Shown in pieces: positions 1 through 64,000 of a stretch of 64,000 nucleotides of DNA. The notes beneath the pieces were generated by a model. That model saw nothing but the letters and a program-made list of their open reading frames with translations. It did not search any database and had not been told where the DNA came from. The position numbers were made by a program, and so were the translations under genes. Origin of the DNA: Mytilus californianus (lineage: Eukaryota); contig NW_026262723.1 in NCBI RefSeq assembly GCF_021869535.1, positions 83,018,001 to 83,082,000 of the forward strand, read 5' to 3'. Each line of letters opens with the position of its first letter. Within the stretch, counting starts at the first letter, position 1.

Positions 1-329
1 TGGAATGATTAACTATTAAATTTTATATTTATAGCATTCCGAAATGCTTTCAATTTGTTATAAGTAGTTTCATTCAGGTTCTAGGAATTTCGTGTCAGAA
101 AATATGCACATAAGTAAGGCTGAATTAAATTAAAGTTTTTTTTCAAACTCTTTGAAAATTTAAACACAGTTTCGGGGTATTTATTGTACTGTAAAAGCAA
201 AGTTAGAGTATGTATTGCTTTTTTTAGCCTACGATTCTAAAAAAATAAGTATTGTTGTGATAAAAAGAGTTTTTCCAGATTTTTCTATTTGAATACATGT
301 TAGCATATGCTGCACTTTGTAAATAACGT

Positions 330-1860
330 TGATTCACAAATCACGCCTCTCTTGTGGAGATACTTGATAATCATATTATTTTGATTTGTTTACTTACTGC
401 CTCCCAAATAAGATCTCCATGCTTCATGTCAAGGAAAGACAACTTTTTAAAATTTCATCAGTATAAACACAGTTAGATAGCGGTTAAATTGAGTTCTTAA
501 AGTAAAAGGAGGGTTAGAACAGAATTTTAGTATTAGTTTAAAGTGTTAGAAATTTAAAACATAAAAGTTGAAAATATGTACAGTTTTAGCCGTACACGAA
601 GTTCTATGGGAAATTGCATGGCCTCTACTTTTAAAATTTCAACCTATAGATATGCTAGAAAGAGAACAAATTTTAGACTCACTGATAATAGACGTGTATC
701 AGTGGTAAATTCAAAACCCCCAGGACAATCTAGAACTTTTGATGATCATAATAATGATGTTTTCTATCTCATATCAAATCTTTCGCGCAACGCTTTTCGC
801 GAATAGATGTCATCTTTGATATGTATAACGGCAACAGTTTGAGATGTGAAACAAGAAAGACACGCGGAACAGGCCCAAGAAGAACAGTAACAGTGCACGG
901 TAAACTTTCAAGGTCATCGAATACTTTTCTTCGAGGTGATGAAAACAAAACGGGACTGTTGGGTTTTTTGCAAACAAATTATTATTACAGTCAAGACAGA
1001 CATCACAATCGTCACCTTTGAGGAGAATGTTCTCAGCAATAAAACAATCTATGTTGACCATATTCCATTATGTAATCCCATGAAGGCTGACATACATATT
1101 TCTGCACGTCAAACATGCACCAATAGATGGCAACAGGAAAACTACTAAATAAGCATTGATACTGATGTCGTTGTCATATGTGTATCTCTATTCACAAAGC
1201 TAAATGTAGACATGCTATGGATTGCTCTTGACAAAGGTAAGGACTTTCGATGGATTCCAGTTCATGATGTAACAAGATCGCCAGATTTAAAATCTAGGAT
1301 GCATCCCTTTATCCATGCATTTACTGGTAGTGACACCTTTATCTGCTTTTGCAGGTGAAGGCAAAAACAAGTCAGCATGGTAGGCCTGAAATGTGTTCAA
1401 ATATAAAATTGAGAATGGAAATGGGGAATGGGTCAAAGAGACAACAACCCAACCAAAGAGCAGAAAACAGCCGAAGGCCACCAATGGGTCTTCAATTCAG
1501 CGAGAAAATCCCGCATTCGGAGCTAATTGTTTTCCAGCATCTCAGTCTTCCAGTCGATAGTGTGACAAATGATCAAATGGCCATGGACTTGGGGTAAGTA
1601 TGACCGATCAAACAGCAGTTATTAAATAAATGAAGCATGTGTGGACTTGTTTGCACAAAACCAATTTTAATATTATGTCATTCCACCATCTAGGGTAGCT
1701 CTTATTAGCCATATAAAGCTGGAAGAACTTTGGGCCAATTTTATCAGGAACTTCAAAGAAGTGGCTGTAAAATAAATTGTTCCAGACACTGCAATAGCTT
1801 TCATTCCAAATAGTCCTGCACTACAGTGTGCAGCTGTAGATGTGATGAAGGTATTATAAA
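330..1860 (+). mobile_element. Degenerate Academ (AcademX)-type DNA transposon coding remnant: XPG/FEN1-like nuclease region plus C-terminal Cys-rich finger
   Basis: Frameshifted translation gives RIDVIFDMY..SLRCETRKTRGTG..FLR..ENK, then (H)EEAD-like/SIDTDVVV, HAFTGSDT.SAFAG.GK, IPPSRVAL and GCKINCSRHC..*SCTTVCSCRC (about 1763-1850). These motifs fall in the order known for Academ XPG+Cys8 proteins. Many stops; ends not found. Confidence 0.65.
1405..1522 (+). repeat. Abundant interspersed repeat, family M1 (AAAATTGAGAATGGAAATGGGGAATGTGTCAAAGAGACAACAACCC...)
   Basis: The same sequence recurs at about 18871-18954(-), 22448-22516(+), 23947-24042(-), 34977-35048(+) and 43862-44113(+). This copy interrupts the Academ remnant. 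Confidence 0.9.
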
Positions 1861-2213
1861 AATTTCAAATTATAGAACCAACACATGGATAATGAACAAA
1901 ATGGCCAATACGTATTTGTTTTAACAGATGTTGCACAGGCTTAAATGACAGAAAATCCTTAAGAGGCTGGGTGAGATAGATCTCTTGATTTTTTCGTGTT
2001 TTACAAACAAAGCGTCTGTTATAAAATCGTAAATGGAAATTGAAATATTTCAACTCGAAGAAAGCTCTTTAATCTTTCTTACTGTCACAATCATATTTTA
2101 CTGTGTCTTCAAAATTATGTACCATTTTTTGTGATTCTCCTGACAACAAAGGAATCGCCTTCAATACTTTTTATACAAGCAATTCAAAACTTTGCCGGCA
2201 GTAAAATGCTTAC

Positions 2214-2358
2214 CTAGTACTATAGCCCGCCATTCTGCATACAACTTTTGCATCTTGCAAAGTAAAATTGTCAGAAGATATTGTTCCAGACTGACCATTT
2301 TTCTGGACTAGTATTGTTCCAAAACCATTTCCAGATAAATGCACTTGAGTTGCAGAAA
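2214..2358 (-). CDS. Internal exon encoding the N-terminal half of an SRCR (scavenger receptor cysteine-rich) domain; rest of gene not located
   Basis: AG/GT-bounded 145-bp exon (phase 1 to 2) reading SATQVHLSGNGFGTILVQKNGQSGTISSDNFTLQDAKVVCRMAGYST, matching VxL...G.V.V..NG.WGTVCDD.F...DA.VVCRMLGY. Confidence 0.7.
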
Positions 2359-4471
2359 CTGAAAATGAAATGACGTTGTTAAGATTGTTCAAGTTTCAAT
2401 TATAAAGCAACTTTGATGACAACTCAGTTGATAAAAACCCAACTCACAATGGGAATCAAACAAATGCTTAATAAAACAAACAAAAAAAATGAATGGAAAA
2501 TATGGGCCCTTATTAAATCATGAGGTGATATATCAGGTTCCAGAAATACGTCTTGGGCGTCATGTATTATCATACGAATCGGGTGTCTATAGTTTGGTGA
2601 TTGCTTTACACCGCATCACCACAAAAAGGCTATATCGCGGCGATATATAGTTATGTAAAATGTCAATAACTCACATTAAAGTAATGATTCAATACAACAT
2701 GAACAAAACGTAGTGGTATTTGTCTACACTCGTCTTGAGGCATCAAAATGTTTACAAATTATAATTCTGTACAACGCGGATGTTGAGACCTCGAATAGCG
2801 AATTAAGTGGTGATATGTTATTAATCACATGAGAAGTATGTAATTAACTCTTGTTCAAGAAATCGAATTTGAAATCATTTAATTTGTAGGCATTTATGTG
2901 TTAAGCAGTCCTCGACAATCCCTTAATTGAGGAATGTAACAGTATAAAAGAGACAGACGTTGCTGTTGTTTTGATATTACAGAACCACATGTTCAAATAA
3001 TCAGCCCATAAAATCTTAACTCAGTACATGTATTTAATAATCCTGTTTTCTAAACTCAATAAAGTTTTTAGAGTAAGTAAAACTTACTGACTGTGGGTGA
3101 ATACTGATTTTTTCGTTGAGGCGTAAGCGTTTGTTTAGAGATAAAATTGAGCCAGTATTTGAAGCATGAGAAGGAAAGGGTTAAACTGACCTCCGTGATA
3201 ACTTATTTACTGTAGAATTTACATTGTATAATTTCATAGATATCCTTTAGTTTGGTTGAGAGATATTTTGAAAGTACCCAATTGATTACGTCGTCGTTGA
3301 CCTACTGCAAAGAGGTACATTTCAAAAACTTTCAATGATATAAAAATTAGTTCGGATAGTTCCTATGTCATACCAAAATGATTAGAATCGTTTTTATTAT
3401 AGTTTATTATAGTCTTCAAAGCGCTGTCTACATGACCTTTAGTAGGAGTGTGTCTACTGATATTAATTTAACCAAGTTCATTATTAAAAGTTAATGGAAT
3501 CGGTGAAAAAGATCTTAATAATTCAAGATCGGGATTAAAGCCTATCACTGTGAACAATTTACATCAACTTCAATATTAGATTTATCATCTTGCAGACATT
3601 TTCAAACGTTGATAATTAACTATAGTGGAAACCTTCGGAAACTTAATAAACTGCACCGTTGGAATCATAAGACTGCTTGATATATCAGAAATAACACATT
3701 TCTAGGGATTTATATATGCGGGCATTTTAAGGACATTCAGGACAGTAATTATAAAAGAGAAGGTGAAATTGCACAAAAAAAAGCAAACTATTCAAACCAT
3801 TAAAAATGTTGTTAATTGTATTGATGAAGGAACAGGTTGATATAATTTGAATAAAAAGTGCAGACAGGTCATTAGGAATGTCAATATGACGTCATAAGCT
3901 TGTTGAATTAAAGTATTTGTCCAAAAATTGACATTTCAGGCATACCTTTTGGTTAAAATATATATGAGCGACAGTTTTACCCTAAAATATATTTTTTCAT
4001 ACATTCGCATCTTTCTAAAATGCATTTTGTTTCGCCAAAATATCGTTTTGGGTAAAACTGTTGTAAATATCTGAATTGCAAAATGTAAGATGTTTGAAGC
4101 TGTAAAGCAAAACGTAAGATAAGGTTCAAAAATATAAATACTGATGTTTGACATACCAATGTCTTAAGGACATCTGAAGGATGTTATTTGGTAGATTTTT
4201 AATACTTTATGATTTTATAATTTAAGAGCCTTATCATACCTCCTTCTATGTAAATAGTTTTTGTTATTGTTTTTATAAAATATCTTAAAGTATCTCGCAG
4301 TTATTTTCGTAGCTGTATGCGTTCCTTTTGCATCTTTTATCACCTACAAAGAGATCGTAACAGTTAATTGTTGGAGGTACTCAGAAAAGGAAACAATTTT
4401 ATTGAGAATAAATTAAGAATTCTACTCATTCTGAAAAATTTGATATTCTAAATTTTATAACTGTAGTCAAA

Positions 4472-5760
4472 ATGTCTTTTGAAATACAAACGTTCTTCGA
4501 AAATCCATTTAAGGAGTCATTAGTGACATTGAAAAAGATGATTTACTGAAATTAGGGATTCACTTTGAATTGCCAGTTAGATCTACCATAAAAAATATAA
4601 TATACTGTTTGGGCATTGTTTAGTAGGCAAAGAAAATTTCCCTGAAACTGTTTTAATAACTTTAGAAGAAACTGCTGTTGGGTAGAGCTTGAATTACAAT
4701 TACAAACAAAAAAAGTAAAGAACTTAAACTGCAAAAAAAAATGAAGAATTTTAATTGCAGATAGAATGAGAAAAACATTTCGGTTACAAAAAGAAAATAT
4801 TTACATGGAAAAAGAAAAAGAAAAAAAAATTATTTCACTAAAAAAAGAAAAAGAAGAGAGAACTTCTGGTTAGAGAATACAGAATCAAAACGAAATTAGA
4901 TTACAGGAATTAAAAGCTATAGAAAAGGGGAGTACAATGCCACAGATGACTTTTTCAGCAAAAAACAAATTTTATTCTAGTAAATATATTCAGTTTGTTT
5001 CAACAAGACTATGAAAAATAATTTTAGCATTTTGAGAAAATTCATCAAAATTTAAAGTGACCAAATGCATATTATTGCGAGTGTTTTGATTGAAAAGCCG
5101 GTGATATCTATTGCACTGTGTTGAACAGAGCGGAGACTATGAAACGGTTAAAAGACAGTCTTGAAGGCCTACGAACTTGTTTTGATAATCAACAATTTTG
5201 AAATTTAAGGAAAAAATATAACCAAATATGTTCAATTTGCGAGTGAGAAGAAATTTTGTTTGAAGAATGGACTACTTTTGATAAATTAGAAATAAGCAAT
5301 AAATTTGACAAAATTTAACAGCTCATTGTCTTGAAGACTTTAAATGGGCATACAGTGTATGATTTGTTCCAGGCAGTAACTATACCTGATGGTAATGCTC
5401 TTACACATAGAGTTAAATTTCAGTAGAAAAACCAACACGAATTTTCATAAAATGTACTGAAATCATATTATTTCATGAATGGATCAGATTGTTGGTATCT
5501 ATGAAAATAGATTTACTACTACTTGAGGTTGTTCAATTTAGAACGCTAAAATGTCCTTACCTGTTGAAAACATTGTTGAGGGTACAATATCAAAGTCTGA
5601 TTATGTAATGGAGGATTATTAATCTTTTTTTTTCAGAGGAAAATGTATAACTTCAAAGTGATAATTCTAATATACAGCCAATTAGAATTTTGCGTGATAC
5701 CGGAGTTTCTTAATTTTTGTTGTAAGGAGGTGTATTTGCCTTTGTCATGAAAAGCTTTGT
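4472..5760 (+). mobile_element. Decayed Ty3/Gypsy LTR retrotransposon gag-protease remnant (SCAN-like gag type)
   Basis: Fragments MSFEIQTFFENP..KDDLLKLGIHF, HFEKI.QNLK.P, DYETVK..VLKAYEL and the protease motif PIRILRDTGVS..GVLP. Many frameshifts; truncated by the LINE at about 5780. Confidence 0.65.
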
Positions 5761-5779
5761 TGTGGCTTCTAAGGATCTG

Positions 5780-8700
5780 AATACTCATCGGCGGATGCTT
5801 TTACTAGAATTGAAAACGAATTTCTTCATTTGTCTGAACCCAATTTAAAAAGCGTCTTAATAGGGGATTTTAATGCTAAGACATCTACATTACCGGATTA
5901 TGTTATCCCAGATCAACATTTACTTGAAATTCTCAATACTGATGAAACACACACGTTGAATTACTTTTCCGATTACAATGAGTTCTTAAACAATATTTCC
6001 TTGCGAAGATATAGCAAATGTACATGTAGACCAAATACGTATGGTCATCGACTCCTAGAATTGTGTAAAAAAATGAATACATATATTGCAAATTCAAGAA
6101 CAGGTAATGACAAAACCGTAGGAAAAATTACTTGTAATGACGTTAGTGTCGTTGATTATCTAATACTTCTGATCTTTATCAAATGACAAAGAATTTCGAA
6201 GGAGAAGAATTTAATCCTATCCTATCAGATGTCCACTGTAAACTAAAGTTTACACTTGAATCAAAACCATATACTAATATCTACCATGTGAAAACCGTTG
6301 AAAGACAAGTTATTAAACGGAACAATAATAAGCAGGATAAATTTGCCAAATTTGTTAAAGAAAAAAAGACTGAAGAAATATTTTGGATCAATTAATCGAT
6401 CGAAATGATATACAACAAACTGATATTGATGCGTCAATGAATAAAATTTGTGACATATTTAACAGCTCTTCAATCTCAGTGTTTGGAACAAAATGTAAAA
6501 ACCAGAAATATACAAAGCACAATGACAAACCATGGTGTAAAAGAGGATACAAAGGAAAAAGAAATTTATTTCATCAGGCTAAACAAAGATACGGGAACTT
6601 AAAAAGGGAAGAAAATAAAAAGGCTCTGAAAGAAGCAAGTAAATCTGATAAAAAAGAACTAAATCGGAGTTATATTGACTTCCAAATGAATAACGCAAAA
6701 GATCTAAGAAAACTTGCCAAATCTGATCCAAAACGGCTTTTGAAAAAACTGAATAGTATAAATACTAACAAATCAAATAAAACTGATGCTGTTCAAACTG
6801 AAGATTTATATGAACATTTTAAACGTCTAACCCAAGATGATCTAATTGAAGACAACTCAGAGATAGACTTAACAAAGGTACCACCAGAGAGCATTGACAG
6901 AATTTTAAATTCTCCAATCACAGAAGAAGACATTTTGAATGTCGTCCAAAAACTTAATAAGGCTTCCGGATATGATGGCATTGTAAATGAACATATTTAA
7001 CATACGGTTAAGGAAATGTTAACCATCTATCACAAGCTATTCAACATTGTTTTAAATACTGGGAAGGTCCCAGATTCATGGACAATGGGAATTATTCAGC
7101 TTATCTTCAAAAATAAAGGCAATATATATGATCCCAAGTCGTATAGACCAATTACTTTAGTGTTGTGTCTAGGGAAAACTTTCACATCGATCTTAAATAA
7201 ACGGCTTGGGGAACTTTCAATTGAGAACAATCTGATTTCCGAAGCTCAAACAGGATTTAGAAAAGGTTGTAGCACATTGGATAATATCTTTGTATTACAT
7301 TCATTAATATCAATTTATCAAGCGCTTGGAAAAAAAAACTCTTTTGCACTTTTGTTGACTTTTCGAGAGCCTTTGACACAATCTCTCATACATCTTTATG
7401 GATAAAGTTACAAAAGACGAATATCTCCGGGAAAATTTTTAAGGTAATATATAACATGTATAGTGATGTTAAATCGTGCATTAGGAATGGGAACGAAGTT
7501 TCAGCTGCTTTTATCTGTAACATTAGAGTGAGACAGGGAGAAAATTTATCCCCCTTTTTATTTGCTGTTTATCTCAACGATCTTGAATCATTCTTTGCTG
7601 AAAATGATGTTCAGAACTTGCAGGTTATGGAAAATATTTGCCGCAATTATTTGCATATCTATATACATTGTAAAACTGTTCGTTTTTTTGTATGCCGATG
7701 ACACTATAATTATATCTGAAACGGCCGAATCGATGCAACAAGCCTTAAATGTTTTTCAAAGATACTGTGTGGAAGTTTAACGTTAATTTATCGAAGACAA
7801 AGGTTGTTGTGTTCTGCAAACGGAAATCACAAAAATTACCAAAGTTTCAACTATTTAACCAGTCTATTGAAGTTCAAGATTCTTATTCATATCTAGGACT
7901 AATTTTCAATTACAATGGTTCATTTGCTACAGCAACAAAACGTCTAAGCGAAAAAGCACAGAAAGCATTATTTAGCCTTTATACAAAGATACGTAACCTC
8001 TCAATACCTGTCGACTAGCAATTACAACTGTTTGATGTATTTATACTTCCCATTCTGACATATGGGAGTGAAAAATTGAAAACAACACGTTTAATAATTT
8101 CATGCGTCCGAAGCGCTTTTCTGGATTTACCTTCATCAGGAACGCTCAAAGCCAAACATTTGAAATCCGAGTGAAATATGGGGATTCGGAAACAATTACA
8201 TGCTGGAAAAAATTCAACTACAATTTTGCCGAAATGTGTTAAAAATTAGTTCCTCGACACCAAATTTTATGACATATGGAGAACTTGGTCGTACACCAAT
8301 AGATACCATGATAAAAGTTAGAATGGTGTGTTTATTTGAATAAACCTCTCGCCAATGAAAACAAACTAAGCAATATCCTGTATCAAATAATGTTCAACTT
8401 AAAAGATGATTATACGTTCAAGTGGCTTGACTATCTTAAATCAATTTTAGACAATTCTGGACTTTGGACTCAGTAATTGCCAGTAGATATAAATCAATTG
8501 AAAAACGTTCCGAAACAAAATCTTATAGATGCATACATTCACAAATGGTATAGTCAAATTGACAATTCTTCCAGAGGTGAATTTTACGGTCTGTTTAAAC
8601 AATGTTTGGTCTAGAAAAATTTCTTGTACAATTATCACCAATCGAATGTGAATATATTTCTAAATTAAGATGCTGTAATGTGAAAATTCCAATAGAGCTG

Positions 8701-9190
8701 GGTAGATGGTACAATATTCTTAAAGAAGAGACGGTATGTAATATGTGTTCGAATGCTATTGGTAATGAATATCATTACTTATTCGAATGCAATTCCATCT
8801 TAGTAAAAAATATCAGAAATCAACACATTCCTCAGTACTATGTTAAATATCCCAGCGCAGCAAAAATGAAAGGATTACTATCATTGTGTAATATGAAGAT
8901 ACTAAAAAATGTATCTTTATTCGTTTCAAAGTTAATTAAAGTATTATAAAGTAAAGTAGTTATCAATATATTCCATTTTAGAGTTGTTTTATTTCTTTTT
9001 ATGATTGTATGTGATTGTATTTTGTATATGTTTACCTCTTGTTTCACATGTGAATGTGACAGGGTGTTTTTATATTATGCATATTGTATTTATTGCTTAT
9101 TTAATTTTTGTAGGGCGTGGATTGTTTATCCTCACTACCTCTGCAAATCATTGGGTACAATTGTACTGGGACCTATTATAATTTCTGAAT
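5780..9190 (+). mobile_element. 5'-truncated, frameshifted non-LTR retrotransposon (RTE/RTEX-like): APE endonuclease end, RT and C-terminal Cys/His motif
   Basis: ORF pieces: GDFNAKT and VVDY (endonuclease); YRPITL, QTGFRKG.STLDNIF, VRQGENLSPFLF, LYADDT (RT); PILTYGSEIWG, YGELGR, IELGRW..C..C....EYHYLFEC. Confidence 0.9.
8074..8168 (-). ncRNA. 95-bp insertion carrying a variant type I hammerhead ribozyme (core 8104-8145)
   Basis: Minus strand reads GCGTTC-CTGATGA-AGGTAAATCCA-GAA-AAGCGCTT-C-GGACGC. Stem I is GCGTTC/GGACGC and stem III is the palindrome AAGCGCTT. Flanked by the duplication GAGTGAAA (8066-8073, 8169-8176); removing the insert restores the LINE motif YGSEIWG. Confidence 0.75.
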
Positions 9191-9973
9191 CAGTAACTGT
9201 AGTTGTTATGGTTAGAAAAGCAGAACCGGATCCAGCGGTGTCACTTGGTGCACGTAACACCCCTGAGGTTGGCAAAAATGGTGCACCATATAGAATACCA
9301 TTTAAATCTCAATTAATTTACCAGTTATTCCTTCACTAATAATATACTTGTCTTTCTATTTCCAATACAATTGATTTACCTTAAGGCAAAAAAACATGTA
9401 CCTTGACATAAACTTTTTATCACTGACCGTTAATTGCTTATTCGGTTCTTTTTATGTTTAAGTGTGAAAATGAAGAGACAATTTCTTCCGAAGAAAAATG
9501 TGGTTGTATTTCAAGACAAATTACAAAAGTCAACAACTAAAAGCTGTACGAAATGCAACTTATTTGACCACCCAAACATCTTTGTCATTCTCAGTACTGT
9601 GTGCACTATAGTAATCAGTTGCGAATGTGAGCTTTCAGAGAGTGAGCTCATGTTCCTGAAACTGATTTACGTGCAACAATAGACGAGAAATGACTAAATG
9701 AATTAGCACTGATGCACATGCATTGTGATAGACCTTGATATGATATTTAACTTGTTTACTCCCAGACATAAAAAAAAATTAATGACGATGATGACGGATA
9801 AGTGTTTGACCTCCAGTGGTAAAATAAATGCATTCAGGACGAGATTAATAATAAGTTGATACGCATATAAACCCTGCTTTGAATACTATATAGACCGACA
9901 CGCTGAGCCGCATTCTAAATGTGCTAGTTCACAAGGAACCTGTTACAGTCCACAAAACGACATGTCTTTTTTA

Positions 9974-10258
9974 TGCACCTGTCCTAAGTCAGGAGCCTGT
10001 TGTTCAGTAGTTGTCGTTTGTTGGTGTGGTTCGTAGGTGTTTCTCGTTTCTCGTTTTTTATATAGATTAGACCGTTGGTTTTCCTGTTTGAATTGTTTTA
10101 CACTAGTCATTTTGGGGCACTTTATAGCTTGCTGTTCGGTGTGAGCCAAGGCTCCGTGTTGAAGGCCGTACTTTGACCTATAATTGTTAACTTTTTATAC
10201 ATTGTTACTTGGATGGAGAGTTGTCTCATTGGCACTCATACCACATCTTCTTATTTAT
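9974..10258 (+). repeat. Abundant interspersed repeat, family M2 (...CCTAAGTCAGGAGCC...GTTGAAGGCC...TTGTCTCATTGGCACTCATACCACATC)
   Basis: Close copy at about 63020-63340; variants at about 22040-22390, 55075-55290, 36574-36625 and 33470-33720(-). Confidence 0.85.
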
Positions 10259-10269
10259 ATATACATTAT

Positions 10270-10430
10270 TCCGAGCCGACCAGTCCTTTTCCTCATTACT
10301 AAATGCAGCATGCTTAGTGGTGAAACAGCAAATACGTATTTTCAAGTCTTTTGTTTGACCCCGTCGTGGTTTAAGTCCATGACCTCCCACACCCGAGAGG
10401 AGCACACTACTAAAAGACCACCAAGGCGGT
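10270..10430 (-). mobile_element. tRNA-derived SINE fragment (Meta-like core)
   Basis: Minus strand has a decayed tRNA-like head followed by GGTCAAACAAAAGACTTGAAAATACGTATTTGCTGTTTCACCACTAAGCATGCTGCATT, resembling the core of bivalve SINEs. Confidence 0.5.
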
Positions 10431-13085
10431 TAGAAAAAAATTAACTGGAATCAATTTTGTAAACCATTTGTTAGCATTTGTTTTGTTACTACCTCAATGA
10501 CCTTACACAAAATGAATTGAAATATTTTGTTAGTTCGTTTTGGTTATACCACCTAAAAAATTTCTGGATCCGGCCCTGACAATACATTCCACAATTTACT
10601 ATATATGATACATTATCACCTGATATAAATGATCATCGTCTCTTAACCGAAATAACATGTGAAGAAGTCAGGTGTCATTAGTCATAAAGGAACATCTGGC
10701 TTATTCGGAGCAACTGAGATCACCCCCGGTTTTACTGGGGTTAGTTCGGTTAAACTTTAGTTTTCTGTGTAGTGTGTTGTGGTCTTGTTGTATGTTTATG
10801 ATAATTATCTTTTACTTAACTGCAGCTAACACCTATTGCAACTTTAATAAACAGCGGAACTTACCAGAAAAAGACACACAATGTATCAAAACACCCAGTT
10901 GTATAGCAAGGTTCATTTCTGGAGGAAAAATATTGTTGTTTGAAGTATTATACTATTTCAATTATTTATTCGGAAAAAATAATTTGTGAAATTTAGAACA
11001 TTTATTTCCTTTTCTCCTTGATTCATTTGAAACGTTGTATTAATAATGCTATTTTATGCCTATATTTGGTAATTTTTGTATGACCTTAATGTTTTAATTA
11101 CCTTGACCAAGGTAGGTGTTTCAAAGTGCGAAAAAGCTATGACAATTTTAAAATGATTGTTTCCAATACAAAGTTTAAGTGTATCAAAATTAGCTGTTAT
11201 GATGTCCTTATTGTCATATTGTTTTTCGTTGTATTATAACTTCCGCGAGGTTTATCTGACACGTACATATAATGAATAGCTAGTAGTATTCATACATTTG
11301 TTTATAAACCATCTTGAACTAAACACATCTGTAGAAAATACTAATTAAAGTAATGAAATAAACAAAACGGACCAATTGTATTTGTTCATACCATACGTGG
11401 AATCAATATGTTTGGTGCCTATATATTTTAGAAATCCTCTAAGGTTGGGTGTAAATATATTGTTTTGTAGAATAACTTTGTAAAAAGGAAACCCAATTTG
11501 TTGGGAAAGGCACGAATAATTATGTGTGATTAATTATTTCAATACAAAAACACATCGAAAAATATTTCCTTATTTTATAATGCACATAGCTATTTTAATT
11601 CGACGCAAAATTTTTCCTTTCCATATTGGTACAAAGGCAATATTTATTAACACAAAAAATAAAGAAAAAAAAGTTCATTTACACAACATTACAACCATTA
11701 CATTACCGATTGATTACACGCATATAGCTGAAAGGTGAGAAAAAGACCCAACAATTCGATCTAAAAAAGAAACACAATTTACAATGGACATTACAAAACC
11801 TCCAATATAACGAAAGGCAATCTAACAAGATGTCTATGCCACATTATGAGCAAAAACATTCAATACCGGCGGTAAATATATGTGCATCTTCAAATTCCAA
11901 ACTATTGAACATTTTGACAGTAACATAATGAACCTTAAGTAATTTGTTTTTATATTATTTATTTGGTTCACGTGTAGACAAAGCAGTTTCATTTTTGTTT
12001 GATCAGACAGGGAGTCTGTTCCACTCAAACTATATTCAAAGATAGTACGATATTACGAGGCTACACAGTTGACTTGTAAAATGTTTTTTATTTACACACA
12101 ACAAAAAATAGATTTGTGGAATGCCATTATCAAGAAAAACAGTTCAAACGTAAAGTCAAGCCTATTAAAACAGAAATATAGTATATCAGTTGAAGTACAA
12201 GAGGCGATAACCGCCAGTGTTTCAGCTACGGACGAAAAAAATCAAAAGTCAAAGCACTTATGTGCTGTTTATTAGGATGGTGGCAGCGTTAGTAGACTAA
12301 AAAGTTCTTAAAGGGTTCCGCGAAACCATGCGTTTTGTCTCTGATTGCTGATCCATTGCAGCTTATTAAGTTCATTTCTAAGTAAAATACAGAAAACTTT
12401 TGATTCTTGTTCTTCAGATGCTATTTCTTGATCACTAAGAAGCTTCCCTTCAAGTATTGTATCATTCCATGAAAGGTGTAACAAAATTATTGATGTCTAA
12501 ACAAGTTACCCCAGACTTTATGTAAATATTAACTTTAAAAAACTTTGTCTTTTATAAATAAAATACAGAAAAACCAAAGAAATATATTCTAAAATTATAA
12601 AACTCATGCTTGGGCATAAAAAATGTGAAACAATTAAAAGAGAAAAGCAACGGCCTAATTTATGCTAAAACAATAAACAAAAAAACAAATAAAAGAGTAC
12701 TTAACAGTTTCTGAAAGCTATTTCAAAGCTTATTTCAACTTATAGATTAAATAAACCATGATTTCCCAGACTAAAAAGTCTACTCGCAAGGCTGTTAAGA
12801 TAACCTTATTTGAATGTGTTTATTGTAAACAAAATCACTACATGTACATCTTCATAGGTACTGTGTTAAATTGTGAACTTTCATTTAAATTTACCTAGCG
12901 ATGTAAGAAGAGTGATGCATATAAATACATGTAAAGTCTATTGACAGATGGATGGACATATGGAAGGAAATAGTAAAGACAGACAACATAGCGACAAATA
13001 TGAGTCCTACATTTTTACTCAAAACACACTCATATATATATTTTGCATCTGCTTTTCTAAATACCCTTGTTATTTCAATAATTAC

Positions 13086-13310
13086 ATTACATGTATGTTT
13101 CACGAGAATCCGTTAGTTTGATTGGCTAACAACAATCGCGCGTCATTCAAAAATTAACCTTCATATCAAAATAAAATGTTCCATTCGTGATGACACATGC
13201 TTCCATAAAAAAAGTGCACAGGTAAATAAAAGAAAATTTGATAAAACTTTTTTTTCTGGTTTTATTAGCATAAAAACGTAATTATAAGAAATGAATGCTT
13301 CTTTTTGTAA
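13086..13310 (+). repeat. Dispersed repeat with a second copy at about 16415-16628
   Basis: Both start ATTACATGTATGTTTCACGAGAATCCGTTAGTTTGATTGGCTAACAACAATCGCGCGTCATT and stay alignable for about 220 bp. Confidence 0.85.
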
Positions 13311-14566
13311 TTTTATTGGGATCGTGCACACATTTTTAGAATTAAGCGCGGAAGCGCAAAATGTGCTTCGGTCAACACTTTTACACCCTAATAAAATAAC
13401 AAAAAAAGAAGCTTTCAATTTTTAATTAAATCATTGAACTATGAACAAACTGGTTGACTTCTACTTGATAAAGAAAAGGAAGACGATACCAAGGGGATAA
13501 TTTCAAACCATCAGTCGAAGAAACACATAACATTGATTGATTTTTGTTTACTTAACGTCCAGTGGCAAATATTTCATGCATATTCAGGACGAGAACAAGT
13601 TAACAATAAAGACAATAGGTAGGTCCTGTATTAATAGAGGTCACACAGGATCTACCATAAAACTGTTCCATAGTAGAACAGTTCTCCTGAAAGATCCTTG
13701 TAGATTTTAAGAGAGGTTAAAATTTATCCAAACTATACTGAAGGATGAGGAAAAATACCAGTGGAAATTAATGATGCTGGGTTAGGGCATTTTGAATTGC
13801 TATAAGTCTTCTTAGCACCCCGAAGTTGTCCCAATAACTTTTTTTTCTTTTTTTAACATTCATAAATTCTTTATTGCACTCCTTGCTGTTTTAACAAAAT
13901 ATTTACTGTACAGCATTCCATCAAGTATCCCTGTAACATTTATACTGAATATCCAGGGAGAATATTCAGTAAAACTTATTTTATTTTATAAAACTTAAAC
14001 ATAACGAGACCTTCCAACCTTGATACCTGAGGATTCTTGTGTTTTTCATGATTTCACAAAATAAATCTCTGAAAAGGGCTCCATCCCAAGAAACTGCAAC
14101 CTTGTCCCCTACTAGCAAATTAGAAGTACATGTATAAGAATAACTTCACTAAACTTAAATGTTCAATACAGCTGTTAATATGTAATAGGCAAACAGATTA
14201 ATTGTGTATTGTGAGGCCTGACTCCTAAATGGAGTAGTCACGAGTCACTTTAAAAAACAAATGTGTAATTATAGATTGTAAATTCACCATGTCTAAATTG
14301 GTTTGAGACCTATGTTAATAATATACCTATGTTATCCAGATTATAAGAGAATGCAAAAAAGGAATACAATCATATGCAGCCAATACTAAAACAGGTGCAG
14401 AAATACTAACAGCTCAGATGATACATTATGAGGTAGGTTAACAGGTAAGTGAATATGTGTGTGTCTTTCTTTTTTATTCGACAGTTGGGGTTTTCAGTCT
14501 TTATTTCTCTCGCTTCTATGTATCCTTACAAAAACGCACAAAACCATCCAGATGACCATCATATAA

Positions 14567-17500
14567 CTAGTTTACTGGAACCATTGATGTATTTTCTGTT
14601 ATACCAGTCTCAGCGTAATGCAAGTTTTCTTGGATGGTTTGGTAATGTTGTTCAGGTACCAAGTAACCTTGGTGATCGAGCTGATCTCTTGGTGTATGCG
14701 CATGACGTTCTGTTGAAAGCTGTTGCATATTAGGAGACAGTTCTCTATAACCAGATTCGTTTCCTTCTACATTGACTTCTTCTAAACCAGTATATTCTGA
14801 AAACTCTGTTCCTTGTAACCTTTCATTTACTTTTTGTAACTTTTCTTTATAGAATCTCAATCTATAAAATATGTAAAGATATATTTGTTTATACATGTTC
14901 CCCTATCAATTTAGATTTTTCATCGTATTACTGTGTTAATTAATTTATATGAATTAAACCAAGAATCGCGTCTTTAAACATGATATATTAAATACGACGT
15001 GAACCTTAGGTTTTCTTAAATGGGAAATCATAGCAAAAGTTTCTTAGTTCAGCAAAATAAATCTACGGTCATATATGTCTGGGATATTTTATAGTTTTAA
15101 TTAACCAACATATAGAAAGCTTTAAATGCACCATAGCAAGCATGTTACTGATAATGGTGCTTGTTTGTTTTATGCATCATCTTACTTTTCGGCAATTAGA
15201 TATTCAAATTTGCTGTAAATTGTGATGTAAGCTCTTCATTTACAAATATGTGTGAAATCGTATGCTGAGCCTACTTTTTGTGTTATTACAAAAAATTCCG
15301 GAAATACTTTTATCGCTCTCTATGTTGTCGGTGTCATGTAATTGGCGGTCTTCCAATACAATAGTGACATAGACGCAAATCAACCCTTTCTACCATTTGT
15401 GCTCCCTGTGGCAGCAAATAAATATGAGGCAGGTGCTACCTGAAGAGTTCCCGAAGGGTATTGGTTCATATTTGATTTATTTATCGTCATACTGATATAC
15501 AAATTTGCGGAAAATCGTAACTTCATTGTGCTCCTTTACGATAATTTTTGAAAACTTTCCTAAAGGAACGAAAAACGGATATATACAATATTAGGTCAAT
15601 GTCAGAAAAATATAAACTTTTTTGTACGAGGCTGAGAAACTGGGGAAGGGCGAAGTTTTGTGCCGAATACAAAAAAGTTGATATTTTTCTGACATTGACC
15701 AGAATGCATAAATTAATACATTGACAGCTATCTAAATTGTAACACAAATTTCAAACTTATTTTCATCCCTTAATGAACCCCTGGTTGTGGTAAAAGTGAT
15801 CCATGATGAAATTGACATTGCACAAAATATAGCTGTGTTACTAAATTTAGGAAATAAACACAAATAGTTGCAGTATAAAAAGTTTTATCGAGCGCCGTGT
15901 TGTTGAAGGTCTTTCAGTTCATAGATGGTATGAGAAATAATGACCCATTTATGGTTCCTTCCATAGGTTATTAGAAATGCTTATCCCTCCGAAGTCTGTC
16001 CACAAGGTTACAAGTCTAGGATAATAGGCGTTTCTAGAGGATGAGGTCCGTATTATTTTTTATTGATACTCATTAGTAATCAGATGATATAAGAATTTGT
16101 TGGAAATCGTATACCTTACAACATTGCACCCTCAGTCAACAGCTTGAATGCGCAAGTGCAACTGTTAAAAAAAGTTAACAATTTTGGATCCACTAGTATA
16201 TTGTTTTTTTTATTGATTCTTCTTAATATATGAATAAATTGATTTTCTTACTGTTATAAGGACTACGTCACTTGAGAAATTCAGTTGCTTACTTTTTAAA
16301 TTCAGTCAGATTGGACGAATAAAACGAAGAAGTTCTATGTTTGATTACAAACAATGTTAATATAATTGACAATCATCGTAATATGTTTACTCTCAATTTT
16401 GAATAATTACATTGATTACATGTATGTTTCACGAGAATCCGTTAGTTTGATTGGCTAACAACAATCGCGCGTCATTAAAAAAATGACCTTCATATCAAAA
16501 TGAAGTGCTACAGCCGTGATGACACGTGCTTCTACAAAAAAAGTGCACAGGTTAATAAAAGAAAAACCTGATAAAACTTTTTTTCGTTGTCTTATTAGCA
16601 TAAAAATGTTATTATAAAAAATGAATGTACTTTTGAGTAGAGGAGGGCAAGAAATTTGAAATTTCACCTCAGAAATACCCCATGAGAAGTAATTTGCAAT
16701 TGATATCTTAATTTCGATGTTCAATATTTCATGGCTGCTCATGTTGATGTTTTCGTGTCCTCTATTTCAGTAAGGTCTCTAGACAATATTAGTCACCGGC
16801 AGATTATGTACAAACATATAATATACAATGTACAATAAACATTGACCTGGCTTTCACAAAAATTTTGAACGGAAGCCAATCAAACAAGTTTTAAACTGAC
16901 ATGTTTTTCATTGAAACCCACTGAACTTACCTTCCTAATGTTTTGGAGCTGATCATTATCATCAGAAATATCAATAAAATGATTAGCAAAGCAGCTGCTA
17001 TAATAACTTAAATAGACAAATAAATAAATAAACATCTACAAGTATACTTATTACACTTTATTAATTAAGTTTGTTTTAAAGGAAAACATTATAACCCGTG
17101 TTTCGGGTCTTATACATCCTCGACTTTCAAATATTTGGCTTTGAATATTCGTGATGAAGGTAAATCCAGAAAAGCGTTTCGGACGCAATCAAATTTTAAA
17201 GAGTTATTTTCATTCTTTAAAAAGATACTAAAAAAAAATTAGATTCTTTTAAAAAAAATAGAGAGAATTTATCTTTTCAGTAAAAAGTATTCTATGTTAT
17301 ATGCTAGTGTGAAGCGAGTTTGATGATTTTAATGCATTTTGGTAGGACAATTTAAATACATGAAAAAAAAATAAAATATAATTTGTCAATAACTAAGAAG
17401 GTTAAATGAAAATAATCAGTCTATTCGAAATCAGCTCTATAATTTTAGCAAGAGTTAAGCTGGGACGTAATATTATAATTATATATATAGTCCCAGAGTT

Positions 17501-20500
17501 AAGCAATTAAGGATTAACAATATTATCAATATGACTCATCAGAAAAAGTAATTTCAGATTTTATTAGAAATGTTTTGTCATATAATAGCTGTATTTTGGA
17601 ATCGTATGAAGGTGCTGTATGCATGGCAGGACTGATTCTTACATTGTCGATTCACAATAGTTTAATACATTATGAGAGGCAGTTGATAACGACTGTTTTC
17701 AATCGCATTGTATTCTGTTTTATATTTTGACTAATTAGTTATTAACTGAACATCGTTTGTTATTACTTTTTTTGTTTAAAAGTCATTGGAAACAGTGGGT
17801 GTGTTTTGTAGTTTTTTGTGCGTTTTTTTTTTCCTTAACCCTTTTCATTCTCTCTTCAGATTTACAGTTCTAAATTTCCATTCTTATTTTCAAGCCAATG
17901 TCACGCCGTGCAAGCTATAAATGAAGCAAAGCATGTTATGTACTGATGGTACACATGCATTCATGTAGCTGGGAAATTACCTGATGTAAGAAGTGCTATT
18001 AAAGGATGGTGCGTTATGTCCGATTCACTGCCATTCTTTGAACTTTCCCTTTCTAAATATAAAAGTACTTTAAGTTATGACTCCATATGCATATGCAGTA
18101 CAGTGTCTCCTACAGACTATAACGTTTACATTGGATGAGTTTATACTTATACTGGACAGACATTAATTTGCTAATTCTTTCACAGAACTGTACCTTATCA
18201 ATTTGTTCAGGCATTGCAGTAAAATGGGTGGAAAACTGATATTTCGAAGCAAATTTCTGTTTTCATAGGTCAAATCTCCAACGAAATTTCTTCAACCAGA
18301 ATGACACTTTGTCTTCATCTGTAAGTTTTTGTCATGTAACTGAATACCGAATACCTAATATATTGCTTCATCAAATACAGAAAAAGCAAAAAAAACTTAC
18401 CGGACGGACAAACTGACGTACGGAGTGCAAACCTATAATTCACTTCGATTTCGCCGGTACACTTCTCATGTTGACGTATGCAATTTATTCATAAATTGAT
18501 TTGCCTAGCCGTGCACTGCTTGTTTTCAAAAATTATTAACTCCCCTTAAGAACAAACTAAAAAAGATGAATTCATGTAGAGAAAGGCAGTTCATGTTTCA
18601 TATGTGGCCCCCGTTGTGTTGCATATGACAAGAACAAGTCTAGTAAAAAAAAGTCGCATTACGTGATTTTTAACGAGTAGGGAACGGATTGTGGCTATGT
18701 TTCTGTTTCTATTAATATCTTCTGCCAATCAAGGCACACCTCCTGGAACCTGGAGTACGGTATAAACGTATAAATAAAAACACTGAATATCCTCCACCAA
18801 ATATTTACACCGGATCCATAGGAATATATATACAAGGATAAGGGTTCTTTATCCACACATATAAAATAAGTATTGGTGACCTTCGGCTGTTTTCTGCTCT
18901 TTGGTCGGGTTGTTGTCTCTTTGACACATTCCCCAATTTCCATTCTCAATTTTATGTCTGATCTTAAAATCTAAAAAAATATGGTAAAAGCACACTTTGG
19001 GGATTTGAGTATTGCCACGAGGTGATCTGACCACAATGGAGCATTTACTTATGTTTAACACAACGTTTTCTACCCTTCTTTTTATGAATAATGGTCAACA
19101 ATTCGTACCGTTTATTGTGTAATATATAGATAAGATATCTACTCAGAAGTTCTAAATGAGTATTAATGTCATTAGTAAGTTATTTATGCATGTTATGTGC
19201 TGAGGTGATACAGTAAGCATATGGATTCACTATAACAGTTAGAAGATCTATTTCTACATGACGTATCGAACATATCCGTGCTCATATCTGACATGGATAT
19301 TTCATAACGATCAATTAAAACACGATGGCGTCCGTTCGTAAAACTTTCAAAGAGATTACTTCAACTTTAACATTAGAAACCCACATCTCATTAGCTATCT
19401 TATCTTTTGTCTATAGTAGGAAGCGCAAGCCCTGACTTACTTGCAACTGGGAGATATATGTGTATGACTTGCGCACATCTTTATTTAACATAAATAAAAT
19501 ATCCTTACTTACTTGTTTTGGAACACAGAAAAGGCAAAAGAGTTGAACAGCTTTCTATTGTAAAATATCTGTTCTCAGCATTTGACAATGCAATACAAAA
19601 ATCTCTCTCTACAGCAGTTCCTACAAATATAGTAATTTAAATCCATTATTGAAAATTCAATTTCTTTGTCACTCATTTGTTAAAACATTTAAAGTAATGA
19701 AATATAATTAAAGATCGAGGTCTTTCTTAGTAGAAAGAACTGACGGGACATCAGTTCTAGATGTGCATGACGATGTGCTTGAAGGGAAAAAACGTTGAGT
19801 ACTGAATATGATAAATAAGTAAAAATCTTTATATCACTTAAAATGAAACAATTTTAAACATCTATAAACATGATAATCAAATAAACAACTAATACATTTA
19901 CTTCATTTGATTTCTGGTGGATAGTTGTATCATTGGCAATCATATCATATCTTCGTATGATTATAAGCAAAATAATTAAACAAAAAAAAACCCGATCGAT
20001 AGAATCATTTGTATGTAAATAAAAAAAACTGTTACCTAAAAGAGGAAAAAATCTAGCCTAGTTAACAGCGTTATGGAAATCAGATCAGGAATAACCTGAG
20101 AAATCTGTGAATTGAAAAAATTGCGAATATAACAATTACCAGACGACACGGTATGGGACCTAAAAATCGGAGTCCAGTATATTTCATTTGAATGAGCGTG
20201 ACTTCCGAGAGTGTTTCTGTCATATAGTACAAATACTCCTTCCTTCAAACATTCCTCCTGGTAATCATACCACGATTTCATTGATAACACTGCTGCAAAT
20301 ATAAGGACAATCACTATTTTATCAATTTATCACAATATAAAAATAAGGAAAGGTGGTATGGATGACCATGAAGGACAAAAATGTAAGCACCTACAGGTCA
20401 CAGCCTTTTGATAATGAAGAGGATTTTTTCCAAAGATTTTGAAAAAAAAAGGCGAAAGATACAAAAGGGAAAATTAAACTCATAAGTCGAAAACGAACAG

Positions 20501-23500
20501 ACGATGTCAGGGTAAAAATCCGAAAAACGACCAAGAGACAAACAACAGTATACAAAACACAACATAGAAAAACTAAAGACTGAGAGCAACACGAACCCCA
20601 TGCACCAAAAACCGTGGTTGAAGTTTGATTGTATTTAATTGCTTTCACAATCCAAACCCAGATCTTATTCGATCCGATCGCGACCATTTGTCTCGATATA
20701 CCTAATGACAGCCGTGATTACAAATGCTTGGTTTAGTAGTTTTTTTGTCAACATTCTATATCAAGGAAAATTAATCCTAATAAAGAAATGCAATACCTGA
20801 AATATCGTGTCAACTAAGAATGCTTCTTCAATGTTGCTACATGAAATGTTCACATTAAGATAGTCGTCTCGATTCTACAAAATGTAGGTGTAAGTCAAGG
20901 AGCTTTAGATATGTAGTCATTAATATTGAGATCCTGTGTTTTGTATCTTGGATTAGTAGGTATTATATATTTATGAATTATATGATTATAACAGTTTTGA
21001 TCTTTGAATTCGAAATTCTAGATTTGACTGAGTGATTGAAGTAAGTAAGTAAAATAGCATATGTTTCGGGGGGGGGGGGGGGGGGGGGGGGGAATATACA
21101 AATTAAACCTTACATGATGTGTTTCTGCATCCATATAAATGTTTTTCGTTGCAGTTTCTTACAGTTAAGATTTGATTGTTTTTTTCTGTTGAAAGGCACT
21201 CATTTTCAATATACTTAGATGACAACTGTATATTGGAATCTGCAACAAAAATCAAAATATATTATGCACAAGAACAATATATCAATCTATTTATCTAGCA
21301 CATAAACAGTTTTTAAAGATGAAAATTATTAAATTGAAGTATAATTCTACTTGTGTAGACATAAAATTTTACCTTCAACAAATGCAAATACTAAAGCTGA
21401 CTGTCCATATTGACATGGTGTGTTGGAAGTGTGCGTACATGTCGCCCGACAGTCATTAATATCATCATAGGTTTCAGGTTTGTCAGACAAACAACTGCAC
21501 GTAGAGCTCTTAAAATAGAACAGAACAGTATATACAGAATAATCATTTCACTTGACTTTATCAATCCTTTAAATAAACTTATTCTAAAAGGTTACCTATT
21601 CAACAATGTAATTAAATCTTTGAATATTGTTTTTATTGGCATTAATATTGATTTTGTTATCAGTAAATTTAAACCATACTAAATATTACACATATGTACT
21701 TTCACGGTACTACAATCTGTCGATACTTATAGTTTGGCATTGCACAAGGTCATGTTTTTCTCTGACTGTTAATGACGTCTTTACACTAAATCCATTGGAT
21801 GTTGGATGTGTACTGATTGATATTTTAGTCTTAGATACATGATTTTTTTCATTAGTTGTTATTGGCTTTGAACTAGCTGTCAGTAACTGCGAGTACTCTC
21901 AGATCTGTACTTAGTGTCTTTTCGTTTTTGGGATGTACAAGTACCCGTCAACGTCCACTCTGTGTTTTTGTTAGATGTATTTCTATTTGATGAGTTTTCC
22001 TTTTTCAACTGATTTTTATAGTTTGTTCTTATGTTGTACTGTTACACCACTGTCCCAGGATATGGGGAGGGTTGAGCGCTCACAAACATGTTTAACCCTG
22101 CCACATTCTTTATGTGCCTGACCCAAGTCAGGAGCCTGTAGTTCAGTGGTTGTCGTTGGTTCATGTCTGTCATATTTGTTTTCGTAAATTGGTTTATTAT
22201 AAATTAGGCCGTTAGTTTTCTCAATTGAATTCTTTCATATTTGTCGGGTCCTTTTATAGCCGACCATACGGTATAGGTTTTTCTCATTGTTGAGGGCCGT
22301 ACGGTTGCCTATAATTGCTTACATCAACTTCATTTGAACTTTGGTGGATAGTTGTCTCATTGGCAATCATACCACATCTCCTTATTTTATTTTTTTTATT
22401 TTAGTTGCAATGATTGAATAAAGTAAAGTAGCAAATTCTTAATAAATAAAATTGAGAATGGAAATGGGGAATGTGTCAAAGAGACAACAACCCAACCATA
22501 GAGCAGACAACAGCCTACCAACAACGTTATTATGACGTGACGTTGAAAATATGTATTTTAAGTTCAAGATGATTGTTGCAGTTTGTCATGGGTGTTAAGA
22601 TTTGTTTTTGTTCATGCATGCGACATTCAGTTTTGATGACTGCACATAGACCCACACCATTCGGTTTGTGAACTAGAATATCCGTTGATCTAAACTGGGA
22701 ATAGTATACCGATAATATATTTTGTCCCAGATTTCATTTAAATTTAAACGTAGATTTGTCTGTTGAGAGTATTCTTCGAGGAAAATATTGCTTTTTGCAA
22801 GTTACTTACGCCCATTTTGATGATAAATAATTTGTCGTTATAATATTTCTCTAGTTTATCGTTTTGGTTTATATTTGATATAACTTACCTTCATGACAAA
22901 GTATGTAGAGGATGAATAACCAGAACAATGTCGTAAACAATCTTCAATTGTTTTAATGCTTCTCCCAGAATCAATGGATGAATATCTCCTTCCGCAACCT
23001 GTTATCAAGTATTTACATAAACAACTTGTTTGTGATAAATAAAGGGAGATATAAGAAGGTAGTAATGCCCTTTACCGTCAGGCGTCAAACGGTCATTTTC
23101 GGCTACCGTTAGCGTCAAATTGGTTAAAATTTTTCCGTGATTCGTCAAAATATCCTTATCGTGATTCGTCAGAGGTCTCAAATAATTATTATTAGCGTCA
23201 TTTTTGGAAAAAAATTAACGTTATGCGTCAAAATCAGTCGATTTTTTTATCGTCTAAAAGAAAGTGTACATTTTATCGTCATGCACCAAAAATTACCGTT
23301 AACGTCATTTGGCAAGAATTTTTACCGTTATTCGTCATGAAGGTACCCCCATTACTACCTTCATGTAAGGTATACGTCAATGAGACAGCAAGCCAACCAC
23401 AAAGAATCATTGTGTTATCATGAGACTAAATGTCAAGTTCTTATAAAAATATAAGTGATGAATGATCGTCGATTGGAACTTTTTGGTGGTGAATTTTGAT

Positions 23501-26500
23501 CGAACCTGTCTACGTTTAATAATAAATGTATTTATCACGTACAGCAATCGCAACATATAAACGGCAAACAGGAATTAGGTATCTGACAGATCTGATATCT
23601 TTGCACACCAAACATGAAGTCATTCTGTTTTGTAATTTCTGAGAAAAATGTGACGAAAATAATTTGTCCGACGAACGGATGATTTATACCTTGTATACTG
23701 TGTATTAGTATTATAAAATAGCCGCCACTTTTAGAGTGGGGATAAAATTAGGAATAAAAATAACACAGTACGTTGTGGTTAATTCTATCCTTATGACTCT
23801 GTTTATTACTTTTGCTGAAGTTTTATTTTAAATGTTTGATTTTTTTTCAGCTTTTGACATGGGTATGTTTTCAATGAGACAACTATAAGACACCACATAC
23901 CAAACGGCAAGAATGTAATTGCGTATAACAAGATAAAAATAGATTGCATTGAAGACCCATTGGTGGCCTTCGGCTGTTGTCTGCTCTGTGGTCGGGTTGT
24001 TGTCTCTTTGACACATTCCCCATTTCCATTCTCAATTTTATTCAAGTTGGTTGATTGTTAATGAGAAAACTATCAATCAAAGTATAGACGAATAACGAGT
24101 ATAACTGCAGGTCGACTTATGGCATTAAACAATGAGCTAAACCATGCCCTATAGTTGACTTTAAAAGCCTCTGTGTGATAAAATGTAAAACAATTCAAAT
24201 TAGAAAACAAACGGGCTGATTTATGCTGCAACAATAAACAAAAATGATTATGACAGAATGCAACAAATGACAACCACTGGCCTACATACTATGGGGTTAA
24301 TATAATCGTGAGCCTGCAACCCTCTCCTGACTAGGACAGTGGCGTAACAGCAAAACATTAGAAAAAAAACAGCAAAATCAGGGTTTGTCTTATCAGATTT
24401 GCATTAAGCACCAAAAAAAAACGAACATAAAGACAAATGACAAAAATTGGATGAACCGATTGGGATTCAGAGGAGGGGAGAGTAGAGTAGATATTTTCAT
24501 GTGCTTGCATCAAGTCATGGACGTTGGCAATAATTGTCTTACCTTAATTTTTTTTTTGTTAATTGGAGAATTGGCTGTTAATAGCAGATCTTTTATTGTT
24601 AAATTCATTCACAGCTTTTATAGGCTGGACGATCTAGAGATTGACATATTGTATGGACACCTTGATTGTTTTGTCGCTGTATCGTTGACGTATATCACAC
24701 ATCTCAATTCTCCTTTTTATAGAAGAAAATAAAACATATTGAAGAATATTTCTTATACTCATTTAATTTGTAAATAATAAAGCCACACTTTTAATCAAAT
24801 TCCTGCGAGTGAATAATTAATCAATATCTCCTCAGTAAATCCGTACAACTCTCTATTGTCGAAGATCGTATATTGAACTCTAGATTCCGCTTAGATTTTG
24901 TGTTTTTTTTTTTTTTCTTTTGGTTGCTATCTCGTTAAAGGGGCACTAGCTGTCAAATTCATGTTCACCGATTTGACTCAAATTCTCATATTTGATTTAT
25001 AACAATGTAAAACATTTATCCAAACTATTAAAAGTCTAAAATAAACAGTTAACAGGACATGGGCATGATAACACGTAGCTTCGTTTCGTGTGTATTTTAG
25101 TCTAGACGCCATCTAATTAACTATCGAGTTGACCTCCAAAGTCATCCGATGACCATATAAGCGATGTAAACATAAATAAAGATATAAATAGATTAAGCGA
25201 ACTCGTGCTATTGGATTTTTCTAGGTCTGTTTAATTTCATATTATGGATTAAAAATATATGTTTATCATCGTTTTTACCTGTATAAGAATGATTTTTTGT
25301 GGATCGGATCAGTCAATCAAATGATTTACCTTTGTTTCACTTTCAATGTTGACATTCTTTTCCTTTAAATAACTTTACACATACAATTCACGTGTTATCC
25401 ATCTCTAGCGTAGGGGTTAAATTGAAGTTCACATGAATACGGATTCAATGAGGTCGAATTATTCACTTGCAAGTGAATAATTCATCATCAATGTTTCTTA
25501 GCTTATTTTGACAAAATTGAACCATACTGGCGGCTAAAAGCGAATAATTATTTCACTATTTCACTTTCATTAATGATTGAACAAAAAAAATCATATATTA
25601 TATTTTTTATATATCTCGTAGCTAGTGCCCCTTTAACTTTGACCCAAAATGCCCTATACTTAATACCACAAATGAACTCTCCACAAGAAGAAGACACTGT
25701 AACAAAGGATAATAGCTATATGAAATTAAAACTTGTCTGGTTTGTCATTAATTTTGGTATGAAGATTTCAATCAGAAAATTATAATATCAAGGTCATAAG
25801 AAGGACGACAATCTCAATTAACGATGTTTCTATCAACATTCAGGTTGAACTTTAGAGGGGCACTAGCTGTCAAATTCATGTTCACCGATTTGACTCAAAT
25901 TCTCATATTTGATTTATAACAATGTAAAACATTTATCCAAACTATTTAACGTCTAAAATAAACAATTAACAGGACATGCGCATGATAACACGTAGCTTCG
26001 TTTCGTGTGTATTTTAGTCTAGACGCCATCTAATTAACTATCGAGTTGACCTCCAAAGTCATCCGATGACCATATAAGCGATGTAAACATAAATAAAGAT
26101 ATAAATAGATTAAGCGAACTCGTGCTATTGGATTTTTCTAGGTCTGTTTAATTTCATATTATAGATTAAAAATATATGGTTATCATCGTTTTTACCTGTA
26201 TAAGAATGATTTTTTGTGGATCGGATCAGTCAATCAAATGATTTACCTTTGTTTCACTTTCAATGTTGACATTCTTTTCCTTTAAATAACTTTACACATA
26301 CAATTCACGTGTTATCCATCTCTAGCTAAGGGGTTAAATTGAAGTTCACATGAATACGGATTCAATGAGGTCGAATTATTCACTTGCATGTGAATAATTC
26401 ATCATCAATGTTTCTTAGCTTATTTTGACAAAATTGAACCATACTGGCGGCTTAAAGCGAATAATTATTTCACTATTTCACTTTCATTAATGATTGAACA

Positions 26501-27096
26501 AAAAAAAATCATATATTAGATTTTTTATATATCTCGTAGCTTGTGCCCCTTTGAAGAAAATAAGCATCACTTTTCCGTTTGTATTTTGAATCGTCTATTT
26601 TCTCTATGAAAATTTTGGTAATTGTGGAAACTATACAGCTTCCATGAGATTAATCTATAAATAGTTTTGTAACTTGTGATGTACAAAATAATTTGTTTAA
26701 ATATATCTACCCGTAATTTGTTTTTATTATTTCCTTCATCTTCAAAAGGATATGTCGTGCATTTGAATTTTCAATCCCAAAAATGTTAAATAAGTAAAAT
26801 TAATAATGCAACAAAGTAAGTTAAATAAAGTAAGGCAAAAAGAAAGCAGTCCAAAACTAAAACGAATTTATCATTTGAAATGCTTAGACTTTTGGGATTT
26901 GAGATATAAGTCAAACCTATAAACGCTGCCCATTTTGTGTATTTCACAGTTGTTCCTGTCCAAGCTTTCTCCACTTTATTTATCACCGATGATTCATTGA
27001 ATATATCAATGTTGTTGATGTTGTCTATCCCTGCAAGTGAGCACATCTTGGAACTTGTTGTCCAGTTACTTTCTGGAAGTCCAATGAAGAAAGACC
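14567..27096 (-). CDS. Multi-exon type I membrane receptor: CTL-like N-half, WSC domain, CTL-like C-half, second CTL-like domain, stalk, TM, Tyr-motif tail (signal-peptide exon not fixed)
   Basis: Phase-consistent AG/GT exons: 27096-26917, 22998-22889, 21508-21373, 21239-21114, 20292-20140, 19620-19513, 18052-17981, 17006-16931 (TM VIIAAALLIILLIFLMIMI), 14861-14567 (stop). Splicing gives an open frame of about 417 aa, e.g. WAAFIG|CGRRY..TIEDCLRHCSGY..YFVMK|SSTCSCL..CRATC..PC. Candidate upstream exon 29498-29457. Confidence 0.8.
17145..17186 (+). repeat. Degenerate copy of the variant hammerhead repeat
   Basis: GTGATGAAGGTAAATCCAGAAAAGCGTTTCGGACGC; same family as 8104-8145 but with core C3 mutated and stem I disrupted. 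Confidence 0.65.
23055..23362. mobile_element. 308-bp MITE
   Basis: 13-bp TIRs GAAGGTAGTAATG / CATTACTACCTTC; interior rich in CGTC/TTACCGTT motifs. TSD not resolved. Confidence 0.6.
24939..25632 (+). mobile_element. Kolobok/T2-type non-autonomous element, copy 1 (694 bp)
   Basis: TTAA|AGGGGCACTAGCT...AGCTAGTGCCCCT|TTAA: 13-bp TIR, TTAA on both sides, RR..YY ends. Confidence 0.8.
25856..26550 (+). mobile_element. Kolobok/T2-type non-autonomous element, copy 2 (695 bp)
   Basis: Same orientation as copy 1, about 13 differences (~98% identical), flanks TTAG/TTGA, 223-bp spacer. Confidence 0.8.
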
Positions 27097-27284
27097 CTGC
27101 TTAAAAGTGCAGATTGTCTAATTAAATTAGAATTAGTACAATAGACATTATATACATGTATTCATTATTGTGTAAGTAAGATGAATCAGAATTGTTCAAC
27201 TTCTTCTTTTAGATTGGAATATTTTTCTGAGAGTTGTGTCCCTCTTATCATAGAAAGCTGATTAGAAAAGTCAAATTGGTTGAT

Positions 27285-27405
27285 TAATCGTTGGTGTATT
27301 ATGCCACTTTCAGCACTTTTATATATTTCATGGCTTCCAGATTTTAATGCTGGAAGAGGTCGGGGTACCCGGTGAGAACTACCGACCTTCGACAGAATAA
27401 CTGGG
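27285..27405 (-). mobile_element. SINE fragment
   Basis: Reverse complement resembles the widespread SINE motif GTCGGTGGTTTTCTCCGGGTACTCCGG. Confidence 0.45.
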
Positions 27406-27409
27406 ATTC

Positions 27410-27569
27410 CTAATGAATCATGTACGTAAAATAAAATTTTGGAGTTAATTCAGTAAGAATAGTTAAACGTCGAGGAAATTAATATCATGAATAGAGTTAA
27501 TTTCCTCGACGTTTAACTATTCTTACTGAATTAACTCCAAAATTTTATTTTACGTACATGATTCATTAG
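27410..27569. repeat. Perfect inverted repeat, 73-bp arms with a 14-nt spacer
   Basis: 27410-27482 is the exact reverse complement of 27497-27569. Confidence 0.95.
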
Positions 27570-29624
27570 TCATGATATTATTAGTTCGAAAACTTATCTA
27601 TAAGGAAATATTTCTACTTATATCTGACCTACATATGATTTTATCTTTTCTTTTATTATAGCTTGTCCTTGAATCTAAGCCTATAAAGGTTTTAAGCTAT
27701 AAAATAGACCCTTTTCTAATGATAATGTGCAAGACTTAGTATACTTATAATTGAAGTGTAATTGGTGTCAAATGCAATAGTTTCCTGTAAAAACATAATT
27801 ATAGTGCATTATTTCTTTTAATAAACAATTTGCCAGACTTGGGACCAAAAAATATGTACAAGTCCAGGCCAGACATAGCATTTTCTGGCCAAAGTCTGTA
27901 TATTATAATGTAAAGGCCATTTATCTGCAATGATATTTGTGATCTAAAAGCATCGACTCTCATTTTAGTAACAATCAGTTTCACTCGTTTCGTAAGTGGA
28001 GGCATCTTCCCTTGGCATTTTTTTCCCAAATATTTCTTGGAGAATTCGTTTGACATTTGTCCTTTTTAATTCATTATTTTTGTACATGGTGATCTTATAT
28101 AGCTTTACAACATTTTAAATATATCTGCTATCTTTTCGTTTCTTTTCATTTCTTGTCTTTTCGATTTTTAAAAATGTTCACGAAAAGCATAACATACCAA
28201 ACAGATTTCACTTAAAAAAGAGAACAACTTACCAGAAAAAGACACAAAAAGGCTCAAAACAACAAGATGCATGGCAATGTTCATCTGTTCCGTAGAGAAC
28301 TATTGTTGGTTATGGTATTACTAATTTCAATTATTTCCTTGGTTGAATTTATTGGACTATATTTAAACCAATTAATGACTATATATAGTTTTGATAAATT
28401 ATTCTTGAATATTTTTATAATATAAACTTCAAATTAGAAATTCCTCACGGAAATCTTCATACCAATTGCAAATATATTATGACAAACGGGATAACTTTTC
28501 CTATGGATTATATTTCGTTCCTTAATGGTAATTATATGTTGGCTTCTTCTTATTCTATATTCACGTGTACGCAGTGTTGTTTCATGTTTCGGTGAATCTA
28601 ATATTTTCATTTTTTAAGAGTTTTAGCAACAAAGATTAATCTAGATATTTTAAAGATTAGTCTAGTAAACTGGGATTTATTTTATCCTTTTTTATTATAG
28701 AAAGTTGATTTAAGATCTTTGTTTGGTTCATCTTACTTAACACACCAATGTTATTGTTTCATGATATCACCTTGCATTTTCTTGCTGCAGTCCTTTTGCC
28801 CAAATTGTTATTGTGAAGATATTTCATTTTCGCAAAATTTTATTTTTCAAAAGTATCAATTGCGCCGGAATAAGGAATTTATTTTTTTGGCGAAACGGAT
28901 ATCTCTCTATGTTGTTAGGATTGATGTGAAATTCATTTTGTCAGTTTAGAACACGGCAAAACATTTTTATCTTTTCTGTATTGTAATTATTTTATGATGT
29001 TTTCGTTTCTTTATCTCTGCATTTGATTGCTACATAGTCTACGTGGTTTTACCGTGACCGATGTTTAAGGATGTTCGCTGATCTTGTTTTTGACTTTTTG
29101 TCAGATATTCGTAATCCTCTAGTTTTATCCATGTAGTGCCATTAAAAAATTTGCCCATTAAGACTTACTTTTCTTATCATAATTTCTTAACATATAGTTT
29201 TAAAAGCCGTTATTGAAAATCTTATGAAGATCTCTTGACTGTTTTTAAAGACAACACATTTGTGTGAAAAATTGATAACACAAACCGGTTTTCTTCGAGG
29301 GATATTTGTCATCAGATACTAGTATCCTCCAAGATACTGTTTTAACATGCAAGGGTAGAGAGCTTGAAATAAAAGTTGAGTATGCTACACACAGAATTTA
29401 GCTTGTACAAGTATTTTATCATGTGGAGGGTCCTCGGAATGTAGGAATCAACTTACTCAACGAGCAATTTTTGAAGAAGACGGCGATGAAAACGATGTCT
29501 GAACAAAATATGCAATGTCAGAAATATATGGAAAATTATTTCTTATAAATATATAACAGTAGAACTAATGGAGGGTGGATACAGCTTTGACTATGCCGAA
29601 TGTTTAAACCCATGGATAAACCAT

Positions 29625-31780
29625 GATTCAAGATTCAAGATTCAAGATTTTATTGTCCAATCATGGGCCCTCAAGGGGCATATACACAAAATACAACAGT
29701 TTTACAATGATTATCATGACAACAATTTATTATTTGGGTACATTGGTAGTGTACAAATGTTTGTACTAAAATGAAGCAAACAATATATTGTATAATACTT
29801 TCATGGAATATAAGATATTTAATTTTAGCATACATTTAAATTGGAAGGTTTTCTGAAATAAATTCACTTATTTTCAATGTAATTTTTGTATCTTCCATAG
29901 TCATTAACCATATAAATTTGTTAAGACAAGACAAGTTTGAAAAAGATGGACATTCTTTGGTAATATAGCAAAGTGCTGATTAAAAAAAGAACATTGTAGA
30001 GGAAAATGAATTTCATCCTCAACATCATCAGAAAAACACCTGTCATATATTCTTTCTTCATAAGGCAAATTTGGCTTAATATATCGTCCAGTTTCAACTT
30101 TAAGTTTGTGATTACTTATTCTGAACTTTGTATAGTTTTTTTCTATTTTTGAAGTCTTGAATAAAATCCAGATATTTCTCACGTTCAAATGAACATTTAA
30201 ATTTTAAATATGTCCGTAGTTAACCATTTTCCATGATCAACTTGTGTTATAAGTTTCCATAGGGCCTTATTTGCCTTTTTATGAAGTTCATGTTGTAATC
30301 CAGTGAAGGAGCCAGAGCAGGAGAACATGATGCCCAGGTATTTAAATGATTTCACACATTCCTGGGTTGTCCAATTAAGGTGAATGTGTCACGTAATAAC
30401 TTTCCAGATTTATTAAATATTACAATTTTGGTTTTGTTTATATTTACTTTTAGGCACCAGTCATCACAGAATTTTTGTAATCTACTGAGCTTGTTTTGGA
30501 GGCCTATAGCAGAATGTGATAGTATAATAACGTCATCTGCATACATTAGACAATCAATTCTAAGTTTATTTAAAATTATTACATTGGTTGCAATGAATTA
30601 CATTGATTTCCCAGTGAAATAAAAACCGATAATTTCACATGTGAAATAAACGTGGTTATTTCACTCCTCTGACGTCATACAACAATAGGCGTTGTCAAGA
30701 CGTCGATAACGTCGGATCAAAACAAATTGTGAATGCGTAAAAAAAGATATAGTTCCTTACATTTTCTACTTTAATTTCATAAAAAAGCCATTTGCCAATG
30801 TAATAAAAAGAATAAATAATCAAAGAATTCAAATATCGAAAAATATTCAACTCGTGACCGAACAACACTGATAATTAACTCATGCGCTACGCGCATTCGT
30901 GAATTAATGTGTTGTTCGGTCACTCGTTGAATATTTTTCTCTATTTGAATTCTTCGATTAGTTATTCTATAAATAATGGACTCGATGAATCAGATAAATA
31001 ATCTGGAAAGTCATTTATAAAATTTTTAAATAGATTTGGGCTCAGGACATCCCCCTGCCTGACACCAACACTAGAGCCAAAAGGTTCAGTTAACTCACCA
31101 GATATTTTAACACATAATGTTGATTAAGTATACATATCTTTGAGCAAATTGTAAAATAACCCACCAACATTGGCTTTCATGAGTTTAACATTTATGGCAG
31201 TATGTATGACTGTGTCGAATGCGTTTTGAAAATAAGGGCTTTAAGAACAAACATATGATCTGATGTCCTAGATTCTTTAGAAAAACCAATTTGAACAGGA
31301 TTGAAAAAAACTGTTTTTCTCCAGAAAGTGATCTAGTCTGTTATTAAGGACTGAATTAAGAAGTTTGCTTAAGGACCCTGTTACTGCAATACCCCTGTAG
31401 TTTTCTGGTTTTGAGAGATCTCCGGTTTTGGGGATTGGAGAAATATACCCTTTTATCCAATTAGTTGGGTATTTGCCAACTGTTAAAATTTTATTAAACA
31501 AAAAGCAAAGAGGGGATATTAAAATATTTTGACCTGCTTTAAGCATGTCATTAGTTATAAGTTGTATTCCTCCAGCATTATTGTTTTTCAATTTATTAAT
31601 TGTTGATGTGATCTCTTTCTCTGATATTTTAAAATCCATCTCATTGAAAGGCATACATTTGTTTTCCAATTTTGTCAAAACTGATTTTAAAGTTTTTAGC
31701 CTACATTCATATTTTGGATTTAAAGAGTTTAAATTCTTAAAGTGTTCATAGAATTTATTAGTAGGGTGCCCAGTCAACGA
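29625..31780 (-). mobile_element. 3' part of an RTE/RTEX-like LINE (RT to 3' tail), frameshifted and interrupted
   Basis: FYEHFKNL, PENYRGIAV, GV.QG..LSP-like segment, MYADDV, FRISNHKLKVETGRY..C..DEIHF.LQC. The 3' end reads AATAAAATC(TTGAATC)3 at 29653-29625, a short tandem tail typical of RTE-group LINEs. Confidence 0.85.
30577..30970. mobile_element. Palindromic non-autonomous element A (Crypton-like, tentative) inserted in the LINE RT
   Basis: Removing it restores ESIILNKLRIDCLMYADD with a 4-bp AAAT overlap. Contains a ~158-bp palindrome (30810-30967, centre ATGCGC-TAC-GCGCAT), a short IR TATTACATTGG/CCAATGTAATA and TGACGTCA at 30670. Confidence 0.6.
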
Positions 31781-32610
31781 ATTTTATCGATTTGGGTTAA
31801 CGGAATAACACACGGCTGTATTTGATATCATTGGAAAGAGGAGAACAAGCCTCATCGAAATATTGATGTCGTCGTTGTCTACAGTGGTCACGATTTTCTT
31901 GAACTTGGGTCAAAGGTCAAAGCTAAAATTTCAAGGAAAACGCAGCGTCACGTTTAGACAGCTGGTCGCCCCTACATATACTGCGTTAAAAGCAAAATGA
32001 ATTCGAATAATTCAAAGGATTATAACTATAGTTTCTATATTTAGGACTAATTTGATATTTATGTTGCCAAATATGGTTTGAGATTGACATTTGTACTTAT
32101 AGGGTGCACATTTACAATTTTCATTCAGCTGCTAAACAACAGTGACCTTGACCTATCAAAATTTCCAAATTCGAATTTTTTCATAACATTCGATACAAGT
32201 GATCTCTAGAAATGTTTTTAGATATTAACATTTATAAGTTGCCCTTCCAAAATGTTATTTTTTCCGTCTTTTGATAGGTGTTCGTAACGATTTTCTGGGA
32301 AAATATCCAGTTTTCTTTTGGAGAGTGTGGATACACATAGAATTGTACTTAGTTCCAAAACTGGTGTAATATTAACGTATAATGCATTGAATTAGCAGGT
32401 CTGAGTATATCTTTGCATTATAGAAATAAGAAAGACTGCAAACTGTAAAAAGGGGGAGGGTTGTCCGTCAAAGTTATGAAAACAAAATGACAATTAGGAA
32501 CAGGTTAATCACTCCATCTTACACACTTATATGCCTTATTGAACATATTTAGGCCTACAATTGACATGAAGTTTATGTACAAAAAGAGAAATATAGATCT
32601 CTGATTTTGT

Positions 32611-33006
32611 TATCCTCATATGAGGTTATATCTACGAGCACGCGAGTTAATATAGATCAGAATTTTAATCAGATTGAAACAACATAGAAAAATTGCCTAA
32701 GCTAGCAGTAACTTTTACGTTTCATTGCCTTCTGTTAAGTTGAAAGCCCACCGAACATGCAGGTTTAGGTTAGAGAACTAATTTCAGATGGTGGAGGCGG
32801 CAACATTTTGATATCCTCATATGAGGTTATATCTACGAGCACGCGAGTTAATATAGATCAGAATTTTAATCAGATTGAAACAACATAGAAAAATTGCCTA
32901 AGCTAGCAGTAACTTTTACGTTTCATTGCCTTCTGTTAAGTTGAAAGCCCACCGAACATGCAGGTTTAGGTTAGAGAACTAATTTCAGATGGTGGAGGCG
33001 GCAACA
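32611..33006 (+). repeat. Two apparently identical 195-bp direct repeats with a 6-bp spacer
   Basis: 32611-32805 matches 32812-33006. A separate 37-bp duplication lies at 33131-33204. Confidence 0.9.
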
Positions 33007-35458
33007 CCGTAAACTATTTGTATATATCAGAGGGTAGAGGAATCGGATTATCATACTTTGTATATATATCCATTGTGTTACGAAGTTCCCGTCTGTCATA
33101 TAATTATTTTCCTTGACCTCATTTTCATGGTTTAGTGACTGCTAAAACTGTATAGCTTTTTTTCGTATTTAGTGACTGCTAAAACTGTATAGCTTTTTTT
33201 CGTAATGTGAATGTCTCACTTGTGAGTTTGAATGTCCCTTTGGTATCCTTCGCGTGTCTTTTGTCATGAGTTCTAGGATAACAAGGTTAAGTTTTAGTGG
33301 TCAAGTCCTTATCTCAGATACTATAATTAAGTAGTTGGTCAAATATATTTGGTGTATGGGATGGTAGCAAGTGTACATGTCTTTGTGGCCGAGTTTATCT
33401 GACCTTACCTCATTTGCATGGAACATTGATAATGTTAATTTTATGTAATACTTCTATAACATAAAAATAAGGAGATGCAGAAATAAGCAGTTATAGGCAA
33501 CCGTACGGTCTTCAACAATTAGAAAAACCCATACCGTATGGTTGTCTATAAAAGACCCGGATATAAAAAAAATTGAAACAATTCATTTGAGAAAACTAAC
33601 GGACTAGTTTATAACAAAACAATTTACCAATTTACCAAAAAAAATTGACAGACTTGAATTAACGACAACCACTCAAATACCGGTTTGATCCTGACATGGA
33701 ACAGGCATATAAAGAATGTATTGATTGATTTATTGTTGATTGCTTTACGCTGCATCAGCACAAAATAATCCTTTTCTCTAAGAATTTCGATTTATACAGT
33801 CAGTTAGTAAAACATGCTGTACCAGTATAATCCTAGTATTTACGGTAATGATGTTTATGATCATACTTTTCTCAGATTATAAATTGATAACGTCCTTTCA
33901 TTAGCTTTCAGTAAGGGAACGACCAATTGATTTCGAAAGGAGGGAGGGTAGGAGGATTTTGAAAATCAATAACTTGGCCTGGTATGAACTGAAAATCAAT
34001 GACTTTGAACAAGACCGGATGAAAATGAATATTCTGCAACATGTATGTAATGCAGGATATTTAAGGATATAAATGTGTACAAAAGTGGAAATAAATTTTC
34101 GCGCAGCACAGCCGCGGAAAAAAATAGAATGCGTAGCAACAGACGAAAAAAAAATGGTCAATCCGGAAAAAAATTTCCTACTGCCAGCTTGGCACATTAG
34201 GTCATTGGCTTCAGTAGTTTGCTCGAACACACCTATTGCCAATTCAGCTTTGAAATTATAGCAGTTGTTTCTGCTGGTGTATAATTTATAGCTGGAACGG
34301 TGATACAGTTTTGTTGTCTTTCACACCGAGAGGGATTTAGGTCGAAAACATCATGCAAGACTTGATGTACCATATTCCGGGTGTGAAACGAAACCGACTG
34401 ATTTGATTCTTATACTACTCTTAAAACAAAAATATCGATTCAATGAAAAGTTTAAAGTATTGATAAACAGACAAAAACATATTCCTCCGAAGAAAATAAT
34501 AATTTACAAAGTTAGCTGGCTATTCAACACAAATAAATCACCACACAACAAGCAAAAACAAGTTGCTTTCTTTCAAAAAAGAAAAGCAATACGTGAACCT
34601 AAGACCGCTGACTGGTCACCAAAAGATTGTTGCTGAATTTTTGTTTCCATTTGAATTGAAAAAATTGACTGTGAAAAGAAGAAGATAATGATGAAGTTAA
34701 ACAACCTTTATTAAAACTATGTAATAGTGTGTACATTCTTGCATATCTCAGTTGAAAGTAATGTTGGATAGTTGTGAATAGAAATGTGTATATATACAGC
34801 TACTATTTGAATATACATTTTAAAGATCAACTATTTCATTTGTTACTTGGGATTGTACATCATTTTTTTCATAAACCTATTGCAAATCCCAGTTTGTACA
34901 AACCGGATGTATAATGCAATTGCAAAAACCAATTACAATATAAATTTAAGCACTCAGTTAGCTTTATAATCTGGATAAAATTGAGAATGGAAATGGGGAA
35001 TGTGTCAAAGAGACAACAACCCGACCATAGAGCAGACAACAGTCGAAGCATTTATTTCATCTATCATATCTTATTATTGAGTTTCCTTCATATTATCAAC
35101 TCGTTATTGAATTTGTCTGTACTCATGGTAGATATTGAATAGATAAATTTTCCATGTGAAGTGAAACCCTGTGGCATGCAACTTTTAAGAATGTTTCGTA
35201 TATATTTCTTGAGAGTAACACACCAGCTTCATTTGAACCTCTTATATAGAGACTTATTTTGGTCTCATAAAACATCTTAAATTTCAAGGATTATATCCTG
35301 ATTTTCTTAAATCAATCCAAATATTCTACAGAGAAACTTGGTTTTGAAGAATATCTTATTTTCAGAAGTTTTATAAATACATAAACATACTCTCAAAAGA
35401 ACCAATTTATATAAAAAGACATGTAGATATGAAAAGATACCAGGATTAACATGTTGCA

Positions 35459-35503
35459 CGCCAGACGCGAGTTAAGTCTTCAAAGAATCATCAGTGACGC
35501 TCG
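35459..35503 (-). repeat. Degenerate copy of the canonical hammerhead repeat family
   Basis: Minus strand GAGCGTCACTGATGATTCTTTGAAGACTTAACTCGCGTCTGGCGT; GAAA lost. Shares the AATCCTGGTATC tail with the 57921 copy. Confidence 0.6.
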
Positions 35504-37389
35504 AATGAAAAATGTGTAAAAAACAAAGCCAAACATAGTACGAAGTTAAGTAATCTATTCCTTATGTAGAAAATCCTTGGCATTTCGAAAATGTCAAAAT
35601 TTATAAAAGGACAATTACTCAAAAAAGAAAGCAAAAGAGAAACACCTAGAGGTCAGAATACCGTTTTTTAGCAATGATGATCGTGCTTGAAAATCACATG
35701 TCAAGCTCTTACTACCGCGTCCTGAATTTAGATCAGAAAAGCGAAAATTCGCATTCGCGAGTGAAATTAACATTTATGCCTGAACGTGGTATTTTTTGCG
35801 CAAGAAATAGTAAACAGAAAGCATATGCACTGATACTTTGGATAAGAATACGCATTTGCGTCATCACATATATTAATCTAATAGTTGAATTCGGATGTCA
35901 AACTACCTACCTCAAGTGTTTTGACTCCGGATTCATTGACATTTTATCCGGAATTTTTGTGAACGGAAACCGATAGTGTGCGTATGAAGAGGGTGTATAA
36001 TGTGATGAATCAAGACGTGTAGTATAGCTGTTCAGCACACTTGATGAATACAATTTTCAAAACCGTATCATAGTACAAATATTAAGATGCTATAAGGTTG
36101 AACTAATAAAAGAAAGAAAAAGAAAAAAAATGAAATTTTATAATAAACATACATTCCTGTTTGTGAACTTTTTTCCCGAAAATGGCTTGAATATAATATC
36201 AATAAACACAAATGTCAATTATTTACGGATGGACATTTTATTTATCAAATGAATCTTTTTTTGAAGATTATGAATATATTGCTATACATAATATAAGCTG
36301 TGACTTATAAATCCCTACTAAAACAGTATAAAAGAATTGACATTATGATAGTAATTAATTTTGTTATGATTATTGTAAACATTTATTACGTTTTTTGTGA
36401 GATGCAATGCTTTAAAATCCTTGTGAATTGAAACCACGCAAGTATTTTTTCATTCACGACCTTTTAAAATTTAGATATTTATAGCTAATTTTGAGTACGC
36501 ATCCCTGTTCATTGGTGCTCATACGGTACAAATAATTTTCATAAATGTAATGACTGATCAAATATGTAAGTTGACTTGGATGGAGAGTTGTCTCATTGGC
36601 ACTCATGCCACATCTTCTTATATCTAAGACATAATTCTCGTATACAATTACAATTTTGATTATATTCTATAATTATTAGGAATAAATTCAGTCTCAGTTT
36701 AACCTTAACAATGAATATTCTCTTAGTCTGGTAGTATTTTTTAATGAAATTAGATAATTTTTTTTACAGAAAAATCCTTTTGTTTGATTATCTTTCTGCT
36801 CTCCGATCACTGTGTATCCAACCTTAGAAACATATTTTTACAGAAATATCGTTTTCCTAATTTTCTTCATGCTTTCCCGACATTTTCGCATGCTGTGATT
36901 GAAATACTAAATCTCAAATGTTAAACGTTCAGTTTATTCTGGGTCATTTTATGTCAATAAACTATTCCCAGGTTTATTAATACTACACACACAACGGGAA
37001 GAGGGACCGTCTCAAAGCATGAATTATATAATTGCGTTATCATTATACTTGACATTTAATTATCATTTACATTATTAAAAACACATATTATGATATTTTG
37101 TGAAAAGGCAAATAGGTTCTAATAGTTAAATGATTTTTTGACTGCAACTTAGTCTTTATTGTTTTACTTTCCAATTTACTGTGATTGTTAATGTCACGTG
37201 GTAGCATAGCCATAGAGGAACCGTATCAAAGACGTAGATTACTACCTGTATAAATGATCGAAAACTTTCGAGAAGTTCCGAGAATTTTATCCCGACCAAG
37301 AGATAGCGAGTGGCCCATAGACACATCCAAAACTTACCCGAATAGTTCAGTCATTATATTCCACTGCTCTACGATGGCTACATTAACGC

Positions 37390-37561
37390 CTGAAGGCCTA
37401 GTCAATGAAAAATCGTCAAATAATCATTCGGAATTAGCTCGGCATTTACCTATCTTGATAACATTTAGCTATTAGCTGAAGGCCTAGTCAATGAAAAATC
37501 GTCAAATAATCATTCGGAATTAGCTCGGGATTTACCTATCTTGAAAACATTTAGCTATTAG
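37390..37561 (+). repeat. 86-bp tandem duplication
   Basis: 37390-37475 and 37476-37561, 2 mismatches. Confidence 0.9.
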
Positions 37562-37632
37562 CTGATTGGCTCTCTCTCACAGAGAGCACCAATCAAAATC
37601 CTGGATTCGTGACGCGTTTTTATCGTACATAA

Positions 37633-38084
37633 GGCCTCAGACCACAATTAATTTGCCTATACATTCTTTGTAAAAATAATGACATATAAAAAAAATTACA
37701 CCGCTTCAAACAAAATGACATTTGCTCCACATGAAGATCATCCTTTTCTCAGGAAAATATTACAATGCCAGAAAAATCCATCAGTGCTTTCGTCCGTAAC
37801 ACCTCAATACACATCCATGGGGTTCACCTAACCAACGAAAAGAAAGTAAACACCAAAAATTTGACCTTTGAACTGAAGACAATTTACAACTTTCAATTTC
37901 AAATATTCAAGTTTTGGGTATCATAGCAATTCATTCAAACACTATTCTACCAAAATTAACCAAGAAACACTCACTTTTGCAAATAAAAAGCACAGAAAAA
38001 AATTATGGAAGAAATTACCTATTTTTACTATAGGAACTACATTCCTAGACCACGAGCAAAGGGAATTAATTGTGGTCTGAAGCC
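37633..38084 (+). repeat. Left long terminal direct repeat (452 bp) with its own 21-bp TIRs
   Basis: Starts GGCCTCAGACCACAATTAATT and ends AATTAATTGTGGTCTGAAGCC (20/21 inverted match). Confidence 0.95.
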
Positions 38085-39164
38085 TATTAGACCAACTTTT
38101 TTTCATCTAGTCCTACAAAAATTCATACGAACAATGGAAAATGTATATCGAAGAACTTTACCAACTTATTTGCCATTTAAAGACGTATTAAAAAAGTTAC
38201 ATCATATTTTATGACACAACCCATGTTCACAAATATCTTATCAGTAGAAAGCAATAAAGACGAGTTAGCCCAGCAATGTTAATTTTGAAAAGTTGAATAA
38301 CTTTCCCATTTGTTGGAATATCTTTATGAAATAAAATTTAGCATGCTGAAATAGGTTTCTAGATTTAGACATAATGTTCATTTTATGGTTTTAAAACAAT
38401 TTTAAAGAGAAATAAATTATAAGAGAAATACCATAAGAAAACAATGTTTTTAATTTTAAAAATTTAATAAAAAATAGAAATCAATCTTTTTTCTCCATAA
38501 TTCTTTCATAAAAAATTCAACAAACATATAACGAAGAAAAACATCTTTCAAAAAATTCTAAATTTATTTCAACTTTAGCAAAAATTATGGTTTTAGGAAA
38601 GCACCATTTCAAAGTAATTTCTTTCTTTTCGCATGTATTATAACAACCACTAGATGAGATTTTTTTTTCTGTAAAACATAAAAATTATACATTTTAAGTT
38701 GTATAGGAACATTTTCTAAGTAATATTCTAATTTTTAATTTAAAAAAGAAGAATTCTAGTCATGCAGGTCTATGATTTTTTTTCAATTAAAGTTAAAAAT
38801 GTCCTTTTCAAATTTTGTTCTGAAAATAAAATTCAAAATTAAATTCCATTTCATTTACATTTAAGTAAATATATGTTTTGATAGACTGACTAATCCTAAA
38901 TAAAACATATGTTATCAACCAATATGGAAATAATGTTTGTTTAATATGAAAAAAATGATTCTTAAAGGATGCCCCCTGCTCAGACTACAATAAGTGTACA
39001 TACAACTGCGGTCACTTAATTCTTAATTAATCTAGATAAATGTATCAAACATCACTTGAAGGCATTTACATAATAGGAACAATAAATAGTTTGTAACTAA
39101 CATTCAGCATCAAACTTCTTTAAGTGATTTTTAACTGCTGACTTAAAAAAATTTAATCGTCATC

Positions 39165-41189
39165 ATGTTCAAAAATGGTAATTCTCCATGGAATAAAAAG
39201 AAATCTGGTTTATCGAATCACAAACAACCTAAAAAATCAGCTTTCACAAAAGGTCACACTCCATGGAATAAAGGTACTGAAGTTTCCTGGAACACTGCTA
39301 AAACTAACACTACCTATGAGCGCATGGAATCCAATGAGTATGATCTTGTCGTCAAACCAAGAATGGATGGGATGCTATTAACAACTCCAGACTGCGAAGG
39401 AAATTCTGGTCCGATGTGTATCTTGCGACCAAAGAAGACTCCAACTGTTGATCTGAAAACAGAAATAAAGAACAATTTATTTGACGGAATGAGTATTATT
39501 GACAATGAGAAACTAATGACAATGATTAACAATGCAGTACATCTACATTCAATAAAATCTGAACCTTGTGGTCCGCCGTCATTTGCATACTATAACATTC
39601 AGAAGTGGGGAGTATGTTGGAAGTTTCAAGTTTACTGTGTCCGTTGCCAATTTATTACACCAATGTACAAACTGTACAAAACTATACCATCTCAGAAGCC
39701 AGGTCCAGATCCAGCAGCTGCAAATGTTGGTTTTGCTCTAGGCATCCAAGAGACAGCAATTGGAAATACTAGAGCACAACAACTACTTTCAAATATGAAT
39801 TGTTCACCACCATCAAAAAGTAGTATGCAAAGAACATCAAACAAAGTGTCTGATACATTAGTTGAACTTAACCAAGATGACATGGCTGAGAAGTTGGAGA
39901 TAGTTAAAGCTGTCAATAGAAAGAGAGGAGCCCCTGAAAATGAAATAAACCTAACTGTCGATGTGCGTTACTCAAGTAATACTATAACAAGCAAAAAGAA
40001 ACCTGGTCAGAATGCAAATCAAGCATGTGCAGTCGGCATTGAGACAGTGACAGATAGAAAGTACATTGTTGCAACCGCATCATTAAATCAGATGTGTTGG
40101 ACCGGAGCATGGTTACGCGGCAAGGGATTTACAATTGAATGTCCAAATGGACATCAAGAGTGCACGGCTGATCTACATCGTGCAGCTCCATTGTCAGAGT
40201 ATGAACTTGGGAAAAAGATTGGTAACCAGCTAGCTGTACAAGGAATTCTTGTAAAGTATGCAACAACAGATGGTGATGGTAGATCTGCAAATGGAATAAA
40301 TGATGCCATTCAAGCTCTGCATCCAATGTGGAAGGTAGAGCGGCTAGCAGATCCTATCCATCTGGGAAACGGGCAATTTCGTGCAGCTATGCGTGCTAAT
40401 TTCAGTGACAATATGTTCGGTTGCAGGACAAAAGAGCAAAAGAAAATAATTCAAAAGCTTTTCAGCCAGGACATAAAAGCTAGGTCTTCATTGATTACCA
40501 GTCATCTCATGGAAGTGTATGGCCGTGACATTCAGAAGATATCAGAAGACTTACCAAAAGCTTTCGAAGCTACCATGAGGTGTTATGATGGCGACTGTTC
40601 TATGTGCAGTACCAATTCCATAGTCTGTGCTGGTGCCGAGACCAAAAACTGGTGGAATCGTTCAATATTTCTGTCCTCATATCAGATCACACGCCTGCAA
40701 ATGAATGAAAATGATAAACATTTGTTATTTGAAATTTTAAAAATGAAACTAAGTATCAACGCTCTAGACAGTATGAAGCTGTATGACAATACGAACAAAA
40801 ATGAAGCTACGCATAGGGCCATAAGTGCAAATTTGCCTAAAAATGTGTACTTTAGCAGAAACATGAAAGGTCGACTTGCGGCTACTGTCCACCGTAGTAA
40901 CAATTCCCCTGGCACATCAACAAAAATGAAGTGTGTCAGACTGGGTATTGAACTTAGTAACCGGACAAATGCCTTCCTGGACAGTACCGATCGAGAATGT
41001 GCATACCAGAAAGAATATCAAAAAAGAGAAGAGGTACAGCACCGTAAACTTTCACAAAAGGCAGAAAACTTAGTTGTGCATAAAACATTCAAGGACTTAA
41101 ATAAAGCAAACATTTGTGATGTATATAAAAAAGGTCAACTTGATCCTGTGCTGGATGACCATGCCAGTTGTGTAAAGAAAAGACTTTAA
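39165..41189 (+). CDS. Kolobok-family DDD/E transposase, 674 aa, uninterrupted
   Basis: Candidate triad D266 (LTVDVRYS), D369 (TTDGDG), E547 (TNKNEATH); ERLADPIH motif; Cys/His clusters (H128/C135/C158/C161, C311/C326/H330/C333, C473/C478/C481/C488). Enclosed by the LTDRs. Confidence 0.88.
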   Translation: MFKNGNSPWNKKKSGLSNHKQPKKSAFTKGHTPWNKGTEVSWNTAKTNTTYERMESNEYDLVVKPRMDGMLLTTPDCEGNSGPMCILRPKKTPTVDLKTEIKNNLFDGMSIIDNEKLMTMINNAVHLHSIKSEPCGPPSFAYYNIQKWGVCWKFQVYCVRCQFITPMYKLYKTIPSQKPGPDPAAANVGFALGIQETAIGNTRAQQLLSNMNCSPPSKSSMQRTSNKVSDTLVELNQDDMAEKLEIVKAVNRKRGAPENEINLTVDVRYSSNTITSKKKPGQNANQACAVGIETVTDRKYIVATASLNQMCWTGAWLRGKGFTIECPNGHQECTADLHRAAPLSEYELGKKIGNQLAVQGILVKYATTDGDGRSANGINDAIQALHPMWKVERLADPIHLGNGQFRAAMRANFSDNMFGCRTKEQKKIIQKLFSQDIKARSSLITSHLMEVYGRDIQKISEDLPKAFEATMRCYDGDCSMCSTNSIVCAGAETKNWWNRSIFLSSYQITRLQMNENDKHLLFEILKMKLSINALDSMKLYDNTNKNEATHRAISANLPKNVYFSRNMKGRLAATVHRSNNSPGTSTKMKCVRLGIELSNRTNAFLDSTDRECAYQKEYQKREEVQHRKLSQKAENLVVHKTFKDLNKANICDVYKKGQLDPVLDDHASCVKKRL

Positions 41190-41391
41190 TGATGTAAAGT
41201 CACATATGATTTTCAATTTCACTTAACTGAATATGACTGTGATTATAATTTGGTTTTAAACATGTCAGTGAACTATTAAAAAGACTGATATTATTTCACA
41301 ATTATTCTAAATTCATTGAATGATAAAATGTGTCAGCAAAGTCATGTATACTTATCATGTTTAATTATCAAATAAGTAAAAATTAAATTAT

Positions 41392-41847
41392 TTATTTACT
41401 CAAATTATTATTTGCCATCTTCAGTTCAATTTTACAAGGATGAAGAGGAAATGGGTGTCCTAAACATTTCCCAACAGACACACAAGTCATTCTGCTATTG
41501 TTGAATCCATGTGGTTCAAGTGATAAATGGTCAGTATTTATGCACTTTGAATTATGACACAGATGTGACACATCTAGCCCTTGGAAGTTAAATTTTTTGT
41601 GCTTTATCATGTAGGCAAGTCTGTGAACATGAATTTTTGTCCATCCAATGGCATTTGGGAATTTGCAATTTAAAACTCCATATTTGCCATTGGATGTACA
41701 AGCCCCAGTCCAAATATTACATTCTCCATTTTGGCCAAGCATGGCATTTTCATACAATTTAGTCAGATATTTTTCAAAAAATGCCTCCATTTTAACTTTG
41801 TAAAGTTTAAGGGTCATGTCAGTGCACATAAGAGTATGAATTTGCAC
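41392..41847 (-). CDS. Small His-Me finger (I-PpoI/His-Cys box-like) endonuclease; likely ATG at 41829, 41817 or 41790
   Basis: ECNIWTG..GKYG..HVHRLAY..DVSHLCHNSKCINTDHLSLEPHGFNNSRMTC..C.GH..C parallels I-PpoI SHLCHNTRCHNPLHLCWES..N..R..C. The track start at 41847 is a GTG. Confidence 0.9.
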   Translation of the reverse strand: MQIHTLMCTDMTLKLYKVKMEAFFEKYLTKLYENAMLGQNGECNIWTGACTSNGKYGVLNCKFPNAIGWTKIHVHRLAYMIKHKKFNFQGLDVSHLCHNSKCINTDHLSLEPHGFNNSRMTCVSVGKCLGHPFPLHPCKIELKMANNNLSK

Positions 41848-42082
41848 ACTAAAAATAATTTTGTGACCTTATTTTTTACAAATTAATCCTACAATTAAAA
41901 TTTCTTGTTTTTAAAATCATATTTTTGAAATAAATTAAATTTCAAATTTAAATTTCTCCTTCAAACTTATATCAAAGGAAAGCCCTTTTCATTACGATTC
42001 TAAAACAGTGATTGTTATTCAAATACTGTAAAAAATAAGGTCAGAAAGTCATTTTTTGTGTGCAATCAACACCCGTCTCCTA

Positions 42083-42534
42083 GTCCTCAGACCACAATTA
42101 ATTTGCCTATACATTCTTTGTAAAAATAATGACATATAAAAAAAATTACACCGCTTCAAACAAAATGACATTTGCTCCACATGAAGATCATCCTTTTCTC
42201 AGGAAAATATTACAATGCCAGAAAAATCCATCAGTGCTTTCGTCCGTAACACCTAAATACACATCCATGGGGTTCACCTAACCAACGAAAAGAAAGTAAA
42301 CACCAAAAATTTGACCTTTGAACTGAAGACAATTTACAACTTTCAATTTCAAATATTCAAGTTTTGGGTATCATAGCAATTCATTCAAACACTATTCTAC
42401 CAAAATTAACCAAGAAACACTCACTTTTGCAAATAAAAAGCACAGAAAAAAATTATGGAAGAAATTACCTATTTTTACTATAGGAACTACATTCCTAGAC
42501 CACGAGCAAAGGGAATTAATTGTGGTCTGAAGCC
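42083..42534 (+). repeat. Right long terminal direct repeat (452 bp)
   Basis: Identical to 37633-38084 except position 2 (GTCC vs GGCC) and 42255 A vs 37805 C. Confidence 0.95.
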
Positions 42535-43014
42535 ATAAAGAGTTCAGGCCCTCGCGAGTGGGAGAGTCGATCACGGGGAGGGACTGAATTATTCGGGTTA
42601 ATCCAAAACTCGCCAATATATAAGCGTGAACCCCTCAGGGGGTTCACGAAATGAGAAATGTAATGAGTGACCACATTCCTTGTTAATGACCTAATAGTGT
42701 AAGCAACAAAATGATTATGTCACGGGATAATCCGTGTTTAATCAATGCCAAAACGTTGACGTAATTTGTGTTTTTAATTGCTAATTTCTTCAAAACTACT
42801 TTTACTTTACACATGAAATTTGGCACACACATGCATCGTGTCTTATTGCTTTAATCAGAGTAAAAATTATCGTGATGATACACGTAATAATCTTGCTTTC
42901 GATGAAAATGTGGTAAATTTAAATTTTAGTCTTACTAAAATGCTGAAATAATTATACTAAAATCACTTAAATACTTTCCGCTTTTGTTATAGGATATATT
43001 TAATATATAAATAT

Positions 43015-43465
43015 AGATTCTACCACCGCATCGAGTGTGATACGATATTTATCCACTCGAGACAGTTAAATTTTCAAATTTAAAACGCGAGGCTCGCCGA
43101 GCGTTTTAAATATTTAAAATTTAACTGTCGAGAGTGGATAAATATCGTATTACACGAGATTTGGTGGTGGAATCTGTTTCTCTAATGATTTTCAAACAAT
43201 ACGCAGGCAAATTTATTCCGTCTTTTCGAATGATCTGCAAAAAGATGTGTTCTTTTTATGTGACGTCATCAGGCATGGTCGCCTTTTTTCATGCCGTCAC
43301 AATAGGAAATTCAGAGGAAAGCAAGAAAATTCGACGTCATAATCGGATTTTAACCAATGAATAACTGAGATCAAATGAACCACACGTTGATTAAATTTTT
43401 TTTATACAATGGATGCAGAAAGGGATAAATTGACGAAGAGTTAGAGAAACTATATTATAAGTACT
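43015..43465. mobile_element. Palindromic non-autonomous element B (Crypton-like, tentative)
   Basis: ~160-bp palindrome 43015-43175 (centre AAAACGC-GAGGCTCGCCGA-GCGTTTT), short IR GTTTCTCTAA/TTAGAGAAAC and TGACGTCA at 43261. Confidence 0.55.
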
Positions 43466-43861
43466 ATTTTAACCACCAACAAAGAGCGTAATAATTTTAT
43501 TTTTCATGTTAAAGATTTCCCGTACAATACGGTATTTGGGGTTACCCTGTAAAAACACGAAATTTAGAAAATCGTGACCATTGGAACTTACGACGACAAT
43601 CATGATTGTAAAATATAATGATTTTCCAATAATTTGCAAGAAAAATTAGCCGTGTGATATCCGTAAACTTAAACTCGTTAACTAGAGGACTTTTTGGACA
43701 CTGGGCACCCTGCTATATCTGGATCCACTGAGGGAGTAGATTTTTCGGTTTCTTTTAATGAGTTCACAAGATCCCAATATTGTTTTGGATTATTATTATG
43801 TAAGCTTTCTAATATCTTGATAATATGATTTCATTTTATATTTCTTTGTTTTATTATAAAT

Positions 43862-44113
43862 AAAATTGAGAATGGAAATGGGGAATGTGTCAAAGAGGCA
43901 ACAACCCGACCATAGAGCAGACAACAGCCGAAGGCCACCAATGGGTCTTCAATGCAGCGAGAAACTACCGCACCCGGAGGCGTCCTTCAGCTGGCCCCTA
44001 AACAAATATGTATACTAGTTCAGTGATAATGGACGTCATACTAAACTCCAAATTATACACAAGAAACTAAAATTAAAAATGATACAAGACTAACAAAGGC
44101 CAGAGGCTCCTGA
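43862..44113 (+). repeat. Longest M1 repeat copy, abutting the truncated 3' end of the Penelope-like RT
   Basis: Extends from the M1 head to GGCTCCTGACT (reverse complement of AGTCAGGAGCC, shared with M2). Confidence 0.8.
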
Positions 44114-45810
44114 CTAATTTTTCAGTAATACATAAATTTGTCTCGCTAAAATCTAATACGTTGTTACATACACGAGCGTATCGTACAAGTTGAGATATAT
44201 AAACACCATAAGATGGTGACTGGGGAACGTCACCATCTAAAAATGGATAATTAACGATATGAAATGAAAAATCATCTCTTTTATCATAAATTTTTGTATT
44301 AAGCTTCCCGTTAATGATATAGATATCAAGATCGAGGAAAGGACAGTGGTCATTGTTAGTATTAGCTTTATTTAAAGTAAGTTCAACAGGATAAATTTCT
44401 TTAGTATACATACTGAAGTCATCATTATTGAGAGCCAATATATCATCCAAATATCTAAAAGTATTGTTAAATTTTTGTATCAGATGTTGTTTCGATGGGT
44501 CTTTGCTGATTTTAGTCATAAATTGTAACTCATAACAATACAAAAAAAGGTCCGCAATAAGTGGTGCACAGTTAGTCCCCATTGGAATTCCGATAACTTG
44601 ACGATATACGGAATCTCCAAAGCGAACAAAAATGTTATCAAGTAAAAATTCAAGGGCAGATATAGTATCAGAGCATGTCCAATTGACATAGCTAATAAGT
44701 GGTGCACAGTTAGTCCCCATTGGAATTCCGATAACTTGACGATATACGGAATCTCCAAAGCGAACAAAAATGTTATCAAGTAAAAATTCAAGGGCAGATA
44801 TAGTATCAGAGCATGTCCAATTGACATAGCTCTTTTGTTTGTTGCTACTAAAAATGACCTACAAGAGTTTGAACATATGTATTCGCATTCCGACTTTTTA
44901 AATGCCCATTTAATTAGGTGTGTGAATTTTTTCTTAATAAGAATATGAGGCAAAGTGGTATATAGGGTAGAAAAATCAAAACTTTGAACAGATTCAAAAT
45001 CACCAATATATGCATGCAATTTATCAAGTACTTCCAACGAGTTTTTGACACTCCAAAAGTAGTTAATTCCACTATTTTCAATAGCCTTATTTGAACAATT
45101 TATTATCAGGTTTTTGATTGTACCAAGTGTACTAGTAAGTAGAATAGACAATTTAGTAGTGGAACAATGACTTGAAGACGAAATAAATCTATATTTGTAA
45201 GGTGATTTGTGTAGCTTCGGAAGCCAGTACATAGTTGGGACTTTCATTGTATTTGGTTCTGCTTGTAAAGAAGTAGCTAATAGTTTATGTTTGTTACAGA
45301 TATCCTTTTCTGAAAATGAAGTCTGTTGAAACGTTGGTGAATTCGTGATTTCCTTTTGCAGAACCTCAATGTAAAATTTACGTCAAACTATAATGATATT
45401 ATTAGCAGCTTTATCAGCCGGGACAAAAACAAATTCCTTGGCTAGTTCTTTTAGTTTCTGTTTGATAAAATAGAATTTTTATGGTTGTTGTTAAGAGTAA
45501 AATGTTCTTTAAAATGACTTTTTATTATGTTGTATACATATATCAACTATCTTCATTACTGAATTAAAAAAAGAGTCCAAAGATTTTTTGTCAGCTTTTT
45601 CCCGTTTTATCCATTTCAAACAGTAAGCACGAAGTGAGTCGTGGATGATATTACGACACTCATTCCAATTAATAATTGACGAGGGACGATATTTAGGTCC
45701 TTTACTGAGGAATGGTTTTAACTCTCGGTCGCGAACGATGTTAAGGTCTCCTGTTATAACATGGAAAATGGGGCCATAAGTGTATTCGGAATTACTATAA
45801 AGTCTATATT
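44114..45810 (-). mobile_element. Penelope-like retroelement (Naiad-type) RT region, truncated and non-functional
   Basis: HVITGDLNIV..KGPKYR, VPADKAANNIIIV*RKFY, MYWLPKLHK..RFI, FDFSTLYTTLPH, GIPMGTNCAPLIADLFL, RYLDD, YDKRDDF..VNYPFL..P..SYGVYISQL. Frameshifts near 45500 and 44850; 138-bp internal duplication. Confidence 0.85.
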
Positions 45811-45915
45811 GCCGGAAAAACTGTTTCTAAGGGTAGTATTAAAAGGGTCATTTGAAAGTTGCCTCCCTTTTCTAAACAATTGATTCCTCATAGACCTGAG
45901 ATCAGAATCATATAC

Positions 45916-46430
45916 AATTATGGCCCGTAGAGAAGGTGAAAATCCAAAATTGTCAACACGAAAAGGTTATTTCGCTGAGGGCGCAGTCCGAAGTGAAATA
46001 ATTCTATAGGGTTGACAATTTTGGATATTCATCGCTTCTAAGGGGTCACAATTGTTTTATTATACCGAACTAACAGTGGAAGGGCCTTTTAAAAAATTGA
46101 AAAAGCACGTAACCTACTGATCATAACAAACACAAGTAAACGTTCGAAAATAAATTTGTGTCTAAGAATTTCAACAAAAGTAGAATCTTTTTGTGAAATA
46201 TTGATGGCCCTGAAAAGGACCGTTTATAAGAGATATCCCCGGCACTAGATGCATTTCCAAAGCCTTGTTTCCTCGTCACTTGATGGGCTTCCTGTAACTT
46301 GAAGTTGAACGTTGCCATTTTGTTTACTTACGTCTGTGACGTCATTTTCATGGGAGATAACTCGTGTACAAATCAAGAAACTCAAAAGGTTATTCATCAG
46401 TGAATAATAGGTTTAATCACCGCTGGTATA
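45916..46430. mobile_element. Palindromic non-autonomous element C (Crypton-like, tentative)
   Basis: Imperfect palindrome 45916-46053, short IR TTATACC/GGTATAA and TGACGTCA at 46337. Confidence 0.5.
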
Positions 46431-46529
46431 AATTTTTAGGGTTATTCGTCCCTCCTTGCAATTAAATGAAAATTAACTGAATTATTCCATGTCACGTGAT
46501 AACGTGTTACCCAATAGAATTGTTTATTA

Positions 46530-47637
46530 TATATGTAAGGTATAATAATACCAACTCTTGTGTTTTACCTTCTTTTTGCCCTGCTTTGGTAATCTTAAAC
46601 ATAATTTAGCAGCATCTAAAATAATAGACTCCAACTTATCACTTGCAGCATCTATTCTTTCTTGAGAGTTGACTATATCTGTCTAAATTCTGGTTTAGAA
46701 ATGACGTCTAGAAATTTTATACTTGAAGTTTCATCCCATATAAACTGTTTGGGACATTTTTTATATGTTTGATTTTTAGTTTCAACACAAGGATTTGCAG
46801 AGCTAATAATGCACCATTGCAAAAGACAATGGGCATCAGATAAGGTAGGAATGAAGTCCTCAACCTTAAAACATAAAGTTTGATTCAATAATGAATCAGA
46901 TATTAGAGTATAGTCCACTGTGCTCGACCCATTTGTAGTATGGCAAGTAAATTTACCGTAATCTACCATTTAATATGCGTAGATTTTGGCTGGAACAAAG
47001 ATCTAATAGATTTTTACCACTTGAGTGTATTTGAATCAAAACTTTCCCTAGGCTTACAATTATCAATCTCATATGTTTCAAAAGTAGGATTATGATGATT
47101 TTCATCTCTCAAGATGAAATCCTGTGAGTTACCAACCCGGGCATTAAAATCGCCACAGATAAGAATGTCCCCTATATCGTTATACTTAGATACATCTTCT
47201 TGTATGAGGTCGACGATAAATTTTTCACCGTTTTTTTCAATACTTTTGGTAATCGGTGACTGCGAGGGAGGATCATTAACTACACAACAATAAACATCTT
47301 TGGGAAGATGAAAATCCTTTTTGGGAATAAACCAGTGGAAGTTGGTGTTTGTTATTTGAAGTATTTTAATTCCTTGTTTTAGATTAGTTTTATAGAGAAT
47401 GGCTAACCCCCCAAAATGCCTTTGGTTCCTGGAAATGTCTCTGCAGATTGGGAAATAGTTAAAGCCGGGGAAGCTAATGGGGTCACCATAACCTACATGT
47501 GTTTCTGCCAATAAGACAATGTCATGTTCAGAATTTTTTTTAAGAAAAAGGGGGTCCAATGTTTTGTTTAAGAACAAAGTTTTGGAGATTAACCCACCTA
47601 TATTCCAAAAGCACATCTTAAGATTTGAGATCTTCAT
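46530..47637 (-). pseudogene. LINE ORF2 5' part: APE endonuclease and linker
   Basis: CFWNIGGL..DIVLLAETH..GGLAIL..GDFNARVG..STVDYTL..SDAHC; frameshift near 47000; ends at a KSWY-like linker. Confidence 0.85.
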
Positions 47638-48301
47638 ATTTGCTTATCTATAATATTATTGTTGTACAATAAAAAATGTTATATGAGCAGGCAAATTAAG
47701 AAAAAAGTAACAATAATACAATAGTTACATTTGGTAGATGAAATCTAATGTGTAACCTTTCTACAGATGGCAAAAAAAAGCCTGTTATTTTGAGAAAAAA
47801 GTTACAATGTTGTATGTGCTATAAATGGTAACAATGTTATATGATTAACTGTTGTATGTAATGAGTATTTGCCCAAAGAGTATAATAATACCTTTGTTAT
47901 TGGACAAAAAAAAAACAAATATGACTAAAAAACAAATAAAACTATTTAGCAAAAATTAAGGCCTCTGATGATTTTGTTTTGCCTTTTTAGAAAACTTTAG
48001 CTGAATTTGGAGTCAAGTTAATTTAAGTAATGGAATATAAAGTGAATTTGAATTAAAATGTATTAACTTGCAAAAAATTAGAATATCCTGACCTGAAAAT
48101 GTATTTTAACCTATATATAAACATCAAAACCGATTTTGGTATTTGCGTATAAATTTGTTATTATATGAAAAATATTTAAGATTAGTAATACCATCTCTCC
48201 AATACATATATATATATATGCATAACTTATATAGTGCAATAGTTGCTCTTTCAAAAATGTTCAATCTATATCAAGCATGTAATTTTAATATATGAAAATA
48301 A

Positions 48302-49610
48302 TTATATATATAATATAATGTTAATTGTTAAGGCTTGATAAAAATAAGCTACATATATGCATGCCTTGAAACTATGTAAATTAACCAGTCTTTTGGTTTT
48401 TTTTGCATTTGGTTTATTTGCGTTTTCGCTATTTGAGTTTGGTTTGTTGACAAAGTACTTAATACCCAGACATGTACATATTGACTCTTTGAAGTTTGTG
48501 GCTAACTGAGAAGTCCCTGCTTGGCTCAGATGGTATTTGTCAGTCATGTTGAGAAATTTGGACTGCAGTACACATCTGCGTGACAAATTGCTGTTGTCAC
48601 AAATGAAAACTGATGAATCAGCAAACGTGAACTTAATCATCGCATTCAGTAAGTCTACTTTCGTGTTGTATCCATCTAGCATAAGGGTAGCTAAGGAGAT
48701 AACTTTCTTAGCTCTAGGCCATTTTTCATTACAAATGTTAACGTTGGATTGCATTTGTTCAAGACAGTATTCAGGAGTGTTTTCTTTTAATTCATTTGTC
48801 AATGAGTGTAATAGGACTAATTCGGTTTCTTCTGTTGATTTTTCAATTACTTCAATAGTTTCCTTGAATTTGTAAGCTATTTTCTTGTTTGTAGAGAATT
48901 TGGCAGAGAGCTTTTCGCATTCAATGTTTTTAGTATTTGAGGTACCAATCAAGAGAACATGTGGCTTCTTTGGTTTATGAGTTGGCGGAGCCTGAATAAA
49001 GCTGTTGTTTTCTGATTGAGATATCGATAATGCATGCATTTTAAGACTTCGGATTTCATCATATTTTTGTTCCATGTCTGTTTTTAACATCTTAATGTTT
49101 TCCTCAAGAGAAGTAATATCTTGATTCTTGGCTGAAATTTCCAGGTTCATAGTATCAAGGTCAACATGAAGCTGGTCGATGAGCTCGTTATTTCTTTTTT
49201 TAGTTTCACGATGAGATGAAGCTTCTACCTCATTCTTGCTGATGAGAACTGCAATTTGAAGTTCAAATTCATTTTTCTATGTTTGTAGCTTTGTTTCCAT
49301 TTGGGACATTTTTATATCAGACATATTCTTTTCGGTTTGTGTTTTTGACAAAAGTTGATCATATTTTATTTTGAAGTCACTGTTAATATTCTGGATTTTT
49401 TCTTTTAATGCATGAATTTCACTTTGCTGTTTGTCAATTATCTGCTCGTGTTTGTTTGTACATGACTCCTTCGATGATTGTGAAAGGGAAACAAATTTTT
49501 CTTGGATGCTTTGCAGTTATGAGAAGCCCTTAGTTCTGAAAATGTTGTGCACTTTGCATGTTAAAGGACCCTTGCAGCAACTCTTTCTGAGGGGTCCATA
49601 GTAGGCTGTT
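48302..49610 (-). pseudogene. LINE ORF1: coiled coil plus SGNH/GDSL-esterase-like domain, disrupted
   Basis: Long heptad-like region, then VLLIGTSN, LLHSLTNEL and DKYHLSQAGTSQLA (SGNH blocks I, III, V-like). In-frame stop near 49270; lies upstream of the ORF2 endonuclease. Confidence 0.7.
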
Positions 49611-51274
49611 GATGTCACAATTCTTACCCATACAATCGCATTAGTCATAAAAAAATATACGCTAACCTATCAGTACTTTATTTAAACCATTTTATTCAAG
49701 TACCTAGTGAAATATTTGCCGCTGACAACCGGTATTTAATTAAACAGAATCAAAATTATATTCAATTCTTTAGTAATAAAACTGCTTAACATTCAGAAAT
49801 ATATCTTTAAATGTACATGTTATGTAAAAAAATATCAAATGAAAGCCATTTCCTGTTGGCTTTTTCTTGGGAAACTCTTGTGGGAAAAGTTCACAAAAGA
49901 AAAAGAGCAAGATGAATGTGATGACGAGTTTTCTTTAACTGAATAACAGAAAGGTAACTATTAAACTAAAAGAAACAGAAACGTCTGATGCACAATGCGG
50001 ACCACGAAGAACCATTAGTAACACTATGTTTACAATAGAGACCAACAGTCCATTAACAAAAAGTGAATTGGTTATTGAGGAAGGAAAGACGTCTCAGTAT
50101 TAGAAATAGGCCATTTTTATAAAGGTTAATGGCCAAACTAGTTGTGTTCAAACAGAAGCAAACAGTAGTCGTTAATTTGACGACGGTCATGAACTTGAAG
50201 TTATTGACCTTGAATGCGACTCTGAATTTGACGGAGAAGAATGTATCTAGTCATCTGTAATACTATTTCCGACAGAGAAATTGTTAATTGAAACAGCCAA
50301 AAAAAAGAGACATCAGAAGTTATCAGGATACCTGATTCTACCAGATATAAGCACCAAATCGGAGAATTTAACCACTCAAAATATCAAAATCATCAGGAGT
50401 TTAATGAGACATTTGAAACATTTGTGCATGAAACCTTTGGTAACATCAATTTATCAGGGAAGGTAGTCTGAACAAGTTTAAGTTTTATATAGTGTTGCAA
50501 AAAATGCAAATCGTTTCTCGTCTTCTCGTCATAGACTCGGTAAACAAATGCAGAAAAGGACACTGAACTAAATTCAAAGACTGAAAACCCCTTGGTGTAA
50601 ACATTCCATGACAATACATTTCTCTTTCTTATTGCTTTCTTTTATCCGTGTTTATCACATTGAAATGTTGTGTCAGGGACTTTAGTATAAAAAAAAAATA
50701 CTGCAGTCTAAGTGAAATAAGAATGTTGTAGAGTGCAATACTTCTCAATAACCTTTCTTTTCTGTTTTTTTTTTTTTTTTGAAGATAAATGAATATGGTA
50801 AAAAACTGTTAACCAATTTAAATTCGCAATTGATTTATTTTTGCGACTTCATCAAGTAAAAAAAATACACGAATATAAATAGTCGCGAACATAAATCGGG
50901 AAATCGATATAAAAGGGCTAAACGAGGAAAAAAATATCTGAGAAAATAAGTTGGTTTACAGTAAGTGTGCAAAGATAAAAAAATGCTTGAGACAAAGAAA
51001 TATAAGAACAAGTATGTCCATAGGACAACATGCCTCGCTTGCACTGTCACGTTTCTATGTTCAGGGAATTGTGAAATACTAGTAGCAGTAGGGGTGAAAC
51101 CCTAATTTGGCATATTATGTGAAAGTTCACACCAAAATGAACATGTGCACTAAGTTTAATTTGGTGAGACCTCAACTTCATTATGAACTACCTTAACCTA
51201 AAACTTTAAATTGATATGGAAAATCAGAAAACATTATACCCCTCTACTAAATAAGAATGATAACCACATGCATT

Positions 51275-53265
51275 TTATTTAGAACAAACTACACAATTGA
51301 TAGCTTTGTCGTCGGTGTAAGGAGGGCATGGTAAAGAACCACATTTAGTCGTAGTTACAAAGAGTAAACTACCATCATTATTCACATGTCCGCCGGGAAT
51401 ATATTCTGGGTCTCTGTCCATACAGAGGTAGGATGAAGCACTGTATGCACGATGACCGGAAACAACTAGACCTTGATATTCCTTTTGCCATCCAGAATAG
51501 CAAGACTTTCTACCAGGTATCATTAATGTGTTTTGCGTCTTTTTGTTTCTGCAGACTGCACATGGGACATCTTCGTCGTGAGCATCAGGTTTAAGTATAT
51601 TTTCCTGATATTCTGCGCCATATAATAAGCTGGTACCATTTCCGGATATATTTGTTAGTTCAGGATCACCTGGCATGCACAGTAAATTTGAAGGACCACC
51701 ATGTCGACTAGTGTATGATGCGTGTAAATAGAGCTGTCCTGCAGCATAACCTGAAAACAAACTTACATTAGGTATGAGGTTTATATTAAATTTCATTAAA
51801 ATTACGGCCATAAAAGCTCTTTCATTCATATATAAATGGTGTTAAAATACTCAAAGTGCGACCGCTACACAACATTAATCTCCCGCACAAATGTCATGTA
51901 CATGTTGCTTAAGAGTCTTTAAGAATAAACACTATGTTCAGTTCTTAATCGGTAAAAATAACATCTGATTTAAAATGGTAGTAAATTATAGATGATTACT
52001 CTGAATTGATTTGTTTAGTTAAAATGGAAGTACAAGAGTTATTATTTTGGCATAGACGTATATTTTTCTCGATTTTTACAAATTCATCAGCAAGATATTC
52101 CAAGCCATATATACAGAACTCTGTCGGGGATAAAAAAAAAACCCATAAAAACTATGGATTGTCTTTCCTTTAATCATTTTACAAAAACACATAAAATTTG
52201 CATTAAATATCGAAATAGTCTACAACTGCTATTTGTACCACTGAATAACATTTTGATATTAAAGACGCGTTTAAAATTGTTCCAAAACAAAAGCAATATT
52301 TGATTGCGTCAGGTAAATTATCCCGTTAGTTACTAGCTGCCGAGAAAATAGTTGTTCTCTATTGAGGAGGCAAAAAAAATTGTTTTTTTTTCTAAATTAT
52401 AGAAGGCCATATTATAATTATGAGGCGAAAGGGTGTTCTGAAAGTATGTAGGGCCGATTGACGACAATTTTGACTGCCATTTGAAAATGAGTTAAGCAAG
52501 TAAGCTTTACAAAATTTACCAATGGACCCCTCAAATAGAGTTGTTTCTCAAGTTTTGTATCCAGCAAACAATGTAACACTACTTCAACATGTTCTTTTTA
52601 ATCAGACCGGCGGGTGTAACTACTGATAAAATACTGGATACCTCTCCCATTACTGTTGGTGTCCGACGGAGGAAATCCATATTGTTATATATTTTTTTCA
52701 CTCGATCTATCCCCATTTTTTGCAATCTTGCATGTTATTCAAACTGTTCATCTTTGTATAAATATCGTTTCATTTATAATTAAATGTGGTTCTTACCTGA
52801 GTACACTAATTCTGTGTTATCTCCAGAACAGACTGACCTCCCCCAGCGAACATATGTAGATCCAGCACCTACAATTTAAATGTCCATATATCAGCATTTA
52901 TTGTAGCCTCTCTCTCATAATACATTGCATTGTCTTTACTTTTTCGTGTATTACTTTTAAGCCACAGAAGACATAAGTCGTACGTTTTTGGTCTTCATAC
53001 GTAATTTATCGCATTTAACTAATATGAAAATAATGAGATGTGGTATATTGGCAATGATTATAAAATACTACTTAAGTGACAACTTACTTGCATTATTTTC
53101 TAGTTGAGAAAGCTGTTCAGTAAGTTTTTGGATCGTAATTTCCATTTGAGCAAATCGTGTTGCAACATCCGGATCATTCAGTAAAAGTCTTTTTGAATTT
53201 TCTCCTATAACAACTGCATATATCAAACAAGTTAGGTAAAGCACTTGTTTCATCGCTTCCACCAT
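51275..53265 (-). CDS. Secreted short-chain collagen C4/spongin-related NC1-domain protein, 3 exons, 241 aa
   Basis: Exons 53265-53088, 52868-52797, 51750-51275 (726 nt, phases match). Signal peptide, short coiled coil, then STYVRWGRSVC..LVYSGYAAG..GGPSNLLC..GAEY..DVPCAVC..IPGRKSC..GW..EY.G..C.D..CGSLPCPPY..CVVCSK. Confidence 0.88.
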
Positions 53266-53613
53266 ACGCCAATCTTTAAGATCATATATATGTATATATA
53301 TAATAGTAAGTTATTATGTATAAAGATAAGACATTAGTTCAACGCTTATGTAAACCAGAAGGTAAAATTGTAACACTCTTCAGAGGACCTCACTAAATCA
53401 CATTTTGATGACAAATTTGTAAAAAATCATTTAAAGAACCTGTTCTAAAACGGATAACGTGCAATGGTTATATAAATGAAAATAACGCTGTATACATTTC
53501 TGAGATTTTCTCGATAAACCTTCATCAGCAACGCTAAAAGCCGAACATTCGAAAGCCAGGGATGTTTGAAAATGTAGAAACGTTAGGAGCTAAATAATCA
53601 AAATGGACCTTAA

Positions 53614-53965
53614 GGATGTTCGCTACTCTATTTCAAAATAACAAGTTTTTTAAATAGACTGTTATAAACTGATAGTACTAAAAAAGAGAACAAAATGCAA
53701 GGTCCGTGTCCTTGTTTTTGAGATATAAGGCATTGAAAATTTGGCGGTAAATTATTCTCTCTCGTACATTTAACATTTGGACCTTTTTTCTTTCAAGGAT
53801 TTCATAACATTTTCAGAAATGGCTTTAACTTTTAAACGATATGTAATAAAATTATGAAAAGAAAATTAGGGGTTAGCGAGCAAAATTTGTATTGGCACAA
53901 CATGGATAAAACTAGAGGATTCTGAATATATGACAAAAAGTCTAAAACATGAGAAGCGAACATCC
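53614..53965. mobile_element. Kolobok-type MITE (352 bp)
   Basis: TTAA|GGATGTTCGC...GCGAACATCC|TTAA. The same left end also occurs at 29069. Confidence 0.8.
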
Positions 53966-54410
53966 TTAAAACCAACTTTGACTGAGGGAGATGGAACCTT
54001 CGTTTCTTGGTAATTTCTTAATTCTTCAATGGGAAATTTTAGAAAAATATGTATAAATCATGTCAGTACAAAAGCATGAACTACTTAGCTTGATGACATA
54101 TATAGAAGTTGACTTTTTCACCTGTGAATGATAATTTTTCCCTTTCACAATATGATGTGATTTCTATTGACAATGTCTTAACTTATTTTACAAATTATTA
54201 CAACGAAGGGATATACATAAAGCCGACTTTCCAAAGAGTTATCCCCTCGATAAAGGGCTTTAAATAAAAACTGAAGCATGGGAAACAATAGTAAAGTAAA
54301 ATACTATACATCGCTTAATACATCTAGAACTTGAAAATTCTTTCTAGTATACAATTGAAGGTTTTACCCAATTTCATTGAAAACAATAACAAAATCAATC
54401 CAAAATTGAG

Positions 54411-54561
54411 ATACTACAAATACATGTCTACCTCAACACAGCCGTCTGCCATTTCCTCAAAATACTACAAATACATGTCTACCTCAACATAGCCGTCTGC
54501 CATTTCCTCAAAATACTACAAATACATGTCTACCTCAACACAGCCGTCTGCCATTTCCTCA
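54411..54561 (+). repeat. Minisatellite, about 3 x 51 bp
   Basis: Unit ATACTACAAATACATGTCTACCTCAACACAGCCGTCTGCCATTTCCTCAAA. Confidence 0.95.
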
Positions 54562-55762
54562 TTGCAGTTTGTGGTTATCCTGTTGGTAGTTGGACTGTGT
54601 AGATTCTATCTTGTCCGTTATACTTTTACAACATAGGGTATAGATAGGTAAAGTTGGAGGATTGTGTTCATGTAAAACTACATACGTTTTGGACACTGAT
54701 CCGACCACCCCCACCCCCCCCCCCCCCCCTTTTTCTATTTTTTTCCTCTTCTTTCATGTTTTCGATTTTTTGTTTAATTTTCTTAAAATTTCAACTTTTT
54801 CCCATTATTTTTAGTGTTCTTGCTCTTATCCATACAATTTTACGATAACTTTACTTTATATGTGCTGCCCGTCTACTCATATTTTAAATTTCCATTAGAG
54901 TAAAGAGGCAGCTCGTATAAAATAGCTATTGTAAGATTTGTACAAGAGCAAGACGATATAAAATAAATAAAATAAGAGGATAAGTTGAGATATTAAAGAA
55001 AATGAAATGAAAAATATAAAACACCAAGATAAAAAGAGAAAAACAAAAAGCGCTTGTATTTATTTATTTATTTATTTATTTATATAGTTTGTTCTTATGT
55101 TGCACTGTTACAAGTCCCAGGTTATTTAGTTTACGCGTTTGTATTGTTTTATATTTGTCATTTCGGGGCCTTTTATAGCTTACTATGCGGTATGGGTTTT
55201 GCTCATTGTTGAAGGCCGTACGGTGACCTATATTTGTTAACTTTAACGTCATTTGGTCTCTGGTTGAGAGTTGTCTCATTGGCAATCTTACCACATCTTA
55301 TTCTTATACTTATGGTAAAACTGGTGTCCGGGTATCTAGACCAAGTATTATTCGTTGGTGTTTTTACCATTATTGTTTTTGAGGATTCGGTTGTATGCGG
55401 TTGGTGGGTCGTATGATTACCCTTACGTAGCACCTGACCACATAAAACCTACAACCTCGAAAAACACTTCCTTGTTCTATTTATACGGTATAGATTGCCT
55501 TTAAAAAGCCGTATTTGGCAAAAACATTCGGAATTTTCTGTTATTCATGCTCTTTGCTATTCAACTTTGTAATATTTGATTGGCTTTGCAGCTGTTTTGA
55601 TTCGAGCGCCACCGACGGGGTTGTGGGAAGCATAGTCAAAACATGCAGCGTCGATCAGTTCATGCGCACATCATTTTGGAATTGACAATAATCAAATACA
55701 ACTAAAGAATGCAACTAATCATAAATATAAGCCATGATAATTTAGTCAAACAAGTTTTTATT

Positions 55763-58700
55763 TCAGCTTTTACTGGACTCTGGAGGAGGCTGAGTAGGAT
55801 CTAGTCCATAGAGCTTCATCTGCATTGCTATATGAAACAAGTAATCAAAACTTTCTAACCTGGAAAGATAATTATAACATACAAAATACAATGATTGCAC
55901 ATTTTTCAGAAGCTAGTTTAATGTATCTGTTTCACAATGATTACAAAGTTCGTCTAGTTCTACAAAATACTTCTTATAAAACAAGTTATACTGTTGTTGC
56001 AGTAGAAAAGTCACACATGTGAATAGGACTGATAGGCCGGCCATACTACATACAATATCTGAACTGAATATTAATCAATGAGGCCTAAAACATAAGTACA
56101 ATTTATGTAAGTGGCTATGAAAGTCTTGTTATTCTCCAATCAAATCTACGAAATACAGCTATTTAGATCCAGTTTGGTGATATACAGGGATATCCTGATG
56201 GATGAAGCGCACAGCGTTTCTTTCCCCAATCAAACTTTGTCGTTAGCATGTTTAAGAATTATCGAGTTCAATATTTAAAATTGTCATTCCTTAAACACAT
56301 TTAAAGTATCTATAATGTTGATTTTGTATATGTTATCACATTTAAATTCAAAGCGAATGGACGCCAAAGGGGAGGCATTATTGTTTTATCAGCCAACATC
56401 TAAATTGTATTAATCAAATAAAGAACTTACATCAATTTAGTTTTCTCCCATGTAGGACCTACGACATACATTCCATGTCTACGAATGATAACACATGATG
56501 TGTCTGGATAGTCCTCTAATGCTGTAGCAACATATGGCTGAAATAATACATTTATGAATGATTAAAAGTGACACACTCTCAAAATGTATAGCTGTTCATG
56601 TATATCTCAACCTACTTTGGTAGGAATAATGTACATGAGATTTCAAAGTGGAAGTAAATTTCTGAAAGTTCTATTTTCAACATAACAATATCAAATGTTT
56701 GACCCTTTATAGTGTTTCCACATTTTGCATTGACAGGTTGGAGTAGCTGACGGCACTGATACCACACACGTTCCAACTAAGCAGTCATGTTTTAAATTAA
56801 TTTATTGAAATTCAGACAAATAAATTCTTCTAGTTTTATCAATCAAAACATGCATGGCGAGAGTGAAACTGGACCCTGAACGGTCAATTTCAATTTCTTC
56901 TAATTTGAATTCAAAATGCAAACCTTTGAAACTTCAATATAAGTGCTGCTTATGAGATTTATTATTTGTTGTTGATCGTATGGAATACCTGGCAAAATAA
57001 TATAACTAAGCTTCCAATCATACATTTCAGGAATTGGACATATTTTGAAAAATTTAAACCAGATTCGGTTATTTTTTTACTTAAATTAGAAGTTTTCTTT
57101 TGGATGTTTTGTATTTTGATCCAGTCTTTGAGTACCATGGCCGATTAAACATGAAATATTGTCAAAAAAGAATGGACAATAATGAAAGAACTGAAGAAGA
57201 ATGTTTAGGCTTTATGGAATGAGAGTGACCATATCAATTCTTGACACTAAACATAGATACTTAATGAGTGATAAAGACTCATAACTATTATTCAAAAAAG
57301 TGAAAATAAGCAAGTCTTTTTTGTTCTGTTATAAACATAAAAAATCTTAAAGTAGGTATTGTTGTTTGGTGCAAGTTTAAATGGAACCCTTACATTCTAT
57401 GGGCATCAAGATATTACTTTCATCTTTTTATTAAGACTATGAATTACCTTTAAATATATCTTTTTATAACAAACACCAAAAACATAATATCAGCCATTTG
57501 TATATTAAACTTTATAAAATGAATACTCACTGCAAGGTCAATTTCCTCGGGTTGACCTTCAACAATCGGAATAACTAATTCGTCAAAATATTTGTTATTT
57601 TTCCCTAAAAATAAATACTATATAGAGTAAGTACGTGTGAAAAAATGTTTTAATCCGATTGTCGAACTCAGCATCTGAGGCAATATAAAATTAATATCCG
57701 CTATTATGCCATGAAAATCAGTATGATTATTGCCTGCCATGGAAAATTGTGTTGTTGTCATGTAGTCGCAAACTGATTATCATTATATCAAACCATATAT
57801 TGTAAAAAAAAATATGTTATCTTGTCCTAGACTTCCACATCATGCAAAGACAATACAATCTTCTGGTTTATTTCTCAAAACAATATGCAACTGAATATCC
57901 GATTTTAACTTTTTTGATTCGAGCGTCACTGATGAGTCTTTTGTAGACGAAACGCGCGTCTGAGGTACAAATTTCAATCCTGGTATCTATGATATAACAG
58001 GAAATGCTTTGTTTTTAATATTTCAACGAATCAAAAATTTTATAAAGGACATTATCAGACAATCAACGTATCTGTTCTACAGTTTATATCAAATAGCTCT
58101 GAAAGCAAGTATAACATGATTTACATAAGATCCGCTATATTTGTAATAACAGTCTTTTATGTTAAGTCGACAAACTTAATCCTGGATACTTCTATACGGG
58201 ATAGATTGATTGTTGTTTACCTACGGTCCAGCAGCAAATATTCCTTACAACGCACAATCTGATTTCCAAAAGGTGTTGCAAACTATTTTTCACATGCAAA
58301 AAGCGTGACACGCTCCCTACATGGTAATTCCGTCCTGAAGCGACTGTGTATTTATACATCCTAAACAGCCAAACGTATGACTCCCTCATCATAGTTTTAC
58401 TACCGGACAGTTAAAGCCCACACTGATAACCATATTTATATACCCGGGTTTATAAAAAATTGTCAATAATTTTGTAAAAAATACTTTCTTAATAGCACAT
58501 TATGTAATATAAGTTACCTAGCGTCCAATTATATGTACATTTAATCATTTGTTGGTGAGTTATTCTAAATTCTTTTCCTGGATATAGTAAAGATATTAAT
58601 ACTGCGTTTGGATTGTGAGCATGGAAAACTGCTCCCGCGCCTGTCAAAAGTAGGAAGAATACTTATTATTGATCTACCATATATCCATGGAATATTTCTT

Positions 58701-61700
58701 AAAATTCAAATGTAATCTGAAAAAAAACAACAAAGAAGTTGTGTGCATAAACACTTTCAAAAACTTTAATGACTTCCAGATTGATATCTCAAAAGGGAGG
58801 GTTTTCATTTCGTGGTTTCGTTACCAATCAATTTTAATTTTCATCGTTTGATACATCTTTCTTGTCTTTATTTACAGTGAGTTGGCAAGTGTTTACATAA
58901 CAATAAAATTAAGCCGATTTAGCTGTCGAAAATCAGAAGGCTCTAGATTAACAATTGAGCGCTGTTGTAGGACTTAGTGAAGAAGAACATTGAAATTAAT
59001 TCTCCCCTTAGCCGTAATGCCTTTCTATTTGGTACTATTCAGATAGTATTTAATATAACTTGCCTTTTCTTTTTAGGAATGAATTAATGATTAGTGGCGT
59101 ACACGAGCTTTGAGTTAGCTTCTTGAAGGCTGGTGGAGTCGCAATAGACTTTCCATCTATTGTTTGAACAAAGAGGTCTTCTGGCTAAAATTATATTAAA
59201 GTGAGCGATACTTTGATGATGTTAAAATAAATCATTTGTAAATACAAAATATAAAATGTGATATGACCTAAAATGAAAATGTATTCTCCGCAATCTAAAA
59301 TCATTCAGCCAAAACAAGAAAAAAAAAGATTTGGCTATTCTTGAATAATCGAAGAAATAACCCAGGAACAGCAACTGTGAAAATCAAGCTGCATTTATCT
59401 TTTGATAACAATATATTAAAAATAAAAGAAGAATGTGTATGGGGACATGAATGCCCAATATATTAAAAATAAAAGAATAATGTGTCTCTGGACACGAATG
59501 CCCCCGCACAAACTGGCTTTTCAAAAGAAATTTGACGGACGGAAAGACGGAAGGTCAAGGGTAACACTTTTAAAATGCCCCCTTCGCCTTGCGGCGGGGG
59601 TATAAAAATTCAAAATTACCCATGCACATTTACGTATTGTATGAAAAGACAGCGTAAAACGAGTATAACTAAAACAAAATCTCTTCTTTTCTGAAATAGT
59701 GAAAAAACCTGAAACAAACAAATCTGCATTATAAAATGAAATAACAATCTATAAATTTGGTGCATCTGAAGCACTTTTCTCAATTCACCTCAACAGAAAC
59801 GCTCAAATCTAAGAAATAAACTGAGGTTATAGACAGTATATAAAGACAGGCAATTTTTAATATGCCGCAGCAACCGTTGTCATATTTCTAGTTAATCAAG
59901 TTTTAGTAAAGCAATAAATCGGGCAAAAAACTTTGAAGAATAATTACAGTTTATACAGTTTAATTATCTTACTTCCATCAATTCTTTTTGAACACCAGAC
60001 GGGGTTATGTATATTTCCTCCCTGAAAAGACATTTATACAAATGTTTATTTGTCATCAGCATTCATTGCTGAATGTTGACTAATAGCTAGGTGCAAATAA
60101 TGCAGAATTTTTTAAGAGGAATGCGAAGCAATGAGTTCAATCTCCATTTGTTATACATTCTAATTAATTGTAAAGAAATGTCCCTAAAATATAACAATTT
60201 GCACACAAAATTCTCCATACATCAATTTAGAATTTGTAAACTATGAATGCGAAAAAAATGTCACCGTCTTTACTTAAAGTTGAACAATAGATGTAACTAT
60301 ATTTTACTTAATTTGAATGTTAAACTAGGAAACATGGAAAATAAAAAGGGGCAGAAGTTACCAAAAGGGAAAATGAAAACCCATCACTCGAAGAAAAATC
60401 GACAATACCATGGCAAAAAAACATACTAAATGCTCTAAACTAAGAGCCTGTGTCGCTCTCATATATAGATATATGTGCTATTCAACAAAGCACACTTTAA
60501 TTCATGACTAAAATCTTAAGATTTTTGTAAAAGTGAAGGAACGACGGACGCCAAGTGATTAGAAAAGCCCACTTAGCCCTTTGGGACAGGTGAGCTTTAA
60601 AAACCGACGAAAAGTCAAAGAATAGTCTACTAACTACATAGAAAACTAAAGACTGAGCAACTCGGAACTCCACCAAAACGGTCCGATCTCCAAAAGGTAA
60701 GCATATTCTGCTACATATGTGGCACCCATGCAAAAGTCTCTATCTCAGTGGCAACTGTTTGCTAAACCATGGAAAACAAAACCAAAGTTACTGTTGCAAA
60801 GGAACATCTGCAAGTTAAGTGGCGGTTTCAAAATACCGTTAGCAGATGTTCTAAACAGTTCTATGAAAATGGTGATTGATGTTGCTACATTTAACCACAA
60901 ATGTAATGTTTATCATGTCAACAATAAAAGATAAATCAATATGAAGAAAACGGAAACACTTTAATAAAACTAAAAATGGCTCTTTAACAGAACAATGGGG
61001 AAATCAAAATGGTATATTTAGATGTGGATATAGATGTTACAAATTTCTAATGTTCCTGGTTTTTAGTTATTTCCTAGCCCCATAGCTTTATAATAATCCT
61101 GTAAAAGAAGATCAACCACACAAAGCTCATTTACAATCGGTATCTACAAATTATATCATTATACCGAAAATTTCTTATTGTATGAATTGTTTCTGTAATA
61201 TTTAATACAAGTCTACTCCAATGTGCCATGATTAAGTAAAAAGTCTATTAGCATCCCTACCCTCGTCTTATACCAATAGCTCCTCCAGATCCAGTCATCC
61301 AACCAAGAGAATGAAAATGTCGACCTGCTTCTGGGATAACCTTTCGAGGGTTTTCCTGCAATTGAAATCATCATTACCTAATTTTTAATAAGATTGAATA
61401 ACACGACAACGAATGACATTTTCCACATGGTTCTATGATCGACAGCCCTTTAAAATGATTAATATCACCAAAAAATTGTATCCCGGTTGTATCCTCGTCA
61501 TAGACTACACGAAATAACGAAACGTTGCATTCGCTGGTACTAGCTTTAATCATCCAGCAGCCGATATGTTATACATAATCATGACACGATCAAGAAAAAA
61601 ATGTATCAAGTCTTAGAGTACTTATCAAGTCGTAGAGTATATATATCAAGTTGTAGATTATAGGGTAGTTGTGACCGCCTCTTTGAAAGAAAAGTCGTAT

Positions 61701-62349
61701 TTTAGAGACAAACGACGAGAGATTACCAGGTTATGTCTTCAATTTTAAGACATAACCCAAAACTGGGTGAACATAGCGATCTAAGGACAATAACTAATTC
61801 TAGGGAGTTGTTGGAATGTCTTGCTTATAAATAGGCGGCAGTAATAGGCATATCTTGATTTTCTGAACATTGTTGACCCTAGATTTTGTGCATCTGTAAT
61901 AATTGTCAAGATATAAGACGATCAAGGTTGGATTTAGGATTTATGAATCTGGATTTTAGAGTAAAAATTCAAATCAATTGTGAGAAACATAAGAGTCTAA
62001 AAACTTTTGGGGCGATACATGGGGACGATCTCTATCCTGGATCGATCCTCTGCTAACGATTACGTACATTTTACTCTTCATGTTCTATTTTAGCCATGCC
62101 GACAATGTTGGTTGGTGGACATCTTTTAATTCCAGATACTCTTCGTATAATTGTGGCCAAGTCATAGCAACAGCCCACAATTTGACCCTGTGGACCGACC
62201 CCCAGGTGAGTGACAAAAAACATCACGCGAACAGTTCATTTGCTTCGTTAATTTCAAATCTGTTTTCTATATAATTATTTGTAAGTTCCGATACTTACCT
62301 CGTTTGTCGGTGTAGAAGAACCATATGAGGCATTTGGAAGAGCACACAT
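55763..62349 (-). CDS. APIP: APIP/MtnB (methylthioribulose-1-phosphate dehydratase) homolog, 8 exons, 238 aa, divergent active site
   Basis: Exons 62349-62299, 61355-61261, 60021-59973, 59184-59064, 58640-58518, 57604-57531, 56537-56431, 55859-55763 (717 nt, open frame). Motifs [59 protein letters not shown]. Exon 1 is the least certain. Confidence 0.9.
57921..57968 (+). ncRNA. Canonical minimal type I hammerhead ribozyme (PLE/retrozyme-type repeat)
   Basis: GCGTCA-CTGATGA-GTCT(TTTGT)AGAC-GAA-ACGCGCGT-C-TGAGGT: intact core, 4-bp stem II, palindromic stem III, GUC cleavage site after 57960. Confidence 0.85.
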
Positions 62350-63019
62350 ATTTTTAACTAACTTTTAAAACTGTCCAATTTTAAGGGGGTCAATATTTAG
62401 GACGTTATAGCAAACGGAAATACAGATAAGTAGAGTATGGCGCAAAATTTAAAATGACTCGGATAGATAAACATAGAACTCACAGGTGGGTATTGAAACG
62501 CTATAGTCTTATAATAAATAACACCGCCTTTTTATTGACGTATCTATATGTGGAAATGCATTGCTGCCATCAGGGGCGGGTCCAGGTAAGGGCGTAATGG
62601 GCGTACGCCCCCCTTTTCAAAAAAAAAAAAAAAAAAAAAAACTATCGTTATCTGCTTATATTGTATTGAATATGGCAATTTATCATATTTATTAATTAAA
62701 CACATACTCTGATTTCTTTTATACTGATTCCCCCATCCGATTGGTGACTTGGACACCTTTTTTAAACAACCAAAGCGGTAAGTAAATCTATACATGAAAT
62801 GGTTTGTTTTGTGTGACACTTCCCCAATGGCCATTCTACATCTACCCGGGGGATACTCGCTATATATATGATACCGGGTATGTTCCGACAAACGGGGTTG
62901 CATTTTCAGCTAAATTGTCTGAAATGGGGTTATGTTTTTTTCGCCTTGCATTGGAAGGGGTCAGATTTGACTATCTAGAACAGGGTATTATAAATACAAT
63001 GTTACACTATTGTTTCAGA

Positions 63020-63340
63020 TAAGGGTGAATGTTTGGTACCATTAAAACGTTTAAACCCGCTGCAACTGTTTGCACCTGTCCTAAGTCAGGAATCTGATGT
63101 TTAGTAGTTGTCGTTTGTTGATGTGGTTCATAAATGTTTCTTATATAGATTAGACCGTTGGTTTTCCCGTTTGAATGGTTTAACACTAGTAATTTTTGGG
63201 GCCCTTTATAGCTTGCTGTTCGGTGTGAGCCAAGGCTCCGTGTTGAAGACCGTACTTTGACCTATAATGGTTTACTTTTATAAATTGTGACTTGGATGGA
63301 GAGTTGTCTCATTGGCACTCATGCATACCACATCTTTTTA
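63020..63340 (+). repeat. M2 interspersed repeat copy
   Basis: Closely matches 9974-10258. Confidence 0.85.
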
Positions 63341-64000
63341 TATCTACTAAATTGAAAACAACGTTCAAACCTATGATTGCGTTGGATAAAAACCGCAATT
63401 TTTATACGTGTGCATGCAAAACAAATTTCTTGGTAAAGGGGTCTAAATACAGCACAAACAACATTTTCCAAAAGACCAAAACAGTGAAAAGGTATATTTT
63501 AACAAAACGGGTATATATATACATATATATATATCAAAAGTTCAGAAAAAGCTATCGTTAAAGATTTATTTTCCATTTTTCATGCCCATTTCATATAACC
63601 TTTTAACTGAATTTATAACTTCTTCCAAAGATTTGATATCCACATGTTAATCAATACATAATTTGAATGATCCGAAGGCAGACTATTTTCACCAATTTGT
63701 CTATCATGGAGTCTGTTATAATACTTCATAATTTGATGCTAAATTGTTGAAATCCAGGAGCTTCTGACCTTCCCCATGGACCCTATACCAGGGCAACCGG
63801 AATTACGCCTCCTGTTCATAAAATCCTGGCCTAGGACTATTGAAATGTAAAGTAACACCCTATACCCTAGAACTTGGAATTTCTCGTTATTGGTCTACTG
63901 CTGTTAAGATCCATCCAATCATTTTAATATACCATAGACAATTAGTGGAGAGAATTTGGCATAAAAAATATCAAACCCTGACACTTTAACTATAAAATAT

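What the first reader, a model, noticed from the sequence alone, without database searches (positions are those of the whole stretch)
37629..42538. Intact, young composite-like DNA transposon: LTR-like direct repeats that each carry TIRs, around a transposase plus homing-type nuclease
Seen: two 452-bp direct repeats differing at 2 positions, each bounded by 21-bp inverted repeats; a 4-bp ATAA duplication outside the whole unit; an unbroken 674-aa DDE ORF; a convergent His-Me nuclease ORF; no RT or integrase. This resembles a bacterial composite transposon or an LTR element but uses DNA-transposon chemistry. Established: it matches the KolobokP lineage (Kojima and Bao 2022; ~450 or ~660-bp LTDRs, rich in bivalves), so the system class is described but little studied. 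Inference: near-identical LTDRs and intact ORFs suggest a recently active copy.
Basis: partly seen in the sequence, partly recalled or inferred. Interest (0 to 1): 0.92.

Follow-up and report, generated by a model that had tools for sequence, protein, structure and literature searches.

The report
Young intact KolobokP composite DNA transposon
This is a complete, very young copy of KolobokP, a kind of DNA transposon described in 2022 and common in mussels and other bivalves, so it is an ordinary new member of a known kind and a good candidate for testing how these elements move and multiply.

Summary
Two 452-bp direct repeats (37633-38084 and 42083-42534) differ at 2 positions. Each is bounded by 21-bp inverted repeats with GG...CC termini. 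They flank a 3998-bp interior carrying an unbroken 674-aa DDE transposase gene and a convergent I-PpoI-like His-Me nuclease gene, and ATAA is duplicated outside the unit.

All architectural and motif features of the lineage were tested and met. The transposase is colinear with KolobokP-1_MoPh and KolobokP-2_MoPh in that paper's own alignment.

New findings here:
- Twelve paralogous copies of the host repeat show the empty site with a single ATAA.
- The family has only three near-identical loci in this 1.65-Gb genome: this copy, a monomer with TSD CGCT, and a 58-kb array of 13 units.
- In the array, every shared variant sits in neighbouring units, the signature of repeated unequal crossover.
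- A 95.5% identical copy exists in Mytilus coruscus, and both genes show purifying selection.
- No clear transcription was seen.

The class is published, with 228 families, many of them from mussels. The scan has also noted KolobokP-like composites elsewhere in this genome.

The parts
37629..37632 (.). Left copy of the 4-bp target-site duplication, ATAA.
   Evidence: Read directly in the sequence. Twelve paralogous copies of the host repeat carry a single ATAA at this place. Two extra bases (AC) lie just to its left in the window only.
37633..38084 (+). Left long terminal direct repeat (LTDR), 452 bp, non-coding. It is identical to the family consensus.
   Evidence: Twelve LTDRs on C99 are 100% identical to it.
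37633..37653 (+). Outer left terminal inverted repeat, GGCCTCAGACCACAATTAATT (5'-GG terminus). It contains the palindrome AATTAATT.
   Evidence: The same 22 nt open the KolobokP-1_PeMa LTDR, and nearly the same open KolobokP-1_MoPh.
38064..38084 (-). Inner inverted repeat that closes the left LTDR (AATTAATTGTGGTCTGAAGCC).
   Evidence: (I9), 20 of 21 complementary.
38085..42082 (+). Internal region (INT), 3998 bp. It begins TATTAG and ends CTCCTA.
   Evidence: the same junctions occur in all 13 units of the C99 array and in the C88 copy.
39165..41189 (+). Transposase gene, 674 aa, unbroken. Features:
- N-terminal duplicated G-x-[ST]-P-W-N-K motif (residues 5-11 and 30-36)
- H128/C135/C158/C161
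- catalytic D266, D369, E547
- CCHC finger C311/C326/H330/C333
- DxxH motif D396-H399
- finger C473/C478/C481/C488
   Evidence: Pfam PF20700, E 4e-64. These residues are invariant or nearly so in 28 homologues of 34-68% identity. The protein is colinear with KolobokP-1_MoPh_1p and KolobokP-2_MoPh_1p. dN/dS is 0.195 against the M. coruscus copy.
41392..41829 (-). His-Me finger (His-Cys box, I-PpoI-like) nuclease gene, 145 aa from the first ATG and 132 aa from the ATG shared with homologues (41790). The motif S88-H89-L-C91...C96...H101-L...E105...N110 has the same spacing as I-PpoI S97, H98, C100, C105, H110, E114, N119.
   Evidence: Pfam PF05551, E 4.5e-11. I-PpoI is the only solved relative found by sequence, E 0.0014. 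The motif residues are invariant in 15 homologues. AF2 pLDDT is 88 and I-PpoI is the top Foldseek match, probability 0.99. dN/dS is 0.116.
42083..42534 (+). Right LTDR, 452 bp, with 2 private changes: 42084 G>T in its inner inverted repeat, and 42255. Its outer terminus ...GAAGCC-3' is intact.
   Evidence: All three DNA runs laid show G at 42084.
42535..42538 (.). Right copy of the target-site duplication, ATAA.
37336..37628 (.). Left part of the host repeat that the element interrupts. It is MITE-like and holds 86-bp tandem units at 37390-37565.
   Evidence: (D2, I21).
42539..42648 (.). Right part of the same host repeat. In paralogues it is contiguous with the left part.
   Evidence: (joint 37626>42535).

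Best explanation
The feature is an autonomous monomer of a KolobokP transposon (Kolobok superfamily), 4902 bp, inserted into a MITE-like repeat.

Movement. The transposase is a DDE enzyme with catalytic D266/D369/E547, a CCHC finger, a DxxH motif and a second finger. It is inferred to bind the 21-bp inverted repeats. Using the two outermost ones it moves the whole LTDR-INT-LTDR unit and makes a 4-bp duplication of a non-specific target.

LTDRs. Each LTDR carries both inverted repeats, so it is in principle a small non-autonomous element of its own. This comes from the paper and was not seen in this family.

Nuclease. The second gene encodes an I-PpoI-like His-Me nuclease with all catalytic and zinc-binding residues in place. 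It has been kept under purifying selection. Its most likely role is the one Kojima and Bao proposed: it cuts within or at the ends of LTDRs, and repair of the cut promotes unequal recombination between LTDRs. That recombination multiplies LTDR-INT units in place.

Shown here:
- the architecture and the motifs
- transposition, from 12 paralogous empty sites and a second copy with its own 4-bp duplication
- youth, at 5 differences in 4902 from the family consensus
- a 13-unit array that grew by repeated unequal crossover

Inferred: catalysis by either protein, the nuclease's target, its link to array growth, and present-day activity.
For: Anatomy:
- The repeats, inverted repeats, duplication and ORFs are as described.
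- The published description matches point by point.
- The LTDR terminus equals that of KolobokP-1_PeMa and nearly that of KolobokP-1_MoPh.

Proteins:
- The transposase is colinear with KolobokP-1/2_MoPh_1p, including the N-terminal PWNK motifs.
- The signature residues are invariant in 28 homologues from Mytilus, Haliotis, Pinctada, Patella, Mizuhopecten, Lottia and a nemertean.
- The nuclease matches Pfam PF05551 and I-PpoI by sequence and by fold, with an invariant motif.

Transposition and copies:
- Twelve of 12 paralogues read CGT-ATAA-AGAG without the element. The same joined form appears in contigs of three DNA runs and in RNA reads.
- The C88 monomer has TSD CGCT.
- The C99 array is (LTDR-INT)13-LTDR, 58,302 bp, with INTs 99.70-99.90% identical to the window's INT.
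- The window copy has only 5 private differences.
- The transposase is intact in 11 of the family's 15 copies and the nuclease in all but one.

Array growth and selection:
- 21 of 21 shared variants sit in contiguous units, against 0 of 100,000 permutations. The blocks overlap without nesting, and differences rise with distance between units.
- dN/dS is 0.195 for the transposase and 0.116 for the nuclease against a 95.5% identical copy at a non-orthologous locus in M. coruscus.
Against: - No clear transcription. In the one raw RNA run (about 6% of it read) only a few reads fall in 39090-39487 and none fall elsewhere in the element.
- Whether this insertion is polymorphic among individuals could not be determined.
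- No young solo LTDR of this family was found (only 40 of 175 candidates scored). Mobility of single LTDRs is therefore not supported for this family.
- The left junction has 2 unexplained extra bases.
- The C99 array has no target-site duplication.
- Pfam names the transposase domain 'Mutator-like', not Kolobok.
- No tree against other Kolobok lineages was built, because Repbase sequences are not on hand.
- Nothing here links the nuclease to array growth. Unequal crossover needs no dedicated nuclease.
Confidence: 0.93

Rival explanations
1. The copy is a young but now silent KolobokP element. It inserted recently, but the family is no longer moving, for example because the host silences it. 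The intact ORFs would then only reflect the short time since insertion.
For: The RNA run X21 shows almost no reads on the element. Only three loci of the family exist in the assembly. Most copy-number gain came from in-place array growth, not new insertions.
Against: Only one RNA sample was read, and only 6% of it; germline or larval expression would be missed. The window copy differs from the consensus by 0.1%. Both genes are under purifying selection in the lineage.
Confidence: 0.35
2. The window copy was mobilised from the left end of the C99 array and carries a few nucleotides of donor flank with it. This would point to an intermediate that keeps flanking bases on one side, as in copy-out or 5'-flap pathways.
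For: The last 5 nt left of the window copy (CATAA) equal the last 5 nt left of the C99 array. The window has 2 bases that all 12 empty sites lack, right at that junction. The paper reports that excision removes 1-5 flanking bp on one side only. The window copy equals the array consensus except for private changes.
Against: Four of the 5 shared bases are the true target duplication, since ATAA is present in the empty sites, so only one base (C) is really extra and shared. The base before it differs (A versus G). The C88 copy has a clean duplication without filler. Two similar-looking cases (C99 right flank, M. coruscus left flank) are better read as stumps of deleted INTs.
Confidence: 0.1
3. 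The structure is an assembly duplication or a chance composite: two unrelated MITE insertions that happen to flank a transposase gene.
For: Repeats of this kind are hard to assemble, and the number of units in the C99 array rests on the assembly alone.
Against: The same junctions are found at three loci, in another species' assembly and in contigs of independent short-read runs. The architecture is conserved across 228 published families. In run X1 the LTDR-to-INT depth ratio is 1.3-1.6 by contig, against 18:15 (1.2) in the assembly.
Confidence: 0.01
4. The element is a Mutator-like element (MULE), as the Pfam name of the transposase domain suggests, and not a Kolobok.
For: Pfam PF20700 'Mutator-like transposase' matches at E 4e-64, and UniRef names the homologues the same way.
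Against: The duplication is 4 bp, not the 8-10 bp of MuDR elements (established knowledge). The termini are GG...CC. The CCHC finger after the first D and the finger between DxxH and E are the signature given for KolobokP and its nearest Kolobok lineages. The protein aligns end to end with named KolobokP transposases. The Pfam label is a domain name, not a superfamily placement.
Confidence: 0.02

Closest known systems
KolobokP-1_MoPh and KolobokP-2_MoPh (Modiolus philippinarum; Kojima and Bao 2022, PMC9587614, Table S1 and Data S3)
   Same: Sizes are close: 4894 and 4877 bp against 4902 bp here, with LTDRs of 453 and 454/445 bp against 452 bp. TSD is 4 bp and the TIRs are 18-21 bp. The LTDR of KolobokP-1_MoPh opens with nearly the same sequence. 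The transposases are colinear from the N-terminal MFKxGxxPWNK motif to the C-terminus; by eye about four residues in five are identical in the catalytic core.
   Different: It is a different family in a different genome. No 17-19-mer taken from this LTDR occurs in the paper's consensus file (that file is machine-read and has errors). Numeric identity could not be computed, because the published sequences are not held as tool sequences.
Copy in the Mytilus coruscus assembly GCA_011752425.2, contig CACVKT020009046.1 (protein annotated 'unnamed protein product')
   Same: It is 95.5% identical in DNA over 4820 bp, with the same LTDR/INT junctions. The transposase frame is open over all 2025 nt.
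   Different: It lies at a non-orthologous locus. Its right LTDR is cut at position 370, its nuclease gene has a 1-bp deletion, and a stump of another INT lies to its left. Whether it belongs to one of the named KolobokP-n_MyCo families was not settled.
I-PpoI, a His-Cys box homing endonuclease of a Physarum group I intron (PDB 1A73, 1CZ0)
   Same: It has the same catalytic and zinc motif with the same spacing (S-H-L-C-H-N...C...H-L...E...N). It is the only solved relative by sequence and the best match by fold.
   Different: Identity is about 18-19% and TM-score only about 0.4. The gene sits in a transposon, not in an intron. Its target site is unknown, and homodimer formation could not be assessed.
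Bacterial composite and IS26-type pseudo-composite transposons
   Same: Two direct copies of a unit that has its own inverted repeats bracket an interior, and the whole moves as one. Tandem multiplication of units occurs in both.
   Different: Here the flanking repeats are non-coding and the transposase lies in the interior. The host is an animal. The architecture is stable over phyla and not opportunistic.
LTR retrotransposons
   Same: Both have long direct terminal repeats, and both give rise to solo repeats and tandem arrays through recombination between the repeats.
   Different: There is no RT, integrase or other ORF. The repeats have 21-bp inverted ends. The chemistry is DDE cut or copy of DNA. 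The two repeats are not regenerated at insertion, so their likeness does not date the insertion.

Membership tests
KolobokP (Kojima and Bao 2022) | LTDR-INT-LTDR architecture with LTDRs of about 450 bp or about 660 bp | tested here: met
   Two LTDRs of 452 bp around a 3998-bp INT. Published range.
KolobokP (Kojima and Bao 2022) | Each LTDR has its own short terminal inverted repeats, with termini 5'-RR...YY-3' | tested here: met
   A 21-bp TIR with 1 mismatch and termini GG...CC. The inner terminus of the right LTDR is mutated to GT in this copy only.
KolobokP (Kojima and Bao 2022) | Target-site duplication of 3-5 bp without strong sequence specificity, outside the whole unit | tested here: met
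   ATAA here, confirmed by 12 paralogous empty sites. CGCT at the C88 copy. The C99 array has none.
KolobokP (Kojima and Bao 2022) | Kolobok-type DDD/E transposase on the direct strand: catalytic triad, C/DxxH motif, a zinc finger between that motif and the last E, and a CCHC finger after the first D | tested here: met
   D266, D369, E547; D396-P-I-H399; C473/C478/C481/C488; C311/C326/H330/C333. All are invariant or nearly so in 28 homologues. The signature is as described.
KolobokP (Kojima and Bao 2022) | Downstream His-Me finger (His-Cys box, I-PpoI-like) nuclease on the complementary strand | tested here: met
   The genes are convergent, 202 bp apart.
KolobokP (Kojima and Bao 2022) | Transposase groups with named KolobokP transposases rather than other Kolobok lineages | tested here: inconclusive
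   The protein is colinear with, and highly similar to, KolobokP-1/2_MoPh_1p when read against the paper's supplementary alignment. No tree was built, because Repbase and the published sequences cannot be loaded into the tools.
KolobokP (Kojima and Bao 2022) | The family also occurs as multimers (LTDR-INT)n-LTDR and as solo LTDRs | tested here: inconclusive
   Multimer: met, with 13 units on C99. Young solo LTDRs: none among the 40 candidates scored. Only older, truncated LTDR relics of 70-91% identity were found.
Classical Kolobok (Kapitonov and Jurka 2007) | [quoted passage not shown] | tested here: not met
   The duplications are ATAA and CGCT. The length is right but the sequence is not TTAA, as the paper reports for KolobokP in general.
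MuDR/MULE (name of the Pfam domain) | 8-10 bp target-site duplication and long TIRs bounding the transposase gene directly | tested here: not met
   The duplication is 4 bp, and the termini are 21-bp TIRs on direct repeats. The MuDR duplication length is established knowledge, not tested here.
LTR retrotransposon | Reverse transcriptase and integrase between the long terminal repeats; TG...CA termini | tested here: not met
   There are only two ORFs of 80 aa or more, neither an RT nor an IN. The termini are GG...CC.
Bacterial-type composite transposon | The flanking repeats are insertion sequences that encode the transposase | tested here: not met
   The LTDRs are 452 bp and hold no ORF of 80 aa or more. 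The transposase gene lies in the interior.

The most novel reading that the evidence does not exclude
This family is active now and records its own mechanism. On this reading the window copy was launched from the left end of the 13-unit array on another chromosome and took donor-flank bases with it: the shared CATAA, and the 2 bases absent from all empty sites. That would be the first acceptor-side evidence that KolobokP moves through an intermediate that keeps a few flanking nucleotides. The array's mosaic units would then be the product of nuclease-induced unequal crossover, which makes this species a natural system for testing the still untested dual-propagation model.
Probability: 0.1. Interest if true: 0.6.

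Novelty: new member of a known kind. Interest (0 to 1): 0.3.

Why it matters
KolobokP is the only known eukaryotic transposon lineage that pairs a DDE transposase with a homing-type nuclease. A 2026 review (PMC13565253) states that the proposed role of that nuclease, inducing unequal crossover to multiply the element, still awaits experiment.

This copy adds nothing new in kind. It does offer material for that experiment:
- Both proteins are intact, and the transposase is identical to the one encoded by two units of the array.
- The outer termini are intact.
- Paralogues give a defined empty site.
- A 13-unit array in the same genome carries a variant pattern that documents stepwise unequal crossover.

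For genome annotation the practical points are these:
- Such elements should not be called LTR elements or dated by LTR logic.
- The Pfam label 'Mutator-like' hides their Kolobok identity.
- 58-75 kb arrays of them exist in this genome.

Tried and rejected
- **Horizontal transfer between species.** The element's 31-mer share in a run of another species label (X7, organism B) is 0.76, against 0.29 for a control locus (window 16001-24000). However, X7 has only 575 Mb of contigs. The gap is therefore explained by coverage of single-copy DNA, not by divergence. In organism C the element and the control give the same ratio. No inference was drawn.
- **Presence or absence of this insertion in other individuals.** The joined form 37626>42535 is seen in three DNA runs and in RNA, but at depths that show it comes from paralogues of the host repeat, not from an empty allele. 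This was not resolved.
- **Expression.** One raw RNA run gave only a few reads at 39090-39487, which is no support.
- **Nuclease homodimer.** The complex-prediction job on two copies gave no verdict, with scores of 0.00 and 0.00. This is no evidence either way.
- **Candidate nuclease site.** I looked for a conserved block or palindrome inside the LTDR. Conservation is flat across 7 related LTDRs, and apart from AATTAATT in the TIRs only one weak palindrome was found. Nothing usable came of it.
- **Matching the element to a named family.** Exact 17-19-mers found no hits in the paper's consensus file, which is machine-read and contains errors.
- **Solved structure related to the transposase.** None was found at E up to 10.
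- **Literature on Pfam PF20700.** None was found.
- **Naming the genome.** I recalled that 1.65 Gb in 175 scaffolds might be a particular Mytilus assembly. A paper search did not confirm this, so the organism is left unnamed. The 95% identical M. coruscus protein shows only that it is a close relative of that species.
- **Solo LTDRs with duplications.** I looked among older relics (L019-L026). Their ends are truncated or decayed.

Full report
**1. The observation**

The repeat search and a direct alignment show two direct repeats, 37633-38084 and 42083-42534. Each is 452 bp and they lie 4450 bp apart start to start. They differ at two positions: position 2 (G versus T at 42084) and 37805 C versus 42255 A.

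Each repeat opens GGCCTCAGACCACAATTAATT and closes AATTAATTGTGGTCTGAAGCC. This is a 21-bp inverted repeat with one mismatch. ATAA stands immediately outside both ends (37629-37632 and 42535-38).

Between the repeats lie exactly two ORFs of 80 aa or more. One is 39165-41189 on the + strand, 674 aa. The other is 41392-41847 on the - strand, convergent with the first and 202 bp from it.

**2. It is not an artefact**

The LTDR as query finds the same structure at two other places in the window's own 1.65-Gb genome.

- On contig C88 there is a 4882-bp monomer flanked by CGCT on both sides.
- On contig C99 there is a 58,302-bp array of 14 LTDRs and 13 interiors at a 4450-bp period. Every LTDR/INT junction is identical to those in the window.

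Contigs of independent short-read runs cross both junction types (table 8). A Mytilus coruscus assembly holds a 95.5% identical copy with the same junctions.

**3. Transposition is shown by empty sites**

The element sits inside a high-copy MITE-like repeat. Twelve of 12 paralogous copies that I fetched run straight through...TTTTATCGT-ATAA-AGAGTTCAGG..., with one ATAA and no element. The same joined form appears as a joint in contigs of three DNA runs and in RNA reads.

The window reads CGT-AC-ATAA[element]ATAA-AGAG. The 4-bp duplication is therefore real. Two extra bases sit just outside its left copy, and I cannot explain them.

**4. What it is**

It describes this kind of element in full:

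- LTDR-INT-LTDR architecture
- LTDRs of about 450 or about 660 bp with their own TIRs
- termini RR...YY
- duplications of 3-5 bp without target specificity
- a DDD/E transposase on the direct strand
- an I-PpoI-like His-Me nuclease downstream on the other strand
- solo LTDRs and multimers
- 228 families in seven phyla, richest in bivalves

Its Table S1 lists mytilid families of nearly the same size as this element (4902/452/4/21 for full length, LTDR, TSD and TIR). Examples are KolobokP-1_MoPh 4894/453/4/18, KolobokP-2_MoPh 4877/454-445/4/21 and KolobokP-6_MyEd 4898/451/4/20. The first 22 nt of the LTDR are those of KolobokP-1_PeMa and nearly those of KolobokP-1_MoPh.

In the paper's transposase alignment, KolobokP-1_MoPh_1p and KolobokP-2_MoPh_1p run colinear with the window protein. 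The match extends from the N-terminal MFKxGxxPWNK...TPWNKGTEV through the catalytic core to the C-terminal KGQLDP.

**5. The transposase**

Pfam gives PF20700 ('Mutator-like transposase') at E 4e-64. That is a domain label, not a superfamily placement.

In an alignment with 27 homologues of 34-68% identity (Mytilus, Haliotis, Pinctada, Patella, Mizuhopecten, Lottia, a nemertean and metagenome contigs), the following are invariant or nearly so:

- D266, D369 and E547
- C311/C326/H330/C333, the CCHC finger after the first D
- D396 and H399, the C/DxxH motif
- C473/C478/C481/C488, the finger between that motif and E
- an upstream H128/C135/C158/C161 set

This is the signature the paper gives for KolobokP and its nearest Kolobok lineages. 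No solved structure is related by sequence.

**6. The nuclease**

- Pfam gives PF05551 (zinc-binding loop of homing endonucleases) at E 4.5e-11.
- The only solved relatives by sequence are I-PpoI entries, E 0.0014. The motif SHLCHN..C....HL..E....N aligns with the same spacing as I-PpoI S97, H98, C100, C105, H110, E114 and N119.
- These residues are invariant in 15 homologues. Most homologues start at the second in-frame ATG (41790), which gives 132 aa.
- An AlphaFold model (pLDDT 88) finds I-PpoI first (probability 0.99, E 0.015, TM about 0.4). I-HmuI, NFI and SMAD MH1 domains follow. The first two are the matches the paper got with HHpred.
- A homodimer prediction gave no verdict.

**7. Age and state of the family**

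The own genome holds 15 interiors of this family: the window copy, the C88 copy and 13 in the C99 array.

The window copy differs from the consensus of the array units at three interior sites (38202, 38610, 38617) and two sites in the right LTDR. That is 5 of 4902 positions. All three DNA runs laid show the consensus letters there.

The window transposase is identical to that of units 2 and 9. Eleven of the 15 transposase frames are open. Units 11-13 share a stop and unit 1 has a frameshift. The nuclease frame is broken only in unit 10.

The conclusion of youth stands on these other grounds.

The C88 copy belongs to a slightly different subfamily. It has 11 substitutions in the transposase gene, 7 of them at third positions, and only 3 residue changes. 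It shares several variants with the dominant contig of a run with another species label.

Against the M. coruscus copy, dN/dS is 0.195 for the transposase (39.5 synonymous and 30.5 non-synonymous differences). It is 0.116 for the nuclease (18 and 10). Both genes have therefore been kept by selection in the transposing lineage.

**8. How the array grew**

Among the 13 units there are 44 biallelic sites. Of these, 23 are private to one unit and 21 are shared.

All 21 shared variants are carried by neighbouring units, in 8 distinct blocks. None of 100,000 random orders of the units reproduces this. The blocks are partly nested (10-13, 11-13, 12-13) and partly overlapping without nesting (2-3, 3-4, 3-5). 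Unit 3 is therefore a mosaic. Mean differences rise from 6.2 between neighbours to about 13-15 at the longest distances.

This is the pattern of repeated local duplication by unequal crossover with breakpoints inside units, spread over time. It is not the pattern of one burst of rolling-circle copying or of independent insertions. It supports the unequal-crossover half of the published model. It says nothing on whether the nuclease induces the crossover.

The array has no target-site duplication. Its right flank (TATTA-ATCTTTTTTT) looks like a roughly 20-nt stump of a fourteenth interior. The right end is therefore probably a deletion breakpoint. The M. coruscus copy has a similar stump of an interior on its left.

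**9. What could not be shown**

- Transcription. One raw RNA run, about 6% of it read, gave a few reads at the 5' end of the transposase gene and nothing else.
- Polymorphism of this insertion. The flanks are repeats and only one read-laying run was allowed.
- Horizontal transfer. The comparison with a control locus is confounded by coverage.
- A nuclease target.
- Young solo LTDRs. None was found among the candidates scored.

**10. Comparison and verdict**

The element works like, and is a member of, KolobokP. All tested defining features are met. Only the formal tree against other Kolobok lineages is missing.

- It is not a classical TTAA-specific Kolobok.
- It is not a MULE, since its duplication is 4 bp.
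- It is not an LTR element, since it has no RT or IN.
- It is not a bacterial-type composite, since its flanking repeats are non-coding.

The genome holds many more KolobokP families with open frames, at 45-57% protein identity. These include other multimers, among them one of at least 19 units on C2. Other first readers of this scan noted KolobokP-like composites elsewhere in this genome.

The finding is therefore a correct identification of a new, young member of a published kind. Interest is modest. It would rise only if activity, or the donor-flank reading of the left junction, were confirmed.

Noticed in passing
own genome, C99:49330679-49388980 (loci L031-L040): A (LTDR-INT)13-LTDR array of the same family, 58,302 bp, with INTs 99.70-99.90% identical to the window's INT. 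All shared variants lie in neighbouring units and some units are mosaics. There is no target-site duplication, and the right flank looks like a roughly 20-nt stump of a 14th interior.
   Followed up: yes
own genome, C2:27386807-27460282: At least 19 tandem transposase frames of another KolobokP family (45% protein identity to this one), all with the same score. The period is 4050 bp, with a shorter step of 3581 bp recurring after every few units (3, 6 and 4 steps apart). The shorter step fits units that lack an LTDR between two interiors, arranged in a higher-order repeat.
   Followed up: no
own genome, C121:16590900-16601876, C121:49041905-49052789 and C99:77213702-77227457: Three further three-unit multimers of other KolobokP families (52-57% protein identity), mostly with open frames. 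The first look found 906 candidate matches to the transposase in the genome.
   Followed up: no
window 37627-37632: The left junction has two bases (AC) that 12 of 12 paralogous empty sites lack. The last five bases of the left flank (CATAA) are the same as those left of the C99 array.
   Followed up: partly
window 37336-37628 and 42539-42648: The host of the insertion is a MITE-like repeat with 17-nt inverted ends (37336-37352 and 42582-42598) and internal 86-bp tandem units. The first look found more than 800 candidates in the genome, with copies 94-98% alike, and RNA reads match it.
   Followed up: partly
window 39177-39197 and 39252-39272 (residues 5-11 and 30-36 of the transposase): A duplicated G-x-[ST]-P-W-N-K motif sits at the N-terminus of the transposase. 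It is conserved in the published KolobokP alignment (GGTPWNKG, GRTAWNKG, GYTPYSKG, GNTPHNKG), but the paper's main text does not discuss it. It may be the DNA-binding part.
   Followed up: partly
locus L055 (Mytilus coruscus, CACVKT020009046.1:586806-598830, reversed): A 95.5% identical copy at a non-orthologous locus. The transposase frame is open, the nuclease has a 1-bp deletion, the right LTDR is cut at position 370, and a 12-nt stump of an interior end (ATCAACA..TCCTA) lies left of the left LTDR. It is probably a decayed multimer.
   Followed up: partly
window 41506-41508 (nuclease residue G108) in units 2, 6 and 7 of the C99 array: Three array units carry G108R or G108V, two residues before the catalytic N110. 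The changes are shared by neighbouring units 6 and 7.
   Followed up: no
window 44073-51829, - strand: A run of ORFs on the minus strand includes an endonuclease/exonuclease/phosphatase domain (47017-47637, Pfam PF03372, E 2.8e-8). It is probably a decayed non-LTR retrotransposon.
   Followed up: partly
window 24934-25637 and 12907-15879: A roughly 700-bp repeat has many copies 96-99% alike across the genome, so it is a young high-copy family. Separately, an 82-97% identical duplicate of 12907-15879 lies about 190 kb upstream on the same contig (C143:82839515-82842224).
   Followed up: no

What the first reader, a model, noticed from the sequence alone, without database searches (positions are those of the whole stretch)
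41392..41847. I-PpoI-like His-Me finger nuclease carried as cargo, tail-to-tail with the transposase
Seen: the SHLCHN..C.N..HL..E...N..R..C motif, normally found in group I intron homing endonucleases, appears complete (His, Asn and Zn-ligand Cys/His all present). It sits in an animal DNA transposon with no rDNA or intron context; the stops are ~200 bp apart. Inference: it may nick or cut to promote LTDR recombination or excision, or to process donor or target sites. I know of no established function.
Basis: partly seen in the sequence, partly recalled or inferred. Interest (0 to 1): 0.75.

Follow-up and report, generated by a model that had tools for sequence, protein, structure and literature searches.

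The report
KolobokP transposon's I-PpoI-like nuclease gene
The small nuclease gene is real and looks functional, but it is the known second gene of the published KolobokP family of mussel DNA transposons (Kojima and Bao 2022), so the finding is ordinary, although what the nuclease does has still not been tested.

Summary
The minus-strand ORF 41392-41847 matches Pfam zf-His_Me_endon (43.5 bits, cut-off 27). I-PpoI is its only relative among solved structures, by sequence and by fold. The conserved start is the ATG at 41790, which gives 132 aa.

The gene lies tail-to-tail with an intact 674-aa transposase, their stops 202 bp apart. Both sit between two 452-bp direct repeats that each carry their own terminal inverted repeats, and the whole element is flanked by a 4-bp duplication, ATAA.

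This is the architecture published as KolobokP (Kojima and Bao 2022, PMC9587614), which is common in bivalves. The His-Me nuclease on the complementary strand is a defining gene of that lineage, not cargo.

New here:
- The nuclease is under purifying selection (dN/dS 0.09-0.17), much like the transposase (0.06-0.15).
- The nuclease-transposase pairing is seen in every related contig that extends into the neighbouring gene; one contig carries a trimer.
- A 39-nt inverted repeat just upstream of the nuclease gene is conserved across six families.

One RNA run showed no reads on the gene.

The proposed function, cutting the element's own repeats to drive recombination and multimer formation, is still untested. 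The scan noted a similar nuclease elsewhere in this genome (s1-423861). Low novelty.

The parts
37629..37632 (.). Left target-site duplication, ATAA
   Evidence: The same 4 bases directly follow the right end at 42535-42538. Reads and contigs of four runs join the left-flank sequence ...TTTTTATCGT directly to 42535, so empty-site paralogues of the flanking repeat exist. A 4-bp TSD is the usual value for mytilid KolobokP families in Table S1.
37633..38084 (+). Left long terminal direct repeat (LTDR), 452 bp, with its own TIRs (37633-37653 and 38064-38084)
   Evidence: It is 99.6% identical to the right copy, with two mismatches. It starts GG and ends CC, the Kolobok 5'-RR..YY-3' rule. Its first bases, GGCCTCAGACCACAATTA, match the published KolobokP-1_MoPh and KolobokP-1_PeMa LTDRs; KolobokP-6_MyEd differs at one of them.
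38085..42082 (+). Internal region (INT), starting TATTAGACC and ending GTCTCCTA
   Evidence: It is collinear with units in L003, L008 and L007. The same INT start, tattagacc, is in the published KolobokP-4_MyGa and KolobokP-1_MyCo consensus sequences.
39165..41189 (+). Intact DDD/E transposase, 674 aa (Pfam labels it Mutator-like; the literature places it in Kolobok)
   Evidence: PF20700 at E 4e-64. L003 and L004 also encode 674 aa. The motifs KYATTDGDGRS, HPMW.VERLADP.HL, CYDGDCS and WWNRS match a row of the published KolobokP transposase alignment. dN/dS is 0.06-0.15.
41190..41391 (.). 202-bp spacer between the two convergent stop codons
   Evidence: This is the fastest-evolving part of the unit: four-way identity is 0.20, against 0.50-0.58 for the LTDR and the two genes.
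41392..41790 (-). His-Me finger (His-Cys box, I-PpoI-like) nuclease CDS, 132 aa plus stop. The mechanical ORF extends to 41847. Catalytic His76 is codon 41563-41565 and Asn97 is codon 41500-41502.
   Evidence: In the AlphaFold model, residues 1-95 are confident, and the top four Foldseek hits are I-PpoI chains (prob 0.97-0.99), followed by I-HmuI. dN/dS is 0.09-0.17. An AATAAA signal overlaps the stop codon.
41842..41880 (.). Proximal arm of a conserved inverted repeat upstream of the nuclease start
   Evidence: The arms are 39 nt and 90% complementary, with a 146-nt spacer. The repeat is conserved in six families, with changes on both sides that keep pairing. The fold z-score is -6.55. Its function is unknown.
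42027..42065 (.). Distal arm of the same inverted repeat
42083..42534 (+). Right LTDR, 452 bp
   Evidence: It carries a private G-to-T change at the second base of its TIR (42084); contigs of three runs have G there.
42535..42538 (.). Right target-site duplication, ATAA

Best explanation
The ORF is the accessory endonuclease gene of an intact monomeric KolobokP DNA transposon. The element reads LTDR-INT-LTDR over 37633-42534 (4,902 bp) with the target-site duplication ATAA. This lineage was described by Kojima and Bao in 2022 and is abundant in bivalves.

Shown here:
- The protein belongs to the I-PpoI (His-Cys box) branch of beta-beta-alpha-metal nucleases.
- It keeps the general-base His, the metal-binding Asn, and invariant Cys/His at the positions expected for the eight zinc ligands. 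Four of these are directly aligned to I-PpoI and four are inferred.
- It is encoded convergently with the transposase in every related contig that extends into the neighbouring gene.
- It evolves under purifying selection as strong as that on the transposase. So it is needed for the element's own propagation and is not a passenger.

Inferred and untested: by analogy with I-PpoI it acts as a sequence-specific endonuclease, probably a homodimer, that cuts the element's own repeated DNA. The target would be a site in the LTDR or the palindromic junction of abutted LTDR ends. The break would be repaired by homologous recombination between LTDR copies. That would amplify the element locally into (LTDR-INT)n-LTDR multimers, or release and re-integrate LTDR-INT circles, while the DDD/E transposase carries out ordinary cut-and-paste to new sites.

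I put the identity and the need for the gene at about 0.9. I put this particular mechanism at about 0.35.
For: Identity of the nuclease:
- Pfam PF05551 above its cut-off.
- I-PpoI is the only solved structure matched by sequence and the best match by fold.
- Catalytic and zinc positions are invariant in 10 homologues.

Family membership:
- 452-bp LTDRs with their own roughly 21-bp TIRs, GG...CC termini and a 4-bp TSD.
- The LTDR start and the INT start match published KolobokP consensus sequences.
- Total length and LTDR length are close to KolobokP-1_MoPh, which is 4,894 bp with a 453-bp LTDR, a 4-bp TSD and an 18-bp TIR.
- Transposase motifs match the published KolobokP alignment.
- The architecture matches the description in the paper.

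Constraint:
- Nuclease dN/dS is 0.11 against L003, 0.09 against L008 and 0.15-0.17 against L009 and L010.
- Transposase dN/dS is 0.15 and 0.07.
- The spacer between the two stop codons evolves much faster.

Conserved pairing: L003, L004 and L007 show a Pfam-confirmed Mutator-type transposase convergent with the nuclease. L001, L002, L005, L009 and L010 show an unsearched or truncated convergent ORF in the same place.

Multimers and circle-like assemblies:
- L007 is a trimer with a period of about 4,450 bp.
- L001-L003 are circularly permuted 4,474-bp unitigs, and L003 has a 30-bp end overlap.
- LTDR read depth is about 4-5 times that of INT.

The LTDR architecture and the His-Me nuclease occur together only in this Kolobok lineage (PMC9587614).
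Against: - No biochemical or genetic test of any KolobokP nuclease exists. PMC13565253 (2026) says the model awaits confirmation.
- I found no short semi-palindromic site conserved across four families in the LTDR or INT. The only hit lies inside the transposase coding sequence and is no more than chance would give.
- The RNA-seq run examined had no reads on the nuclease gene, though only about 6% of the run was read and the tissue is unknown.
- Multimers and solo LTDRs could arise from spontaneous unequal crossover without any nuclease.
- The C-terminal 37 residues, which hold the second zinc site, are modelled with low confidence. The equivalents of I-PpoI C41, C132, H134 and C138 are inferred and not directly aligned.
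Confidence: 0.8

Rival explanations
1. The nuclease is a partner of the transposase in the transposition chemistry itself, as TnsA is in Tn7. It would cleave the strand that the DDD/E enzyme does not, or resolve or linearise a circular intermediate at the abutted TIR junction. It would not be inducing homologous recombination.
For: The convergent two-gene arrangement is conserved and both genes are under equal constraint. The paper reports excision footprints reminiscent of copy-out-paste-in IS families with circular intermediates, and notes that abutted TIRs would form a semi-palindromic site. Here the two LTDR ends match at 20 of 21 positions as inverted repeats.
Against: Other Kolobok lineages transpose with the transposase alone or with unrelated accessory enzymes (PMC9587614). 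The paper also finds that solo LTDRs and non-autonomous copies appear to be excised, which needs no cis-encoded nuclease. No physical or genetic link between the two proteins is known.
Confidence: 0.2
2. The protein is a sequence-specific DNA-binding regulator of the element and no longer cuts DNA. It might, for example, bind the conserved inverted repeat upstream of its own gene. SMAD MH1 and NFI domains derive from this fold in the same way.
For: After I-PpoI and I-HmuI, the fold search returns NFI and SMAD MH1 DNA-binding domains. A conserved inverted repeat lies directly upstream of the gene.
Against: The catalytic His76 and the metal-binding Asn97 are invariant in all 10 homologues, down to 48% identity, as is Ser75. 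A purely DNA-binding derivative would be free to lose them.
Confidence: 0.07
3. The gene is a passenger ('cargo'), a captured homing-endonuclease gene with no role for the transposon, and is simply still intact in a young copy.
For: This copy is young: the LTDRs are 99.6% identical and both ORFs are intact. Some copies elsewhere are broken, such as the in-frame stop in L012. The paper notes a few families that appear to lack the gene.
Against: dN/dS is about 0.1 between families whose synonymous sites are nearly or fully saturated. Position and orientation are the same in every related contig that extends into the neighbouring gene. The catalytic residues are invariant.
Confidence: 0.03

Closest known systems
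KolobokP DNA transposons (Kojima and Bao, Mob DNA 2022, PMC9587614), nearest published families KolobokP-1_MoPh and KolobokP-6_MoPh (Modiolus philippinarum)
   Same: LTDR of about 450 bp with its own TIRs, GG..CC termini and a 4-bp TSD. Total length about 4.9 kb. [quoted passage not shown] Multimers are present. The LTDR start and INT start sequences are shared.
   Different: The first 70 bases of the LTDR are only about 85% like the MoPh consensus (my reading). My exact-string searches did not find this family's own sequence in the supplement, so it may be an uncatalogued family or come from a species not in the paper. That is a difference of membership, not of kind.
I-PpoI, the His-Cys box homing endonuclease of a Physarum group I intron (PDB 1A73, 1CZ0 and others)
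   Same: The SHLCHN..C.N..HL..E....N..R..C core is the same. The catalytic His and Asn and the directly aligned zinc ligands are conserved. It is the best sequence and fold match.
   Different: There is no intron or rDNA context. The protein is shorter (132 against 163 aa). Outside the core, fold-alignment identity is about 16-19%. The C-terminal dimerisation tail is not recognisable. The target site is unknown.
Mutator/MULE transposons (the label of the Pfam PF20700 hit)
   Same: A DDE transposase with a C/DxxH motif, matching the Pfam model named 'Mutator-like transposase' at E 4e-64.
   Different: MULEs make 8-11 bp TSDs and have long TIRs (textbook knowledge). This element has a 4-bp TSD, RR..YY termini and LTDRs, and its transposase matches the published KolobokP alignment. 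The Pfam name should not be read as a superfamily assignment.
Other Kolobok lineages with accessory DNA enzymes (KolobokD with a DEDDh exonuclease, KolobokE with a PD-(D/E)xK nuclease, KolobokH with a RecQ helicase)
   Same: A Kolobok transposase accompanied by a DNA-processing enzyme of unknown role. KolobokD copies were noted elsewhere in this genome by the scan.
   Different: The enzyme class differs and those lineages have no LTDRs.
Bacterial composite and IS26-type pseudo-composite transposons, and Tn7 TnsA/TnsB
   Same: Direct repeats that are themselves mobile units flank an internal segment. A circular translocatable unit has been proposed. In Tn7 a separate small nuclease works with a DDE enzyme.
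   Different: In KolobokP the transposase lies in the internal region and not in the flanking repeats. The resemblance is by analogy only, with no homology shown and nothing tested here.

Membership tests
KolobokP | Long terminal direct repeats of about 450 bp (or about 660 bp) | tested here: met
   452/453-bp direct repeats at 37633-38084 and 42083-42534, 99.6% identical.
KolobokP | Each LTDR has its own short TIRs (11-18 bp, up to about 24 bp in Table S1), with 5'-RR and YY-3' termini | tested here: met
   GGCCTCAGACCACAATTAATT against the reverse complement of the end, GGCTTCAGACCACAATTAATT: 20 of 21 match. It starts GG and ends CC.
KolobokP | TSD of 3-5 bp flanking the whole unit | tested here: met
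   ATAA on both sides. Empty-site reads join the left flank directly to 42535. The window's left flank carries two extra bases (AC) relative to those paralogues, which I take to be copy-specific.
KolobokP | The internal region encodes a Kolobok DDD/E transposase of the KolobokP clade | tested here: met
   A 674-aa intact ORF. Its motifs match a row of the published KolobokP transposase alignment. I did not run a phylogeny against other Kolobok lineages, and Pfam only offers the label PF20700.
KolobokP | [quoted passage not shown] | tested here: met
   The same arrangement is seen in L001-L005, L007, L009 and L010, Pfam-confirmed for the neighbouring gene in L003, L004 and L007.
KolobokP | Multimers (LTDR-INT)n-LTDR and solo LTDRs occur in the family | tested here: met
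   The trimer in L007 has a period of about 4,450 bp. LTDR depth is 4-5 times INT depth in DNA contigs of the host. The copy in the window is itself a monomer.
His-Cys box homing endonucleases (I-PpoI group of the His-Me finger superfamily) | A beta-beta-alpha-metal core with a general-base His and a metal-binding Asn | tested here: met
   H76 and N97 align to I-PpoI H98 and N119 and are invariant. The four top fold matches are I-PpoI chains.
His-Cys box homing endonucleases (I-PpoI group of the His-Me finger superfamily) | Eight Cys/His ligands forming two structural zinc sites | tested here: inconclusive
   C78, C83, H88 and C103 align directly to C100, C105, H110 and C125. C24, C109, H112 and C119 are invariant and at plausible positions for C41, C132, H134 and C138 (the paper's alignment starts at H40). 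They lie outside the HMMER alignment, and the C-terminal segment has pLDDT below 50.
His-Cys box homing endonucleases (I-PpoI group of the His-Me finger superfamily) | Encoded inside a group I intron of nuclear rDNA and homing to the intron-less allele | tested here: not met
   The gene lies in the INT of a DNA transposon with no rDNA in the neighbourhood. I did not run an Rfam scan for a group I intron. So it is a structural and evolutionary relative but not a homing endonuclease in the functional sense.
His-Cys box homing endonucleases (I-PpoI group of the His-Me finger superfamily) | A homodimer cutting a semi-palindromic site of about 15 bp, leaving 4-nt 3' overhangs | not testable with these tools
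   This needs biochemistry. My scan for a conserved semi-palindrome found nothing beyond chance.
Mutator (MULE) superfamily | TSD of 8-11 bp and long TIRs | tested here: not met
   The TSD is 4 bp. The TIRs are about 21 bp and belong to the LTDRs. The Pfam label alone does not place the element in this superfamily.

The most novel reading that the evidence does not exclude
The conserved long-range inverted repeat directly upstream of the nuclease gene (41842-41880 and 42027-42065) is not mentioned in the KolobokP paper. It is kept in six families, with paired changes that preserve complementarity. It could be a functional site of the system, either the nuclease's own recognition or cleavage site or a hairpin switch that controls nuclease expression. 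Either would give the first concrete, testable substrate for the untested KolobokP nuclease.
Probability: 0.12. Interest if true: 0.5.

Novelty: already known. Interest (0 to 1): 0.15.

Why it matters
It matters little as a discovery. A His-Me nuclease paired with a transposase between long terminal direct repeats is the published definition of KolobokP.

It does have some practical value:
- This copy is intact and apparently autonomous, with clean ends, a TSD and empty-site paralogues, so it is a good template for the missing experiment.
- Purifying selection on the nuclease, which the paper did not measure, shows that the gene is required by the element. That makes the open question, why a cut-and-paste transposon needs a homing-type endonuclease, worth testing.

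Tried and rejected
1. **Conserved semi-palindromic target site.** I scanned 16-17-bp windows at homologous positions in four families. The only hit (40146) lies in the transposase coding region and is no more than chance would give.

2. **Upstream inverted-repeat arms as degenerate copies of the LTDR TIRs.** Local alignment against shuffles was not significant, p 0.13-0.85.

3. **INT termini (TATTAGAC.. and ..GTCTCCTA) as a significant inverted repeat, or similar to the TIR.** Not significant, p 0.8 and 0.29, although both termini are conserved between families.

4. **Mutator/MULE classification from the Pfam label.** Rejected on TSD length, termini and the match to the published KolobokP alignment.

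5. **Expression.** One RNA-seq run of the host gave no reads on the nuclease and about one read depth at the start of the transposase. Only 6% of the run was read, so this is uninformative. Run X1 holds pieces of the element, but its RNA label is a guess.

6. **Exact family identification.** Exact strings of 16-20 bases from this copy were not found in the paper's supplement, which is machine-read PDF text with line breaks, so a miss is weak evidence.

7. **Large protein representative search.** Not run, because the word search and family scans had already settled the identity.

Full report
**1. The observation**

The minus strand carries an ORF at 41392-41847 of 151 codons, counted from a GTG. 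Its product contains SHLCHNSKCINTDHLSLEPHGFNNSRMTC.

- It matches Pfam PF05551 (zf-His_Me_endon, the family named after I-PpoI) at 43.5 bits against a cut-off of 27, E 4.5e-11. It also matches HNH_3 weakly.
- Against all solved structures the only sequence hits are I-PpoI chains. E is 0.0015 with the single sequence and 1e-6 with a profile of ten homologues.
- An AlphaFold model built on that alignment has mean pLDDT 72.6. Residues 1-95 mostly score 75-92 and the C-terminal 37 residues are poor.
- The four best Foldseek hits for that model are I-PpoI chains (prob 0.97-0.99, TM 0.47-0.50). I-HmuI follows, then the NFI and SMAD MH1 domains.

So the motif is real and far beyond chance.

Homologues all begin at MEAFFEKY or MEGFFEKY. 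The eukaryotic CDS is therefore most likely 41392-41790, giving 132 aa. An AATAAA signal overlaps the stop codon.

Numbered from that Met, the following residues align to I-PpoI:

| This protein | S75 | H76 | C78 | H79 | C83 | H88 | E92 | N97 | C103 |
|---|---|---|---|---|---|---|---|---|---|
| I-PpoI | S97 | H98 | C100 | H101 | C105 | H110 | E114 | N119 | C125 |

All of these are invariant in ten homologues down to 48% identity. So are C24, C109, H112 and C119, which are the plausible remaining zinc ligands.

**2. The surroundings**

ORF 39165-41189 (+) encodes an intact 674-aa DDE transposase (PF20700, E 4e-64). Its stop codon lies 202 bp from the nuclease stop, and the two genes converge.

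Both genes lie between direct repeats at 37632-38084 and 42082-42534. These are 453 bp long with two mismatches and a period of 4,450 bp.

Each repeat begins GGCCTCAGACCACAATTAATT and ends with the inverse of that sequence (20 of 21 positions). Each is therefore bounded by its own TIRs, with GG...CC termini. Taking the repeat to start at the GG, as the published consensus sequences do, the element is 37633-42534 (4,902 bp) and is flanked by ATAA on both sides.

Reads and contigs of four public runs join the window's left-flank sequence directly to 42535. Paralogous copies of the flanking high-copy repeat therefore provide the empty site. The window's left flank has two extra bases (AC) relative to those paralogues, which I regard as copy-specific.

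**3. What it is**

A literature search led to Kojima and Bao 2022 (PMC9587614). They describe KolobokP, a Kolobok lineage found in seven animal phyla and especially in bivalves. Its features are:

- LTDRs of about 450 or 660 bp that carry their own 11-18-bp TIRs, with RR..YY termini.
- TSDs of 3-5 bp.
[quoted passage not shown] HHpred matched that nuclease to I-PpoI (1A73) and I-HmuI (1U3E).
- Solo LTDRs and (LTDR-INT)n-LTDR multimers.

Every one of these features is met here (see the membership table). Further points of agreement:

- The LTDR start here matches KolobokP-1_MoPh and KolobokP-1_PeMa over its first 18 bases, and KolobokP-6_MyEd apart from one base.
- The INT start, TATTAGACC, is shared with KolobokP-4_MyGa and KolobokP-1_MyCo.
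- Table S1 lists KolobokP-1_MoPh as 4,894 bp with a 453-bp LTDR, a 4-bp TSD and an 18-bp TIR.
- The transposase motifs match a row of the published alignment.

The Pfam name 'Mutator-like' is a label only. The 4-bp TSD and the termini exclude a MULE.

An earlier follow-up in this scan calls the host a mussel.

*(a) Conserved pairing.* The word search gave nine homologues at 46-91% identity, all carrying PF05551. In L003, L004 and L007 the convergent neighbour carries a Pfam Mutator-type hit. In L001, L002, L005, L009 and L010 a convergent ORF sits in the same place but runs off the contig and was not searched. L007 is a trimer with a period of about 4,450 bp and three essentially identical nuclease copies. 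L001-L003 are circularly permuted 4,474-bp unitigs, and L003 has a 30-bp end overlap. That is what LTDR-INT repeats produce in a de Bruijn graph.

*(b) Selection.* Nei-Gojobori dN/dS values, where dS is not saturated, are:

| Gene | Comparison | dN/dS |
|---|---|---|
| Nuclease | window vs L003 (dN 0.043, dS 0.39) | 0.11 |
| Nuclease | window vs L008 | 0.09 |
| Nuclease | window vs L009 and L010 | 0.15-0.17 |
| Transposase | window vs L003 | 0.15 |
| Transposase | window vs L007 | 0.07 |

The nuclease is therefore as constrained as the transposase, which rules out a passenger. Individual copies do decay: L012 has an in-frame stop.

*(c) Non-coding constraint.* Four-way identity across the unit is as follows:

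| Segment | Four-way identity |
|---|---|
| LTDR | 0.50 |
| Transposase | 0.58 |
| Nuclease | 0.52 |
| Spacer between the stops | 0.20 |

*(d) A conserved inverted repeat.* A 39-nt-arm inverted repeat with a 146-nt spacer lies directly upstream of the nuclease ATG. It is conserved in six families, with several pairs changed on both sides. It folds far better than shuffles, z -6.55. The paper does not mention it.

*(e) Expression.* One host RNA-seq run, of which about 6% was read, gave no reads on the nuclease. This is weak negative evidence only.

**5. Mechanism**

What is shown: an intact catalytic core, selection on the gene, obligatory pairing with the transposase, and co-occurrence with LTDRs and multimers.

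What is inferred: the protein is a site-specific endonuclease acting on the element's own repeats, either inside the LTDR or at an abutted-end junction. The breaks would be repaired by recombination between LTDR copies. This would give local amplification into multimers, or circle release and re-integration, alongside ordinary transposition by the transposase. This is the published model, and a 2026 review states that it still awaits confirmation.

Rivals:
- A TnsA-like partner in the transposition chemistry, or a resolver of circular intermediates (about 0.2).
- A non-catalytic DNA-binding regulator (about 0.07). The invariant His and Asn argue against this.
- A functionless passenger (about 0.03). 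The dN/dS values argue against this.

My attempts to find a conserved semi-palindromic target, and to relate the upstream inverted repeat or the INT termini to the TIRs, gave nothing significant.

**6. Verdict**

This is another intact copy of a published transposon lineage, and its nuclease is the lineage's known hallmark.

The scan has also noted an I-PpoI-like 'passenger' nuclease on another piece of this genome (s1-423861), and the whole element in this window was noted as s1-318081.

Novelty: already known. At most this is a family not catalogued in the paper. Interest is low. The residual value lies in the selection result and the conserved inverted repeat, which give handles for the experiment that has not yet been done.

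Noticed in passing
window 41842-41880 and 42027-42065: An inverted repeat with 39-nt arms and a 146-nt spacer lies directly upstream of the nuclease start codon. It is conserved in six KolobokP families, with several pairs changed on both sides, and its fold z-score is -6.55. The KolobokP paper does not mention it. Its function is unknown; it could be a 5' UTR hairpin, paired protein-binding sites or a nuclease site.
   Followed up: partly
window 38085-38093 and 42075-42082: The INT termini are conserved across families and in published consensus sequences (INT starts TATTAGACC and ends GTCTCCTA or GTCTCTTA). Their inverted similarity and their similarity to the LTDR TIR are not statistically significant.
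   Followed up: partly
window 39452-40555: One contig of run X1 (depth 12.6; the RNA label is only a guess) skips 1,102 bases inside the transposase ORF, with ends CT..AC, which read GT..AG on the minus strand. It could be an internally deleted non-autonomous copy or a spliced antisense transcript on the nuclease strand. I could not tell which.
   Followed up: no
window 42084: The right LTDR has a private T at the second base of its TIR (GTCC instead of GGCC). Contigs of three runs show G there, so this copy's right LTDR has a mutated left TIR.
   Followed up: no
window 42535-42700 and 37572-37631: The element is inserted into a very high-copy repeat, with contig depth in the thousands to tens of thousands against about 65 for the INT. 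That repeat is also represented in RNA reads on both strands.
   Followed up: no
window 37390-37561: A tandem duplication of an 86-bp unit (98% identical) lies just upstream of the element, inside the flanking repeat.
   Followed up: no
window 44556-44831: A perfect tandem duplication of 138 bp lies inside a reverse-transcriptase-like ORF on the minus strand, duplicating a protein segment.
   Followed up: no
L007 1-13371: This contig (ENA ERZ25067879, ctg68276_4x_c) is 13,371 bp, almost exactly three units of about 4,457 bp. The name suffix suggests it was reported as circular. It could be a true trimeric circle or an assembly artefact of a tandem array.
   Followed up: no
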